From: Marsupella aquatica
Lineage: Eukaryota; Plantae; Marchantiophyta
Length of the DNA stretch: 64,000 nt
Assembly (NCBI GenBank): GCA_973895155.1
Contig: OZ316892.1
Coordinates: 19,913,869 to 19,977,868, forward strand
Direction: 5' to 3'
Shown here: piece by piece, positions 1 to 64,000 of the stretch
Position numbering within the stretch: the first letter of the stretch is position 1
How the letters are laid out: every line of letters begins with the position of its first letter
Translations under genes and position numbers: made by a program
The notes under the pieces: model-generated
What the model saw: only the letters and a program-made list of their open reading frames with translations
Database searches by the model: none
Told to the model about the DNA's origin: nothing

Positions 1-1101
1 ACTTCTTGAACCATGTGCTACGATCTTTCAGATCCTCCGCAAAAACCTTTGTCCCCTCCAGTCCGGTGGCTGATTTAGAATTACCTTGAATATTGTCAAC
101 TGGGTCATCAATGACATAAGCTTACTCTGTTTGACCTCCAAGATTCATGTCATTTGCATGGCGGACATATTGCCGATCCCATTGTGGTGCGTCCCATGGC
201 TCCCTAAACCCAAGGAACCCCCCAGCTCAAGCCGATTCCCGCAGGTTTCGCGCTTGGCGAGGCCGTTTCCGCGGCTTAGCGGCATGGGACGCTGCTAACC
301 TTCTTCTACTACTACTATTAACATTTTACACACATATACTGGACAGATCCTTCATCGGGTCATGAGATACGTAGCCGGCCTAATCTAGGCCTTCCCTTGT
401 CTTCCCCTCCGTCTTGTTAGGTATGTTTGGATTCCACCGCCGGAATGATCCCCTATAGGCTTGGTTAAGCCGCTAAGACCTCTCTCAGCTCGACACATCC
501 AACTCTCACTCCCCTGCTTACTTTCCTTCCTCTATTAGTTGATGTGGGCACTCTTCACACAAGTTAATGCGACACACAAATAGCAAAATGACTCCTTCTG
601 ACTGAGTCATACCATGCACTTGCCATACAAACAGTACATCTCATACACAAGCTCTACGAACTAAGCCGTGAGGCCAACTCTATTCAGCTCTTAGGCATGA
701 GGAAACATGAATATACACAAGGGTCACTGTATGACTAACCGAGAGCTTCTCTTACTACTTGATCCCAGCCCAGCTGGTGCAAACTAAAAACTTGCTAAAG
801 AAGAGGCCCTGAGCTCCCCGCTGCCCAGGTACTTATCCTGGTAGTGGATCCGCCTAATTCTTTGCAGTGTAAGCCTAATCTACCTAACAGTAATCTACCT
901 GCCTGGATCTACCTATGTACAGCAAGGCAGGAGCACAAGTGTTGCTCCTACCAGTGGAACCGCAATCCCACTAAGCTAAGTGTCAGGGCCGCTCCTGGTC
1001 CTGATCCTAATCTTAAACTTGGAGATCAGCGCCCGCCCTGCCCACTCACGCCTCTTACCTCCACGTCCGCCCTTCCTAAAAGGAACGATGCCCTTGCACC
1101 G

Positions 1102-4100
1102 TCACGACACCGGTGGTGGATCCTCAATGGACGCCCCCAACGCTTCCTCCTCAGCCACTGCCATAGGTCCGTCCTCTGACAGATTACCTACCTCTGACCG
1201 AGTCAACTTTTCATCGGCCTGACTGGGCCCACCCTCGGCTTCGGCATCGGCTCGGGAATCATTCTCGGCTACGGCCTCAGCCTCGGCTATGGTCTCCCCG
1301 GCCTGCTCAAGAGGCGGATCTGGGATACCGGCCTCATTACTAAGTAGTTCGGCTTGGGCCGCGCCATCCCCACCTTTGGTGATAGCGGGATCTATTGCCG
1401 TGTTCATGCCGGAGGTTGGTGCCGGGTTGAGTACGGCTTGAGGGGTCGAATAACCTCCGGACCCCGAAGGTTTCCGCTTCTTCTTCTTCACTATCTCCAC
1501 AGTCGGTTCCTTCCCTTTGCCGCCAACGTCCGGCACCGGGCTGTGTGTCACGGCTGGTCCTTCGGCAATTACCACCCCTGGTAACTGGTTTGCCCCAACG
1601 GGAGATGGACCTGATGCAGCTAAGCATTTAAATACTGCGGCTTGTTTCTTCAGCCGCTCAGTTTGGTTGTCGGCCCATCGCTATAGGTTCTCCATCTTCC
1701 TCGTGTTTTCCTCCAACTCCTCCTGGGTCTCATCCAGGTCCTTACGTGCCTCCTCCAGCTCATTTTTGGCTTCCTCCAATTCCCTGTGGGCTTCCTCCAA
1801 TTCCTTCTTGGTGGTAGCCCTCTCCTCCTGGGTTGCTCTTAGCTCCTTGTCGAGCTCCGCTATGACCTCAGACTCCATGTTATTCATCTTGGCATAAGTC
1901 TGGTCGAGCTGGGCGTCCTTCTCCCGCAGGTCGGCCTTGAAGCTGGCCGTCAGGGACGCAAGCTCCTGCTGTAGCGCAATAATCCCTTGATAGGATTTCC
2001 CTAACTCGGCCTCCTTCTGCTCAAGGGCTCCGCAGATTTTCTCGAGCTCCCCCTTCAACGCCCATTCCTTTCTTTGGGTCTCCACCATGGCCCGGTTGTT
2101 GGCTGTTATGTGGGCCTCCTCTGCATTCCTCAGCTCCTTCTTCCATTTCTCCCTGTCCTTGATTGCGTCGGCCAATTCTCCCTGGGTCTGAGTCAGTTTA
2201 TCCTTGATAATCTGATTATCAGCCTGCGCGGTGTCCAACTGCCCCTGCATGATGTTCAGCTCATGCCGCTTAATCCGCAGTTCATCTTGGGCTTTCTTGG
2301 CCGCCCTTAGATCTTCAATTTCGGCTTCCATCCTCCTAAGCCGCCGGATGACCTCGTCCTTCTTGGTTCTCTCTAATGCCACCGCTTCTTCTAATTGGTG
2401 CTTCTCCAACTGCTCCCTATGGAAAAAGGGTCCTACCTCCAACTCCTCCCCAAAGATGTCGAGCGCAAGTTCCCCACACATCTCACCATACTCCATGGCT
2501 CTATTCTTAGCGTAGGTGGAGTAAGTAGAAGTGATCGGCATCGCCCATCGCGGCCTCTGCTCCCAAGCCATCTTGCGGATCTCTTCAATCGTGGCTAGAG
2601 GTTTGCTTCCTTTTTCGGCTAGCCGCCTGATGTCCTCCGACCAATCTCCTCCTGGCAAATCCTTTTCCCTAGCCAGGGCTGCCTCCTCTTCTTGCCTGAT
2701 TTGCTCCTGAAATTCCTGCGCCGTCTATTTTATGCCGTCAAAGCTCGGGGGAGCAACATCTGGTGGGGGAGACTCAGGGCTACTCTGCTGGTTGGGGTCC
2801 CCTCGTACTACCCTTGGAAGTGTGGGGATAAACCGGCCACAGGTCCTTACTCCTGGAATGTGATGGTCCGACCCATAGCCGGAGTTATCATGGCTGCAGT
2901 CCTCCACTGCCTCCTCTACTTCTTGGACTTCCGGCTTCTCCCTCTTGTCTTCGTCGGTAGGAGCTTCAGGCAATTCTGCATCAGATTCAGAGCTTGAGAC
3001 TCCCACGTATATTCGAACACCCGGCTTGGATTCTGGCCTGATTCTCTCCTTATCTCCAGTAAAGGGGTTTTCCCTTGTAAGCCGGTGTAGGCCTACCTCT
3101 GGAGCAGTGTCCTGCATTGTTGCCATTGCCGTTGTCGTTGTCGTTGCCGATGCCGATCTCTTTTCTTTCTCCAGTAGTTTCAGCAGATTCTGCATGCCTG
3201 GTTGCTGCATCGGCAAGTCCTCCGTCCCTGGTCTAAACACCTGCTCGATCGTAGGGCTAATAGGTGGTTGAGGCTTCTCTGCTACCGGCCTCGGTGCTGG
3301 AGCTTCCTCGGGTACCCTTACCTGCAGGGGAAGTACTGGGGCAAAGGTCTGACCTCTGGCATACCGGCACAACAACGGCATGTGATAGCCAAGCCGCGAC
3401 ACGCTCCCCATGCCAATTACCTACTGCTCCTCCTTTAAGATCTTCTTCAATTGGTTGAGGAGGTACCCGTTGTAGTCCCGGCTTGGGTCTGGCCTCTCTG
3501 CCAGATAGACCTATGCCTTGCCGATCTCTGCCCTCGGCAAGTTACAATGCATGGTCACCCGCAAGAAGTCGATCATCTCTCCTATGTGCGGGTTGGTGCA
3601 GGTGTTCCGGAAGAAGCCATTCTTCGTTGATGGCCCGGGGAACGACCGGAACTCTTTGTCAGGCAAGGTCTTCCTGGTATCAACCTTGGTCTTATTGCCT
3701 ATCGGCAAGCCAAACACTTCGGCAATCACCTTGGGAGTAAGATAGAAATCCTTCCCATATATCCTCGTGCAATTGGTCTCGGGTTCCCATGACCCCACAA
3801 ATTCTAATAGGTCTGAATCCGGTACCTCCGGCTTCAGCCATGGTAATCTTACAAAGGCCTCTAAGCCGGATCCGGCCATGAAGCCTTGGTACTTCTTGGT
3901 CTGCATGGCCGTAAAGCATGCATCCTCCTCCCGTGCAAAATGTAGTTGCACCTCCACCGGTAGGGTTGCCGCCTAGCCTTTCCAGGTGTCATCCCTGGTT
4001 GGAATGGCATTAATGGGATCGACCTCCTCCACTTCGGCTTCTCCCTGCCTCCTGCTCTGCTGCTCGGCTGGCTTCTTTGGTGCCGCTGACCTTGTTCTTT

Positions 4101-4758
4101 TTGCCGGGGTGGCTTCATCGTTGACGGCTCCCTTCCTCTTCATCTCTGCTGCCGTGGAGGTTTCTCCTAGCACCGTTGCCGGGGTCCACCTTTCCGTGCT
4201 ACCCTTCAATTCCCAGTGTATGTCGTTGCAGTTCTTGATGGCCTCTCGAATGCCGATGATTCTGTCTTCACAAAACAGAAGATCGTCGAGCTGATTGGAA
4301 GTAGGAGTCCACAAGAACTCGTCCTTGATGAGTTCACCTCCTAAGAAAGCCGTCTTCTGCAGCTCCCACAATCGAGTGAGCTCCTGCCGTTCTCAAGCTA
4401 CCCTTTCTGATTCCTCGTCCTCGTAAGTCTTGATGTACTCAGTTGCCCATTCGAACAGGCATCCCCAGAAATGTGCCGCTTGATTGACGTTGCTCATACC
4501 CTCCTTAGGTCGATCGTCGGTATCTACTCTCTCCCCGTGTGCTTGCCTAAGCAGCTGACAGTAGTTGGCCTCCCGTAGTCGTCTGCCTAGTTCGTGCTCG
4601 CAAATGAGCCACCATCTCCTGCAAGCGCTCCTTACCCCTTTCCTCTTCCGGTCCTTCCTCCCGTTGATCCTTCCTAGCCACCGACGCTTAGCGCGCCCTA
4701 ACCCTAATCGAGTTTTCACCCCCAGTGTCCTTACCTCCGGCCTCGGCCCGGGTTCCAT
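1102..4758 (-). pseudogene. Retrotransposon accessory ('extra') ORF, ~1200 codons, with long coiled-coil; disrupted by in-frame stops
   Basis: Six listed minus-strand ORFs (starts 4758, 4371, 3957, 3411, 2658, 1575) share one reading frame and are separated only by ~6 TAG/TGA stops. The 3511-3957 part (GLEAFVRLPW...LLEFV...TPKVIAEVFGLP) resembles plant Gypsy accessory proteins; 1681-2658 is an E/K-rich coiled-coil. Confidence 0.6.
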
Positions 4759-4868
4759 AGTCGCCCCTAATTGTTTATATTTTCCTTGTTTTGTCCCTAT
4801 ACTAAGGTGTTTCCAGGGTGCATTCCTACTTTACCCACTTAACTGGCCGAGTGATTCCTGTCTAGGCA

Positions 4869-5193
4869 TCACACCCACAAAACAACGGAGTTCACCAACT
4901 CTCCTACTAGATCAGCTCCCGCATGTGGATACAGCGGCTGTGCGAGGTGAAAGAAAGCATTGTCCACCGCCACACTTATCCGTTTTGCTCCAAGCAACAC
5001 ACATTCGTAAGCTGACAATTTCTCTGGGTAAGCCAAACTGGAAGAAGAAGCGAATAGAAAAGAAACACCAATTAAGATCAAGGTGGCAGGTGTCAGAAGG
5101 TAGAACACAAAAAACCTTTCCACCAGCAGCTGGTTGTTCATTGATAAGCAGGTGAACGACTTCTCCAGGTAGAAGCTGCGTTCTTGAAGCCAT
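4869..5193 (-). pseudogene. Remnant Tnp1/En-Spm-like domain, related to the N-terminus of the transposase at 8736-12426
   Basis: EVVHLLINEQPAAGGKVFCVLPSDTCH and LGAKRISVAVDNAFFHLAQPLYPHAGADLVGELVNSVVLW align by eye with EVELWIGNQIVARGFVFKTNPDETCH...LGTSRISVKICEVFQGRERLPFTHNGADTIQEALNTFVFW; frameshifted. Confidence 0.6.
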
Positions 5194-5344
5194 TTTGGAT
5201 CTGAGGAAAAATATTTGCAACAAAAACATCTTTTAAAACATCCTACACGAGGCTCGTGTGAAAATCTCTAACTCTAATCTAAGCAAATATCACAGAACTG
5301 AAAATTCAAATCCAGTTTAAACAAGCAATGAAGACAGTCATCTA

Positions 5345-5995
5345 AAAAGTTGAAGGTTCTTTCATTAAAGAGAAAATTCTATTGTATCTTAGACAAGGGG
5401 AACAACACGAGCCTCGTGTAGACAATCAAAAGTCCAATATTCAATAGAGATTACGACTGAATCCACACTAGTAGGCTCTTAAACCTTCTATACATAGATG
5501 CATATTTTGAAATGAGTATTCTTCTTAGAGGAACTTTCTATTGAACGTTGTATTTGGATAGACGAGGGGAACAACACGAGGCTCATGTAGACAATCCAAA
5601 GTCCAATATTCAATACAGTTTACGACTGAATCCACACTAGTAGGCTCTTAAACCTTCTATATAGAGATGGATATTTTGAAATGAGTATTCTTCTTAGAGG
5701 AACTTTCTATTGAACGTTGTATTTGGATAGACGAGGGGAACAACACGAGGCTCATGTAGACAATCAAAAGTCCAAAATTCAATAGAGATTACTACTGAAT
5801 ACACACTAGTAGGCTCTTAAAACTTCTATAGAGAGATGGATATTCTGAAATGAGTATTCTTCTTAGAGGAACTTTCTATTGAATGTTGTATTTAGATAGA
5901 CCAGGGGAACAACACAAGACTCGTGTAGCAAATCAAAAGTCCAAAATTCAATAGAGATTAATACTGAATATACATTAGTAGGCTCTTAAAACTTG
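5345..5995. repeat. 169-bp tandem repeat (~4 units), each carrying the palindrome ACACGAG-N-CTCGTGT or a variant
   Basis: Motif starts at 5405, 5574, 5743 and 5912 (period 169); a further perfect copy lies at 5245-5259. Confidence 0.9.
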
Positions 5996-6344
5996 TACAG
6001 TTAAACCACATCCCAATGGGAAAGACTCAAGCACATACATTCACATATTGACACAATCACTAAAACAAAATTGAAAATGACAGGAGAAAAATTGTACGAG
6101 AAACTGTACTGATGCAGTACTTGAAACAACAGAGCACGCTTTAACGACAGTCCCACCTCGGACTAAAGGCACGAATGAGTCAGGTCTCAAAAAATGACTT
6201 GCACGAAGTGGTCTATCACGTTATATAGTGAGTGGGGGTGCAAGAATTTCAGACTTTCAACTCTACCAGATTGTCGTGTAGTACTTTTTTGTGGCGGCGT
6301 GGTGTGTGGTGAGCAGTCGCCGATAATTAGTAAATTTGGCCTGC

Positions 6345-6582
6345 GCTTGGTTATGATAAGAAGCTTTGACTAGTGCACTTAGATGTGGGTGACTTAGCCT
6401 TAGTTTTTGATTCTCGTTATATGTTGTTTCTTGGTAAACTCCATACACATTGGATTGGGCCTTATAGAGTTACAAAAATCTGGGCCGATGGTTGGGTTTC
6501 CTTAACTACCTTAGATGGTCAACCTCTTGACACTAGAATCAACGGATTCCGAAGTAAACGTTATTATGAGTCTTTCCCTTAA
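6345..6582 (+). pseudogene. Gypsy integrase C-terminal fragment (GPY/F region)
   Basis: VGDLALVFDSRY...GKLHTHWIGPYRVTKI...DGQPLDTRINGFRSKRYY is the typical C-terminus of non-chromovirus Gypsy integrases. Confidence 0.8.
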
Positions 6583-6977
6583 ACTTCCTCCTAGGACAGG
6601 TCGCAGTTTAAGTGGAGGGCGGTAGCCATGCAGTTGAGTTAAAGTAACAAATGTTACCACACAATGCTTGGAATTTATTTTTTAGCCTCGACGCTTTCAG
6701 AAGCGTCCTCTATATAGGGTGACGCTGTCAAAAGCGTCCACTTTTGCACTACACCTAAGACACAACGCCTTCAGAAGCGTCCATCTAGGCACGACACTTT
6801 CATAAGCGTCCACCACATAACCTAGTTTTAGAATGACTCGACGCTTCTTGTACGACGGCGGATGGTGACATCTCAACGGGATTATCAGGAGTGGAGTGGG
6901 TGCGCATATAAGCATAGCTCGCGATGGAACAAGTTTACGATTAAGCTCAACGTGAAGACAAGATGACTATCAACGTG

Positions 6978-7803
6978 ATGGCAGAGACCGAGGTCATGGC
7001 GAGACCAGTGCTTGCAATTATTCCGACGATCTCGACTGATTGACGACAATTGAAGGCGATTTTGGCGACTATGGGTTTGAAGAAATTATTTTGGTTCCCC
7101 TGGAAAATTTGTGAATTCAGCCTCATCGATGGAGGTGTATGGACGCTGAAGAAGGAATCAACGTTCGTTCGCAACCAAGCGTCTGGACCAAAACATTCAT
7201 AACGGATGTCTATTCGACGTCAACAACCGGGGAAGATTTGCAGAGAGTTGACGGTGAGTCCTGAGCTTATGTTGAATCTTTTTTCGCCCCTGAATCATTC
7301 AAAAGGCGAAATGGTTGGGTAGCTGGAGATTGCAGAGATATGTCTTTGCAACATCTTTTCCGATTCTTGTCACCAATTTTCTACCCTGAAAGTCAATCTC
7401 GGATCACTCTTTCCTTTGCAGCTACAGTAATTTCTTCATTGGAGAGGAAGCAGGAAATAAACTGGACGAAAATTCTACACAGGGTAATTCATACCCAGGT
7501 GCAGAATTTCCGCAACAGATCGATTGCAAGCTGGGAAGCTGAGATGTACTAATTTAGCCCCTTATTTAGCTCACATTTATTATAGGCATAAGTGTCTTCT
7601 GCCTGCGGAAAAGGAACTCTACCGTACTCTCAGAGGGAGTTTTAATCGGGAAGTAGAAGGTTTACTAGAGGACCAAGTGGACCAACCCAATACGACAGTA
7701 GTTGCCCTGTGTGAATTACTTACTTGTGAGGAAGCAGAGTTAGTGGATGAGGTTCGAAGATTGAAAGACTCAGGAGAATCGGCTGAGGGGAAAGAAGAGC
7801 CAA
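6978..7803 (+). pseudogene. Gypsy extra ORF, 5' part (interrupted by the TIR element)
   Basis: FRFLSPIFYPESQSRITLSFAATVISSL...INWTKILH...LAPYLAHIY resembles the extra ORFs of bryophyte Gypsy elements. The frame resumes after 20135 (EEP|ILPQKPEDH...). Confidence 0.55.
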
Positions 7804-8084
7804 ATCAGTCTATTCATTAAAACTGGAAAATTCTTTGATCTTTGGACATTTAGGCACCAAAAAATATATATTTGGGCACAAGAATTGTACATTTGGGCAG
7901 TGGGAGTTGTACACTTGGGCACCAGATGTTGTACATTTGGGGGATCAAGATTATACATAGGAGAAAATGAAATATTAATTTGGATTCTAAAGAAAAACAT
8001 TTGGGTGATAATAATGTAAAATATGTTGGATAAGAAGTAGAACTTACTTACATTGATTCAATTTGACTAATAGAATATAAGTGT

Positions 8085-8257
8085 CTAGTAAAGCTTCAAT
8101 ATGATCTCTACCCATATAACTAGTAAAGCTTCAATTTGATCTCTACCCATATAACTAGTAAAGCTTCAATTTGATCTCTACCCATATAACTAGTAAAGCT
8201 TCAAATAATATGATCTCTACCCATATAACTAGTAAAGCTTCAATATGATCTCTACCC
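8085..8257. repeat. 35-bp subterminal tandem repeat (~5 units)
   Basis: CTAGTAAAGCTTCAAT(A/T)TGATCTCTACCCATATAA at 8085, 8120, 8155, 8190 and ~8229. Confidence 0.9.
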
Positions 8258-8735
8258 TTAGCTAGCTAAATTAACCTTCTACTTAGTTACTAATTGAGAG
8301 CATTTAATATATTAAATTTGAATGATACCTGGCTTACTATCCATTCAGACAAGTAATTTGTTACATTCTAAGCAACTCGAGTTGAAACTAAGGTGTACTA
8401 CTAGATAGTACTAAGAGGCACTCACATCCTATCATGGATATTAAGACTTCATGTAATATATAGTCTGTATTGATATAATAATTAATTAAAGCAAGTAATT
8501 GATAAAGGTATCCAAGTCTAATTACCTCCACCTATTCAAACTAGTATCCCAAAATATTATAATAATTAGTTACTTAAATAGATATACTACTTAGTACTAA
8601 CCAACAGTAAGTACTAAAGACATGTCTGATTCCAAAATAATTGACATAGACTCCCTCACTCTGACATGTCTAATTCCAAACTAAATGACATAGACTCCCT
8701 CACTCTGACAGAGTGACTACTAAAAAACATTTGAC

Positions 8736-11700
8736 TTACTCAACAATCCCTTCCATGTGAGTTTTGAGTGTTTTCAAAATATTCTTGGGAATGGTTAAAC
8801 CTCTATCAATTATATTTTCTTCTCTAGAGCGTGACTTGAATCCATACATAGCAGAATTAGCAAATTGCCAACGTTCAGTGGCACTGTCAAACCCAGGATC
8901 CACCTCCCAAGTCTTAGTGGTCTGAAAGCAACGTGAATATCGCATGATCCGGTGCATCATGCTTACCATGTTTAGGCCTCCACCATTGCACTTGGAACAT
9001 AGGAGCATACCGTGTACTAGTAGGAGAATTCTCATTGCATTGCAAGTCTCCTGAAGGAACTTCATGGTTTGGGTCCACAACACCCAAAGCTCTCACCAAC
9101 CAGAAACGTTCTTTCCCATTCTTCTTTTCCCATTCATCCTCTGGACGGAGAAATACAAAGTGACCCTCTTGAATGTCCTGCAGAGGAATCCAACGTGCAA
9201 GTTCTCGCTCGTGTCGAGCGCCAACAAATGTTGCAGCTTGATCCTCCATCTCTTCCAGGTACTCATTCTGAAGCTCCACCATTTGTGGATTCTGTGTACT
9301 ACTACTAGGCTCCCCCAATGGTTCAGAGGTTCCTGTACTATTAACCTTGTAAATAGTTTCGTGGTTGGTTTTTGGCCAGAATTCATATGTCAATGCTAAT
9401 TGTATTTCTGCCTCCCCTTCAATTGTAAGCTCCCCAGATAATACTTGCACCACCATCTCCCAATATTTCACCAAAGGAAACCGCTCACGATATGCTGTAG
9501 AGGTCTCATCCTTACAACTCTTCTTCAAAAACTCAATGTAACGATTAAGGAATGGGATGATTTCTTCAACCTTGCCTTGTACATCCCCGGAGATGGGTTT
9601 TGCAAATGGTTGACCTTCTGGTAAAATGAGAGCATTGGTGCTGGAATCAGTTCTCCAAATGGACCTTCCGGTTGGAGGGTACCAAGGTTGTTTCACATGT
9701 GCTTTGTATTGATATATTGGAACATTATCTCTCATAGAGAAAAGAAATGCCACTAGTTTTGAGTGACCCTCTATGTCTTTTACCTTGAAAGTTTTCAAAA
9801 ACTCTTTGTAAGCTGCAACCTCTTGGATCAACCGTAGGACAGGATGAATATATGCTTTCACACTCCCAAACCTCAGCCATCAACCCCAAGAGGGTAGAAA
9901 CCTCCTTGTACTTCACTTGGTTGGATACTTTTGAAAACAATGCATCGACATCCTCATGGGTGTGACCAACCATGAGAAACGACATCTGCACTGTTTCAAA
10001 AACCCCTCTACTAACAAGCTCACTGCAAAATGCCATCATGTACTGGTTTTTGTTATCTTTCCCTGAATTATCCATTTGCAAGGTCAGGTGCCTTGGCAAT
10101 GGTTTGAAAGAGGTAGACGTAGCCTTGGGATCAACACCAAAGTCGTCTTGGTCATCTTTAGCTCCTTGAAATCTAGCAATTGAGACTTTTTTGGGTTCTA
10201 AGTAACCTGCGAGACATTCTTCAAAGTCCAAAAGAGATTGAAAAATTGGCCTCGTTGTAGCCCAATATAATCCTTCAAGGAGGTCTCCAAATTTGTCCCC
10301 CTTGTAATCCTCCAGATCTCTAAGGCACTTGGCCAATGATGTCACTGTGAAGTCTGCATCTCCCGGCCAAAGCCCAGTGAAACTGAAGTGAGCATACACT
10401 CCGAGATCCCTTCCATGGGTCAACATCCCAGTGAGCGCAATGGGGAGCGGTTGACCACTACCAGACAATGATTTAGGAGTGGGGACCAACCTAGGGATCC
10501 ATGTCTTGGCCTGGTCCATCTTGTCATGTATAATGCAAAGATAGTTCTCAGGATCCTTCTTCGCAAGAACCCTATGAGCATAGTAAACATATCTCCTAGA
10601 CATTTGCTCACGAAGATGGCGAGCTCTTCTTTCCTCAATCTCTAAACGCTCTTTCTTTCTCTTCTCCCGCATCAACTGATCTTTGAACTCAGTGCAAAGT
10701 GTACACTTTGCAAATGCACTTCCCTTGTGAAAGTCAAAATTCATGAAGGACTCACTCCAGAGTTTATACATAGTGTTTTCACTCACCTTCACATAGCCAT
10801 CTAATTCCATTTTTGAGTATACCTCCTCAAAAATCTCTTTCTTTGTGAAACAAGATGGAAGTCTGTACTCAACCATGTCAGTCCTGTGAGACCCTCCATA
10901 GGGAAATGCAGCATGGGTTCTCCATTTTGGGTTAGAATGGACTCCAACAAAGCACGAGCATGCAAGGTGCTTCCCCGTGTCTTGTGTGAACCCTTGTTTC
11001 CGTGGAATCCAACCGTGCAACCTGTTTCATATTGATTTTTGTAATCATAATACTTGGCAGTGCTGAATCCATGCATTTTAATAAATGCACCCTTGCAAAC
11101 AAGTCTACTTCTTACAACGAAATATCCTTTTGTCTCCACTTCCTTCTCCCTACAGCCAAAAAGAGTGAGAATGTGACTGGTTTTGTTATCGCTTGACATC
11201 CCATGGTATTCCCTCCTTATTGCCTGTAGGTCTTCTCTCGGCATGTTGAGGCAACACTTCAACTTACAACAACCTTCTCTTTGGATAAAGTCAATTTCCT
11301 CCTCTGTGATTTTCAGTATCGCCCGAGACTCCAAGTGCTTCTTCCTTTTTTCATCTGGGTTGACCTTCGTTCTCTTGATGAAATTATACGGGCGCTTCGA
11401 AAACTCAGTGTCACCTTTCATATCTACCTCTAGATGATCTCGACCATCAATAATTGGTTTTGGAGAAACCTCTTCAATGAGATCCAGAAGAAAAATACCC
11501 CTTGATATCAGCAGAAGTGAACGGATGGCCCACCTAACAAGACCAGGCACTCCTGGGGAGATATTTGGGAAAAATAGAGGGTCAATCACGCGTGTGACAA
11601 CAACCCCAACGTGATCTGGTCCAAGAACATCATCATCAATTGCACCTGACTCAAAAGGAACTGTGATGATGCCAACCCCCACTTTGGTCCGATTATCCTC

Positions 11701-12426
11701 AGCATACAATTCCACCTACTCGGTCATCCAATTAGAACGCAAACTATAATCCTTGAAATTATAATTTGAAAAAACATCCCGTGTGGACAGGTCGTTTAGC
11801 ATATCCTGGGAAGAACTCCTCCGAGTAACATCCTTTAAATTCCAGAATACAAAAGTGTTCAATGCTTCTTGAATGGTATCGGCTCCATTGTGAGTAAAGG
11901 GTAACCTCTCCCTTCCTTGAAAAACTTCACATATTTTCACACTAATCCTAGAAGTGCCAAGTCTTTCATTGTGACAGGTCTCATCGGGATTCGTCTTGAA
12001 CACAAATCCACGAGCCACAATCTGATTGCCAATCCAGAGCTCAACTTCATCGCCAGATATAATCGAGTCTCCAAAACTTCCCATCGAAGATTTTTCTGGT
12101 ACAAAACCGGGAACCATATCCTTTGTAGAACAAGAGGCATCCATTTGTGTTGTCGTTGGAGTTGACTGTGACTTCAAATATGCAAAAGAGGCATCCCAAA
12201 TAATGCAGGAGTCGACAGCATCAAACAAGGTCCTGATCGGCGGCAAAGGGTAAGGAATTTCCCGTGATCCCTCATAGCACTTCTCAATGAGAACTCCTAT
12301 ACGATTACTTCCCAAATCAACATTATGCACTGAGTCACCCGGGTCAACCTTGAGGACGGTCCTGCAAGCAACTTCCACTCCGTCAATTACGAGGCAAACC
12401 TTGTCCCCTCGAAAGAAAATCCCCAT
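8736..12426 (-). pseudogene. Sola1/DUF7869-type DDD transposase with three N-terminal Tnp1/En-Spm-like domains; frameshifted
   Basis: Motifs CTLC...H, IIHDKMDQ, LQMDNSGKDNKN and FLMVGHTHEDVDALFS. ORFs 11716, 10801, 9725, 8914 and 8736 are collinear pieces (one stop, about three frameshifts). Confidence 0.8.
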
Positions 12427-13299
12427 TTTGAAAACGTGGTCCAAACTGTTGGATGTAGTTACCTCGAGATGATCTCGAGGTAAAGTGACTACAAAAACAA
12501 ACCAAAAAACCCAAGTGTAGAAGTTTATCCCACAAATTTGTGTGATAGAGAAAATAAGAAACTCTTCTACCTCGAGACGATCTCGAGGTAGAAGAGGGAC
12601 CAAAAACTCCAATATGTAAAAATTCAGAAGTATTTAGCTTGAGACGATCTCGAGGTAAAATATGAAATCTCACTGAATAGCGAATTCAGATTCTATACCT
12701 CCGACTCTCTACAAACTCAATTATGAGAAAGAAAACCGAATGCACCATTAGAAAGAAGGCAAAAGTGAATAAGTTTGAGGATCAAACTTATGACTCGAGA
12801 TGATCTCGAGCCAAAAAGGACATTGTATTTGACAAAGAAACTATTATGAATAATAAGCCACCCAATATAAGAACATATAAATGGCTCTAGATGATCTAGA
12901 GGAATGATTTGGTGCACTTAAGAAAGTAGGCTCCCAGTTTACTTCCAGACACTGAGAAATAGCTTCTAAAAGGCCATCAAATAGAGGGAAAAGGCTTCCA
13001 AATGGATTTTGACCGACACTAGTATAAGCTGAAAAGGTTTGGTTTTCTAAAAGATAGGAGCTCAATTATTTTAGACCTCCTTCAGGGCTTAAAATGAGAA
13101 TTTCTCGAAATATCCTAAACACAAACGTAGAGTCCACAACCCTTGAAAAGAACAACAGAAAGAGATCAGAGCAGAAATCTAGAGCCAAAGAGAGGGAGAG
13201 GGAGAGGGAGAGAGAGGCAAAGGGAGAAACGAGCGAGCAATTAAACGAAATGAGAAGAATGACCCGCTGGAGACCAAAGAGAAGCAATATATAAAACCC

Positions 13300-13560
13300 T
13301 GACATACAAAAAGGCCAATAAGACGGCTTTGTTGAACTTGTGTCACGGCTAAACTCACGGCAGGGCTGAAGTACGGATAACAATAATGACAACACGTGTG
13401 ACCGTAATAATGACTGTACGCACCCAGCAGGTTGCGTGGCAGCCTGCCTGAGCCTGCACGAGCCCTGGCACGCTTGGCACGGCCAAGGCCGACCCCCGAG
13501 GGGCTTATAGTGGTTTCAGGGGTTTTGAATCCCCCATTTTCACATTTGCCTCCTTGCCTC
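13300..13560. promoter_or_regulatory. Putative bidirectional promoter of the TIR element
   Basis: GC-rich core between the divergently oriented transposase (-) and cargo (+) units, with pyrimidine-rich leader-like tracts on each outgoing strand. Confidence 0.35.
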
Positions 13561-15661
13561 TTCGCCTCCTCTCGTCCCTTGCCTCCTTGCCTCTAGATTG
13601 TTTTGCGCTCTTGCCTCGAGATCCTTGTATTAGCCTCGAGATTGAAGAGGGTCGAGATTAGGGATTTTTCCTCAAGATTTTATAGGGTCAAGATTTTGTG
13701 TTTAAGCTCGAGCTTCGATAGGGTCGAGATATTTTGTTTAGGCTTGAGATTTGTTTTTAAGTTCTCAGCCCGTAGCTAGTACGTTCCTCTCTTCACCAGC
13801 CATGTCGACTGTTGTAGATTTCACCAAGGAGGACTTTGCTGAGTACAACCTTGCAACCATTGGCGAAGAGCTTCAGACCCATCTAGACTCAGCGCATCAG
13901 ATCCATCGCACCATTAAACGTAATTCATCATCTTTGTTCTGTTCAGGTTTAACTCGAGATCGTCTCGAGCTTCAATTGGTCCACTTGTTTCTGGATTCCT
14001 TGGATGCAGTTGAGGCTCGAGATGAGATCATCTCGAGTCTATTGATGTTTTCTGCAATACTTTGCTTCAAAATTTGTGATCTATCAATTGATTTTGCATT
14101 TGATGTAAGTGGCATGAGGCTCGAGATCGTCTCGAGCCAATATGCAATTCCTGCATGTGACCTAGTGAGATTTCTTCAAGTTGGAAACCCTTATCCTTCA
14201 AAAGTGAAACATCATATCCAAAAAATCTAAAATTTCCTTCCTCCAGGGACTTCTGTACCCTCCAACTCGTTCTGATTATTGACATCCGAATGGGTTTGTG
14301 GGTATCAGAAGTCAATGGAGAAAGTGGATTTTAATCATTGATTGAATATGATGTTCATTGTTGAATATGATATTTGGATCACTCGTTTGACATGTTAGGC
14401 TTGAGATCATCTCGAGCCAAATATATCTCTCACCATCTTCCTTTATGGTCATTCGTATCCCTTGGCCAATTTCTTCCAGTTGGAAGGACTCCATGTCGTC
14501 AATTACTAATATCCTTTTCATTGTGATCCAAGCTTGCCTTTTGGACCACTTTCTTAGTCCTCCAACTCATTTGTGAAGATGACAAACCACTGAGTTAGAG
14601 GGTTTTGAATGTGGTCGAATAGGTGACATTGGATCATTCTTAAAAATGTTGTTCGTTAAATTTGACTGGTTCATGATATGCAATGGAATAAAACCTCAAC
14701 TAATATATATGAGGATCGAGATCTTTTAAACAGATGGTGGCTCGAGATCATCTTGATTTCCTAACTATTGTGTTATCTTTTTAGATTTCTTGGGTTTGAA
14801 ATCTCTTTTTAAATTCCACGGATGAAATGGCATTGGAACATGTCAGACTATTAAACTTAAAAGGAAGATCGAGATTATCTCGAGCCACCTATTTGTTTCT
14901 TGGTTTTGTAGTACATGTTTCTGACAATTGCTACATTTTGGCTGTACCAGGTGCAAAATTGGGATCGCCTAATTTGGTAGTCGAAGATGAACATGCAATC
15001 GAGGTTTCCTGCCCTGGACAGGGTTTATTTGGATTCTGTTGGGCCATTGAGCTTGCTAAAACTGAAGACATGGAAGGAACTATTATTTGTGTGAAGACGA
15101 GGTCTCCATCAGTCGATCCTCTAGTGTGCAGCCTTCTAGGGCCTGTTGTTTCTATTGTGACGAGTAACGGTAAGGACATGGTTTTGACGGGGGAGAACCA
15201 CGAGACAGGGAAGTGGGCTCTAATTAGACTTCACGCCAAAAACTACTCTTGCGATCTTAACATTGAACGTGCAGCCAGGAAATAACTGAGCGTGATATCA
15301 ATGGGGTTCTTCCCCGAGGGTTTTACTACAAGTAATTTGCTAGAAGATACTCCTATATCTGGAGCGGACATAATTTTTGGATTCCTTTATTGTTGAAAGT
15401 ATGGGTTTGATCGTGATGATGCATTCACGACTCCTTTCACGTGGAAGGTTTTGAGACTAATGTCGGAATCCAAATTGGGGGAGTTTGAATCCATATCCCC
15501 TGATTTTGTGTTTGGAGCCGAAGAATTTGACGAGGATGCTTGTAAAAAGTGGGTGTTGTCTCATCGGAGACAAACAGGTAAATTGAAATCTGTAGCTGCG
15601 GGAGACAAGACGTCTGGTTTGGACAAAAAGGAAGCAAAGGTGTCTCAAAAGAGGAAGAGGG

Positions 15662-16425
15662 TTGAGAAACCCGAAAGCAAAGCGAAGAAAGAAGGCTCCA
15701 CCTCAAAAAAAGTCCGCGCCGCCCAAGGTAGATCTCATTCCGGCATCTTCCTTGGGTGTGAATGCACATACCGATGATGATGGCACTCCAGGAGATGCTC
15801 CGGGAGAAAAGAGCGTTAAGGAAGGAGCCGAAGTTCTTAAGGAGATTGAGGAGTATTACACATTTGGCATGAAGGAAACTTTTGACATTCCTGTCACTAG
15901 TATAGATTCGCCGTCTGCAGTTTTGGTATATAGGATGTTCAGTAAAGACCATGCCATGGAGGTCGCAAAATCCATGGTTAGAAACCCTGGAATGGTACCA
16001 GCTGTGGCGGATTTAATTCCGTATTCACGAGAGAGTTTGCAGTTGCTCCATTATGAGAATACTGCTGAGGATCGAAAGGAGTTTGAGTGGGGTGTTAAGA
16101 ATAAGAAGGTGCAGTTCCTTGCAATCAATGGACAACACTCGGCAAAGGCAGCTGTTTGGATCATAGGTTGGGCTAAGAGCGATGCAAAGTTGAAGGAGGT
16201 CGCAAAGAGTCTGCAATAGCAAAAGTCACAAATTCTTTCGGACAGAACTCCAAGAACAATACTTGCTCAACACTCACAAAGGGAAAATGTTGTTAATAAG
16301 ACCATGGAGTATGAGTCCTGTTTTCTTGATACTATGGTCCATGCCCGTCGACAGTTTGACAAGTGTGGCCATGCGGAGAGACCCGTGATTGGGTCCAATA
16401 GACTAACGGATCATCAAACGTTCCA
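15662..16425 (+). pseudogene. ParB/Srx (DGQHR-like) domain of transposon cargo protein
   Basis: IPVTSIDSP...YRMFSKDHAMEVAKSMVRNP...VQFLAINGQHSAKAA fits the ParB N-terminal pattern (R..F....L.ELA.SI....; I.GxHR, here GQHS). Preceded by a K-rich NLS-like region; one in-frame TAG. Confidence 0.55.
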
Positions 16426-17062
16426 GGTAAATTTGAACTCAAATCCACTTCTAGCTCGAGATTGTCTCGAGCCTTGAGGTCAAGTTTCTGTATTTGATTT
16501 ATCTTCATGTATTCTCCCATAAATTTTACCATAGTTCCTTAATTCTACCTCAAGATCGTCTCGAGCCTCAGATTTTCTTTGTACTGTTTGGATCAGGATT
16601 TTATGGCCCTTGCCAAAATAACAACTGGAAAATTCAATCTCCGGAATTTTTTTGGTTGCTATTTTCGGATGAGAACCTCTTCCGAACTTGGAGACAAATG
16701 TGCATCGATTGGGTCAAGGGACTTCTTCCGGATGGTCTAGGGGAGTTAGGTTCAAAAATAAATGGGAAATCCCGGACAACAAAAATGATTACGCCGGCAT
16801 TGTTTAGATGCTTTGAAGGAGACCTGAGTAGTGACGACATTCTGAAAGTTTTTACTGCCGTTCAACAACAGAAGGTTTTATTGAAGAAAGACCCAGCCAA
16901 CAAATCTGATGTTCAATCAATGAGTGATATGGCTCATACTTTCAAAGTCATGACCAAGCTGAGGGCAAAAATTGTGGAGTACTTCATTTTGAAGTATCCG
17001 GATCGGTTTGCCAATTCACTCACTTGGTTTGAGCTAACTCAATTTTTGCCTGCATTTATGAG

Positions 17063-17300
17063 ATGGTCGGTCGGCGTGGTGGCTTTGTAAATCCGAGAGC
17101 AAAGCCTTTGCGAATGATAAAACGTCTTGTTGATTATTTCTCGTGCCCAGGTCATACAGTGTTGGATTTCTTCTCTGGAGGACAGACATTGAAAGCTTGT
17201 GTCATTCTTGGTCGGGATTGTTTTGTGTATTCGGACACAGCTCAAGAGATGGAATTCATAGAAGCCTTTGCTCAGCTCCTTCATGACAACAAGCAGGTTT
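17063..17300 (+). pseudogene. C-terminal half (motifs X-I-II) of a beta-class N4-cytosine/N6-adenine DNA methyltransferase
   Basis: NPRAKPLRMIKRLVDYFSCPGHTVLDFFSGGQTLKACVILGRDCF matches the N6_N4_Mtase consensus HPTxKPxxLxxRLIxxxSxPGDxVLDPFxGSGTTxxAAxxLGR. I found no DPPY/SPPY motif IV upstream, and the frame changes abruptly at ~17060. Confidence 0.7.
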
Positions 17301-18375
17301 TATATGTGCCACCCAAGGAGTCGTTACCATCTGAGGAAATTACTGCCGGTCCCCTTGTTGTAATAGAAGAGGCGGCCTTAGACATAGCTCCGGTGGAAGC
17401 CAGTGTTTATGAGGAAGTATTTGTGAAGAATTTAGAGCATCGCAAAATGGAGGGCCCAAAAATCACAAGCTACATGGAAGAGGAGGGTGAAATACTGCCT
17501 GAATTTGGAAATGATGCTTGAGATGATCTCGACGTTCCAGGTGTTCCTTCATCGGGTGACCTTGGGGATGCACAACGTGAACAACAGTCTTCAACCTTGG
17601 ATGTTGGCTGGGAATCCACCTTGCTCAATTAGCCAACCAATTCCAAGCCCTCCTCAACTGGATGAGATTTTCTCTACTAAGAAAGCTAGTGGCTGCCATA
17701 CTCCCCCTCAGGACGAGGCAGGTGCATCGTCCTCTCCCTTGGACCAAATGTTTTGCGCTTCAAAGAATAAGCTTGTTTTCACAGATTCTTCTACTGGAAG
17801 CCCCGTAATTCTCCCTTTTGTTAGGAAACCGGGGACTGAAATTGGTAGAACTGGTTACAAATCACTCAAAGCAAGTGCTACTCATTATGTTTGGACTGAT
17901 GGACCGTCAAAAGGTCAACAAGTCAGTATAGAGCAGTCTGAGAAGATTATTCGATCTAGAAAGTATAGGAAGGATAAGTTCAAATTAGTGCCAGTTTGGT
18001 CTGAGCCAGCTCTTGTTGAGACCCTTCTCGGAGGGATAAATTTGGACATCCAAAACCAACTAGGAGATAACCTTCTAGATGAATTTGGGTCTTTCAGCAT
18101 GTGAGGTTGAAACCCAAGTTATTTTGAACAGTCCTGAAATTCAGCCGTCTAAATTATTATGTCTACCTTCACAGAAATAGGCGGGCCCTTACTAGTTGTG
18201 GAGTGCATCGACAATAATCTCCAAAGATGTCCTGAGATTTCTTCAACTACTGACCTTCAACCAACAATAGGTATGACGTTGACTGTTGTTCATTCACTTG
18301 TGATGCTCGAGATCGTCTCGAGCATTCCTTTGTTTTATCTCCCACAATTCTAACATTGGTGTTCCTTCTTTGCAG

Positions 18376-19433
18376 GACCCTTGCCTCCACTTCACGGTCC
18401 GATCAGACGGAAGCTATTGATTCTTGACCTCAACAAAATGTGTTGGGATTCTGTCAAAATGCCAAGTTCCGGACCGCGCCGTAGTGCAACAAGTGTCAAG
18501 GGTGTCCACTGGGGGAGACGTGGAGGGTTTAACTTTATGTATGTTGAGCGACCCCATCTTCACGAGTTCTTAATTGCAGCTTTTTCATTATTTGATGTTG
18601 CCATTTGGACTTGTGCAAGGAAATCCAGGACGGATGAAATGATTCATTTGATCTTCAGTCAAGAAGAGTGAGAGCAATTCAAGTTTATTCTCACACAAGA
18701 AGATACATTCGATACTGGAATCCAGAGGCCTAACATTACCAATGGGAAGGCAAATATTCATTTGAAGGATTTGAGGGTGGTTTGGAAACGTTATGGTGGA
18801 TTATACGACGAAACTAATACACTCCTTCTTGATGACACTCCAATGAAGGCATTTGCGAATCCAGAGAATTGTGGGTTGTTTCCTTCCTCATTTTCGCATC
18901 ACTCCACGGATGATACATTCTTTCCAGAAATACTATGGCCTATGCTCAGGAAATTGTATCATGCCTTCAATCTTCAGCACTACCTTTTTATCAATCATCC
19001 AAAGTGGTCTATGATAAATGTTTTAGCGGACAGAGATCAACAGGCTGCCATTTATGCGTTGTTGACAAAGCGGTGGGGTAGTATGGTATGGGTTCATTCG
19101 GTTATGCATACAGTCTTGGATGTCATAGCGGACAAAATTCCTTGGGATGTCAAGAATGAAGTACAACAATTACCACCAATGGAGGAATTGACGGAGGAGG
19201 CGATCAACGACCTTGCAAAGACGTTAATTGGATATCAATACACAGGACCCTACAGAGACAATCATCGGGGATTTGTTTCAGAAGTCTTGAGGTGTAGGGA
19301 CCTCACCACGAAGTTCTGGAATAGGAAGCCTCTCAATTTCTGCAATCGCGATATGAAATATGACCCATCAGGGTCTAGATTTACTTGCTCAAATGAATTC
19401 TGCGGGGTGGAGGAGCATGAGATTTGGGTCTAG
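18376..19433 (+). pseudogene. FCP1/NIF-family HAD phosphatase domain (transposon cargo)
   Basis: RKLLILDLNK...YVERPHLHEFL...FDVAIWT...KDLRVVW...NTLLLDDTPMKAFANP; one in-frame TGA; GT-AG intron ~18271-18375 links it to an upstream exon. Confidence 0.8.
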
Positions 19434-20135
19434 ATTATCTCGACCCTACACTGAAGAGTTACAATGTGAGTTGTAGATATACATATTCTTACTCAAAAAT
19501 AAGTGAAGCTATGCGTACTATCCATTTGAGTCTAGATGTTGTTGATCCTCTTTTACTTGTAGATATGTTCTCAGAAAAAGGTTATTTGGGTCTCGACCCT
19601 ATACAAAGGGAATAGCTAGAGATATAGATTCAACAACGGGTCAAAATTATGTGGACCCTACATTTGGGTCGAGATAATCTCGACATAGATTTTTACATAG
19701 TAATTGATATACATTCAACAACCGGTCAAAACCATCTAGAGCCTGCATTGGGGCAGACGTGGTCTCGACCCTATAAAAATAGATTTTTTACTTTTATAAT
19801 ACATCACTAGTTTACCTTCCCTGTTTGTGTAACTTGGTTATCACGGGTCATTTGAATTTATTATATTGTCTTATTCTATTTTTTCATTGTTTATATTGTA
19901 TATAATAAGAACACTTTATTGTCTTTTAATTAATAAGTATTAATAATTGATAACTGAATTATTTAATTAATAATTTGGGCATTAGAATTGTAATTTTAGA
20001 CCTCAAAAAGTGTATATTTGGCCACTAAAATATATGCTTTTGGGGAACAAGTTATAGAACTTTTGGGGGTAAAATAATAAATTTGAAGGTCAACTTCTGG
20101 ACTAGAGAAATTCCAGTTTTAATGAATAGGGTGAT

Positions 20136-21984
20136 CCAATTCTTCCCCAAAAACCGGAGGATCATGCTAATGAAGACGTTCCTCCAGCTAGTGCAACGGG
20201 GTCAGAGCACTCCACACCACCTTGACTCTCACCTACATTCAGCAATGATGAACAAGTACCTGATCATGTTCAAGGTAACTCTTCTCTTTGAGTGAATGAT
20301 AAAATCGAGATGCATGCAGACGTTGAGGACTGTCCAGGAGAGTTACCTCCATCGTATATTACTGCAATGGATGATATGGGGGAAATATCACGAAGTCCTG
20401 CTTTACTTCCAATTGAAGTAAGTAGCAATGCTTTAGTTGCTTTGCAGGATTGTAATTCGGAAGATTCTCCTAGTCCAACTCCATATATAGAGGTAGCTTC
20501 TCCCTTACAACTCTCAGCTGAATCCCTAGAAGCATCATGCTCAGAGTTTGTGAGGCTGTCTAAGGCTGATTCAGAGGACGAAATAGTAGATGTAGAAGGA
20601 GTAGCTGAACAACCAACTCCACCTAATTTGGTCACGACATTTCCTATGTGGCCGACCCCCGAAACCACAATATCAGTTGCTTTGATTATGTATGAGGAGT
20701 TAGCAGAAGCATTGGAGAGAATAGGACCTCCTCGGACACTCCCATCTGTTGATTGGGTTTCTCCATCTTATCTTCCAGGAGGAGAGATTGCTTGAGTCTC
20801 AACCCAGTTTACAAACCACTCCATCTCTTGGGCCTTCAAGCAACTTAGGGATACCTAAGACCATGAGTATATCTCCACCCATACCTCTGTTTGGAACACC
20901 TGATTTGGCATTTAGCTCTGCATCAGCTTCTATCTTACTAGATTCAAGCAGAGATAAGGGTACTCGGATATCACTTGTAGATGAGAGTTCACCTATTAAG
21001 GAGAAATTTCAAGTGACACACTCAAAGACCTTGGAAAAGATTGCGACGAGCAACAAGCCGACAAATCTTTCTTGAAGCAACAGTTTTGGAGCAGCAGAAG
21101 CCAACCATTGTATCAAAGAGGAATTCTTCTCCATCCACAGAACCTCATAAAGATGCAAGAAGTCAGGGAGAAGTTTTGCCAAGCATAGAGGTTGAAAGAG
21201 AGTACCTCACTTCAGCACCAATGGACCTGACCAAAGAAAGCCTTGATGCTCCAGCTACAGAAGAGCATGAACTTTTGAGATGTAGTATTCCAGAACTTCC
21301 TGTGCCTACATCTCCATTGTTCCTTCACGCTTGCCTGATAGAGAGTCTGTGATTCCCTCCTCAGACTCGAATATTATTTTCCGTTGGATAGGAGCTCTCA
21401 GTGATGGGGAAGATGAAGATGACCCTAAGATCATCAGAGTACCACCTAAACTTTGGCAACAACAGGTACTTCCTCCACCAGTTCCTATACCTAATCTTGC
21501 TTCTATTCACAGATGGGAAAAGAAAGATTTTTGGATAGCTTTCCGACATTTAGAGATGGAAAGTATATATCAACAACAGCAGATTTTACCTGGTATGTAT
21601 CACGGAGGTATTCGAACGTTGATTCATACATATAAGCCTGGTAAGGCTGTTCCTCCCATCGACAAGGATAGAAGATATAAATTTTTGGAGTATGAAATTT
21701 GGTGTTGGGTATATGTCAGGCTCCGACGTGCTGAAGCTCCTTTTCCGCCAATAGCTCCAGAATTTCCTTGGCCATACCAATACTCTGTCTGGGTCTGCCA
21801 TGAAGGGTATGCTATTCTGCATAAGTACGAGAAAGAGCTTGTTAAGTTACGAGAACAGTTGATACGGAATAAGGCTATGAACTCTTCTGCTCAAGGGTAT
21901 AAGTCACTTAGGAGATTAGTAAGGTTACCTACTCCTCCTTCATGGCCGGACGTAGTCACTCTAAAAGGGTTATTGAGTAGATAG
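20136..21984 (+). pseudogene. Gypsy extra ORF, 3' part (S/P/E-rich linker and W-rich C-terminal domain)
   Basis: In frame with 7524-7803 once the insertion is removed; continues through ORFs 20292, 20749, 21041 and 21331 with stops and frameshifts. Confidence 0.55.
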
Positions 21985-22095
21985 CAGATTTGTATTTAAC
22001 CACTTCGTGTATAAGATTTGAAAGGACATTTATTCCCTGGAGTATAAACGGATCTGATTGAAGTACTGAGCAGCACTCATTCTATTTGAGTCAAC

Positions 22096-22464
22096 ATGTG
22101 GACTGTAAAAGCTACCATGGATTGCTGTGATCCTCTACCCCGTGCATTTCAGCATTCCCTTGAAGGGGAGATTAAATTGGAAGGACACACCATTCAACAA
22201 TTTGTTATTGACCCAGGCTCTGGAATAAATTTACTGTCCCACAGACTGTTTCATCAATTAGTTCGCCAACAAGTTCAGCCCATATGTGCTCAAATCTCAA
22301 TCGATGGACGATTAATTCAACTTTGGGGTAGAGTAAAACAAGTGTCATTACAAATTGGAGAAGAATTTTATGACCTCAATTTTTATATTGTGAACCCCAA
22401 TGACAGCCATATTCCATCAATGGTCTTGAGTACCACTTGGATTCCGAAGCCAGAAGATTTTTGA
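22096..22464 (+). CDS. Stand-alone retropepsin-like ORF downstream of the extra ORF
   Basis: GEIKLEGHTIQQFVIDPGSGINLLS...MVLSTTWI fits the retroviral aspartic protease fold, but has DPG instead of D(T/S)G. Confidence 0.55.
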   Translation: MWTVKATMDCCDPLPRAFQHSLEGEIKLEGHTIQQFVIDPGSGINLLSHRLFHQLVRQQVQPICAQISIDGRLIQLWGRVKQVSLQIGEEFYDLNFYIVNPNDSHIPSMVLSTTWIPKPEDF

Positions 22465-23446
22465 TAAGGAATGCAGCTCTGGTCTTCAGTCGCAGCATGT
22501 TTGTCTTGTGCGGACACAACGAGGTTTAAGTGGAGGGCTATGTGGAACGGCGGCCTCTACATTTTTCTTGGAAGTCGGTTTATTTTTAGCACTTTTCTAG
22601 TATTTGTTCTATTCGGGACGCTTTTCAGAACCGTCTGCCACCACCGACCCTTTTTTGACCGATGCTTTCAGAAGCGTCCACCCTGATCCGGTGATTCACC
22701 CTTGACGCCTTCAACAGCGTCAACTTTTTCTGAGTACTTTCGACTAGCGACGCTACCAGAAGCGTCCATCCTAATACTGACGCTTTCCGAAGCGTCCGCT
22801 ACCTTAGATGTATTCTGCTACTCGGTCCTTCCGATACTTAGACTTAGTTTTCAAAATAGACTACCAATATAGTAGTATTTTGCCAACCTCGAAGTACTTA
22901 TGCTGTACTTCTCTCATGCTTAGTTTGACTTGAAGAGGCATGGCTTTTCATGTTTCCTTCATTTTAGGATTCTAGGACTTATAAGACTCACTAGGATGCT
23001 CATTCAGACTAGAGAGAAATAACATTCTATTCCGAAATGAGACTTCTGAAGTAATTTCTCCTCCTTCCATTGTAACAAGGCATTGTAGAGTGTTTTGTAT
23101 GGAAGTAAAGCTGCATATGTTTGAAATTGTAGATGAATTCAAGAGATTCCTTTGGTGATTGAATTCAATTGCAAGCTTTTGAGACTTATATTGAATTCAC
23201 TGTTGGGCTTACTTGTGAAGTCAAGATTCGGTAGCCAATTCAAGAGTTGTTGTTTGATATGTGAAGAGTAAAGTTTGGTTCTCAGAGTATTCAGTACCAT
23301 TGCTTTGTTTGTGGAATATGGCTTAGTGTTTTGACTGAATTGTGTATCGCTGATGTCAAACCATGTTGCAGGCATTTTAAGTCATATCGTTACATTTGCA
23401 ACCAGAAAAATACTTGTTTATCAAATGGAGAATTCCTTATCATGCA

Positions 23447-23777
23447 TGTCACACCATTATGAGTGGTAGTATAGGATATCGGACTATGTAGGTTTGAGGC
23501 TTTCATATGTGTGTTATCTAAGTGGTTTAGGGTTAGTGTATGTTTGTGAGGGATAGTTATATATCTCTTTGTGTTGGCTCAAAGGTCTCATCTTTTGATG
23601 TTGAGCCTTTCGAGCACAAACTCTAGCGGCTATGGTGTGGCTGTCTAGGTTGTGTGTACGTAACGTGGATTCCTTGAGGCGCAAGGTGCGTTTGGCTTGA
23701 CATAAGTGTGTGATCGCGTCAGACAAGATTGTGTGTTTGATTGGCATCAATCGTTGTTCGATTATTCTTGAAGATTA
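23447..23777 (+). repeat. Terminal repeat segment A1 (331 bp)
   Basis: Near-identical to 32399-32729 (one substitution noticed). Confidence 0.95.
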
Positions 23778-24440
23778 CATCAAAAGATCAGCTTCAAACT
23801 CTGTTGTGCCGACTGTGTAGACAGAAGTTTGATTTCATTTTGGTTTTGTTGTTGACGATTCGTGGTAGCTCGGATCGGGTGTTGTTATTGAACGGATCGC
23901 TGGTATCTCGATCTATTGCAAGTTGGTGCGACACTTGCGTAGTTCAAGTGAAGCTTCAAGTTGTTGTTGCTAAGTTGTGGTTTTGGAGTTGCGGTCTTCA
24001 TCGATATGCAGTGTTGCATCGTGGAGGATTGATTGTGTGATCGACAAGCGAATGTTGCTGTCGACAATTGTGTGTGAGACAGATGATGGTGTCTGGTCCT
24101 ATTTTGTGAAGGGAAAGTAGTCGGATGTGCGACTCTTTGTGGTTTTGATTGAGGTGGTTCAATTGGGAGCCCGATAGTTGATTATGTTTACAATTTTTGT
24201 AGGATGCAGTTCTGATTTGCATCAAGTTCCTTGTTGATGGATAGTGCGTTTCTATGAAGGAAACGACGTTGAATGTTGGTGAATTGTGTTGGCGGCGCGC
24301 GACAAGATAAGGCACCGCAGAGAGGCAAGGCGGCTGTGACTTAGGGCACAGAGGAAACGACAAATACTGAATAGTGATTTTACCGTCAATTGCGGCGTGT
24401 TTAGCGCATGACTTGAGCAAAGAGAGTTTTGGTGGGGAGG

Positions 24441-24861
24441 CACCCACAGCCCGCGGCCTGTGACCAATTCATCTTGGTTGTTGGAGTTGGCACCCACAGC
24501 CCACGGGCTGTGACCTCTTGCAGCTTGGCTAGCACTCACAGTCCACGGCCTGTGGCCTCTCATAGTTTGGTTGTGTGGGCTAGCACCCACAGCCCACGGC
24601 CTGTGGCCTCTCATAGTTTGGTTGTGTGGGTTGGCACCCACAGCCCACGGCCTGTGGCCTCTTGTAGTTTGGTTGCGTGGGTAGTCACCCACAGCCCACG
24701 GCTTGTGGCCGATTCATCTTGGTTGTGTGGGTTGGCACCCACAGCCCACGGCCTGTGGCCTCTTGAAGTTTGGTTGCGTGGGTAGTCACCCACAGCCCAC
24801 GGCCTGTGGCTGATTCATCTTGTTTGTGTGGGTAGGTACCCACAGCCCACGGCATGTGGCC
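24441..24861 (+). repeat. ~50-bp tandem array (9 units) of CACCCACAGCCCACGGCCTGTGG in the 5' UTR
   Basis: Units at 24441, 24491, 24533, 24584, 24635, 24686, 24736, 24787 and 24837; imperfect dyad CCACAGCC/GGC(C)TGTGG. Confidence 0.9.
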
Positions 24862-24939
24862 TAGGGTTTTGGAATCACGGAGTCTTCCAATAATGCAAAG
24901 CTACTTGGTGAACAACGGACTGGTTTCACTCGAAGTGGA

Positions 24940-25908
24940 GTGCAGTTTCGGCCAATGACATTGCTAGCAGATACTAGTAGAGCTTCAGATAGTGATTCTG
25001 ACGAGGGCTCTGTAGTCAACTCTCCTCATCATCAGGTAGTTGCACCATTGTTGTGGGATATGGAGGAGACGTATGGGTCCACTAAGGGCCCTAGAAGATA
25101 CTCTGGTGCAGTTGGCACAATTGATTTGGATGATTTCATCCAAGAGTTTGATACGTGGTGTGATATGCAAACGATGCATAACGCCACATTGTTTACACCT
25201 TTCATGGCATGGAAAGGGTTGTTTCAGCATTTGGAGGGTCCACCCATGGATGATTACCATGAGTTTTGGAAGACCCATTTGGCTGATATTGAGATATGGA
25301 GACAACATTGGTCACCAAACTATGTGTCCATCACTTACGGCACAAGTGCGGTTTCTCAACCTGTTGCCCCGGCTGTTGCTTCTTCTAGTAGCACTAGCCA
25401 GAGTGGCACTCCACCAGTATCCACTGTTACTCCTACCAGTGCAATTGTGGGTGGGAGTGGAGTTGTGCCAACATTTAACCCTGTGGTGAAGTTCTTTGAT
25501 GTGTTGAAGCAGAACTACCAGGGTGTGAGAACTGATAAGTTGAAGGGTCTTCAAGATTTTCAGCGCAAGACTGGAGAGAGTCTACGCGAGGCATACACTC
25601 GTATGCGAAGATTAATTACAATCACCAAGGGAGTGACAGAGGCCCAAGCAGTTCAATTTTGGTATGCAATTTTGGATAGAGAGTTGCGGCGTAGAGTAAG
25701 AGACGCCACTCTATTGAGGGATTCAGATCCCACATTGGCTATTGTTTTTGCACTAGCCGAGCGCATTGAGCTCAATATGGTGAATGAGAAGGTGGTGACT
25801 TCCGGATTTGTCAAGGAAGGCTCACCAAAGGTTGCAATCTACACCCACACCGCAACCTACTATAAGGAAGAGCCAGAGGGAGAAGCCTACAACACCGGAA
25901 TCTACTAG
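24940..25908 (+). CDS. gag: Gag (capsid region)
   Basis: RYSG...DLDDFIQEFDTW...LQDFQRKTGESLREAYTRMRRL is a retrotransposon gag signature; continues by frameshift into the zinc-knuckle frame. Confidence 0.8.
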   Translation: MQFRPMTLLADTSRASDSDSDEGSVVNSPHHQVVAPLLWDMEETYGSTKGPRRYSGAVGTIDLDDFIQEFDTWCDMQTMHNATLFTPFMAWKGLFQHLEGPPMDDYHEFWKTHLADIEIWRQHWSPNYVSITYGTSAVSQPVAPAVASSSSTSQSGTPPVSTVTPTSAIVGGSGVVPTFNPVVKFFDVLKQNYQGVRTDKLKGLQDFQRKTGESLREAYTRMRRLITITKGVTEAQAVQFWYAILDRELRRRVRDATLLRDSDPTLAIVFALAERIELNMVNEKVVTSGFVKEGSPKVAIYTHTATYYKEEPEGEAYNTGIY

Positions 25909-28801
25909 TCAGAGACCTGTGCCCTCCTATGCTGGACAGCAGTCAGGATGTTGGACTTGTGGTGGGGATCATGCACAAAGATATTGCCCAGATAATAGAG
26001 GGTCCGGAGGGGCATCTATGCCCGATCAACGATTATGTGATCATTGTGGAGTTTCTGGTCACACCAAAGATAGGTGTTTTGTACTCCATCCTAAACTACG
26101 ACGGGGAGGATCGCGTACATATGATCAGGGAAGAGGAGGTAGAGGTGGTGGTGGTGGACGAGGGATGCCACATGCAGGGAGACAACAAGGTGATGCTCTT
26201 GCCACTACCATAGATCCAAAAGATGCAAAGATTGCTCAATTGGAGCAACAACTAGCTGCCATGGCCAGTTCTCAGGTTAGACCTACTTCTGGTGATGGAG
26301 CTTCTACATCTTATGGAGCTGACGGAGACTTGGCCACCATGGGATTCATGTGTGGCACTGCCCATGTTGATGCATCGGCAGCTTTGACTAGAGGAGCAAC
26401 CAAAGTCCTTGAGCCCCGAGGAGCAATGGTAGAGTTGGATCCTCAAAGGGGGGAGGTTCGTCAACAAACAAAGCTTCCTCAATCGTTTACGTTGTTAGAG
26501 GCAGTTCACACTACCTCTATGAACCCGGTTAAGACAAATCCAAGTGTTGATAAGTCGGTAAAATTGGATGATGTTGCAGCAGGTCTAGCAAGTACCTTGT
26601 TGGGGGCGGCCACTAACATTGTGCGCACCCCGTTATTTTCAGCAACAGATATATTGGCATTGGGAGTTAGTCCAGCTGAAGTGTTCAGATTGGCGGCCAC
26701 ATTATGTGAAGACACTCTAGTTGTTGCTTCTCGTGCAGAGACAATGCATAATTCTGAAGTTGTGGAGTTGATTCCACCTATTGCTAGTGGTGAAACATGG
26801 CAAGCAGCAGCGGCGAGGTTGATGGAGTTACCAGCACGCCCTGCCTTTGAGAGAACTAGGTTTAAACCTAGTGTGGTATCATTGGATAATCGGAGTGGTA
26901 TCTTCCGATTAGTTGGGCCTTTTGGAGCAATATACCAGCCAGAACGAGTGTTATTGGATACTAGTGCTCAACCCTTGATGTTGGGTAAGTCTGCGATACA
27001 AGGATTGGGATTGTGTCCAGATGATTTGGAGGAGTGTCCTTTTCCCATTCAGACTTCATTGGGAGGACCTACACCCAAACAGCATATCACCAGACGAGCA
27101 CTTGAACTTAGGATTCAAGAGGATCATCCAAAGGATAACTCACGGATCCAGGCTCAAGCTATTTTGACTAAAGCTGAGTCGTATGATGTGTTAGTGGGAT
27201 GTACAGTACTTTATCCTATGGGATTTGTTCTTGATTTTTGGGATGAGTCGGTGTCGTATCGACCCGATTGGCAATCTGGAGATGCTCGATTGAGCCAATT
27301 GCCAGTGCGATTTAGTGGACCTGTGGGAGGTCCTAAATCTGCACCATTGTCTTTGGCAGCATTCAGTAGTTTGATTACTGGATCTGATGAGTTGATTGAA
27401 GGTAATGCACATGCAGCAGATGTTCCGGCAATGGAGGAGCCACGTGAGGAACACATGATGGGTGTATTACCTGTTGATACCATTGTGGCACCAGTATGGG
27501 GTACTGGAGAGGCCTTGCAACAAAATGCGACCCAATTGATACATGATGCCTGGTGTCATGCTTTTACACCGGAGTCAGGAGCACAACAGTCTTTTGCAGA
27601 TGGACCGGTGACTCTTTCACCATTGGATACCACTCCTATTGTGTGGCAGTATCCAGAGGAGGGTATTTGTTTGTTGGATTTATTTGGTGGGATTAACATT
27701 GGATTGGCTACTATTCTTCAAGCAGGAATTCCTGTGCGTTGTTACTTGTACGTGGAAAATGATGAGATAACACGGAGGATCTCACTACGTCATGTAGCGA
27801 TGTTGGTGGAACGTTATCCACATTTGTTGCCAGTGGATGCCGTTTGTGGTTATCAGCATGCATTGCCTGCTGATATTTCATTATTGGGGGTGGATTATTT
27901 GGATCGTGTTGGCCCCATTGATTTGGTGATTGCGGGTTGGCCATGTCAGGGTCAATCTCGGGCTGGAATTGGACATGGATTTCATGATCCAAGATCTGCA
28001 TTATTTTGGGAGATGTTACGTGTGTTGCACCATCTCCAGATGCATCAGACACATTCTCCTGCATACATTTTGGAGAATGTCCCATTATTGGGTGATGATC
28101 GTCATCGAATTGTTGCTAGTATTCATCAGGTTCGATCTTGGATTGGACCTGTTGTGTTATTGGATGCTGCACGTGTGGGTTCTCATGCACATCGTCCACG
28201 ATTATGGTGGACTAACTTGTTACCATGTGAGGTCTTAAAGCGAGCATTTGATGGTGTACCTCGCTTAGCAACCTTATTGGTGGATAGTATTTTGGATCCA
28301 GGGCGTCGTGCACAAAGTGTTACCCAATCTGATCGAACCCCATTGGCAGTGGTGAATATTGTTGGGCGTCCGCGTTGTGCATTACCCACTTTTGTGAGCC
28401 ATTCTGCTTCATACGCATTTCGAGCAGGTGGCCCTGGACTTGTGTTGGATACAGCTCTACAACAACTAGTAGAGCCTACCGCTAATGAGAGAGAGCGGGC
28501 TATGGGATTTTTGACTAGCACCACTGCAGTGGCCTCGGTGTCGGAGCATTCACGTTGTCAAGTCCTTGGTCAAGCCATGGATTTGAATTGCTTGACTTGG
28601 ATTATCAGCTTGGGATTAGCTGAACAATTGCAAATGCGCACTTCTAATGTTACAGATCGTCCATTGGTGAGCTTGCGGCCTATCGAGACAGTAGCGGCCA
28701 CAGTTGGGGGCGAGCAAATGATTGATGGACCTATGGCAAGATTGGCCAAGGTAGAACATATTGTTGAGCAGAAGGAGGTTGCTCAAACTATTGATAAATA
28801 G
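25808..28801 (+). CDS. Gag zinc knuckles + aspartic protease + C5-cytosine DNA methyltransferase (DNMT domain ~27660-28620)
   Basis: Knuckles CWTCGGDHAQRYC and CDHCGVSGHTKDRC; protease VLLDTSA. DNMT motifs in canonical order: I LDLFGGI, II YVEND, IV AGWPCQG, VI ILENV, VIII HAHRPRLWWTNL, IX ERERAMGF, X LGQAMD. Confidence 0.92.
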   Translation: MSRKAHQRLQSTPTPQPTIRKSQREKPTTPESTSQRPVPSYAGQQSGCWTCGGDHAQRYCPDNRGSGGASMPDQRLCDHCGVSGHTKDRCFVLHPKLRRGGSRTYDQGRGGRGGGGGRGMPHAGRQQGDALATTIDPKDAKIAQLEQQLAAMASSQVRPTSGDGASTSYGADGDLATMGFMCGTAHVDASAALTRGATKVLEPRGAMVELDPQRGEVRQQTKLPQSFTLLEAVHTTSMNPVKTNPSVDKSVKLDDVAAGLASTLLGAATNIVRTPLFSATDILALGVSPAEVFRLAATLCEDTLVVASRAETMHNSEVVELIPPIASGETWQAAAARLMELPARPAFERTRFKPSVVSLDNRSGIFRLVGPFGAIYQPERVLLDTSAQPLMLGKSAIQGLGLCPDDLEECPFPIQTSLGGPTPKQHITRRALELRIQEDHPKDNSRIQAQAILTKAESYDVLVGCTVLYPMGFVLDFWDESVSYRPDWQSGDARLSQLPVRFSGPVGGPKSAPLSLAAFSSLITGSDELIEGNAHAADVPAMEEPREEHMMGVLPVDTIVAPVWGTGEALQQNATQLIHDAWCHAFTPESGAQQSFADGPVTLSPLDTTPIVWQYPEEGICLLDLFGGINIGLATILQAGIPVRCYLYVENDEITRRISLRHVAMLVERYPHLLPVDAVCGYQHALPADISLLGVDYLDRVGPIDLVIAGWPCQGQSRAGIGHGFHDPRSALFWEMLRVLHHLQMHQTHSPAYILENVPLLGDDRHRIVASIHQVRSWIGPVVLLDAARVGSHAHRPRLWWTNLLPCEVLKRAFDGVPRLATLLVDSILDPGRRAQSVTQSDRTPLAVVNIVGRPRCALPTFVSHSASYAFRAGGPGLVLDTALQQLVEPTANERERAMGFLTSTTAVASVSEHSRCQVLGQAMDLNCLTWIISLGLAEQLQMRTSNVTDRPLVSLRPIETVAATVGGEQMIDGPMARLAKVEHIVEQKEVAQTIDK

Positions 28802-28825
28802 CAACGAGCGACTGACTCTTCCATC

Positions 28826-29005
28826 CATAGCCCACGGCTTGTGGCCTCTTCATCTCCAAAGGAAGACGTCACAGTTTTGATGGAGAGTCACAGCCCACGG
28901 CTTGTGGCCTCTTCAACTCCAACGGAAGATGTCACAACTTTGAAGGAGAGTCACAGCCCGCGGCTTGTGACCTCTTCAACTCCAAAGGAAGATGTCACAG
29001 CTTTG
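28826..29005 (+). repeat. 63-bp in-frame tandem repeat (x3) between DNMT and RT carrying the same CACAGCCCACGGCTTGTGG motif as the 5' UTR array
   Basis: Motif at 28826, 28889 and 28952; encodes SHSPRLVASSxPxEDVT. Confidence 0.9.
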
Positions 29006-31531
29006 ATGGAGAGTTGGGAACCACAGATTGGTCCTAAGTTTACCGGGAGGGAGAGACGTTGCATGCATCAATTCTTGAAGAGTTATTGGAATTGTTTTGC
29101 ATTTAGTATGAAGGATTTGGGGACATTGAAGGGTCCTGGTATTCAGATCGAATTGGCTAGTGATGCGCCAATCTTTCGACGACCGTATCGGTATAGTGAC
29201 ATGGAGAGGGCTTTGATCCAGAGTAGAACTCAGGATTTGTTGGAGGCTGGTTTGGTGGAGATCTCATACGGGGAGTATGCATCTGCCACAGTGATGCCAG
29301 CCAAGAAGGATGTGCATGGCAATTACACAGATAGGCGAATGTGTGGTGATTATCGACCTATTAATCGTCAGACAAAATCTGATTGATATGCCATGCCAAC
29401 ACCGGAGGAGATCTTTGATGTTGTGGGGCATGCAAAGATATTTAGTTCGTTGGACCTCAAGGCGGGGTACCATCAATTGCCAATTAGGCATTCGGATAGA
29501 TCCAAGACAGCATTTTGGGGAATTGATTCTTATGGCAAAGATCATTTGTATCAGTGGTTGTTCTTACCATTTGGGTTGAAGAATGCACCAGCTGAATTCC
29601 AAAGAGTTATGGATCGAATTCTTGCAGGTTTGGATTTTGTGAGATGTTACATTGATGATATTTTGGTCTATTCTTCGACTGTGGAAGAACATCAAAGACA
29701 CTTGCAGATTGTGTTGGAAAGATTGAGAGAACATGGATTGAAACTCCATCCTGGCAAATGTAAATTCTTCCAAGACAAAATTGAGTATTTGGGCCACACT
29801 ATCTACCCAGGAGGATTGGGTGTGCAAGAGACTAAGGTGGAGGCCATTACACAAATTCCTCGTCCTACTGATGTGAGTAGAGTTCGTGCATTCTTGGGAT
29901 TGGCAAGCTATTATAGACGGTATGTGAAAGGATTTAGCCAACTTGCTAAACCTTTAACTATACTCACTAAGTTGGACCAGGAGTGGATTTGGGGTGACGA
30001 CCAAGAGCATGCTTTCCAAGAATTGAAGGAAAGATTGGCGTCAACACCTATTTTGAGAAGACCCGTTTCGGGATGACCATTTCAACTACACACTGATTGG
30101 AGTGGAGTAGGACTTGGAGCAGTGCTGACTCAGAAGGATGATGAGGGGAATGAGTTTGTTGTGGCATATGCCAGTAGATCAAACAATTCAGCAGAGGCTA
30201 AGTATAGCTCGTATGAGGGAGAGTGTTTGGCAGCTGTGTGGGCTGTGGCACATTTCCGTTGCAATTTGTTTGGTAATCCGTTCACCTTGATCACTGATCA
30301 CCAGCCCCTCAAGTGGTTAATGGAGTCTAACAAGCTTACAGGAAAGCTTGCACGATGGGCATTGTTGTTACAAGAGTATGATTTCCAGGTTGTACATAGG
30401 CCTGGTAAAGTGAACTTGGATGCGGATGGGTTGAGCCGTAATCCATGTACCAGTCAAGAGGATGAGACTAGAGCTCGATGGCATGATGAGTCGGATAAGG
30501 AGAGTGTGCCAGGATGGCATGCATCTGCCTTTCTTTGTTGGGTTCCAACATATAGTGGATCTATGGACTCTACTTCATTGGATGGGGTAGACGTTGAGTC
30601 TTCAGATATGGATGTTGATGAGGTAGTTTTTGGGCAGCAAGATATTCATAACGACAAAAGAGTGTTGGAATATTTGCGTGGTGGCTCCATTGTTGGCAAT
30701 TGTGATGCTAAGGAGCGAGATAGGGTTCTACAACGAGCCAAGAGGTTTCGATGGGAAGGAAACCATCTTTTGAGGATACTACGTGATGGCAAGGTGTTGG
30801 TTGTACCAAAACCGTCACAACGAGTACGTTTGGTGCGACATGCGCATGAGGAGTTGGGTCACTTTGGTGTGAAACGCACATATAGCTTGTTGCAGACACA
30901 GTATTGGTGGCGTGGTATGCGCACTGAGGTCCAACAATTGATTGCTAAGTGTGTGGTATGTGATCAAGTGCGAGCATCGTTCAATGCTCCCACTCCCCAA
31001 TTGCATCCGCTATCGATAATGGGTTTGGGATATCGATGGAGTTTGGACTTTGCTGGTCCATTACCTCTTACCCAACGTCATAATCGATATATTTTGGTTA
31101 TGGTGGAGCACTTCTCTAAGTGGATTGAACTAGTGGCATTGCCAGATAAAGCTAGTGGAGGAGTGGCTATCACATTTTTGGATCGAGTACTCAGTCATTT
31201 TGGAGCACCAGCTGAGGTGTTGACTGATCAGGGTACGGAATTTCGTGGAGAGTTTGAGGGTTTGTGTGAGAAAGCTCTTATTGATCATCGTACTACTTCT
31301 CGTGATCATCCTGAGGCAGATGGATTGGCAGAGAGAGTTGTACAAACCGTGAAGAGAGGATTGCGTAAGTATGGCTTGCAGGTTGGTCATTTGGGAGATT
31401 GGGATCTCCAGCTACCTTGGTTAGCTATGGGCTACCGTTTTAGTCGACAAGCATCACTTGCATCCTTCTCACCTTATTTCTTGCTCTATGGTAGAGAGCC
31501 AGATTTGCCAGCGCTCGGCTATTCGTCGTGA
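28841..31531 (+). pseudogene. pol: Pol: reverse transcriptase, RNase H, DDE integrase (in-frame stops)
   Basis: RMCGDYRPIN, SLDLKAGYHQ, LPFGLKNAP, YIDDILV; RNase H YASRS...TDHQPL; HHCC and integrase core SLDFAGP/TDQGTEF/GLAERVVQ. TGA stops at 29384 and 30074. Confidence 0.95.
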
Positions 31532-31612
31532 TGTGGCAATTGTTGTGGATTTGGACGATCCCGATGTTTGGGTCAAGGTGTGTTAAGAAGGGCATGAGTT
31601 TTTGAGAGAGTC

Positions 31613-32086
31613 ATGCCCATGGCCTTTGACAACCTTGCCATTGCCCAACATCGTGATACTTTGAGGTATGCCACTATTCGTGGAGGAGGTTATCGTGCGA
31701 GGATTCGACGGTTTCATCCTGGTGATTTTGTTTATTTGCAGCAAACAACACCCACGACACTTGATGTGACCGCAGGTTGGACAATCTTACGTGTGCGTGA
31801 AGTGTTATCTTCTGGTGTCCTAATGTTGGAAGGACGTGATGGTATGGTTTGGAAGGATCATGTGCGCAATTGTGCACCATGTCATCTTTCAAACATTGAC
31901 GGTACTGTAGATCCAAGTTTGGCTCATGTTCGTGCCGGTTTGAAGTGTATGTTGTGTGGATCTGCTCAAGGAGCAGCCACTATGTTGATTTGTGATAAGT
32001 GTTCTAGAGGATGGCACATGTCGTGTTTAACACCACCATTAGAGGTGATTCCTAGTGGATCATGGTTGTGTCCTCAATGTCGGTGA
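31613..32086 (+). CDS. Integrase C-terminal region ending in a PHD finger
   Basis: CMLC...MLICDKCSRGWHMSCLTPPLEVIPSGSWLCPQC is a C4HC3 PHD. Confidence 0.9.
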   Translation: MPMAFDNLAIAQHRDTLRYATIRGGGYRARIRRFHPGDFVYLQQTTPTTLDVTAGWTILRVREVLSSGVLMLEGRDGMVWKDHVRNCAPCHLSNIDGTVDPSLAHVRAGLKCMLCGSAQGAATMLICDKCSRGWHMSCLTPPLEVIPSGSWLCPQCR

Positions 32087-32260
32087 AGCCGACTAGTTAC
32101 CATTGGTATTCTCATGGAAGGTATAGATTGCAGGAAGGTGATCGATGGGGCTCACTTGCACCCGGCCTCCTGATCTCCACACTTAAAAAGGTGTATATCA
32201 ACCTTGTAGAACTTATGGCTAGCTAGAGTTAGGGGACCTCACTCCCAGCTAGGGGGGCGA

Positions 32261-32865
32261 TTGTGAGTTTTGGACATGTGTGGATAGGAGTTCCACTTGC
32301 ACTCCATTCTCTTATGTTTGTAATGTTGATTGTGACTATGCTTAGATATGTGTGACAAGCGATGTATGTTGTGTAGCGATGTTTATGCGCACGACAGCTG
32401 TCACACCATTATGAGTGGTAGTATAGGATATCGGACTATGTAGGTTTGAGGCTTTCATATGTGTGTTATCTAAGTGGTTTAGGGTTAGTGTATGTTTGTG
32501 AGGGATAGTTATATATCTCTTTGTGTTGGCTCAAAGGTCTCATCTTTTGATGTTGAGCCTTTCGAGCACAAACTCTAGCGGCTATGGTGTGGCTGTCTAG
32601 GTTGTGTGTACGTAACGTGGATTCCTTGAGGCGCAAGGTGCGTTTGGCTTGACATATGTGTGTGATCGCGTCAGACAAGATTGTGTGTTTGATTGGCATC
32701 AATCGTTGTTCGATTATTCTTGAAGATTATTGTGAGTTTTGGACATGTGTGGATAGGAGTTCCACTTGTACTCCATTCTCTTATGTTTGTAATGTTGATT
32801 GTGACTATGCTTAGATATGTGTGACAAGCGATGTATGTTGTGTAGCGATGTTTATGCGCACGACA
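32261..32865 (+). repeat. 3' terminal repeat block B1-gc-A2-B2
   Basis: PPT AGGGGGGCG at 32251. B1 32261-32396, GC, A2 32399-32729, B2 32730-32865. B1 and B2 differ by one substitution noticed. Confidence 0.95.
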
Positions 32866-33201
32866 TGCAATTTTATGTAGTCAGGAGAGAAATCAGTGAG
32901 TTATGAGACTTAGTTTATGTCTATACTAAGACCATAGTCCTTTCTAAAGGAGTGGCAATAGTAGACTATAGTTTTCAAACCTCAAATTGTTTCCTCTCTC
33001 ATCCGTTAAATAGAAGTTCATTTACTTTGGTGTTTTGTTTATTTGATTTTTTATTGAGAAGTAAGAAAAGTATGAGCTGAGAGCTCTAGATCACTCAGAG
33101 TGATAAATTCATTCAATCCATTCCTATTTTGTTCTTAAAGGGATCGAAACTCGAGTCTTTAAGTGAAAAGATTAACTTTTGGTTCTTCCATCTATACGAC
33201 A

Positions 33202-33947
33202 GTGTTCCTTTGGCAAGGCATTTTAATATTTCTGTAGCATTTTGTCCATCAAATGCGACAGAAAAAAGTTTGATGTCCAAAGTTCCTTATGAAAGTGTTG
33301 TGGGTAGTTTAATATATCTCATGGTATGTACCCGACTAGACATAGCTTATGCTGTTAGCAAGGTAAGCAGATACATGGAAAATCCAAGAAAAGTTTATTG
33401 GAAAGCAGTGAAATGGATTTTGCGCTACATCAAAGGTTCCACTGAGAAGGGTTTATTGTTTGATGCAAACTCAAACAATATGAAAATGCTTCAAGGTTAT
33501 GTGGATGCAGACTATGCAGGTGATCTGGATAGGAGGAGATCAACAACTGGATATGTATTTACACTTGCTGGTGGATGCATTCGTTTGAAGTCTACTCTTC
33601 AAAAGTGTGTTGCAAAGTCTACTATGGATGCCGAGTATGTAGCGGCAATAGAAGCAGCATTAGAGACTATTTGGTTGAAAAAGCTTGTTAGTGAGATGGG
33701 TTTATCATAAGATTGTGTGTATCTTCATTGTGACAATCAAAGTGCAATTTACACTGCCAAGAATCAGGTGATGGATGGCAGGGTAAAGCACATTGATGTT
33801 CGCTATCATTTCATCCGACAGACATTGTCAGATGATGAATTTGAGCTTGTCAAGATTGATGGAAAGCTTAATCCAACGGATGCTTTTACCAAAGTATTAG
33901 ACTCCAATAGTTTTTCAAGGCATTTTAATTATTTACAAATATTGTAA
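33202..33947 (+). pseudogene. Ty1/Copia RT C-terminus and RNase H fragment
   Basis: VPYESVVGSLIYLMVCTRLDIAYAVS...GYVDADYAGDLDRRRSTTGYVF...LHCDNQSAI...KHIDVRYHFIR. Confidence 0.92.
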
Positions 33948-34379
33948 ATATAGAGTTAACCAAGAAAATGTCTCTATATGAATACTCCATCCAATGGTTT
34001 ATCGAATAGGGGTAGTTCTAGTTAACCCTTGAATTAGGGGGAGGGCCTTTTGGCCCTACTGTCTTGAACTTCCCGCAGAGGAACTTGTAAGGAAAGTAAA
34101 GCTCGGGGGCCTCACTCTAAAAGGGGTCCCATAACACGCTCGACGTTTTTAGCTATTAAACACCCTAAAAAATAAAAAATAAAAAAGTTTTTTTGAACTA
34201 TTTTTTTACCCCTATCTTTTTGGAATATTCTAAAAATATTCCCAAAAATCATTTCTAAAACCCTATCTTCTCTTATAATTCTCAAAATTGGATTTAAAAA
34301 ACCCTAATGTTCTTCTATAGAAATTTAAAAGTATTCTTCTCAACCCAATAAACAAACCCTAGGTATACTTAGTTTCGCG

Positions 34380-34800
34380 TGATGGGTAGAAAGGAAATAA
34401 GTGAGGACCCCAGGAGGAAAAGACAATGTTATTAACCCTCACAAGACGTGAGTCAGGGGAGAGTTTGTAGAGGTTAACTCAGTCTTGGGTTGAACTATGG
34501 TGGTTAGTATGCTAACTAGGGTTTACTCTAACCCTAGTTGAAGAGATTGGTCCTTATCTCTCCAAGTTCTATGTGGTGTGAGAACACACACAAGAGATTT
34601 CTCAAGAGAGAACACATAGCATAGCAGCAGGAAATGAGAGCTAAAAGAGATGAGAGCTATGGTGATGCTTGAGTAGACACATAACCGTTAATAAAGCTTG
34701 GTCTTCCCGTGGACATAGCCAACCTTGAGGCGAACCACGTAACTATTGAGCACATGTATGTTTGGAGTATTTTTCCTGATCTGATTTCTCCCCACATTCT
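34380..34800 (+). repeat. Probable Copia-type LTR remnant
   Basis: Contains CCCGTGGACATAGCC...GAACCACGTAA, resembling a motif common in the 3' part of plant Copia LTRs; boundaries uncertain. Confidence 0.3.
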
Positions 34801-36007
34801 TGCAATGTAGGGCAGCCCCTCAAAGGGCTCTAGCCTCACATGGGTGGGGAGGGGGCGGAAGATAGGGGTGTTGGCAAGATGTCATCTAGCTGCATACCTG
34901 AACAATGGTATATTGTATACCATGTGGAAACGCTCTTGTGTAATCACTTTCTCAAAGAGGAATAGGAAACTAAAAAACTCACTAATTATTTATTGACATG
35001 TGGCAAGCAATGAATCATGTGATGACAAATGATATTTTTTGAATTGTTACCTCTTACTTTTTTGCTACTTCTAAGTACTTCCCTACAATAAATAAAAATG
35101 CACACATGATGTCAGTATTTGTGGAAAGGACCCCAATCAATAGAGGCAAAAGTTTTATTGCTCACCTATACAATATCAGTTTTGTCCACCTAAACTATCA
35201 GAGAACACCAATATTCTCTCCACAAGTTTAGTGACAATTTGATGAATTGAGATGACACGACAAATTTAAAAGACTCAAAAGTGGTGATTGAAGATGTTCT
35301 TTCAGTTCTGAGCTATCTTTATTATATAGGTGATATATTGAAATGAATCCAATTGGACAATCAATCTAAAGTGGAAGGACTGAATGGGGCCAGCTTTTAC
35401 ACTCCCAAATTCAGACCCAGCTTTTCACTTCAGATTAGTCCAACAGTCAATATATCTAAATAGGGAGGAGTGGTCTGTGTTGAGCCAGCTGTCCCACTCT
35501 CAGATGATTCAAACTCCTTTGCTGAGTTAGCTTAGTCCATAACTGTCCTCCAAATATGGTTAGATTAACGGTCAAATCCAGAGGCTCGGACCTAAGTTGA
35601 GTAGGCAAGCACAATGTAGGCATCATTCTTATCAGTCGCGTTTGGATGGGATACATGCCAGCAAAATATATAGGATATAGTTTGATTTTACGGGATTGAT
35701 GAATATGACAAATCCTTTCCCATCATTAATTTTCTCTTAGTAACAAAAATGCTACGTTGACATCACAAGAAACGCATGCCCAAAGAAATACTATGTCAAG
35801 ACGGATTTAATGTACCTAAAAGATTTTATGAGAAGCTTACACCAATAACAATAAGGGTGTAGATCAAATACATTGTTGCATTAATTTGGGAGCTAGGGTA
35901 GTTTGTAATGAAACATACTAGACAAGAGGGAGGCCAAAATAAAGAATTTAGGAAGATGGTTTAGAGGCGGAAGTGGCCAAACTACGGGAAAAGGAGGAGG
36001 TCAATCT

Positions 36008-38349
36008 ATCTTACTAATAAAGCGCAAACTGCAGCCTACTCTTCACATTCAAGCTAGGATCTAGAGTGAAGCCTCTAGACCGTAACTCTATGGTTATCAT
36101 GTGCATGGAAAAAACTTATGACATGACTATGATGTATGTACATGCCAGTTTTATGTGATAATTTCTAAATATTTAGATTAAAAAAATATAGGCAATATAT
36201 ATGGCCTCACCACAACATATGTACATAGAACATGGATGTGCATACAAAAATCCTGATGTGCACATCAAGGAGAATGATATATTACATATGACTATTAAAA
36301 TGATGGATTTTTTTATCATTTCATTAACCTTCAAAAAATATGAATAGATAATATATTTTGATAATTCTTTTATTGTCCTCTCCACTATTCACGTTCAAAC
36401 GGGTAGTTGGGGCTAGTGACGGAAATGGGTCCAACCTCTTCAAGAAAATATATAGCATGCTTGCATCGCTCTATGAATAGCCTAAGCTGGATAAGTTATG
36501 AATATTGCAATATATATTCATCCAGGGCCACCACTAGTTGCTTTGTGTTTCATATGTATTTGGAATTTGATTTTGCGCAAAATATATATTAGGATGAATA
36601 ACCAATACCAAATATTTTTGAAAATTGAATCCATTCCTCATATTGAGCTGGGAGTGGCTAACTCACTTACTTCCTTTCTAATGTACAAATGAATATTACT
36701 TAACCTACTTTGTTCTTATTGACAAAGCTTAATATGAGTAATGAATTCAAAACCATATATATAATTAGGAAATTGAATTGGTGGGCCCAGCAAAGAACCT
36801 GACATTCACAATACCCAACAATATTTCATGGTATATCATTGGCAATATAACTGGATGATTTTAGATGCAAATAATCTCAGGACGCGCCATAAATTCATAA
36901 TACTTACCCATCAATATTGCAACAATACCAAACCGTACATTGATAATAAGTGAGGATTCCCCATTTGGCAATAGAATTGTGGATATATGGTTGGGATGCA
37001 TATCATCCCAAAATTATCCATGGCTGTCAAATTACCACTAGGAAACATCAAATTGCTCAAAGAACCAAATCCCACATAATATGTACAGGAAAACAGGGGT
37101 ATTTTCAACCCAATTCCCTAAGATGGTGTCTAGAATCCCCACTTCTTTGTTATTGTACACTGATTTACCAAGTCAACTGAGGAAATCCCCAACTCCCACA
37201 GACATGCATATCCCCTTGTGAATGGTGGCTGGTTTGGTTGTAGACCCTTGTACAAATAAGCCATGTAATTTGGTTTTGATAAAGTTCTTACAAACATATT
37301 AACCATCAATTAGGCCAGTAGGCACATTATGTATATGTCGCTTATATCTTCTTCTTCAAAAAGTGGTTAGTACTATTTAGCCGTGACAAACCAATTAGTT
37401 TGAGCTTTTGTTTTGAGGTTTTATTTCCACAAAAATGACATATCACACACAACAAAAAATAGAGTCATTTTATTGGTTGAAATGAAAAACTTAAGAATTT
37501 TCTCAGAATAACAATAAGATCTTTTAAATACAATTTTGAGAGTTATAAGAGCATTATGGTGCTTCTAATTAACCACTTTTTTGGAATAAATATTCTACAA
37601 GTATTTTAAATTTATAGGGATTGAAATTTTATTTTATTTTTTACATTTTAGGAGGTCCTAGACCTAAGAACATCACAAATAATGAGAAAGCCTCCATATA
37701 GTTCCATATAGTGATAATGCGGTCCAAGCCTCCATATAGTTCCATATAGTGAGACTACCAAGCTTTTGCTTCACAAGTGAAAAGCCAGAATGCCTTACCG
37801 AAGACTGTCCAGTAACAAGACTATAGACTGCCCAGCAACACAACTGAGGGAAGATCACTGTCGAGCAACACAACTAAGACTCAGGGGAGATGTCACAGGA
37901 GACCGCTGGTTAGGTGTATTTTCTTGAGAGGTTGGACCCATTTCCGTCACTGTCTAGCCCCGACTACCCGTTTGAACGTGAATAGCGGAGAGGACAATAA
38001 AAGAATTATCAAAACATATTTTTTTAAAGTTAATGAAATGATAAAAAAAATCCATCATTTTAATAGTCATATGTAATATATCATTCTCCTTGATGTGCAC
38101 TGTATCAGGGTTTTTGTATGCACATCCATGTTCTATGTACATATGTTGTGGTGAGGCCATATATATTGCCTATATTTTTTTAATCTAAATATTTAGAAAT
38201 TATCACATAAAATTGGCATGTACATACATCATAGTCATGTCATAAGTTTTTCTCATGCACATGATGACCATAGAGTTACATTCTAGAGGCTTCACTCTAG
38301 ATCCTAGCTTGTGAAGAGTAGGCTACAGTTCCCGCTTTATTAGTAAGAT
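36008..38349. mobile_element. Foldback-like structure with ~440-bp inverted arms
   Basis: 36008-36450 is the reverse complement of 37917-38349 with few mismatches; non-coding spacer; a degenerate copy of the arm end lies at ~62086-62152. Confidence 0.75.
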
Positions 38350-38543
38350 TCTTCTGAGAGTGTTTGGTACATGATCAAATTAATTAATGGCTTGGAGTCT
38401 TTGAAGGCTTGTTCATATCTGCTACAAAAGTCCACTACTTATATATTTGCACCAATAATTATGAATCGTAAGTAAATTTAATGATACTTAATTAGCTTTC
38501 ACTTTTATGAATAAAGTGTCCTAGCTTATTAAGTCTATGTAGT

Positions 38544-38709
38544 CTAATTTATTTGAGAGTTAGTAATTAGATACCTGATTAATCACGGGTAAGATCTTCT
38601 GCAGATAAGACTAACTCTCAAATAAGTTAATTAGACTATACTGATAAGTTTGTCTTATCTGCACAAGATCTGACTTACCCGTGATTAATCAGGTAACTTA
38701 TTATTTGAG
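38544..38709. repeat. Short nested inverted repeats (hairpin/MITE-like remnant)
   Basis: TACCTGATTAATCACGGGTAAG...CAGATAAGAC (~38571-38610) versus GTCTTATCTG...CTTACCCGTGATTAATCAGGTA (~38652-38695). Confidence 0.6.
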
Positions 38710-38851
38710 AGAAGTTTTGCTCTTGTAGCAATAGTTTAGCTTATAAGGGTTGCACTTCCCTTTGTCTTACTCTAGTCCACAAAACAAAATGGAATAATGT
38801 TTGTGTATTCAAACAAGTCTACTGACATAGCCAAAGACCTTTAGGAATTAG

Positions 38852-40200
38852 GTCGAGACCTGATGCGAGGAGGGTACCCTCCCGTTTCAGGTTCATTTGC
38901 GCGCGGCGCGGTCATAATTACCAGATCCCGTTCGTGCTGCATTACCTTCTTTTCAGGAGTTTTTATCCTTGGACCCCATCCGTCTTCAGGCAGACCTCGT
39001 TGGGCGTATGCACGCTTTCACCCTTTCCAGCATCCTCTCCGAGGCACCTGACACGGACCGAGCTCGGATTCTTTCTTCTGGAGGGAAGGGCGCAGGAGGA
39101 TGGCTTCAGGCCAATCCAGTCATTCCTCATTTGCGGATGTCTTCAGCGGAGTTCTCCACAGCCATGCATCTTCGTATGGGGTTGCCCCATCCACTTCTTG
39201 CAGGTTTACCTCCTTCGTGCACTTGTGGAAAGCCTTGTGATGCCACAGGTGTCCATCTTCTTCGGTGCAGTTTGGGAGGTGAAACCATTATTGTTCACGA
39301 TGCTGTGCGAGATGCGACTACTCAGGTTCTCTCTGGCTCTTTGGTATGTGTGCGGCGGGAGGTGGTACTCAAGTTACCTGGTCCTCCATCACAGCGGTTA
39401 CGGGTGAATCTTACCATGGTCCGGGAGGGTCAACGTACTTTGGCAAATGTAGTGGTGGCAAACCCATTGCGCCAAGACATCCTTGGGACAGCGGCAACAA
39501 CGGCAAGGGCAGCAGCGTCACATGCGGCAACAACAAAGGAGGCCAAATATGCTGCACGAGCTTCATCCGACAACTTCCTCCCCCTTGCTCTGGAGCTATT
39601 CGGGCGTCTTCATCCTCAGTTTGATGGGCTTCTTCGGCAAGCTGCCCGGGATGTTCATGGCTGAATGGGTCCCACCGGACCCCCGCTATCTGTTTTGACC
39701 ACGCACTTTCGCCAACGCATTTCAGTCACCTTACAGCGTGCTCAAGCTCGGGCCATCTATCGTCGATCTCTTAGAGTGGGTGCTAGTGTGCCTCCGCAGC
39801 GGCTAGCTCCCCTAGAGTATGTTCCAATCCCACTTGCCGATCTAGTTTTGACCCTTGATGTGGTCCATTAGCTGTTTGCCACATTTGCTAGGAATGATGA
39901 GGACCTCGGTCCGTTTGGGTTAGTTTTAGTCCCTCTTTCTTGGTTTTTAGGGGTTCCCTATTGCTCATTTCTTACTTTTAGTTCCTCTTTATTGGTGTTT
40001 AGAGTTTCCCTTTTGTTCACTTCTTTTACGTTTGGTTTTGTACATTTGGACCCTCTTTTGTTTGTTCTTTTGTACTCTGTTTTGTACACTTGGACCCTCT
40101 TTTGTTTGTTCTTTTGTACTCTGATTTGTACACTTGGACCCTCTTTTGTTTGTTCTTTTGTACTTTGTTTGGTCCTTCTATAAAGGTCCTTCTATAAAAA
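38852..40200 (+). mobile_element. 5'-truncated RLE-type (CRE-like) non-LTR retrotransposon
   Basis: AGGWL.A.P...F..A..LRMGLP, CTCG...DATGVHLLRC zinc finger, HDAVRD, KEAKY, FLPLALELFGRL, RISVTLQRAQA; 3' UTR with ~43-bp tandem repeats and a short A tract. Confidence 0.75.
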
Positions 40201-40796
40201 GTGTGTATATTAAAACTTTAGGAATGTATTCTAATTTCTCATAAAATTTCCTGTCGTCGTCTAATTGTCCTACCATGTAAATTTTAATTTAATCTGATGA
40301 AAAGGAAACGGTCCCAGAGCAAGCCGGTTGCGCGTGCATGGTCCCAACATAATTGTCAAAACACGCCTACCTAAAAGATAGGTGGATCATGACGAATCTA
40401 GCAAAACAATTGCCATATGAGAAACTTTCAACTACGCCGTAGTCATGCTTCTCCCACGTAATAGATTCTCCAAGCCCAGTAGTTCTTTGGTCAAACTTCG
40501 TAGTCTGAGAGCTCCTACGTCCCAAGCTCTCAAGTCCTCAAGCCCAGTACTTGCGTAGGGATGGGATGATTCGTTGCCTGAGAGCTGCCGCGTCACAAGC
40601 GGACCAACCAGCAAAGCAACAATAAGAACATCGATTGCTTCGATTGTCATCTGTGGAATTGCCTGCGACGAGACTTGCCAGATCCAACCAAGAACAAGAA
40701 GAACATCGATTGCTTCAATTCTCGCTTCAATTGTGGTGGGTGGAAGACTCGCTAGATCCATCACTCCACTATATTATTTTGTATCGTTTCACAGCG

Positions 40797-43700
40797 ATGA
40801 CGATGTGCATGGCAGTCTCTGGAAATGCGTCAGTCTTTGGCCGTGAGCAGGGCTTGCGGCAGCGATTGTGGCCGGCCAAATCAGTGCCAAAGTCGGCGCC
40901 CGTGGTCATCAAGTCGCTTCTTTGGGTGCGAGCTACGGCCTCGACAGCGTCCAATCGAAAGCGGCGAGCCGAGAATGTTGAGGGCGAATTTTACGTTGGT
41001 AATTTCTTATTTTGTTGCTGACACTTCGGAGTTTTGGATTGCTACTGCTTAACAAGCTTAAAAATTGCCGAAGCCAAAAGCCAACGCTAAATTTTGACCT
41101 CCAGATCGTGGTGCATCGAAGCCTTGATTTTACAACTCCTGAGTAGCCAATCGTTCGTGATGGTCCGATTTTGCGACAGAGTTGCGAGATTTAGAATGAT
41201 ATGGCTGATGATCTCATATAGGACATATAGCTCTTCTCCTTCCAACGCGGACGATCTTTACACTTTGCCCGTTTGGTTATGGTTTTTCAGTTTCGCTGCT
41301 CACCACTCTAGCGTGTTGAGTCTTTCAAGACGTCTTTCAAGATACTATAGAAGATATTTTGTTTGTTTACGTCTTCCATGAGACTTCTAAAGTTGACCCT
41401 CGATCGTACTTAGTCCACCGTCGCAATATTACTATAGTACTATAGCATATTATTTGAATCCAATATATGATGAGATTATATCTGCACATGGACATTTACT
41501 TGCAGAGATGTTTAATTGAGCTCATGAGGTTAGAATCTCAGCAGTGTAACCAGAATTGTCATGAGTCACGAATAAGGTGCCGATGAGTGTTGATAACTTG
41601 ATGTGAAATCCCAATTACACTCTTTTGTATGAAATCATTAATAGGATTGCCTTTGCTAATGCTTTGGCAGACCTGGCGTGCATTAATTGTGACACCTGCC
41701 GGTGGATGACCCCTGTGAGTACTAAAGTTTAGAAATTAGCGCTATTCGCGTGACACATTTTACAAATAGCCTTAGTTGACCGTGCGCAAAGTTTGAAGAG
41801 ATATGAGACCTTCCAACCTTCTGACCCTCTAGTCGCTTAGCTCTAGCCATGAGTTTCCTGCCTCTCTTTCAATTCATTAAGCTTAGTTTCTAATTCGTTT
41901 GCTCAAGCTGTTGGTAAAGCTTGTCTTGGACTCTTGACACTACCGGTCCATATTTTTAGTCTAACAAGGGTTTGCTGCTGTACAGACGGTCTTCTTACAA
42001 AAGAATCACCAATCAGCCGTGTACCACCAACCCACCTCGCAAGAAGAAAAGTTCAAGGCACTTCAGGTGGGCATTTGACATGAAATCAATATCATAATGA
42101 GGAAGGATGATGGCTATTCCACAGAAATCAATCCTTTATTTGTCTTCTAAAAGGACTGTAATACGTCGTGTCTTGTGACAGACGGGTCTAGCTATATGAA
42201 ATCTTCGATCACTTATGACAGTCATCTTGTCGTCTGTAGTTTAGAACACGGTTGACTTAAATATGAGAATAAAGAATGGTCGCATGGTTTGCTTTATTTT
42301 GGTTAGAGTGAGTTAACGTTCAGAGGACTATTATGGCTAGAGTGAGTTAATCGTTTTCACACGATTGAGTTCATCTGCGACAAATGGTCATTATTTGTTA
42401 AAAATGTGCTAAGATCTTAGCAACTCACTGTTGTCGTGATAAACTTCAGGCATTGCTAGCGTGTCCCACATCCTCTATTCATACGGTGAATCCGCCAACG
42501 GACATTGTTCAAGTTCAAAAATCGTTCCCTTTGCCGGTTGATGCAAATTTGCCGGTAGTAACTGAATCCGCAGAAACATTATCAGCATAAATTTTTTGTT
42601 TTGTTTACCCTTTTAGCAAGCTTAAGCAAGTATTATGAAACCATCTGCCTTAAGGCACAAATGCTCTCTTCAAGATAGAATATGCTAGTTCCCTCACATA
42701 TGCCGAAGGACCTGTGAGTATTCAGTTCTCTGGTTTCTGCAAAGCTTAGAGATACCCAAAATAGGTACATCAATTAAGGTCCAAAATCTTCATTCTAAAT
42801 TTGAATTCTAGGCTCTGAGCAATGAAATTTTTACTCAGGGAATATATCATTGTGGATACCACTCGTGGGGTGCAACAACGTACTTTATTACGAGACCAGA
42901 GGGGAACATTATTATTGACAGGTTTGCTTTCTTCCTTACGACTCATGATCGCACATGACATTAGTAGAGGCACAGCCCCTCATCTCTGTTGTGTGAATAT
43001 CAGAAATTTTATTTTGACTCTAATTGTATGTCTATAAATATTGTGACTAGTAGAAGCATTCAAGTGGGACAACCCTGTAAATCTACAAAAGTGACCGATC
43101 GATATAATTTCAGCGTACGCGTGTATAATTTGCATCTGTGTTATACGGCTGTGTATATTCTCATCGTACGCGTGTATTCAAATCGTCGTCAAACGGGAAA
43201 GGATAAGTAAGGTAATCTACATGCTTATCACATGTCTTTTGTTTGACTGCTGTATATGGGGTTATTTGCTCCTTCAGCCCCCGGTACTCGGAGCCCTTAG
43301 CAAAGCGACTGGAAGATCTTGGTGGTGTACGTTACTTGTTTCTCACACACAGGTACTTGCAGGTGTCCTGAAATTTTGCATCAATTGAGATCGAGTTATC
43401 TTTTTCACTGAGCTGTTACCATGAGGAAACGTCTGAGCTCGATTTGATGTGATTAATGGGCAGAGATAATGCTGCCGATCACAAAAAATGGCAGTCAAGG
43501 TTTAATCTTGAGCGTATTTTACATGAAGACGAGGTCAGTCTGTTTGCTTCCACTTGAATGCATTGAAGTCCCTGATAACGGCTTAGTTTTGGACAGGTGA
43601 CACTGCTGTGAACGGCTCCAATAAAGTTCATGTCTTGGGTTTGGGGTTTAGGGTTCAGTCCATAACCGCCTAGATTTGACGAGGTTATTCAAAAATTTCA

Positions 43701-44993
43701 GTCTTCTTCGTACATAACAGGGACTTGCTATAGTCAGGGATGCTTGACCACCTTTTCTCAAAAAGCTTTTCTAATAGAAATGTTCGGGCAATGTTCTTGC
43801 CGCTGTTAATATATCATGTAGAACTCGACTAAAGTGTTTCTCCTCACAATGACAGTTGTACCATGACAGGTCACTCCCGACACTGAGGATGTGGAAACAA
43901 AATTGAAAGGCGAGGGAAACTGGACCCTAGGACCAAACGTAGACCTCGTCTTCACTCCTGGTCATACAGAGGTAAAATTGTTTTGGACAAAACTTGTCGC
44001 TGTTGTACCGTGGTGCATTCTAAGTCTTCTTCTGTTGTCAGTATTTGGATGTGGTCATTCATTTAGTTACATGACAACCTCGAGGATACAAGAACCGGGA
44101 CAAGAAAGGGGATTACTGTTAATAGACCACCACGAAGACAACAAAGCAGAGAGGGATCGGTGTGAATCTCTGGCTCCTGTGAACGAGATGTTGGAAAAAT
44201 ATTGAATAGGCAACGAAAACTGCAACAATTAATGACGCAAAATTCTACTTGCAAGTTCGCACATCTTTTACAATGCGCAATAGGAAAGTTGTACATCTGA
44301 TCCAAGTCATTGCAATCTGATATAATCGGGTAAGGGGTAATTGAGTTTGTGAAACAGGGTCATGTTTGTCTTCTCCTCAAGGAAGAAGGAGTCCTTTTTA
44401 CTGGAGATCATTGTTGGGCATCCCCAGATGGTGAATTCATGCTCGGACTTTATAACAAACACTCGAGTAAGCCCAATTAAATCTTGACAACACACTCGAT
44501 CCATATTGTCATTGCTGCAGCTTTAATAATTTGGGACAGCGATTACAAGTTTGTTTGGGGCTGTTCAATGTCCCCGAGTCATTGACTTCCAGTGAAACAT
44601 AAACATAGATATGTGAATGAATATGTTTGGACCGTCAAAGAACTCTTTTATGATCTGTGAAACCTGTTTTGCAGTGTCCCTACAAACTGACAATTTAGAG
44701 GCTCTAATGTCCCATGACTTTACGTGGGTACTTCCAGGTGAGACTTAGATTGTCATACTTTCCTTCAAATTATGTGTGCTAATCTTTCTGCTGACAACTT
44801 CGAACTTGAAAATCTCAATTGCAAGATGTTATTATTCTTTCAAAACAGACGTCAGCGGAAAGTGAATGTTCTTTTCCTCATGCGGCTTTATTTTTCAGGG
44901 CATGGACGAAGGAAACACTTTCACTCTGTCCAGGCGAAGAACGATGCTGTCATTGAAGTTGTATCTCGAGAAAGGAGTTACCAGAGGCAGTAA
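40797..44993 (+). CDS. Ferredoxin (4Fe-4S-like)-metallo-beta-lactamase fusion protein, probable plastid transit peptide; ~11 exons
   Basis: Spliced by eye over GT-AG introns: GEFYV|DLACINCDTCRWMTP|...ALLACPTSSIH...|GIYHCGYHSWGATTY...|FLTHR|DNAADH...TPGHTE|GHVC...FTGDH...LPG|HGRR...stop at 44993. Confidence 0.85.
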
Positions 44994-47900
44994 ATAATTA
45001 TCTCTGGTCAACGAGGAGGAGCTGGTGACAACATTCACCACTTCTTGAAAGAAATAGATTCTCGGATCTTCTCACAAACAAGGTTATCTCACTTGGAGGC
45101 TTATTGACTAGACCCATGTCGCCTGGCCTTCTTCAACTGTGTTTCGAGCAATTCTAACTTGTACCATGTGTCCATATCTTTTAGCACAGTGAGCCTAACC
45201 CAATTTACATGACTGCGTTACTTTAATATAAATCCCAATTTCATTGTATCGTATTGGACCCTGGGTCAGGCATGTTCCGTGAAAAGTGGGCATACAGCTC
45301 TCAGTTCCTCAAAGATCGGTCCATGGTTGATCTTCTCTCTTTTCGCTAACAATCATCCCTGACTTCAGTGTGTATGCGTAAATTTACTGGTTTGGCCCAG
45401 TTGTGCTACTATTTATCGAAGAAAGTGCCTAGTACCATCCCAATGTGAGATATCCCACTGCACTTCCAGTGTGTCAAAACTATTTGGAGTTAACTATAGT
45501 GCTTATCGGTCGATTTGATCCCAGATCGTCTCGTCTTTTCCATGAAAGTAGCCTGTCTTAATATTACCAACAGAGTTGTGATCAAGTAGAGTAAATAATG
45601 CAATCTCGGAGTCAGGGGACCCGTGTGCGGCAAGAGAAAAGGGATGAACACCAGAGACGCCGCCAATGGATGTGCCAATGGGATATAGCATGTTCATCCT
45701 GGAACGCGCTGCAGTTCAAGGATAGATATATATCGAGCGATTTTCTGTGGTGCATTCCGAGTGGTCGCTCAAGTTCTCTACTAATTTTGTTTCGTACGTC
45801 GGTGTTTCCCCTGCACGCCAACAGATAGGTGTGTGCCCTAAGGGTACTGCTGTACTAAACACTCCATGACCAGAGCACAATTATCATCTTCCTCTTGACG
45901 GGCACGTTTGCTTCAATCAAGCTGGCTCTCAATTTTGGGGTAACTTTCAAGAAACAGATTTGGAACTGTAGAAAACTTCACCCTGCTTCTACAGTCGAGA
46001 GAATAGTTCATAGTCGAGAGACTAGTTCATCTGGCGGTCAGAAACGAATGTACTAATTTACTACTAGAGACAACCCGAAAGGAAATAGATATTATCTTAA
46101 AGTTTACATCGTTGTTTCATTTGTGTCAAGCCTATAACCCATAACTTGTACAGTATATGGAAGGGGGTCTGAGGGGGGTTGCCGTGGGTTCAGGCTATCC
46201 AGTAAAGACTTGCCACATGGCAGCGGAACCCCTATATGAGTTAATACTAACCCAAATACGAAATGGGGCACAGGTTGATAATTAATTTTGTTTGGAAAGC
46301 ATGTTAGTAATATTGGGTAGTTTGGGGGACAGGTTAGTAAAAAGCTGTAATACTCAAATCAAGCTCAAATGAGAATTGCCACCTCCAGGTTTTTGAGTGC
46401 ATGCAAGCTGCCATGATCTCACTTGACAGTAAAGATGTTTGTTTCTGAAGTGTGGAAACAGGATGCTCAAAGGTGCAAAGGTTAGGGTTCCAAGGATTGG
46501 TTGCCATATCCGCCTTATTAGTTGTGTCCCAAAGCTCAAAACTTCAAGTACAGTAAATCACAACTACCCATATGTAAGTGGGAAGTGTCCCAGACTTTAA
46601 TCTCCCTTTTTTTCACATGCCACACACTTCTTTCCTCTTAGGTACCAGTCTGCTTCAAGATTTCAGGAAACTTTTCTTGTTTCTAGTAAAATTTGGTTCC
46701 TACTGGTAACCTGCCAAGAGTGATCACCCATATTGATGCAACTTTGAGAGGCCCTGTTGATACATGCAAAGCCATCACCCATACCAATGAGCTTTTGGAG
46801 GCCCTATTGATATATGAAAATCCAGTGATCAATTGGACTTACAAGGTGAGGACACTCATCACTAAGTTATGCCTTCCTTACAGCGTACTAAGTTATGCCT
46901 TCTTTACTAGGGTGTACAACCGTGTCACTGACATTTTGCAAAACAATGGTCATTGTGAGCAGTTATCCATTCTCTCCAATTTCATGAAAAGGGGGTTTTA
47001 TTTTTAAATTTTGGCCACAAATGAAGGAATACTTTTCTAGGGCCATCAAACATGAAGTGAAGCAAGCCTGCCAAAAGGTGGCAGACAAGGCCAAGATGCC
47101 AACCAACCACCTATAGGACTTCAGAACCATAGCAATGCTAGAGGCATTTCAGGAATGTACTACCACTTACCCAACCATTGGTAAAGCATTAAATTAAATA
47201 AAAAGCTTGGTTCGGGGTTTGGTTCAGATGGGCTTCAATCACTCACAGCTTGAGGGATGGAATGGCTCTAACTTTTTAGGATATGCATCCTGGAACATAC
47301 TTCATTTTTTATCTTGTAATGTAGGTAAATGACTGTTGCATAGTAATTGACAGCATTGAGTGAGAGAAGTACAGCACATGCCAAATACAAGTTAGTACAT
47401 TTCACATAATCATGACCAGGAAAAGTATAAGTACACAAGTCTTGAAAAATTGTGCATTATAGTTACAGATTCTCACTTGCCCTAAACAGTTACACTCAAA
47501 TCAATCAAAAACTGTGCACATATCTCTAATGTTTTATGACACTACAGTAATAAGTTCAGCATGATATCAGCATGCCAAAATAGCTGTAATGTTTTAGGAC
47601 ACTACAACAAATATGAGTTCAGCATGATGTGAGCCTGCCCTGCCTTGTTTTGAGGATGTTGCAGAGGCTCAAGGCAAGGCATTCTGGAACATATCCTGCA
47701 GCTTGAACATTTTAAGTGCTTATCAGCTTCTTCTTTTCTATTTAGGGTAGGGGCGGGATGTTAGCCAAATCCCTACCTTAAATATTGGGTAGCTACTGCT
47801 ACAGAGAAGAAAATAAGTTTGTGTGACTAAACTTACCAAAACCTTAGACCACTCAACTCAAGGTCTGACAGTCCTTACATCTAAGGCTCATGGAAATGTG

Positions 47901-48810
47901 ACAGAAAAATTACGATAACATGTACCTCCCAAGGCAGGGAAGGAGTAGACACTCCTCCTTCCCAACTTTATTTAGTCTACCCATGTCTCCCAAGGGCACA
48001 CTGAATCTTACTATACAAATGCAAACTAAAGCCTACTAACCTAGGTCTAGAGGGAAGCCAATGCAAACTAAAGCCTGACAAAACTTAAAATGAGGATAGA
48101 CAAAAGTGTGACTAATAAAGACAAAACTGAAATGAAGGTGAGGGTGAACATTAGGCAAATATTAACCAAAATAACATTAAAACATTATTGTGCAATGTTT
48201 TTTTTCCATATCTACTAACATTCATTGCACAGGTATTAGGGCTAGTTTATAGAAATATCATAAAGATATGCTTTTGGGCTTCTTCAGTTTTGGGCTGTGT
48301 ACTATTCATCCACTTTTATAGGAAGCAGTTACTTGCAGGTATAACTGCAATTTTTGACCTTAACTGCGAGACAATTCTCTTTATGTTTTACCTGCAGGAA
48401 GGAATTTTTGAAAACCTCCGTCCACAGTCTATCATCATTTGTTTAGAAGTCATTGCTGAAACCAACACATACTTCTCAAAGGTGATGGTCGGGGGAAGAT
48501 ACGTCGTGATCTAATTCAATTTATTATACAGAAAAATTGTGGAGCATTTGAGGGCCTCACTCTTTAGAGACCTCAAAATCTTAATGACCAACCACTACTC
48601 TGCTATCTACATGCCTCCTTGGTAGTGAAGGGCTCATTCTCACCCCATCAACCTCCCAACCCACTATCAATCAATATGCTGACATCCTTCGCATTACTAG
48701 TACCAAGAGCACCAGAATTCTGGAGGTATCACTGTATCTTCCCAGCAAGATAGTTTGGGATCAAATGTGCAAGGCGGTGCTCACAGCACCAGTTTTAAAC
48801 AACAAATGCA

Positions 48811-59376
<10,566 letters not shown>

Positions 59377-60364
59377 CCCTCCCTCCCTCCCACAAATATT
59401 ACCGAAACCTCACCAAAATCCTCCACATCCAGCCAAAAACAATTCCAAACTCCGTGCCAAAATACTACGTCGTCCCCCAGACTCCGAAAAATCATCCACA
59501 ACTTCAAAATGCCATTGCTCCAATCGACCTTTCGTGGTCGAGAAACCACGAGCCACAAGTCTAGGGTTTATGGAATCCTCTCGCGGAGTGGCTGCACACA
59601 ATGCCGATGAAAAGAGGGGCGCTGGACCAGAACAGAATGTCGACCAAAGTACGAAAGAGTTCGAGTCCCCTCTCCCGAATCCTTGGACGAATTGCAGCAC
59701 TCTCCGAAAGCACCGCGTCCCCTGCTGGCGGCGGATGCGGGCATCGGGACCAGACGTACTATGGAAGCTTTTGAACGTATCCGGAGAACGTTATGGAAAA
59801 GGTGTGTGTGCGTGGGGGCTGTTTCCTTTCAGACTGAACCGCGTATAAGTGCAGTGTGCGGATAAGTGCATTATGTGGATTCCGTGCATGCATTAGGTCT
59901 TCCCCCAAAAATTACAACAACAACAAAATATTGTAAATGCACCCAAATGCAAGTTGCATAAGTGCAGGTAGACACTCACTGAACAGCATAATATTGGCAC
60001 TAAATGATAAATACATAAGTGCATTTCTATCTACAAGAGTACACATGTTCTTATCAGTTACTGCAATGCATACATAAGAAGCATTTATTGGTAAGTGCAG
60101 CAAACAATCACATAATGTAGTTTCATGCACTTTTCCAGCTGAAATCTGAAATATGACGGCTTGGGGTATGCAAAGTCCAATGTTTGTGATCAGAAACACA
60201 ACAAGAAATGCATAAGTGATTTTCCATGCACTTGTTAGATAGTGTTGACTTTACACATATGGATAACTGCATAATAGATGTCCCCCTGCACTTATAACAT
60301 AGTGAATTCCTTGGATAAGTGGTGTGGTGTCTTCTTGGGAGCTTGCACTTAGACACAGTTCACT

Positions 60365-60725
60365 GTAGAGGTGTCTCTCCAGGGCACAGGCATTCCCTTT
60401 TCTTAGTAGGGTTGAGAAGGTAGGTTTAGGACCTCTAGTTGAATCCCTTTGCTTGACCCTCTTGGAAAAGTTGTGGTTGTTTTCTTTTAGAGAATTGAGG
60501 TGTCTCTCCAAGGCTCACCCATACACTATTCTTAGTAGGGTTGAGACAGGAGGTTTTAGGGCTTCTAGTCAAATCCCTTTGCTTGACCCTCTTGGAAACA
60601 GTGGGGGGTGTTTTCTTTTAGAGAATTGAGGTGTCTCTCAAAGGCTCAGGCATTCACTATTCTCACTGGGGGATAGACCTTGGGTTTTAGGGCCCTTGAT
60701 CAGATCCCTCAGTCTGCTTGACTCT
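60365..60725. repeat. ~130-bp tandem repeat (~3 units), probably TE-derived
   Basis: GAGGTGTCTCTC.A.GGC.CA...TCCCTTTGCTTGACCCTCTTGGAAA recurring at ~60368, ~60497 and ~60628. Confidence 0.75.
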
Positions 60726-63269
60726 CCTATGGAGTTCAGACTGGAATTGTACCCAGGACTGTACTTTTGCCAATAGTAGGTTTTTCCTTTTTGTTCCTTG
60801 CTTTTGTCGGGCAGGGCTTAGGCTATGCCTCTTTGGACTTTATGGCTCTTTTGTTTCTTCCCCTTAATTGGGTCTTTTGTTTGTGAGATCCCGTCTCCCG
60901 GTTGGGAGCCTTTTGTTTTCTGGTGGTTTGATATATAATAGAGCATAGAAATATGTTATGAGGGGTCACTTAATTTTTATTTTTATTTTGCCAAGGTGGC
61001 GAACATTTACTTACAGAGAATATGCTAGAATTCTCCTTATCTAATTTTCCTATATTTGTTTGTGACTCTCATCCTCCTAGATTTAAGGATAACCCACTAG
61101 TGGGTCTATGGCTAGGTGAGATCCAGAATTCATTTTTCTCTTTATTGTAATGTCATTGTTTTCATTGTGTTTACTACAAAAATTCTTTGCTGCCCCTCAT
61201 GAGAACTGCAATTGCCATAGCCCTGCTTTATCAACATTGGGAGGGGTAGCAATTGAATTGGGAACACTAGTAGTCTTATGATTCTTTGGTGCAAGCATGG
61301 CACAGGGAAGAAGAGTATTTCTGGGTTTGGGATACCCGTGATGGACAGAAAAATGTTCTCATTTCCAATGATGAGAGGCACAGGTCACAATATGTGATTC
61401 TGAACAGAGGCCTGTTGTCTTGATTGGAGAAGTGGGAGCTGTCTACTGTAGCTTGAGAGGCAACTCGCTTGAGGAAGTTAGACTTGAAACTGCTCAAAAT
61501 CAACCTGGCTAGTTTTTGCAGCGTTTGACTTAGGTGTGCTACCAAGACGCTTGGTGCATGATAAATGGAAATGTGGTTGCCATATCGGATTTGAGGGTCT
61601 TGACTGCATGAAATTTCACTTAAAAATGCTTAGCCATGAATACACTTAGGGAAAAGGTTAAAACTCAAAAACACTCAATCAGTCATTGAGGCGGTTTAGG
61701 GTTTCTGCTGGGTGGTGTCTGTTTAGGGTTTAGGGTTTTTGTCCCCCAGTTGTGTGTTTTGGGGGTGTTTTGGCCCCTCCTTTGAAAAAAAGGGGGGGAA
61801 AAGAAGAAGAAAAAAAAGTCATTGAGGTGGTCCACTGCGTGTGCCCAGACACCCCACTCACTGCTCAGCAGTTTGCCCATGAAGCAGTTTTAAAGTCTCG
61901 AGGCAAACCCTATACACAACAACATATGCTCACCTGCAATTGTAGAACAAGTGTACCATTGTAGCCCCTTTACACCAACAAGAAGTGTAAACCTGAAACC
62001 CCTCAATGTCCTTTTGTCTATCCCATTTTAGGTTTTGTTTTAACAGAGACTCATTATCAGTTTTGTCTGTATTAGGGTCACAATATAGAGGCTTCACTCT
62101 AGACCTGGGCCCTTAAGAATATACTTTAGTTTGCATTTTTTTTGTAATAAGATAAATGAGCCATGAGGCTCTTGAGCATCAGGGTTTGTGAAAGGCCCGA
62201 CCAGCTTCCCCACCCATCTACACTCACCACAAGCAATAAACCTTGGCTGGAATGGTCACTTTCATCAATTGGTCTTAGCTGGCTGTATCTGCTAGCTTAT
62301 AGAGCACAGGACTACTCGTCTCAAGAGTAAAAAATGCTAGACCATGAGGTTAGGGTTCAAAAAGTGGGAGTAAAAAATGCTAGCTTTTTCTAATTTATGG
62401 CATGCAAAATTATCATCCACAGGTTAGGGAACAAAGGCAAATTCCAGTGTCTTGATTGAGTCGAGATCCGTAAACAGTAGAGATTGCTCCTTCTTTGATT
62501 TACTTTATGGTGCTTTAGGGTGCTGCAGCGCACTGTACAATGATAGATCACATCATCAACAGCCCCTTCAATAACGCCTCTGTCATGTCAAACGGCTGTG
62601 ATAGAGCTCTCGAAGTTATTGATGGTCGACAAAGGACTAGACCCAGCTCCCTCCCTCTTCTTCTCCTTCAGCTTGCTTGCACCCTGTCTATTGTACTGCC
62701 CTTCAGAGCAAGCTCGTCGACGTCAATGAAGAACTTCAGGGCAAACGAAGAATAGCAGATTTTGACGTTGAAAGAGTCGTTGGAACAACAATACATCAGT
62801 TTCCGTCCGATGCAACTGAGTTCTGGTGACAGTGTTTTGAATTCCAAAAGTTCACGACGGTACAAGTTGAATGTGTATGAACGTGCTTTTTCCCATGAAT
62901 AGAACAATAAGCTCGGTTTTCCTTAAATTCAATTTGCAATTCAGCGATTGCTAAATCAAGTATCTCGACTACAGGATTCAATGGTCAATTCCTTGTTGAG
63001 CTCGAATCGTCTGGAGGCATACTCCGATTCGCACAAGCTATTGAAAAACAACCTGTACATGTCATCGAGACACAGAAATACCAGTTGTTGAGCGGATAAT
63101 TATGTTTACTCAGAAGCAGAAGAGAAAAGGCACAAGGCAGGAGGCGATCTTTGTGCATGAATCAAATCATGAATCAAATTTTCCGTCAACAAGGTGTTGG
63201 CAGGGGGGCCATCACTGTGTTGGACTCATTCGCCTTCCTACACAACTGGAGCATTTCTAGCTTAATGTC

Positions 63270-63505
63270 TGCATCGACGAGTTGCTGATGAACTAGTCTG
63301 CGTCAACGGGCTGTTGATGAGACCTGATTCCCATACATTTTCGAATTAATTGACTCTTCATCGACGAGTTGCTGATGAAGTAGTCCGCGTCAACGGGCTG
63401 TTGATGAGACCTGATTCCCACGCATGTCTAGCATAATTTACTCTCCATCGGCTACTTGCTCTTGTAGTCTGCATCAACGGGCTGTTGATGAGACCTGATT
63501 CCCAC
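63270..63505. repeat. ~86-bp tandem repeat (3 units) downstream of the alliinase/TAA-like gene
   Basis: TAGTC.GC.TCAACGGGCTGTTGATGAGACCTGATTCCCA occurs three times. Confidence 0.85.
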
Positions 63506-63568
63506 ATTCTGCGTCTTCCTGGTTTACTTGTTATCGTTGGCGCGATGTCTCAAGAAGTGGAGGACACT

Positions 63569-63759
63569 CTAGCCAGCAACTAGAACAGACAGGTATTTCT
63601 CAAGTTGTTGATAGTCAGAATCTCGCTTGAGCAAAGAAAATCGGACATGGCGATTGGTGACTCCGTAGTTGACTCCTGGGTATGTTCTTATTCCCGAATT
63701 GAGAAACAGGTTGTAACAGTCTTCCTCCTCATCTCTGTTGCAGTAAACCCAAGCGTACG
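63569..63759 (-). CDS. Last exon of an alliinase / tryptophan-aminotransferase-related (TAA/TAR) PLP enzyme; gene extends beyond the window
   Basis: AYAWVYC...EEDCYNLFLNSGIRTYPG..YG....VRFSLLKRDSDY matches the Alliinase_C C-terminus; CAG acceptor at 63760-63762. Confidence 0.75.
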
Positions 63760-64000
63760 CTGCATAATACATATTGTTATTCAGATTGCACATAGGCCTG
63801 CTGCGAGAACATAAATGTGCATACCATTGAACAAGAAACTATCCGAAACACAAAAGGCAAAAAGGCCACAGGTAAATAAGAAAGACCAGGCAGCAAACTG
63901 CAAAAGGAATGAATACAAACGCACCCTTCTCAAAAAGGGCACCAGCAACGGCGCTCAAAATCAAATCTGGTGATTGAAAAGGTTATGTTATCGAAGCATC

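Follow-up and report, generated by a model that had tools for sequence, protein, structure and literature searches.

A decayed cut-and-paste DNA transposon of 12.3 kb occupies positions 7804-20135 of the window (the whole 64,000-nucleotide stretch of Marsupella aquatica DNA analysed here), and it carries a second gene on the strand opposite its transposase. The product of that cargo gene is predicted to be a fusion of PH-like, ParB-fold, helical, methylase-fold and FCP1-like parts, which we read, with a probability of roughly 0.55, as a helper that binds its own element and less likely as a writer of methyl marks. New here are a complete land-plant element of this kind, the FCP1-like and PH-like parts, a loss of catalytic signatures shared among relatives, and a precise candidate binding site; the literature searched, which comprised papers outside subscription, contained no description of a ParB-methyltransferase (MTase) transposon in a land plant. 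The features are collected in Table 1.

Table 1. Features of the element, in window coordinates.
Feature	Position	Strand	Evidence or remark
Left target-site duplication (TSD), CCAA	7800..7803	.	Identical 4-mer at 20136-20139
Left terminal inverted repeat (TIR)	7804..7828	+	Inverted pair, 25 nt, 92% complementary
Left subterminal repeats	7842..8260	.	Units every ~22 bp; tandem array ~35 bp
Transposase, DUF7869, probably Sola-type; five out-of-frame pieces	8739..12426 (ends approximate)	-	Pfam DUF7869 core, E = 5e-38
Palindrome CTCGAGA-N3-TCTCGAG, 17 bp, 16 dispersed copies	11428..19684	.	Two or fewer mismatches allowed
Cargo exon 1 (predicted)	13802..13919	+	In phase with exon 2
Cargo exon 2: PH-like domain, basic linker, ParB/Srx-fold domain	14951..16426	+	Contains stops and a frameshift
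PH-like domain of exon 2	~15031-15576	+	Model of homolog P0002
ParB/Srx-fold domain of exon 2	~15833-16396	+	AINGQHS (GQHS) box at 16121-16141
Cargo exon 3, first part: helical domain after ParB fold	16597..17057	+	36% identity to Calypogeia P0012
Junction missing ~250 codons (MTase motifs IV-VIII) kept in Riccia relatives	17045..17065	+	Landmark spacing, profile
Beta-class amino-MTase fold, C-terminal half (motifs X, I, II; DFFSGG)	17063..17300	+	
Remainder of exon 3: low-complexity linker	17301..18100	+	Stops, frameshifts
Cargo exon 4 (predicted)	18175..18270	+	Phase agrees with exon 5, disagrees with exon 3
Cargo exon 5: NIF/FCP1-like HAD domain and C-terminal tail	18376..19433	+	DLNK for DxDx[TV]; one internal stop
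Right TIR	20111..20135	-	Partner of the 7804-7828 repeat
Right TSD, CCAA	20136..20139	.	Directly abuts right TIR

As originally predicted, the element is bounded by TIRs and has its transposase on one strand: 25-nt repeats are flanked by CCAA, and a DUF7869 transposase lies on the minus strand. TIRs with a 4-bp TSD, as in Sola1-1_Ec32, are the mark of Sola1-type elements and are found here in the one copy read. The ends can also be read with a 2-bp TSD (AT) and boundaries at 7806 and 20133, in which case the left end reads CAGTC and the right end CACCC, the latter the same as in EnSpm-1_Ec32 of Ectocarpus. These EnSpm-like ends were our first reading, which was dropped after CCAA was seen flanking both TIRs; the 4-bp TSD is favoured because the 2-bp reading makes the CCAA match mere chance. 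Among 80 metagenome loci that carry a related transposase, 26 were scanned for TIRs and TSDs; ends emerged for a single element (L032), whose TSD is of ambiguous length, compatible with 4 bp and also with 2, 6 or 8.

The transposase has acidic motifs near 10531, 10078 and 9967, and its DN..K.NKN and GHT...D motifs presumably resemble those of Sola. Between the second and last acidic motifs, on our putative placing of the catalytic residues, lies a 49-residue stretch (QMDNS...GHTHEDVDALFS) that contains no CxxC. EnSpm-type transposases have the patterns C(2)C and H(3-4)H in the corresponding stretch, according to the part of the source available (PMC12730594), and by that sign this transposase is not of EnSpm/CACTA (CMC) type. 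The missing CxxC, together with the 4-bp TSD, leads us to regard the element as probably Sola-type, as is Sola1-1_Ec32; the DUF7869 name itself appears in no paper of the literature searched. ParB or MTase parts were found in none of the 80 loci with related transposases, 15 of which reach at least 8 kb, so the cargo seems dispensable for some such elements. A NIF match in one of these loci (L088, E = 0.0015) was discounted, being weak, on the transposase strand and in a decayed locus.

The element likely belongs to a family of several copies, some of them in better repair than this one. Contigs from four of six listed sequencing runs (three organism codes, three studies) span all 30 bins and fall into several identity classes, and some of them are free of the frame-breaking indels found at 15685 and 10905 of this copy. 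No RNA run is among those listed, which bears neither way on expression. A deletion form that joins 15995 to 20047, removing most of the cargo, occurs in at least two runs.

An intron-containing cargo unit opposite the transposase had also been foreseen, and our gene model, which runs from 13802 to 19433, agrees: it has five exons and four GT..AG introns, with three junctions in phase and the exon 3-4 junction out. The start had probably been misplaced: the product was taken to run from about 15400, and the gene probably begins at 13802. The copy in the window is unable to make the whole cargo protein.

The same fusion is present in gene models of Riccia sorocarpa. A search with the ParB-like part among 1.84 billion representatives returned 75 matches, the best of which (P0002, 510 aa, 66% identical) spans exon 2 and stops at the exon 2 donor; some of the 75 have unbroken frames of about 500 aa across exon 2. 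Profile searching matched 26 proteins of Riccia sorocarpa, and two Riccia proteins (P0084 and P0093) contain the ParB-like, helical, MTase, linker and NIF parts in the order of the window. A Calypogeia protein (P0012) has the ParB and helical parts in common with the window cargo, and all named homologs come from liverworts. Identity between the Riccia relatives and the window's cargo protein is low, about 25-39%. Because the same fusion recurs in Riccia, the cassette appears to be old, and a one-off capture, which had been named as a possible outcome along with a lack of profile matches, is not borne out: other copies and other species carry the cargo, and PF01555 matches it. By these protein comparisons the cargo fusion is an old, kept family, known on the Riccia side here from gene models, many of which are broken or partial. 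Word-based protein searches with the helical part and with the C-terminal half of the MTase gave no match (such blanks are weak evidence), ParB-pattern scans confirmed none of 81 pattern matches in metagenome contigs and none of 16 in viral contigs, and tblastn of P0083, a further Riccia protein, gave no match in a phage collection.

Structure prediction, proposed with the original prediction as a check, was run on the homologs P0002 and P0083; the P0002 model shows a ParB/Srx fold, and an Atlas model of P0083 shows an MTase fold. The P0002 model (mean pLDDT 77) has two folded domains. For its second domain, Noc and ParB rank first in Foldseek (probability 1.0 to 0.93, best E = 3e-3), and the best seven VIA matches are all ParB/Srx (Z 5.6-7.7). 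Across models of two homologs the N-terminal ParB/Srx fold is recognised through matches to ParB, Noc, KorB, PadC and Srx, with all VIA Z-scores below 8 and all Foldseek E values above 0.001; structure 7BNR is among the Foldseek matches to P0002. The first domain is weakly PH-like (VIA Z up to 4.9). The helical domain that follows the ParB fold resembles pNOB8 ParB-N loosely (Z 6.5, rmsd 4.8 over 195 residues), and a helix-turn-helix in it is putative. ParB CTPase clamps and DGQHR domains carry an arginine in their GxxR or DGQHR box. The box was found in 64 of 97 related proteins, 54 of which read SGQHS, and an arginine follows the histidine in none of the 64. The ParB/DGQHR-like domain first noticed from its AINGQHS box stands as a fold, by the P0002 model, and fails as a canonical box; Pfam finds no ParB match.

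The methylase part was correctly recognised from its motifs X-I, which, at about 17093-17227, match PF01555 above the cut-off (E = 1.8e-7) over profile positions 163-208 of 221 only. Landmarks that adjoin each other in the window lie 249-256 residues apart in four Riccia proteins, and a profile of the N-terminal half of the MTase has no match within the window; we conclude from the two together that motif IV has been deleted from this copy. The suspected loss of motif IV near 17060 is therefore real, and its supposed cause, a simple frameshift, gives way to the loss of about 250 codons. No joint at this junction is present among those listed from the run contigs. In the Riccia protein P0083 the fold and the motif order IV-TRD-X-I are both present, and residues 416-661 of its Atlas model superpose on PF01555 proteins with a TM of 0.67 over 218 residues, whereas the window keeps motifs X to II only. 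Atlas feature matches, all below 0.9, serve as leads only, and VIA on a separately made P0083 model, whose MTase part has mostly pLDDT below 50, listed no beta-class MTase.

These relatives bear directly on the proposal that the family writes 4mC or 6mA. As controls, eight bacterial and phage enzymes have DPPY as motif IV in seven cases and DIPY in one. The aligned strand in Riccia reads LVFLD(L/V)THP or LVFADFARS; among 28 Riccia proteins, six have DLTHP, four DVTHP, one DFARS and one GLLPS, and 16 give no pattern match. Where the strand was found, in 12 Riccia proteins, it never shows the pattern [DNS]PP[YFW]; the pattern is likewise missing from all 97 related proteins, most of which stop before the MTase domain. 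This is the outcome that had been named beforehand as speaking against an active MTase, and it applies to every relative that could be read. Further, motif I lacks one residue (DFFSG-G for DPFxGSG), and the alignment shows no Glu/Asp behind the next strand, where motif II has its acidic residue. Both changes occur in the window as well as in Riccia, so that they are common to the window's family and neither the SAM-binding FxGxG of motif I nor the acidic residue of motif II is present as expected. We infer from these alignments an MTase fold that either has no catalytic activity or is strongly changed. The rival reading, in which the protein is a working amino-methyltransferase and modifies the element that encodes it, with 4mC or 6mA set at the palindrome or close by and catalysis resting on a standard motif IV now lost or on a non-canonical D-x-x-H site, is unlikely, though it has real points in its favour. 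P0083 keeps the whole beta-class fold, HP..K and TVLDFF are strongly conserved, D(L/V)THP recurs in Riccia subfamilies that share about 50% identity, and the available text on the Ectocarpus protein describes it as a predicted maker of 4mC or 6mA. The retained Asp of D-x-x-H, a His ring at the place of the base-stacking Tyr, and this conservation make non-canonical catalysis possible. Against this, [DNS]PP[YFW] is absent from the relatives as counted above, the window copy itself has the shortened motif I and lacks the acidic residue, and in N4CMT and CcrM, as far as the accessible account goes, the Ser/Asp, first Pro and Tyr of motif IV are what hold the target base (PMC10406627). Since the strand is read here from such distant relatives in place of the lost segment of the window's own family, the claim of a writer is weakened, not excluded.

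The NIF phosphatase domain of the original prediction is confirmed by two PF03031 matches in the window, separated by a stop (E = 8e-8 and 1e-5), and PF03031 also scores above the cut-off in P0084, P0093 and P0098. FCP1/SCP (NIF) phosphatases have the catalytic motif DxDx[TV]. The cargo domain departs from it, with DLNK in the window and DVEG in four Riccia proteins. Given altered motifs in all three enzyme-like domains, and given how many Riccia models are broken or incomplete, as this copy is, the cargo could be a passenger in decay that has no function today, and the palindromes described below could be bound by the transposase or by some host factor. We consider this very improbable, because domain order and the altered motifs themselves are kept between families that differ so widely, because intact frames persist over exon 2, and because palindromes sit within the cargo's own introns.

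The 17-bp palindrome, which the original prediction does not mention, is confined to the element: all 16 copies lie within it, where chance would give 0.14 in the entire window. Five copies lie upstream of the transposase, five in intron 1, two in intron 2, one in intron 4 and one downstream of the cargo, and only two are coding, so 14 of the 16 are in non-coding sequence. ParB proteins bind inverted repeats of this kind, and the palindrome is a likely candidate for a parS-like site of self-binding. With palindromes masked, the observed/expected CpG ratio in the cargo (0.57) is close to that of a neighbouring Gypsy element (0.54), and only the transposase core is lower (0.39); a clear footprint of protection is thus absent. 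That absence, the ParB/Noc fold and the spread of palindromes along a long element would all suit a helper of transposition with no anti-silencing role, in which a ParB-like clamp on the internal palindromes compacts the 12-kb element or brings the transposase to its ends. This strikes us as quite unlikely, as the palindromes are internal, near promoters and in introns, while the ends carry different repeats; the ParB arginine is absent; and the 15995-20047 deletion form, which might be mobilised in trans, has lost most of the cargo.

We therefore return to the self-binding helper as the preferred reading: with relatives that lack the usual catalytic motif, the protein likely binds the palindrome and does not write methyl marks. 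The fusion would dock on the element's own palindromes and keep the element open or ready to move, with the methylase and phosphatase folds acting as binding modules. Of its steps, we are most confident that the altered MTase fold may bind or flip bases; next, that the ParB fold and helical domain may recognise the palindrome as ParB does parS; and, third, that the bound protein may counter host silencing near the two promoters and the introns, much as VANC does on VANDAL elements. The FCP1-like domain might engage the transcription machinery. An anti-silencing role of the cargo protein, the other possibility named at the outset, is plausible. A more ambitious version, which we offer as doubtful, is that early land plants carry a transposon-borne, ParB-parS-like system of self-recognition, in which the fusion sits on a family-specific palindrome, a repurposed D-x-x-H methylase fold reads or writes a mark other than 5mC, and the FCP1-like domain recruits the transcription machinery. 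If true, plants would have another sequence-specific anti-silencing system in addition to VANC, and one that might also serve as a mobile source of amino-methylase folds of prokaryotic type.

For algae, it has been proposed that transposon genes combining ParB with an amino-methylase bind and mark their own elements, with no test reported in the portions of those papers available. Defined ends, a transposase and a 16-fold candidate site make the self-binding idea testable with one protein and one oligonucleotide. Plant versions without the standard catalytic signatures also shift the question, from the writing of 4mC or 6mA to the role of a methylase fold that lacks DPPY.

The design as such is already known from algae, in Ectocarpus and, as separate genes, on red-algal Plavaka elements, by the accessible accounts. 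The green-algal cases are reportedly credited to Iyer et al. 2011. Phage ParB-MTase fusions (PF02195 with PF01555) have the domain order found here, and two Atlas clusters of them match the P0083 MTase model (TM 0.65 and 0.63), but the cargo differs from them in its introns, its ParB box without Arg and its lack of DPPY. VANDAL elements are Mutator-like. VANC, which belongs to a different transposon superfamily and is likened to the cargo by description, not sequence, is an element-encoded protein that acts on its own non-coding motifs, as the cargo protein may do; the available text reports that it binds non-coding parts of its VANDAL elements, with an effect established by experiment (PMC10398659). 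Marchantia DN4MT1 and bdelloid N4CMT likewise place a prokaryotic-type beta-class amino-MTase fold in a eukaryote, but in the accounts available they are active host enzymes with (T)SPPY, and SPPY is in no cargo relative read (bioRxiv 2021.02.12.428880; PMC10406627). The accessible parts of two further papers describe ParB-linked and retrotransposon-borne adenine MTases and contain nothing matching the element here (PMC4738411; bioRxiv 2026.05.21.726589), and the available part of the Riccia genome paper mentions neither a methyltransferase nor Sola.

Plavaka PAG2 and PAG3 of Bostrychia resemble the cargo in bringing a PF01555 methylase and a ParB-like domain onto giant DNA transposons, and the ParB-like PAG3 genes adjoin arrays of inverted repeats; the best ParB structure for PAG3 is 7BNR, which the model of the cargo homolog also matches (bioRxiv 2025.02.11.637652). 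As that preprint's available text presents them, the Bostrychia elements have two genes (MTase with SET; ParB with 2OG oxygenase) on EnSpm/Plavaka elements with tandem arrays, whereas the element here has a single FCP1 fusion, dispersed palindromes and a DUF7869 transposase (bioRxiv 2025.02.11.637652). A close likeness in design is to Sola1-1_Ec32 of Ectocarpus, a giant TIR transposon with a 4-bp TSD and a gene for a ParB-like domain and an N4C/N6A MTase opposite the transposase, whose accessory protein has also been put forward as a binder of its own element; the same source, of which we had part, cites comparable proteins from green and red algae (PMC12477816). That element is from a brown alga, is 21.5 kb long with 282-bp TIRs, and encodes an 1104-aa protein with a predicted active MTase, and the text available mentions no FCP1 or PH-like part (PMC12477816). 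By description, then, the Marsupella element is its land-plant counterpart in design, shorter at 12.3 kb, with 25-bp TIRs, added domains and altered catalytic motifs.

The empty target sites of the two elements suggest a preference for palindromic targets, since the site reconstructed for the main element (GAAGAG-CCAA-TTCTTC, from the flanks of 7800-7803 and 20136-20139) is partially symmetrical about its 4-bp core and that of L032, a metagenome locus with a related DUF7869 transposase, is fully symmetrical (AACCAA-CATT-TTGGTT). In the flanks of the main element (7488-7803 and 20136 onward), an open frame seems to be interrupted by the insertion; this flanking sequence is probably another repeat.

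The L032 element has two ORFs on the strand opposite its transposase, which look, by eye, like a SET domain and a 2OG oxygenase; a Pfam search returned no match for either. A Tudor_5-like match lies downstream of the DUF7869 transposase. Other chromatin cargo may travel with this transposase family.

The window holds several further repeats (see table). The foldback element is nested within another inverted pair (~34142-37674), and the LTRs of the Ty3/Gypsy-type retrotransposon may include a 300-nt repeat whose copies, at 23447 and 32399, are identical.

Features of the related metagenome element L032 and, in the window, of other repeats
Feature	Position	Strand	Description
L032 element	L032:90-9746		9.7 kb; inverted ends of ~130 bp and DUF7869 transposase
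Foldback element	36008-38349		Long arms in inverted orientation, 208 nt at 97%, plus additional arms
Ty3/Gypsy-type retrotransposon, decayed	24865-32083	+	RNase H, integrase, C-terminal PHD finger
Tandem repeat arrays	5390-5997, 24432-24874, 40021-40173, 60368-60709, 63268-63505		Units of 44-169 nt

For the N-terminal part of the main element's transposase (11719-12426, minus strand), a Pfam search found nothing. Small repeated domains are apparently present there, which we take, by eye, to resemble the Tnp1/DUF8039-type domain.

Follow-up and report, generated by a model that had tools for sequence, protein, structure and literature searches.

The window, a stretch of 64,000 nucleotides from a Marsupella aquatica contig, holds a decayed DNA transposon (Table 1). 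The host element that it interrupts regains an open frame once the transposon is excised in silico, and contig depth climbs or drops near both transposon ends. The element comprises a DUF7869 transposase gene on the minus strand and a divergent cargo gene on the plus strand. The DUF7869 core, a domain that we take to be linked to CMCT-clade transposons, matched PF25273 (E 5e-38); the extent of the long exon was supported by tblastn with homologs, and a weak PF03017 match was found in two of five relatives. Furthermore, the transposon shows the hallmark of the CMCT clade (EnSpm, Mirage, Chapaev, Transib), in which 5'-CA..TG-3' termini are accompanied by a target duplication of 2-5 bp (PMC12730594), here of 2 bp.

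Table 1. Features of the transposon and its motif copies, in window coordinates.
Feature	Position	Strand	Details
Decayed DNA transposon, whole	7806..20133		12,328 bp; CA..TG termini; AT duplication on either side
Left terminal inverted repeat	7806..7828	+	23 bases, 21 identical to the right repeat
Long exon of the transposase, interrupted by stops and frameshifts	8754..12445	-	Tnp1/EnSpm-like N-terminal repeats, then DUF7869 core
Motif copy within transposase coding sequence	11428..11444	-
Transposase intron 1, predicted	12446..12942	-	GT..AG ends; copies 12463, 12571, 12638, 12794, 12885
Cargo-leader half-sites	13590..13752	+	TCGAGAT at 13616, 13636, 13652, 13724; TCTAGAT variant at 13592
Cargo gene, broken	13802..19433	+	PH-like, ParB/Srx fold, helical region, C-terminal part of N6/N4 methylase, unknown domain, NIF (FCP1-like) phosphatase
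Cargo intron 1, predicted	13920..14950	+	GT..AG, in-frame join; copies 13953, 14016, 14120, 14400, 14741, 14868
ParB/Srx-fold domain	15779..16426	+	GQHS in place of GxxR
Cargo intron 2, predicted	16427..16596	+	In-frame join; copies 16455, 16549
Methylase remnant, C-terminal	17057..17323	+	PF01555 E 1.8e-7; 17057 corresponds to both residue 192 and residue 436 of the homolog
Motif copy in coding linker	17517..17533	+	Spacer reversed
Cargo intron 3, predicted	18271..18375	+	GT..AG, in-frame join; copy 18306
Motif copies at coding end (19428) and in 3' region (19668)	19428..19684	+	Half-sites 19590, 19762
Right terminal inverted repeat	20111..20133	-

The ParB fold, the methylase part and the NIF phosphatase appear to make up one gene. 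The ParB/Srx fold assigned to the cargo by the first-pass annotation was borne out by the predicted model of the homolog P0001 (mean pLDDT 81.7; Foldseek probability 0.99, E 0.017), which is 59% identical to this copy over the ParB domain. Compared with M. xanthus ParB, the model gave a VIA Z of 9.9 and an rmsd of 2.2 over 95 residues. The single-sequence fold of P0001 was too poor to use (pLDDT 37.9). A Pfam search of 25 cargo homologs yielded no ParB family; its top match was DndB, in one of the 25 (E 0.052). The PDB sequence profile search returned low-complexity matches only, and the metagenome scan with the ParB alignment resulted in 75 pattern matches and no relatives. The conserved region C-terminal to the fold had no Pfam match, helix-turn-helix included, in P0029 or P0061, and no ParA ATPase family was detected among 13 frames of the element scanned by Pfam.

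The cargo product had been described as a ParB-MTase protein; both the fold and a methylase part are present, but about 244 methylase residues are missing from this copy. Reading P0061, the sole fuller homolog, by eye revealed no DPPY/SPPY-type catalytic motif. Its methylase region falls closest to clusters of phage N6_N4_Mtase, of which several have ParB_N, at scores below the bar of the tool, a match taken as a lead only. As to a possible link with Marchantia DN4MT1, that enzyme carries TSPPY and P0061 does not. The proposal of parS-like loading and spreading was not supported. GQHS, equated with GxxR by its place in the predicted fold, has S (39), L (2) or T (1) at the arginine position in all 42 relatives showing the motif, the remaining 18 of the 60 proteins being without it. 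In published tests, changing the GxxR arginine to alanine abolished nucleotide binding. Clamp loading and spreading by the cargo protein are therefore doubtful.

The dispersed dyads, CTCGAGA-N3-TCTCGAG, are real and amount to 18 copies between 11428 and 19684. At two mismatches or fewer, 16 matches were found, all within this interval, against a mean of 0.14 and a maximum of 1 in 100 shuffles. The coordinates first assigned were exact for 17 of the 18 copies (seven perfect, four with one mismatch, five with two, and 19428 with three), whereas the remaining one, at 14016, is a dyad carrying five extra bases that are missing from the family contigs. The 16-bp arms at 12562-12596 were confirmed. 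The reported confinement to the element holds for the 51.7 kb of the window outside it at up to two mismatches (0 matches), but at three mismatches two copies lie outside (2030, 31299) versus two inside. Contrary to the picture given earlier, no copy occurs in the leftmost 3.6 kb of the transposon (7806-11427). Arm identity was 0.93 and flank identity 0.43, with a random baseline of 0.40, a contrast that is partly built in because the arms were chosen by match. TRF detected no array joining the copies.

Read along the sense strand of the resident gene, the spacer is T(C/T)R in 16 of 18 copies, as its described polarity implied, and is reversed at 17517 and 19668. Persistence of the CGs proved partial: with 14016 set aside, the other 17 copies have 34 arm CGs, of which 25 are unchanged, five show deamination-type changes and four read TCTAGA. 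Two of these five changes (12640, 14402) are private to this transposon copy. As for the half-sites, lone TCGAGAY is only mildly enriched, with 7 inside the element versus 13 outside, although four lie within 110 bp in the cargo leader in a single orientation.

The expected concentration in non-coding parts was also found. Of the 18 copies, 14 are intronic, and the four introns predicted here account for 14.6% of the element's length (binomial p 3e-9). Every mapped cargo intron holds copies, and the element termini have none. Homology to the cargo homologs starts directly 3' of cargo intron 1, and the join across cargo intron 2 agrees with the continuous homologs P0029 and P0061. An additional short, motif-free cargo intron may sit near 18101-18175.

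The motif is conserved among family copies, since family contigs restore it at 12640, 14402, 14876 and 14019. In a 471-bp stretch, none of 24 shared polymorphisms fell in the 85 motif bases, against 4.3 expected (p 0.007, 40 of 45 rows), a fragile result, as the worst case for the remaining five rows gives p 0.57. Many of the variants are carried by just one or two contigs, and the filter left out the motif changes at 12641, 12646 and 12654, carried mainly by one low-depth contig. Units are also gained and lost: a 67-nt motif unit is duplicated in one contig (joint 12601-12568), and one copy is skipped in another (joint 12491-12622).

Taken together, these observations are about evenly balanced for and against the following reading: the dyads are a family-conserved tag, at which the element's own ParB-fold cargo protein likely docks as a dimer; it would then change the chromatin nearby so that family copies stay active. 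The earlier proposal of self-recognition by the element's own ParB protein thus stands as to the fold, the intron-concentrated dyad and the likeness to VANC, but not as to parS-like loading and spreading. Because one arm can vary without the other and half-sites are also found alone, we infer a protein reader of the dyad. The cargo protein would bind it as double-stranded DNA, and would do so without a CTP clamp because the GxxR arginine is gone; it would therefore depend on many sites, whereas ParB can start from a few and slide. Silencing may be countered by the phosphatase and methylase-like domains themselves, or by host factors that these recruit. Tandem duplication is the likely route by which the motif copies multiplied, with only the motif being preserved afterwards. 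An extended version is unlikely: a ParB-methylase of phage origin, joined to an FCP1-like phosphatase, would be a portable self-recognition module of eukaryotic transposons, dimerising on intron-dispersed parS-like dyads, loading or bridging through a changed nucleotide switch (GQHS), writing or mimicking an N4/N6 mark at a CG- and GATC-containing site, and blocking host silencing. If true, this would mark the first case of a ParB/parS-type system acting on land-plant chromatin.

The main rival to the cargo as dyad reader, in our judgement rather unlikely, is a product of the transposase gene, whose helix-turn-helix region or Tnp1/EnSpm-like repeats would bind the dyads as TnpA does on Spm, leaving the ParB cargo a bystander. 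It arises because distant relatives in which ParB was not detected carry dyad arrays of their own, and Spm transposases bear HTH DNA-binding domains, with TnpA binding clustered family motifs. At least four families among the related-transposase loci (transposase identity 31-52% in the dyad-bearing relatives) have family-specific dyads adjoining the transposase: TTGGCCATATGGCCAA eight times upstream of the long exon in L124 (flank identity 0.55 versus a baseline of 0.52), GCTCAAAC-N4-GTTTGAGC two to four times in L125/L123/L127, AAATCTA-N8-TAGATTT eight and three times in L131/L128, and TGAATTT-N6-AAATTCA four to five times in the L141/L154 group. No cargo gene was detected beside the related transposase in any of 36 loci, and the 84 of 141 flanking frames run through Pfam gave no ParB-type match (8 further frames were run separately). 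However, L123, L124, L125, L127 and L128 include less than 2 kb on the upstream side, the place expected for a divergent cargo, and their ends were not found. Most arrays of the relatives are ordinary tandem repeats with flank identity of 0.63-0.82, and in 10 of 21 loci (L122, L123, L130, L133, L134, L135, L136, L137, L148 and L150), likewise in L152 and L127, the best family has one or two copies, within the shuffle range. TnpA, moreover, binds the Spm termini, while the motif here misses the left 3.6 kb and peaks in the cargo introns. Among viral contigs, no transposase relative was found; the motif match was single in 78 of the 80 listed loci and double in the other two (one contig). As a negative control, the best dyad family reached at least three copies in 7 of these 80 loci.

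Three further explanations were weighed. Dyad arrays are also seen elsewhere in the window, in three to four unrelated retroelement regions, so that the pattern needs no ParB gene, and the dyads might instead recruit a host transcription factor reading AGAT/GATC-type half-sites, as an enhancer spread over introns. Plant GARP and GATA factors read such cores. We regard this as very improbable: 15-17 fixed bases are long for such factors, the dyad differs from family to family, and no copy lies outside the element in 51.7 kb. Hairpins in both pre-mRNAs, controlling splicing or small RNAs, or DNA cruciforms would suit a spacer that tracks transcription direction in 16 of 18 copies, the 14 intronic copies and the one copy with 16-bp arms; this is about as improbable, as sequence is kept rather than pairing, the arms change singly (11428, 19428), lone half-sites occur, and VANC motifs are co-oriented as well. 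Flank symmetry was rejected as a hairpin signal, since flank pairing did not exceed permutation (25 versus 22.7, p 0.31). A functionless by-product, namely a hairpin-prone seed copied by slippage, is just as improbable. The tandem gain and loss of the motif unit among contigs fits it, as does the frequency of dyads within tandem repeats in this window; on the other hand, the flanks are at random level while the arms are 93% identical over 8 kb, TRF shows no array linking the copies, a CG-rich word is expected to decay faster than its flanks, and three copies are found within coding sequence or where it ends.

Among known systems, the proposed docking of the cargo protein recalls bacterial ParB/parS, Noc and KorB in its ParB/Srx fold, its dyad with 7-bp arms and possible half-site binding; it differs, as far as the parts of these sources drawn on here go, in the absence of the GxxR arginine and of ParA, and in having no likeness to the half-parS words quoted there (10.1101/2025.10.10.680097; PMC10419367). 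Published work, in the part available, indicates that ParB can bind half-sites without the arginine patch. The ParABS-type geometry of a ~16-bp palindromic site in several copies is present as geometry only, and a segregation role for an integrated element is not plausible. Phage fusions of ParB with N6/N4 methylase, at ParB-terminase loci, are similar in that the P0061 methylase region is closest to phage clusters; unlike the fusions as described in those passages, P0061 has no visible DPPY/SPPY-type motif, and extra eukaryotic domains are present here (PMC4738411).

The idea that transposons bind themselves through ParB has already been put forward in published work on transposons of red and brown algae. 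In Bostrychia, inverted-repeat arrays adjoin the ParB-domain genes of Plavaka PAG2/PAG3 (10.1101/2025.02.11.637652), and in Ectocarpus, Sola1-1_Ec32 carries a gene with ParB and N4/N6 methylase opposite the transposase (PMC12477816). For both, these 2025 papers propose that ParB-domain accessory proteins bind and modify their own element, in passages that contain neither a site sequence nor a test (10.1101/2025.02.11.637652; PMC12477816). The present element shares with both a ParB-like domain on a large DNA transposon, linked to N4/N6 methylase (PF01555); with Sola1-1, a cargo gene opposite the transposase; and with Plavaka, inverted repeats by the ParB gene. Judged from those passages, with PAG3 compared by description only, it differs in the DUF7869 transposase, the liverwort host, the combination of ParB, methylase and NIF phosphatase in apparently one gene, and a defined site whose repeats are dispersed through introns and not arranged as a tandem array. 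In the open-access literature, we found no paper on this transposon family or motif. What is new is a land-plant case with a precise, conserved and testable 17-bp candidate site.

Anti-silencing through motif arrays is established, in the portions of the work cited, for VANC and TnpA (PMC5735166; 10.64898/2026.08.24.746577). TnpA of Spm/EnSpm derives from a transposase and binds the termini via 8-10-bp motifs; the clade is related and the family-specific motifs are likewise clustered, with an element protein as the presumed reader here, whereas our motif, compared with the sites given in that text, is internal and a dyad (10.64898/2026.08.24.746577). If cargo binding holds, a third route to sequence-specific anti-silencing would join VANC and TnpA, from a prokaryotic partition fold, and might yield a targeting tool for plant epigenomes. 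For VANC21 and VANC6 of the Mutator-like VANDAL elements of Arabidopsis, motif binding and hypomethylation were demonstrated in the part of the study consulted, in which the motifs are 8-9 bp long and not dyads; here, binding and hypomethylation would follow by analogy (PMC5735166). The analogy drawn at the outset nevertheless fits: as in VANDAL, a short family-specific motif is densely packed, in a shared orientation, into introns and intergenic parts and would spread by tandem duplication (PMC5735166), in agreement with its density in the non-coding parts of the window and with the gain and loss of motif units among family members.

In the 64-kb window, CTCGAGA-N3-TCTCGAG returned 16 matches at two or fewer mismatches, all within 11428-19684, against a shuffle mean of 0.14, which bears out the dispersed 17-bp palindrome described by the first-pass annotation in a ParB-encoding transposon. 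Adding the copy at 19428, which has three mismatches, and the one at 14016, which is longer by five bases, brings the total to 18. Elsewhere in the window, no match was present with up to two mismatches, and allowing a third mismatch added two. The most frequent perfect dyad in the window was TCGAGA-N3-TCTCGA (nine copies), and the consensus core along the transcription direction is TCGAGAT-C-RTCTCGA, a polarity kept by 16 of the 18 copies.

The element (7806-20133) has CA..TG ends, with 21 of the first 23 bases matching, and a duplicated AT; once it is taken out, the interrupted element regains its open frame. These ends fit the CMCT clade (PMC12730594). On the minus strand lies a DUF7869 transposase gene in broken form; its nearest named relatives come from Riccia and Calypogeia, which makes a liverwort the likely host. 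The plus-strand cargo gene has three GT..AG introns, each with an in-frame join, and the transposase exon is probably preceded by a fourth. Cargo intron 2 is supported by continuous homologs, the other introns are predicted, and an extra short intron lacking the motif may lie near 18101-18175. Fourteen of the 18 copies lie in these four introns, which make up 14.6% of the element (p = 3e-9), with at least one copy in each mapped intron. Of the other four, two are in coding sequence, one marks the coding-region end, and one is 3' of it; no copy falls in the leftmost 3.6 kb of the element. The left subterminal region (8085-8257) holds a 35-bp tandem repeat of 4.8 copies that includes GATCTCTA, which differs by one base from the motif half-site and may be either a site for the transposase or a variant of the half-site.

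The motif is a real, conserved tag at the family level. Among the rows listed, family contigs carry the consensus base at the decayed positions 12640, 14402, and 14876, and the insertion at 14019 is absent from them. The motif looks to be under selection. Its arms, which were picked by match, are 93% identical over 17 copies, against 43% for the 40-base flanks and 40% for random segments; TRF found no array joining the copies. In 12445-12915, all 24 shared polymorphisms lay outside the 85 bases of the motif, where 4.3 would be expected (p = 0.007, two studies). The result is fragile given that 40 of 45 rows were counted (p = 0.57 in the worst case for the other five), that numerous variants sit on a common contig, and that the filter removed three changes within the motif, most of whose support came from a single contig of low depth. 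The persistence of CGs needs qualifying, as 5 of 34 arm CGs have deamination-type changes. In coded runs from three organisms, element depth in contigs far exceeded that of the junction contig (320-2457 versus 19.6 in X1), which fits a multi-copy family, although depth does not equal copy number; in X3 and X4, depth maxima fell over motif bins. One family contig has a 67-nt motif unit in duplicate, and a second passes over one of the motif copies, a gain and loss resembling the repeat dynamics reported for VANDAL (PMC5735166).

The cargo does contain a predicted ParB fold, as previously proposed. The homolog model, built on a 50-sequence alignment, reached pLDDT 81.7; Foldseek placed ParB, Noc, and sulfiredoxin among the top 13 listed rows (best probability 0.99, E 0.017), and VIA gave Z 9.9 with rmsd 2.2 over 95 residues. 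The homolog fold of the N-terminal domain (14951-15600) is weakly PH/PTB-like (VIA Z 4-4.5), language-model features tie the cargo domain to fungal DUF3723 clusters (0.95), and Pfam gave no HTH match in homologs P0029 and P0061. The methylase of the window copy is short by about 244 residues. In homolog P0061, where more of it is present, the methylase has a likeness, to be taken as a lead only, to N6/N4 methylases of phages, some of them ParB-fused, but no DPPY/SPPY-type motif is visible; the 3' end of the cargo gene encodes a NIF phosphatase. A CTP clamp appears doubtful because all 42 relatives in which this protein motif is visible have S, L, or T at the position of the GxxR arginine, and R-to-A at GxxR reportedly abolished nucleotide binding (10.1101/2025.10.10.680097). 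ParB without the arginine patch is described as retaining half-site binding (PMC10419367).

The motif most likely binds some element-encoded protein, cargo and transposase taken together. The chances that the cargo is the reader would be about even; it is favored because the motif is dispersed intron by intron over the cargo gene and avoids the termini. Reading by the transposase is less likely. Relatives speak against the cargo as the reader: it was detected at none of the 36 metagenome loci that encode a related transposase, yet four groups of these loci have dyads of their own (see table). The eight L124 copies have near-random flanks, the L125 dyad reappears slightly altered in L123 and L127, and the remaining groups are L131/L128 and L141/L154. 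At five dyad-bearing loci, however, the upstream stretch expected to contain a divergent cargo is shorter than 2 kb, and the ends of the dyad-bearing related elements were not found; L131 and L141/L154 offer 8-10 kb without a cargo match. Spm transposases have HTH domains, and clustered motifs are read by TnpA (10.64898/2026.08.24.746577). Dyad arrays by themselves do not point to ParB, because retroelement regions and relatives with no detected cargo have them too.

Dyad arrays at metagenome loci with a related transposase
Locus	Position	Feature
L124	527-1583	family-specific dyad array adjoining related DUF7869 transposase
L125	632-926	family-specific dyad array adjoining related DUF7869 transposase
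L131	7357-8152	family-specific dyad array adjoining related DUF7869 transposase
L154	12927-13419	family-specific dyad array adjoining related DUF7869 transposase

The arrays in the retroelement regions of the window are chiefly plain tandem repeats, and CG is present in all dyad arrays of the window. A 51-bp tandem array with nine CCACAG-N8-CTGTGG dyads (24444-24860) precedes a Gypsy-type retroelement (24865-31531) in which the reverse transcriptase follows a C5 cytosine methylase domain (PF00145, E 5.7e-12). Four GACGCT-N6-AGCGTC dyads lie near each end of the interrupted element (6690-6810 and 22661-22796; flanks weakly related, 0.54), which has a weak aspartyl protease match at 22090-22461. 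Tandem repeats also contain dyads at 5245-5926 and 63272-63490: five ACACGAG-N-CTCGTGT (169-bp unit) and five CATCAAC-N5-GTTGATG (87-bp unit). Long inverted arms at 36008-38349 (208 nt, 97% identical, with additional pieces beside them) enclose about 1.5 kb, as in a foldback or MITE-like element.

Prior art narrows the novelty of a self-binding ParB. In red algal Plavaka, a ParB-domain gene is accompanied by a PF01555 gene and by inverted repeats in tandem; self-binding was proposed for it, with VANDAL as the comparison (10.1101/2025.02.11.637652). In brown algal Sola1, a gene for ParB plus N4/N6 methylase lies opposite the transposase, and self-binding was likewise proposed (PMC12477816). The parS/ParB-like self-recognition suggested earlier does not extend to ParABS membership, which we rejected because the GxxR arginine and ParA are both missing. 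In its working, the motif system would be nearer to VANC or TnpA, the VANDAL and Spm proteins that bind their own motifs, than to parS.

Follow-up and report, generated by a model that had tools for sequence, protein, structure and literature searches.

The element at positions 23,447 to 32,865 of the window (the whole stretch of 64,000 nucleotides of Marsupella aquatica DNA analysed here) is read, with a probability of roughly 0.6, as a recently inserted, dead member of an abundant and ancient family of Gypsy retrotransposons of the green lineage. Members of this family carry a DNMT3-like cytosine methyltransferase (DNMT) and a DDE integrase tipped with a PHD finger, and they likely integrate from a two-LTR circle that is cut at a palindrome inside the LTR. 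The sequence holds the complete domain set, an A-coding-B-A-B repeat layout, a 4-bp target site duplication (TSD), a conserved stop behind the DNMT, and a polypurine tract, a primer-site complement and a palindrome at the positions given in Table 1.

Boundaries, State and Classification of the Copy

The bounds of the element are exact, its ends are TG..CA, and it encodes Gag, an aspartic protease, the DNMT3-like methyltransferase, a reverse transcriptase (RT), RNase H, a DDE integrase and a PHD finger. In three of four sequencing runs (X2, X3 and X4; absent from X1) an empty site was found, where the joint skips 9423 bases, that is, the 9419 of the element plus 4. The two repeat sets mismatch at 2 of 468 positions. 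The earlier note had called the insertion young on account of its nearly identical terminal repeats, and a recent insertion is borne out. These repeats are not LTRs, however; the actual layout is A1-coding-B1-A2-B2. Judged by its reading frames, the copy is dead: two premature stops and three indels interrupt it (Table 1). The protease motif reads DTS in the window copy versus DTG or DSG in relatives. The dead state, the split-repeat layout and the conserved stop had all been overlooked in the earlier reading. The neighbourhood is that of a land plant, as had been stated before: an ISWI exon matches two Calypogeia fissa proteins at 97% and 96% identity and Sphagnum at 95%.

Table 1. Features of the element and its flanks, in window positions.
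Feature	Position	Strand	Basis and remarks
Left TSD copy, TGCA	23443..23446	.	right copy 32866-32869; empty-site joint in X2, X3, X4
Repeat A1, 331 bp, begins TGTCAC, left end of element	23447..23777	+	1 mismatch vs A2
TATA-like box (putative function), about 30 nt upstream of predicted transcript start	23558..23564	+	TATAAA at corresponding place in L001, L024, L039
Predicted RNA 5' end, complementary to 23777-23788 (self-primer)	23590..23601	+	12-nt match, 1/2000 shuffles; closes minimum-energy fold
Primer-binding-site-like sequence adjoining A1, not starting TGG	23777..23788	+	complement to 23590..23601
Leader array, units of about 51 bp, 9 copies of a 21-nt motif	24432..24874	+	sequence repeats
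Gag, zinc knuckles 25949-25972 and 26036-26062	24955..26213	+	62% identity to Marchantia P0004/P0005; frameshift (indel) near 25830 in window copy
Aspartic protease, motif VLLDTSAQ at 26948	26819..27298	+	no own Pfam match
DNMT3-like C5 cytosine methyltransferase, unpermuted motif order	27593..28630	+	Pfam, PDB sequence matches, predicted fold
In-frame stop TAG then CAA, closing the Gag-protease-DNMT ORF; likely readthrough site	28799..28807	+	conserved in relatives
Three 63-bp repeats 3' of the stop, bearing the 21-nt motif of the leader	28826..29014	+	sequence repeats
Reverse transcriptase, YIDD at 29648; premature stop 29384	29150..30073 (start approximate)	+	Pfam RVT_1, E 2.5e-33
RNase H; premature stop 30074 just before	30077..30379	+	Pfam RT_RNaseH, E 2.5e-35
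Integrase with H2C2, a DDE core (D 31046, D 31226 and E 31331) and a C-terminal part, broken by indels near 31513 and 31588	30809..31900	+	Pfam Integrase_H2C2, rve
C4HC3 PHD finger and terminal stop	31946..32086	+	Pfam PHD, E 7.6e-12
Polypurine tract AGCTAGGGGGGCG adjoining B1	32247..32259	+	identical motif in L002, L004, L010, L016, L017, L030, L039, L062; similar in L020, L027, L060
Repeat B1, 137 bp, terminates CGACA	32260..32396	+	repeat comparison
Palindrome GACA-GC-TGTC at B1/A2 junction, two element ends joined by 2 nt; putative integrase attachment site	32393..32402	.	12 exact copies in 507 kb
Repeat A2	32399..32729	+	repeat comparison
Repeat B2, one A shared with A2, right end CGACA	32729..32865	+	repeat comparison

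The domain order protease-RT-RNase H-integrase and a DDE integrase with H2C2 place the element in Ty3/Gypsy, as do the TG..CA termini and a target duplication inside the 4–6 bp range. What departs from Ty3/Gypsy is the absence of two full direct LTRs at the termini. A tyrosine recombinase, as expected in DIRS, PAT and Ngaro elements, was not found by Pfam in the six plus-strand coding ORFs and four further ORFs of the element, in which rve was found. Nor did Pfam reveal the chromodomain of chromoviruses behind the integrase, the PHD finger standing in its place.

The element belongs to the KnitGypsy-Dnmt3 kind, first described in the alga Klebsormidium, as a member from a bryophyte and likely from a liverwort. 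The homologs include 54 longer ones, among them sequences of Calypogeia, Marchantia and Sphagnum, and further retroelement domains were found on 107 of the best 150 representatives. Relatives of the integrase come from Klebsormidium (P0063, with PHD), Closterium, Riccia and Tetrabaena, the integrase-PHD part of K. nitens being 57% identical to that of the window. DNMT-bearing relatives were retrieved from Closterium and Scenedesmus, with none named Klebsormidium among those retrieved, and a Coleochaete transcript carries RT-integrase-PHD. No relatives were found encoded on viral contigs.

The Methyltransferase and the PHD Finger

The methyltransferase had been described as complete, and six motif sites of a C5-methyltransferase were indeed located (LLDLFGG at 27671, GWPCQG at 27935, ILENVP at 28067, HRPRLWW at 28190, ERERAMGF at 28487 and GQAMDL at 28568), with a Pfam DNA_methylase match of E 5.7e-12. 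Among PDB sequences DNMT3A scores first with 87 bits, followed by the tobacco DRM-type 4onj (57), DRM2 (42) and M.HhaI (38). The predicted model (pLDDT 91.5) has DNMT3A as its best fold match (E 2e-19, structural identity about 22%) and is closest to DNMT3A-DNA complexes. The catalytic Cys and Glu and the two Arg are the same in all 19 aligned DNMT domains.

The dN/dS of the DNMT was measured on 10 pairs, all outside the algal type. It was 0.13–0.14 in three pairs and 0.14–0.32 in distant pairs that are near saturation; three pairs of decayed Sphagnum-like copies gave 0.52–0.74, higher than the RT of the same copies (0.23–0.47). Neutral evolution across copies, or absence of the DNMT from sibling copies, had been named in the earlier note as grounds for rejecting its reading. 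Neither was found: the low ratios indicate purifying selection on the DNMT, and relatives ranging from bryophytes to chlorophytes carry the domain. The phylogenies that the note had called for agree between DNMT and RT for the bryophyte group. From the DNMT tree, 82 algal-type rows picked at random and as many as 8 Marchantia near-duplicates were left out, and it contains no host DNMT3/DRM row; the RT tree consists of relatives only, with no labelled reference RT lineages. Across the family the DNMT domain occupies two different positions in the polyprotein. CpG depletion as a trace of self-methylation was not found, the observed/expected ratio being 0.57 in the element and 0.60 in the rest of the window.

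That the integrase ends in a C4HC3 PHD finger, as noted before, is supported by the Pfam match. Its PDB matches are CHD4, KMT2D, DPF3, ATXR5, KDM5A/B, PHF21A and UHRF1. The position of the aromatic cage is Gly in the window and in all nine matched relatives, so the Trp of a K4me3 cage is missing; PHD fingers of this kind may belong to the class that binds unmodified H3. The finger would then likely bind H3 tails without K4 methylation and direct inserts away from active promoters. Retroelements with PHD fingers and with chromodomains are described as widespread in the literature, which gives the pairing of writer and reader a precedent.

The Conserved Stop behind the Methyltransferase

The DNMT had been placed in frame between protease and RT. 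The three do share one frame, but the TAG at 28799 splits the DNMT from the RT, and this stop is conserved in relatives. Downstream of the DNMT, TAG or TAA followed by CAR was found in 21 of 23 same-frame loci versus 10 of 218 decay stops, a difference that rules out decay as the origin of the stop; 16 of the 21 stop-bearing loci belong to one family, and about five families are independent. One locus, L066, has no stop after the DNMT. The TMV-type readthrough context is CAR YYA after UAG (PMC2754532). This full context is present in four loci; the stop is followed by CAA CGA in the window and by CAA CCC ATG in the Sphagnum-like family. From its sequence context, the stop is likely to be a readthrough signal of the TMV type. 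An RNA structure shared 3' of the stop was not found (z −3.4, −0.9 and −1.6), which leaves a stem-loop reading unsupported. A leaky stop conserved behind the DNMT means that the methyltransferase would be produced and packaged at the level of Gag.

The stop might instead separate two ORFs, with RT-integrase translated after reinitiation or from an RNA that has been spliced. Ogre elements eliminate stops between protease and RT by splicing, the ATG of the Sphagnum-like family lies two codons past the stop, and the window deviates from CAR YYA; yet this reading is unlikely in view of L020, L022, L027 and L053, where a single stop with the exact CAR YYA lies between two open flanks and has no adjacent ATG. 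As to the role of the enzyme, it would most likely methylate CG in new cDNA. Methylation of cDNA inside the particle is a hypothesis already put forward by de Mendoza et al. (2018, PMC5890265), in whose accessible text the Klebsormidium DNMT had no activity in yeast and the related SymbioDIRS DNMT3 domains methylate CG. The inactivity in yeast, the CpG ratio at the window background and the two polyprotein positions would also suit a DNMT whose target is the host chromatin next to the insertion or the element RNA, or that only binds, leaving the cDNA unmethylated. Such a role seems not very likely, given the invariant catalytic residues, the fold nearest to DNMT3A-DNA complexes, the CG activity of the SymbioDIRS domains and the Gag fusion, which would put the DNMT into the particle. 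It is far less probable that the DNMT was captured recently from the DNMT3/DRM gene of the host and evolves neutrally, and that the repeats stem from a single rearrangement or an error of assembly. The window copy is broken and the DNMT tree has no host DNMT3 row, but relatives from bryophytes to chlorophytes carry the domain, it is under purifying selection, the RT and DNMT groups agree, the identity to DNMT3A is low, the layout recurs at four other loci and the empty site is exact. This explanation is largely refuted.

Split Repeats and a Proposed Cycle

B-A-B right ends were found in the window and at L017, L030, L039 and L062, and four of the five elements having both ends show a perfect 4-bp TSD. 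A truncated ordinary LTR pair was ruled out because the TSD flanks A1 and B2 and the layout is repeated at the four other loci. At the A2/B2 junction of the window, of L030 and of L039, the base preceding the primer site meets the base following the polypurine tract; L017 and L062 share this junction. A significant primer complement is present at 7 of 11 left ends and missing from 4; its letters in the window, where it spans 12 nt, differ from those in the Sphagnum-like family, where it spans 17 nt. The exact palindrome GACA-GC-TGTC has 12 copies in 507 kb versus 0.3 expected. This 10-mer alone was counted, and the counts for GACANNTGTC (43 vs 6.5) were excluded, as one coding-region match repeats in many near-copies. 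In algal-type loci the palindrome is present in 6 of 17 (four distinct elements), some contigs perhaps being too short. B precedes A1 at none of the 11 left ends (10 insertions), that is, the mirror form A-B-A-coding-B was never observed.

These sites can be ordered into a cycle. The RNA would start inside A1 near 23590 and end within A2. Gag-protease-DNMT would terminate at the leaky UAG-CAR and carry the DNMT into the particle at Gag level, while readthrough would yield RT-RNase H-integrase-PHD. Reverse transcription would be self-primed as in Tf1, with the RNA 5' end pairing to the site that adjoins A1; the plus strand would begin at the polypurine tract, and the LTRs of the linear cDNA would read B-GC-A. 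Joining of the two ends of this cDNA would create the A2/B2 junction. The integrase would cleave each strand of the upstream-LTR palindrome GACA-GC-TGTC just behind its CA, leaving standard 3'-CA ends with 2-nt 5' overhangs, and the insertion would produce the 4-bp duplication. The split repeats likely arise by integrase cutting inside the LTR of a two-LTR circle. Such circles are usually regarded as a dead end. Cleavage of a palindromic LTR junction by an integrase has a precedent in the foamy virus, where, according to the accessible text (PMC1180852), a conserved palindrome in the circle is cleaved to give processed ends, as proposed here. In that virus the palindrome is formed where the two LTRs meet, and the provirus keeps normal LTRs; in the present element it sits within the LTR, which makes the integrated form a permuted one.

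A symmetrical two-LTR circle has two palindromes, yet the mirror form is missing from the left ends, a bias that the circle model leaves unexplained. The model is also weak at the algal-type loci that lack the palindrome and at the left ends without a significant primer complement. The single orientation would be accounted for by a PAT/Ngaro-like route, in which a full-length RNA runs from A1 to B2, the cDNA ends are joined on the internal B1-GC-A2 as template and the integrase cuts only the new junction, A2/B2 being the inherited fossil of one ancestral circle insertion. The layout A1-B1-A2-B2 is common to PAT, Ngaro and Viper, as described in the accessible text of PMC4157794. Against this route, both the TATA-like box and the self-primer are in the interior of A rather than at its start, the primer site adjoins A1 and the polypurine tract adjoins B1 in two families whose repeats are barely alignable, and a 4-bp TSD is found but no tyrosine recombinase; it is judged improbable. 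Returning to cutting of the circle inside the LTR, a broader proposal is tentative and falls a little short of even odds: a class of DDE-integrase elements across the green lineage would have relocated its attachment sites to the interior of the LTR and integrate solely via the two-LTR circle, with DNMT3 loaded at Gag stoichiometry so that new copies arrive methylated, and with the PHD finger aiming at H3K4-unmethylated chromatin.

Comparison with Known Elements

The closest known element is KnitGypsy-Dnmt3 of K. nitens, an alga, while the host here is a land plant. In the accessible text of de Mendoza et al. (PMC5890265) it has the same Gypsy domain set, an unpermuted DNMT3-like domain, purifying selection (Ka/Ks under 0.2) and repeats described as DIRS-type (A-coding-B-A-B), which match the layout found here. 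Those authors put the DNMT in one ORF with the RT, whereas here the conserved stop closes the Gag-protease-DNMT ORF. The running text of that paper, figures aside, mentions neither PHD nor readthrough nor Marchantia (Fig. 4c and the main supplement may show the PHD), and it proposes no mechanism by which the repeats would arise.

PAT, Ngaro and Viper elements, including SymbioDIRS-Dnmt3, likewise have A1-B1-A2-B2 split direct repeats with an internal joined-end copy, some with a methyltransferase, but they use a tyrosine recombinase, unlike the DDE integrase, TG..CA ends and 4-bp TSD found here. Self-priming by a complement of 10 or more nt in the 5' LTR is predicted for the Gypsy elements Tf1/Sushi and for plant Tcn1 chromoviruses (Neumann 2019, PMC6317226), as here; these have ordinary LTRs and a chromodomain in contrast to split repeats, PHD and DNMT, and the accessible text of that survey mentions neither PHD nor methyltransferase. 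EpiLTRs (bioRxiv 10.64898/2026.05.21.726589) are also LTR retrotransposons that combine a writer of DNA methylation with a reader of chromatin and, from the accessible part of that preprint, set a precedent for the writer-plus-reader idea. They carry DAM, a DNMT that is sister to DNMT4 and a chromodomain, unlike the window element; the same text treats the streptophyte Gypsy-DNMT3 as a separate, previously described acquisition.

Significance

A DNMT-bearing Gypsy element in Klebsormidium was already published; what is added here is that the family extends to liverworts and mosses, among them Marchantia, a genetic model. In these plants many DNMTs of the family are annotated as hypothetical genes of the host, where they can skew inventories of DNMTs, and programs that look for LTR pairs miss split repeats. 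Neither circle cutting in the LTR interior nor a conserved stop that sets dosage was found in the literature (open-licence papers). The anatomy offers a testable route from a DDE integrase to DIRS-like repeats, namely cutting inside the LTR of a circle, and the conserved stop would raise the dosage of the DNMT far over that of RT and integrase. In Marchantia it would be possible to test how a retrotransposon makes use of the methyltransferase that it encodes.

Identity and Condition of the Element

The element belongs, with little room for doubt, to the same kind as KnitGypsy-Dnmt3 of Klebsormidium nitens, which likewise combines Gypsy domains with DIRS-type repeats (PMC5890265). A DNMT-bearing Gypsy element is already known, as published for an alga; both PMC12344493 and the EpiLTR preprint (2026) call it streptophyte. 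The text of PMC5890265 is silent on PHD, readthrough and Marchantia; its figures or main supplement may show a PHD or the ORF structure. Searches of open-licence literature yielded nothing on land-plant members, the DNMT stop or the palindrome.

The element starts with TGTCAC, ends with CGACA and has TGCA on either flank. Empty-site contigs from three of four public sequencing runs (X2, X3 and X4; the joint was not found in the contigs of X1) join 23440 to 32864. The 9423 skipped bases equal the element plus one 4-bp copy, so its ends are exact. Between 3,308 and 14,734 contigs per run match this stretch of DNA, most of them less than 99% alike, which shows that the family is abundant in the sampled material. 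The Pfam order is DNA_methylase, RVT_1, RNase H, integrase H2C2, rve and PHD; the terminal PHD finger described in the earlier note was thus recovered, as were all of its methyltransferase motifs. The window copy is dead, carrying premature stops, indels and a DTS protease motif, and its source may already have been a defective template.

Features of the window
Feature	Position	Strand	Remarks
Fragmented ORFs with DUF7869	8914-12633	-	Pfam E 5e-38
Broken ORF cluster	~14800-21984		
N6_N4_Mtase	17033-17518	+	Pfam E 1.8e-7, above cut-off; in broken cluster
NIF-like ORF	18672-19430		in broken cluster
Insertion target	22090-23446 and 32866-33950		repeated DNA, high depth
Gypsy-type element	23447-32865		
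21-nt motif, leader	24445-24861		9 copies
21-nt motif, just past DNMT stop	28826-28972		3 copies
Premature stops	29384; 30074		
Indels	near 25830, 31513 and 31588		
Element with long terminal inverted repeats	36008-38349		2.3 kb; pieces 86-97% complementary
ISWI/CHR11 chromatin-remodeller gene	about 52000-59400	-	intron-rich

The insertion target is itself repeated DNA, with a protease fragment on one side and an RT/RNase H remnant, Copia-like by its motifs, on the other; a single such target says little about insertion preference. Elsewhere in the window, the broken cluster may represent another mobile element, one that carries an amino-methyltransferase. Liverworts possess 4mC enzymes that derive from bacteria, which makes this cluster noteworthy. 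The DUF7869 fragments are likely a DNA transposon, and the inverted-repeat element holds no ORF of at least 130 aa. An ISWI exon 22 kb from the element shares 97% and 96% identity with two Calypogeia fissa proteins, 95% with Sphagnum and 89–92% with Riccia and Marchantia, which points to a bryophyte host, likely a leafy liverwort.

The Methyltransferase and the PHD Finger

The solved structures closest to the DNMT are DNMT3A/B/C (profile 87 bits, and likewise by single-sequence search), with plant DRM enzymes (42–57 bits) and M.HhaI (38 bits) scoring lower. The structure model (pLDDT 91.5) matches DNMT3A at E 2e-19, TM 0.70 and 22% identity, and all 19 aligned domains keep the catalytic Cys, Glu and both Arg. 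Among 1.84 billion representatives, 550 relatives were found at E <1e-30; 107 of the best 150 of these carry other retroelement domains, and the remaining 43, DNMT-only, were put in no class. Named members come from Closterium, Scenedesmus, Tetrabaena and Monoraphidium. In the RT tree and in the DNMT tree, the latter built without host DNMT3 or Klebsormidium DNMT rows, the window falls in a supported ten-row group (RT 100/93; DNMT 100) that also holds Calypogeia, Marchantia and a Sphagnum-like family of loci.

The earlier note had considered that the DNMT might be missing from sibling copies or evolve neutrally. Homologs reach 60–70% identity for Calypogeia and for most of the Marchantia proteins found, and 48% for a Sphagnum gene model. 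Across ten pairs, dN/dS was 0.14 for L020/L022 (dS 0.25), 0.13 for L020/L027 and 0.14, near saturation, for window/L002, which speaks for constraint, but 0.52–0.74 in three pairs of decayed Sphagnum-like copies; distant pairs reached 0.32. CpG o/e shows no trace of self-methylation, with 0.57 for the element against 0.60 elsewhere in the window.

In other metagenome loci the DNMT is placed differently, between RNase H and integrase (L037, L038, L040, L042-L047, L049, L050, L056-L059, L064, L069-L071). In the RT tree these loci share a single group with Tetrabaena (100/100), and in the DNMT tree they make up one side of a branch (91); Scenedesmus is among the named similar long proteins. This second architecture suggests that the DNMT moved inside the polyprotein.

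The PHD is closest to the fingers of CHD4, KMT2D, DPF3, ATXR5, KDM5A/B, PHF21A, UHRF1, BAZ2 and AIRE, the majority of them readers of unmodified H3 tails. In the window and in all nine matched relatives, Gly occupies the aromatic-cage position that is Trp in K4me3 readers. An integrase of K. nitens, 57% identical, also carries a PHD, so the PHD was not added in land plants. PHDs in retrotransposons have been called widespread (PMC6673714).

A Conserved Stop after the DNMT

In 80 metagenome loci plus the window, RT follows DNMT within 1.2 kb in 29 loci, 23 of them in the same frame. Between the two domains, 21 of the 23 carry a TAG or TAA stop with CAA or CAG behind it, in ten loci as the only stop; L066 lacks a stop, and L060 is decayed. 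One family accounts for sixteen of the 21, and independent families number about five. Of 218 stops due to decay, 10 have the same context, as do 2 of 30 further stops in the linker; it is also present in two contigs without RT (L033 and L065). Among proteins with a protease before a full DNMT, 37 of 41 terminate within 181 residues past the DNMT, two of these inside the RT start. The DNMT therefore closes the Gag-protease ORF as its last domain. The DNMT had been described as lying in frame between protease and RT; order and frame stand, whereas an uninterrupted ORF into RT does not, given the conserved stop.

Our reading is that the stop is read through. L020 and L022 have TAG CAG TTA, and L027 and L053 have TAG CAA TCA; all match CAR YYA, which is essential for TMV readthrough (32% in the authors' assay; PMC2754532). 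Reinitiation beyond the stop could instead yield RT-integrase, and the Sphagnum-like family has an ATG two codons further on. A 21-nt motif, expected 0 times, recurs in the leader and just past the stop, and is possibly a packaging or translation signal.

Split Repeats and the Inferred cDNA

The repeats, made of parts A and B, show 2 differences over 468 positions, which marks the insertion as young. Near-identity and youth, both claimed earlier, hold, but the layout is not that of ordinary terminal repeats: A1 (331 bp), coding, B1 (137 bp), GC, A2, B2. The whole layout recurs in L030 and L039 and the B-A-B end in L017 and L062, with perfect TSDs in four of five elements with both ends. Split direct repeats were defined for tyrosine-recombinase elements (PMC4157794).

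Four landmarks are consistent with a B-GC-A form of the LTR. B1 is adjoined by a polypurine tract. At the A1 end, 12 nt are complementary to A1 positions 144–155, ~30 nt downstream of a TATA-like box; in the corresponding place, the Sphagnum-like family carries a complement of 17 nt with different letters. The complement passes a shuffle control in 7 of 11 left ends and fails in 4, and its pairing closes minimum-energy folds (z −2.4 and −2.7). Self-priming is the mechanism of Tf1. It has been predicted in Gypsy elements from a complement like that found here (PMC6317226). At the A2/B2 junction the base preceding the primer site meets the one following the polypurine tract, with a single A shared, and this looks like the joined ends of linear cDNA. 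The B1/A2 junction, the palindrome GACA-GC-TGTC, is both element ends with a 2-nt spacer. In 507 kb there are 12 exact copies of this 10-mer, where 0.3 would be expected; they belong to about nine distinct elements, and 6 of 17 algal-type loci are among the carriers.

Proposed Cycle

The anatomy suggests that integrase would cut staggered after CA on both strands of the palindrome, leaving recessed CA ends of the sort used by DDE integrases. Integration would then proceed from a circle cut inside the LTR; as a precedent, the integrase of foamy virus cleaves 2-LTR circles at a palindrome (PMC1180852). The simple version of this circle is opposed by the absence of the mirror form A-B-A-coding-B (0 of 11 left ends) and by four A-coding-B insertions ending in one B (L004, L010, L016 and L019/L029), of which L016 has a perfect TSD. 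Such single-B ends could stem from 1-LTR circles, from linear cDNA that was cut directly or from recombination between B1 and B2.

For circle-based integration combined with readthrough, which would yield RT-integrase-PHD and let the stop set DNMT dosage, we put the probability at about 0.62. We are less sure that the DNMT would methylate element cDNA and the PHD target insertions. The KnitGypsy-Dnmt3 paper also proposes cDNA methylation, and its enzyme had no activity in yeast (PMC5890265). An integration route of this kind and a dosage-setting stop would surprise specialists, and both are testable in Marchantia.

Follow-up and report, generated by a model that had tools for sequence, protein, structure and literature searches.

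The window analysed here is a 64-kb stretch of Marsupella aquatica DNA, and it holds, at 23447-32865, a Gypsy-type retrotransposon of 9.4 kb whose repeats are split between its two ends. The left end carries only a segment that we call A (A1, 23447-23776), and the right end reads PPT-B-gc-A-B, with a polypurine tract (PPT, 32251-32259) lying directly before B1 (32260-32396), then the two letters gc, A2 (32399-32728) and B2 (32729-32865), all on the forward strand. This is the layout reported in the preliminary description, and it holds in detail: A1 and A2, compared as 23447-23777 and 32399-32729, agree at 330 of 331 bases, B1 and B2 agree at 136 of 137, and the A and B pairs together are 99.6% identical. 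No further copy of A or B was found elsewhere in the 64-kb window.

The GC between B1 and A2 completes the palindrome GACA-GC-TGTC (32393-32402), the centre of a putative internal att junction, CGACA-GC-TGTCA (32392-32403), the halves of which are also the outer ends of the element: A1 begins with the half-site TGTCA, and B1 and B2 each end in CGACA. The palindrome had been singled out before. B+A, a unit of 468 bp, contains no second 10-mer palindrome, and the window has this 10-mer nowhere else. The whole 9.4-kb element holds eight 10-mer palindromes, so a palindrome by itself is unremarkable; its placement at both outer ends is the striking part. Four public sequencing runs (X1-X4; two studies, at most four samples) were aligned to the element as contigs only. 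The TGCA found on both flanks (23443-23446 and 32866-32869) had been read as a target-site duplication (TSD), and this reading is borne out by two X1 contigs that run from 23446 straight into sequence matching 32870 onward; as this unoccupied form has TGCA once, the duplication is exactly 4 bp, with the reservation that the target flank belongs to a repeat family and the X1 form may be a paralogous site, not an empty allele. To the right of the element, a 206-aa frame (33090-33710) has, by eye, the look of a decayed Copia-type RT/RNase H end; it has no Pfam match.

Between the repeats, the domain order is gag, protease, C5 methylase, RT, RNase H, HHCC-DDE integrase and PHD finger, all on the forward strand. 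A leader with a tandem array of 51/101-nt units (24432-24874) runs into a gag-like frame (24865-25908), followed by zinc knuckles, protease and a Dnmt3-like cytosine methylase recognized by its motifs and by PF00145 (25799-28801; E 5.7e-12), by RT, RNase H and DDE integrase (28802-31531; D 31046, D 31226, E 31331), and by the C-terminal part of the integrase with its PHD finger (31598-32086; PF00628, E 7.6e-12). The best solved-structure matches of the methylase are to DNMT3A. The integrase matches the rve and Integrase_H2C2 profiles, and its D-D-E triad has 34 residues between D and E both in the window copy and in L089, an intact relative whose best solved match is Ty3 Gag-Pol (E 6.7e-100), with the RT closest to Ty3. 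No chromodomain follows the integrase in the window copy or in the frames of L028 and L089, the PHD finger standing in its place. The 19 frames of at least 100 aa inside the element gave no match to a tyrosine recombinase, and neither did the long frames, four in all, of L028 and L089; the DDE integrase, already named in the preliminary description, is the sole recombinase type found.

In the intact relatives L028 and L089, gag, protease and methylase form one frame, which an in-frame TAG separates from a second frame encoding RT, RNase H, integrase and PHD finger. The TAG is at the equivalent place in three families (28799-28804 in the window, as TAG-CAA, and, in like context, 5083-5091 in L028 and 3489-3497 in L089). 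The leaky-stop context is CARYYA, which the contexts of the intact relatives, TAG-CAG-TTA and TAG-CAA-TCA, both fit; given also that the stop is common to three families, its context suggests that it is likely to be a programmed readthrough site, placed after the methylase rather than after gag. Three 63-nt in-frame units that follow the TAG (28826-29014) and the 51/101-nt units of the leader have a GC-rich core motif in common.

The window copy itself is defective. Its gag-like frame is out of frame, premature stops lie at 29384 and 30074, and frame lesions are found near 25800-25900 and 31515-31595. Both copies of each repeat also carry letters unlike those of most siblings (at 6 of 7 B positions and 9 of 9 A positions picked). 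Taken together, the 99.6% identity of the repeats, the lesions in the genes and these common sibling-unlike letters make it likely that the window copy arose recently, by mobilization in trans, from a template that was already decayed.

Probable self-priming and the expected ends of the cDNA

The preliminary description had found neither a TGG-type primer binding site (PBS) after A1 nor, by extension, any PBS. The first part stands; the second does not, as A1 is directly followed by 12 bases (23777-23788) that match the reverse complement of 23590-23601 exactly, the layout of a self-priming element. This pairing is present in the lowest-energy RNA fold (z -2.2), and 8 of 5000 shuffles of A1 give an equally long match anywhere in the 28 nt tested. 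The 12-nt self-primer would be the 5' end of the transcript, and a TATA-like box (23558-23563) lies 32 nt upstream of this presumptive start, as such boxes lie upstream of the primer site in several relatives too; A1 would hold the end of U3, R and U5. Four other families have distinct PBS sequences, each complementary over 11-17 nt to a stretch that lies 160-185 nt inside the A of the same family, so that self-priming pairs of 11-17 nt with differing sequences are found in five families altogether, and L074 and L016 differ by two compensated changes within the pair. The match is missing, short or misplaced in 7 of the 14 older 5' ends examined, which might be expected as an effect of copy decay. 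Judged by complementarity, then, a self-priming PBS is present and covaries across five families, in a layout like that given for Tf1, Tj1 and Tcn1 in the available portions of the published accounts (PMC4600332, PMC6317226).

Given a PPT directly before B1 and a PBS after A, the LTR generated by reverse transcription should be B-gc-A. Earlier, B+A had been likened to a normal TG...CA LTR, and its A2/B2 joint to a trimmed LTR-LTR junction. Neither view can be retained: a symmetrical CA/TG pair at the LTR ends that PPT and PBS define is found in none of the five families, and the CA of the apparent TG...CA LTR sits within the PBS, so the A2/B2 joint (32728-32729) has lost nothing. In the window copy, that joint is exact, the last base before the PBS abutting the first base after the PPT. 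The same is true of 11 of 20 copies, the window included, with eight others off by 1-2 nt and one containing filler, where the A-end reference for most joints was taken from relatives and own A1 was available in five copies only. The joint thus behaves like a join of two cDNA ends, as had been suspected, and it is not invariant, a point that the preliminary description had proposed to check. Three different joints occur in L046, L054 and L060, which form one supported clade; by this comparison, the A/B joint looks remade each cycle.

The B repeats were compared in two families, in sets that include allelic duplicates and leave out truncated or deleted copies. No column separates the B1s from the B2s in either family, that is, there are no separate B1 and B2 lineages. 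The mean B1-B2 distance in family 2 (11 loci) is 0.084 within a copy vs 0.118-0.121 between copies, and in family 1 (8 loci) 0.064 vs 0.075-0.079. Minority letters common to the B1 and B2 of one copy number 63 in family 2, with 23.0 expected and a maximum of 40 in 200 mismatched pairings, a count inflated by gap columns; in family 1, where the test is weak, they number 11, with 6.4 expected and a maximum of 12.

Ends and layouts across the family

In X1-X4, respectively 42, 25, 39 and 40 contigs follow the element as far as 32396 and then diverge into flanks unrelated to one another, with flank agreement of 0.36-0.37 and median flank lengths of 178-255 nt. Sibling pieces that start at 32399 carry long foreign upstream parts, and six X4 contigs enter the element at 23447 (flank agreement 0.48). 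Among the loose ends listed (24 of 523 and 12 of 188), foreign flanks did not cluster at the tips defined by PPT and PBS; conventional ends may be present in the four runs as a minority.

A broader view is afforded by 79 metagenome loci with integrases 45-81% identical, drawn from the best 80 of at least 437 confirmed stretches. Among these 79 best loci, 27 end in PPT-B-A-B, 24 pass from PPT-B into flanking DNA, and 28 could not be scored, about 20 of them for too little downstream DNA and the others as deleted, decayed, of circular type (L028) or L078; the position of the PPT is the same in all scored relatives. After merging of loci with shared flanks, 19 B-A-B and 22 single-B insertions are independent. 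Among genome contigs, two of 23 loci were family members, and eight distant integrases from a viral collection (26-35%) were left out of the analysis.

With the window included, 40 of 41 independent right ends finish in ACA (CGACA in 26, TGACA in 8, CAACA in 5, TTACA in 1), the remaining one being truncated, and all 11 left ends begin directly with A, the 158-252 nt of DNA before them containing nothing that resembles B. Between B and A, a spacer of 2 nt is retained in 19 of 20 B-A-B copies (GC in 9, AC in 7, AT in 3), the other having a deletion, and the internal junction with its 2-nt spacer recurs in L028, L088 and L089. TSDs of nine complete copies are exact over 4 bp in five, agree at three of four bases in two and are lacking in two (L054 and L077); L074 and L076, with truncated B2, were excluded from this count, and TSD lengths of 3, 5 and 6 fit the complete copies worse than 4 bp. 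The claim that the outer ends are the halves of the internal CA-GC-TG junction, with the spacer lost, can therefore be extended from one copy to the family, as can the 4-bp length of the TSD.

In trees of either family, B-A-B and single-B copies are intermixed, with five changes and no clustering in family 1 and four changes with some clustering (3-4 of 500 shuffles) in family 2, where two rows have very long branches; the pattern fits direct one-LTR integration, later B1-B2 recombination and assembler collapse alike. L009 and L010 are 99.4% identical over 2713 bp, yet one ends in B-A-B and the other in B, and their flanks differ; near-identity with unlike form and flank suggests that, the data being short reads, some contigs are chimeric or that ectopic exchange has taken place. 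The preliminary description had left the choice between a rare event and a mode of the family, and the independent insertions decide it: internal-junction ends and split repeats are a trait of the family, not a single event.

Some individual loci deserve mention. L078 has the only 3' end that stops at A: at 4373-5305, PPT-B-A is followed by unrelated DNA and, 320 bp further on, by a B in inverted orientation together with its PPT. The contig of L089 is circular, its ends overlapping by 127 nt, which collapsed repeats could produce as well. Both L088, with a B-A-B 3' end, and the intact L089 come from a genome bin titled Synechococcales cyanobacterium, for which eukaryotic contamination is the most likely explanation.

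Possible routes to integration

Two features of the insert have to be explained together. Relative to a B-A...B-A cDNA, the B of the left tip is found at the right end of the insert, so the two tips must be joined at some stage; and an element that starts with TGTC, ends with GACA, lacks the spacer and is flanked by a 4-bp TSD points to a DDE-type cut 3' of CA on both strands of the palindrome. That use of the inner junction is combined with end joining, in whichever order, appears to us very probable. We also think it probable, if with considerably less assurance, that the ends are joined first into a two-LTR circle and that the DDE integrase then opens the internal CGACA-GC-TGTCA junction. 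In such a cycle, the RNA would start ~143 nt inside A1, and its first 12 nt would prime the minus strand at the PBS. Ordinary LTR-type reverse transcription, with the PPT before B1, would then yield a B-gc-A...B-gc-A cDNA, the two blunt ends of which would be joined, exactly or with small errors, into the A/B joint. Integrase would cut 3' of CA on both strands at the junction of the 5' LTR; the GC spacer would supply the usual 2-nt overhang and be lost, and strand transfer would leave the 4-bp TSD. The product, A-internal-B-A-B, would retain R at its 3' end and could as such replicate again. Copies of the form A-internal-B would be dead ends, arising from one-LTR circles, from cutting of both junctions or from later recombination between B1 and B2, and in part they may stem from short-read collapse.

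A closed two-LTR circle meets one difficulty. As it has two identical junctions, the mirror form A-B-A-internal-B should be as common as A-internal-B-A-B, and this mirror form is present at none of the 11 left ends. Similarly, all five single-B copies with a visible left end are A-internal-B; with about half of the scored 3' ends being B-A-B, cutting without bias should have left almost every single-B copy in the form A-B-A-internal-B. Given that only A-internal-B-A-B keeps R at its 3' end, selection would favour biased cutting, for which we see two candidates, namely the timing of synthesis, in that the junction of the 5' LTR becomes double-stranded much earlier than that of the 3' LTR, and marking by the element's own methylase. 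Probably, and this is speculation, the 5' LTR junction would be preferred since it is double-stranded first.

The absence of the mirror product may also mean that joining follows cutting. Here, integrase would act on linear cDNA, opening the junction that lies 137 bp from its left end and inserting the two new ends, and host repair would join the ends left by reverse transcription within the chromosome; parts and products would be those of the circle route, but no closed circle would form. A linear molecule is asymmetric, with one junction near its left end that is double-stranded early, which fits the count of zero in 11; the inexact joints (9 of 20), the truncated B2 of L074 and L076, and the passage from B-A into foreign DNA in L078 could be failed repairs; and pairing of both junctions would yield A-internal-B directly. 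This order would, however, mean a chromosome break with each insertion, which is hard to square with joints that are exact in 11 of 20 copies and only 1-2 nt off in most of the rest. The order of joining and cutting cannot come from sequence; on balance, we consider cutting before joining a possible, though unlikely, alternative to the circle.

An improbable alternative is a templated circle of the PAT/Ngaro kind, in which the cDNA ends are splinted by internal sequence, either B1-A2 or A2-B2, each repeat is copied from its own template and the joint is inherited. The A1-B1-A2-B2 layout is that of PAT, Ngaro and Viper, as the available text of PMC4157794 presents them, and a splint would explain the exactness of over half of the joints. 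However, priming sites of the LTR type are fixed by the PPT, which precedes B1, and by the self-primer, which lies in A; no diagnostic column sets B1 and B2 apart as lineages, the joints differ between close relatives, and no tyrosine recombinase was matched in the frames searched. In a weaker form of this idea, read-through RNA may merely guide the joining of the ends.

Copy-out and paste-in at the level of DNA is less credible still. IS3-type elements move in this manner, via a circle with abutted ends, and an integrase that circularises a chromosomal copy by abutting its ends would likewise produce a junction with a short spacer that is cut with formation of a TSD. The spacers of this family are, however, GC or its transition products (GC 9, AC 7, AT 3 of 19), not derived from the flanks, and repeats that are 99.6% identical lie beside decayed genes; near-identical repeats despite decayed genes argue that the repeats are regenerated by reverse transcription. 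Finally, a one-off rearrangement or misassembly of a conventional B-A...B-A element, suggested by there being only one copy in the window and no spanning long read, can, as an explanation of the family, practically be dismissed, given the same ends in four runs of two studies, the same layout in five families from other assemblies, a clean TSD against an unoccupied target, an X4 contig that spans the left border and reaches 27 letters into A, where the bar was 31, and a repeat layout already noted in Klebsormidium in the part of PMC5890265 available.

Relation to known elements

Up to the cDNA, the family thus works like a self-priming Gypsy element, and afterwards like an element that integrates by opening a junction. 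With canonical Ty3/Gypsy elements, as described in the accessible parts of PMC6317226, PMC4600332 and PMC2864245, it has in common the PR-RT-RH-INT order, the PPT, TG...CA inserted ends and a short TSD, and with the self-priming Tf1/Sushi group and plant Tcn1 it has in common the self-priming PBS (a likeness of complementarity only). Unlike canonical Ty3/Gypsy, it is inserted with ends that fall within U3 instead of at the tips of the cDNA, and two full flanking LTRs are wanting; unlike the Tcn1 and Tf1-Sushi chromoviruses, it has a PHD finger in place of a chromodomain, and it carries a methylase as cargo. In PAT, Ngaro, Viper and SymbioDIRS-Dnmt3, the portions of PMC4157794 and PMC5890265 at hand likewise describe A1-B1-A2-B2 repeats with an internal B/A junction equal to the joined outer ends, and methylase cargo is also found in PAT and SymbioDIRS. 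Those elements use a tyrosine recombinase, whereas the window family combines a DDE integrase with a PPT, a PBS and TSDs of 4 bp. The family also shows that split repeats are not confined to elements with tyrosine recombinases and have arisen with a DDE enzyme too.

The closest known counterpart is KnitGypsy-Dnmt3 of Klebsormidium nitens, whose DIRS-like repeats with Gypsy domains are noted in the Fig. 4c legend of de Mendoza et al. (2018, PMC5890265). As far as this source was available, the two have in common the Gypsy domains, a Dnmt3-type methylase in the polyprotein and A-coding-B-A-B repeats, and its main text contains neither the word 'circular' nor 'target site' and does not give ends, TSD, PBS, junction or mechanism. 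Klebsormidium proteins are 44-56% identical to the window integrase, and no Klebsormidium-named protein occurs among 59 methylase matches (579-2000 aa). By cargo and layout, the window family fits KnitGypsy-Dnmt3, insofar as predicted domains and repeats can place it. Named database homologues come from Riccia, Calypogeia, Marchantia, Sphagnum, Closterium, Klebsormidium and Haematococcus, a range that by itself would suggest a non-seed plant, and probably a land plant, as the host. In Marchantia polymorpha, a laboratory plant, the same kind of methylase-bearing polyprotein is annotated. The available part of a 2026 preprint in the same field mentions Gypsy-DNMT3 and does not mention the repeats. 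REM1 of Chlamydomonas was considered as a precedent and set aside, as the portion of its account available concerns a reversed, truncated integrase module, not split repeats. Within the literature searched, the split-repeat layout is known from the accessible part of PMC5890265 only, and prior description elsewhere is possible; neither the junction nor the self-primer nor a route of integration was found described in the accessible literature, subscription journals, theses, Repbase and bioRxiv supplements being beyond reach, and the mechanism has apparently not been described before.

Circles with two LTRs are mostly regarded as by-products; whether integrases of the retroviral type use them as precursors is an old open question. 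In the sections of the HIV-1 literature available, integrase can cut the palindromic 2-LTR junction (PMC1905944; PMC4372172), and the product can integrate, by a route termed a back-up (PMC4372172). The likeness to retroviral 2-LTR circles (see also PMC1180852, in the part available) consists in a DDE integrase that cuts an internal palindrome of abutted att ends. In retroviruses, the cut site is the LTR-LTR joint itself; in the window family, the cut site would be templated inside U3, the LTR-LTR joint would be left in the insert, and this would be the normal outcome. As a natural family that leaves the LTR-LTR joint inside its inserts and ends at an inner junction, it makes the precursor question testable with a defined 12-bp site. 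We lean, by a small margin, toward a still more general proposal, namely that in an entire green-lineage Gypsy clade the integrase sites have moved from the tips of the cDNA to a preformed abutted junction in U3, that end-joined cDNA, as the two-LTR circle, has become obligatory for all replication-competent copies, and that one of the two identical junctions is marked for cutting, by timing or by the Dnmt3-like methylase.

In practical terms, such elements would likely be overlooked, or given wrong bounds, by LTR finders that depend on a pair of full LTRs, and A1/A2 and B1/B2 provide two clocks per copy. Elsewhere in the window, inverted repeats of ~440 bp, 91% identical and 1.5 kb apart (36008-36450 and 37917-38349), may represent a non-autonomous DNA transposon. 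A tandem array of ~169-bp units occupies 5390-6000, and a long frame at 8914-12633 on the reverse strand and another at 18672-19433 on the forward strand have, respectively, a DUF7869 match (E 5e-38) and a NIF phosphatase-like match (E 1e-5).
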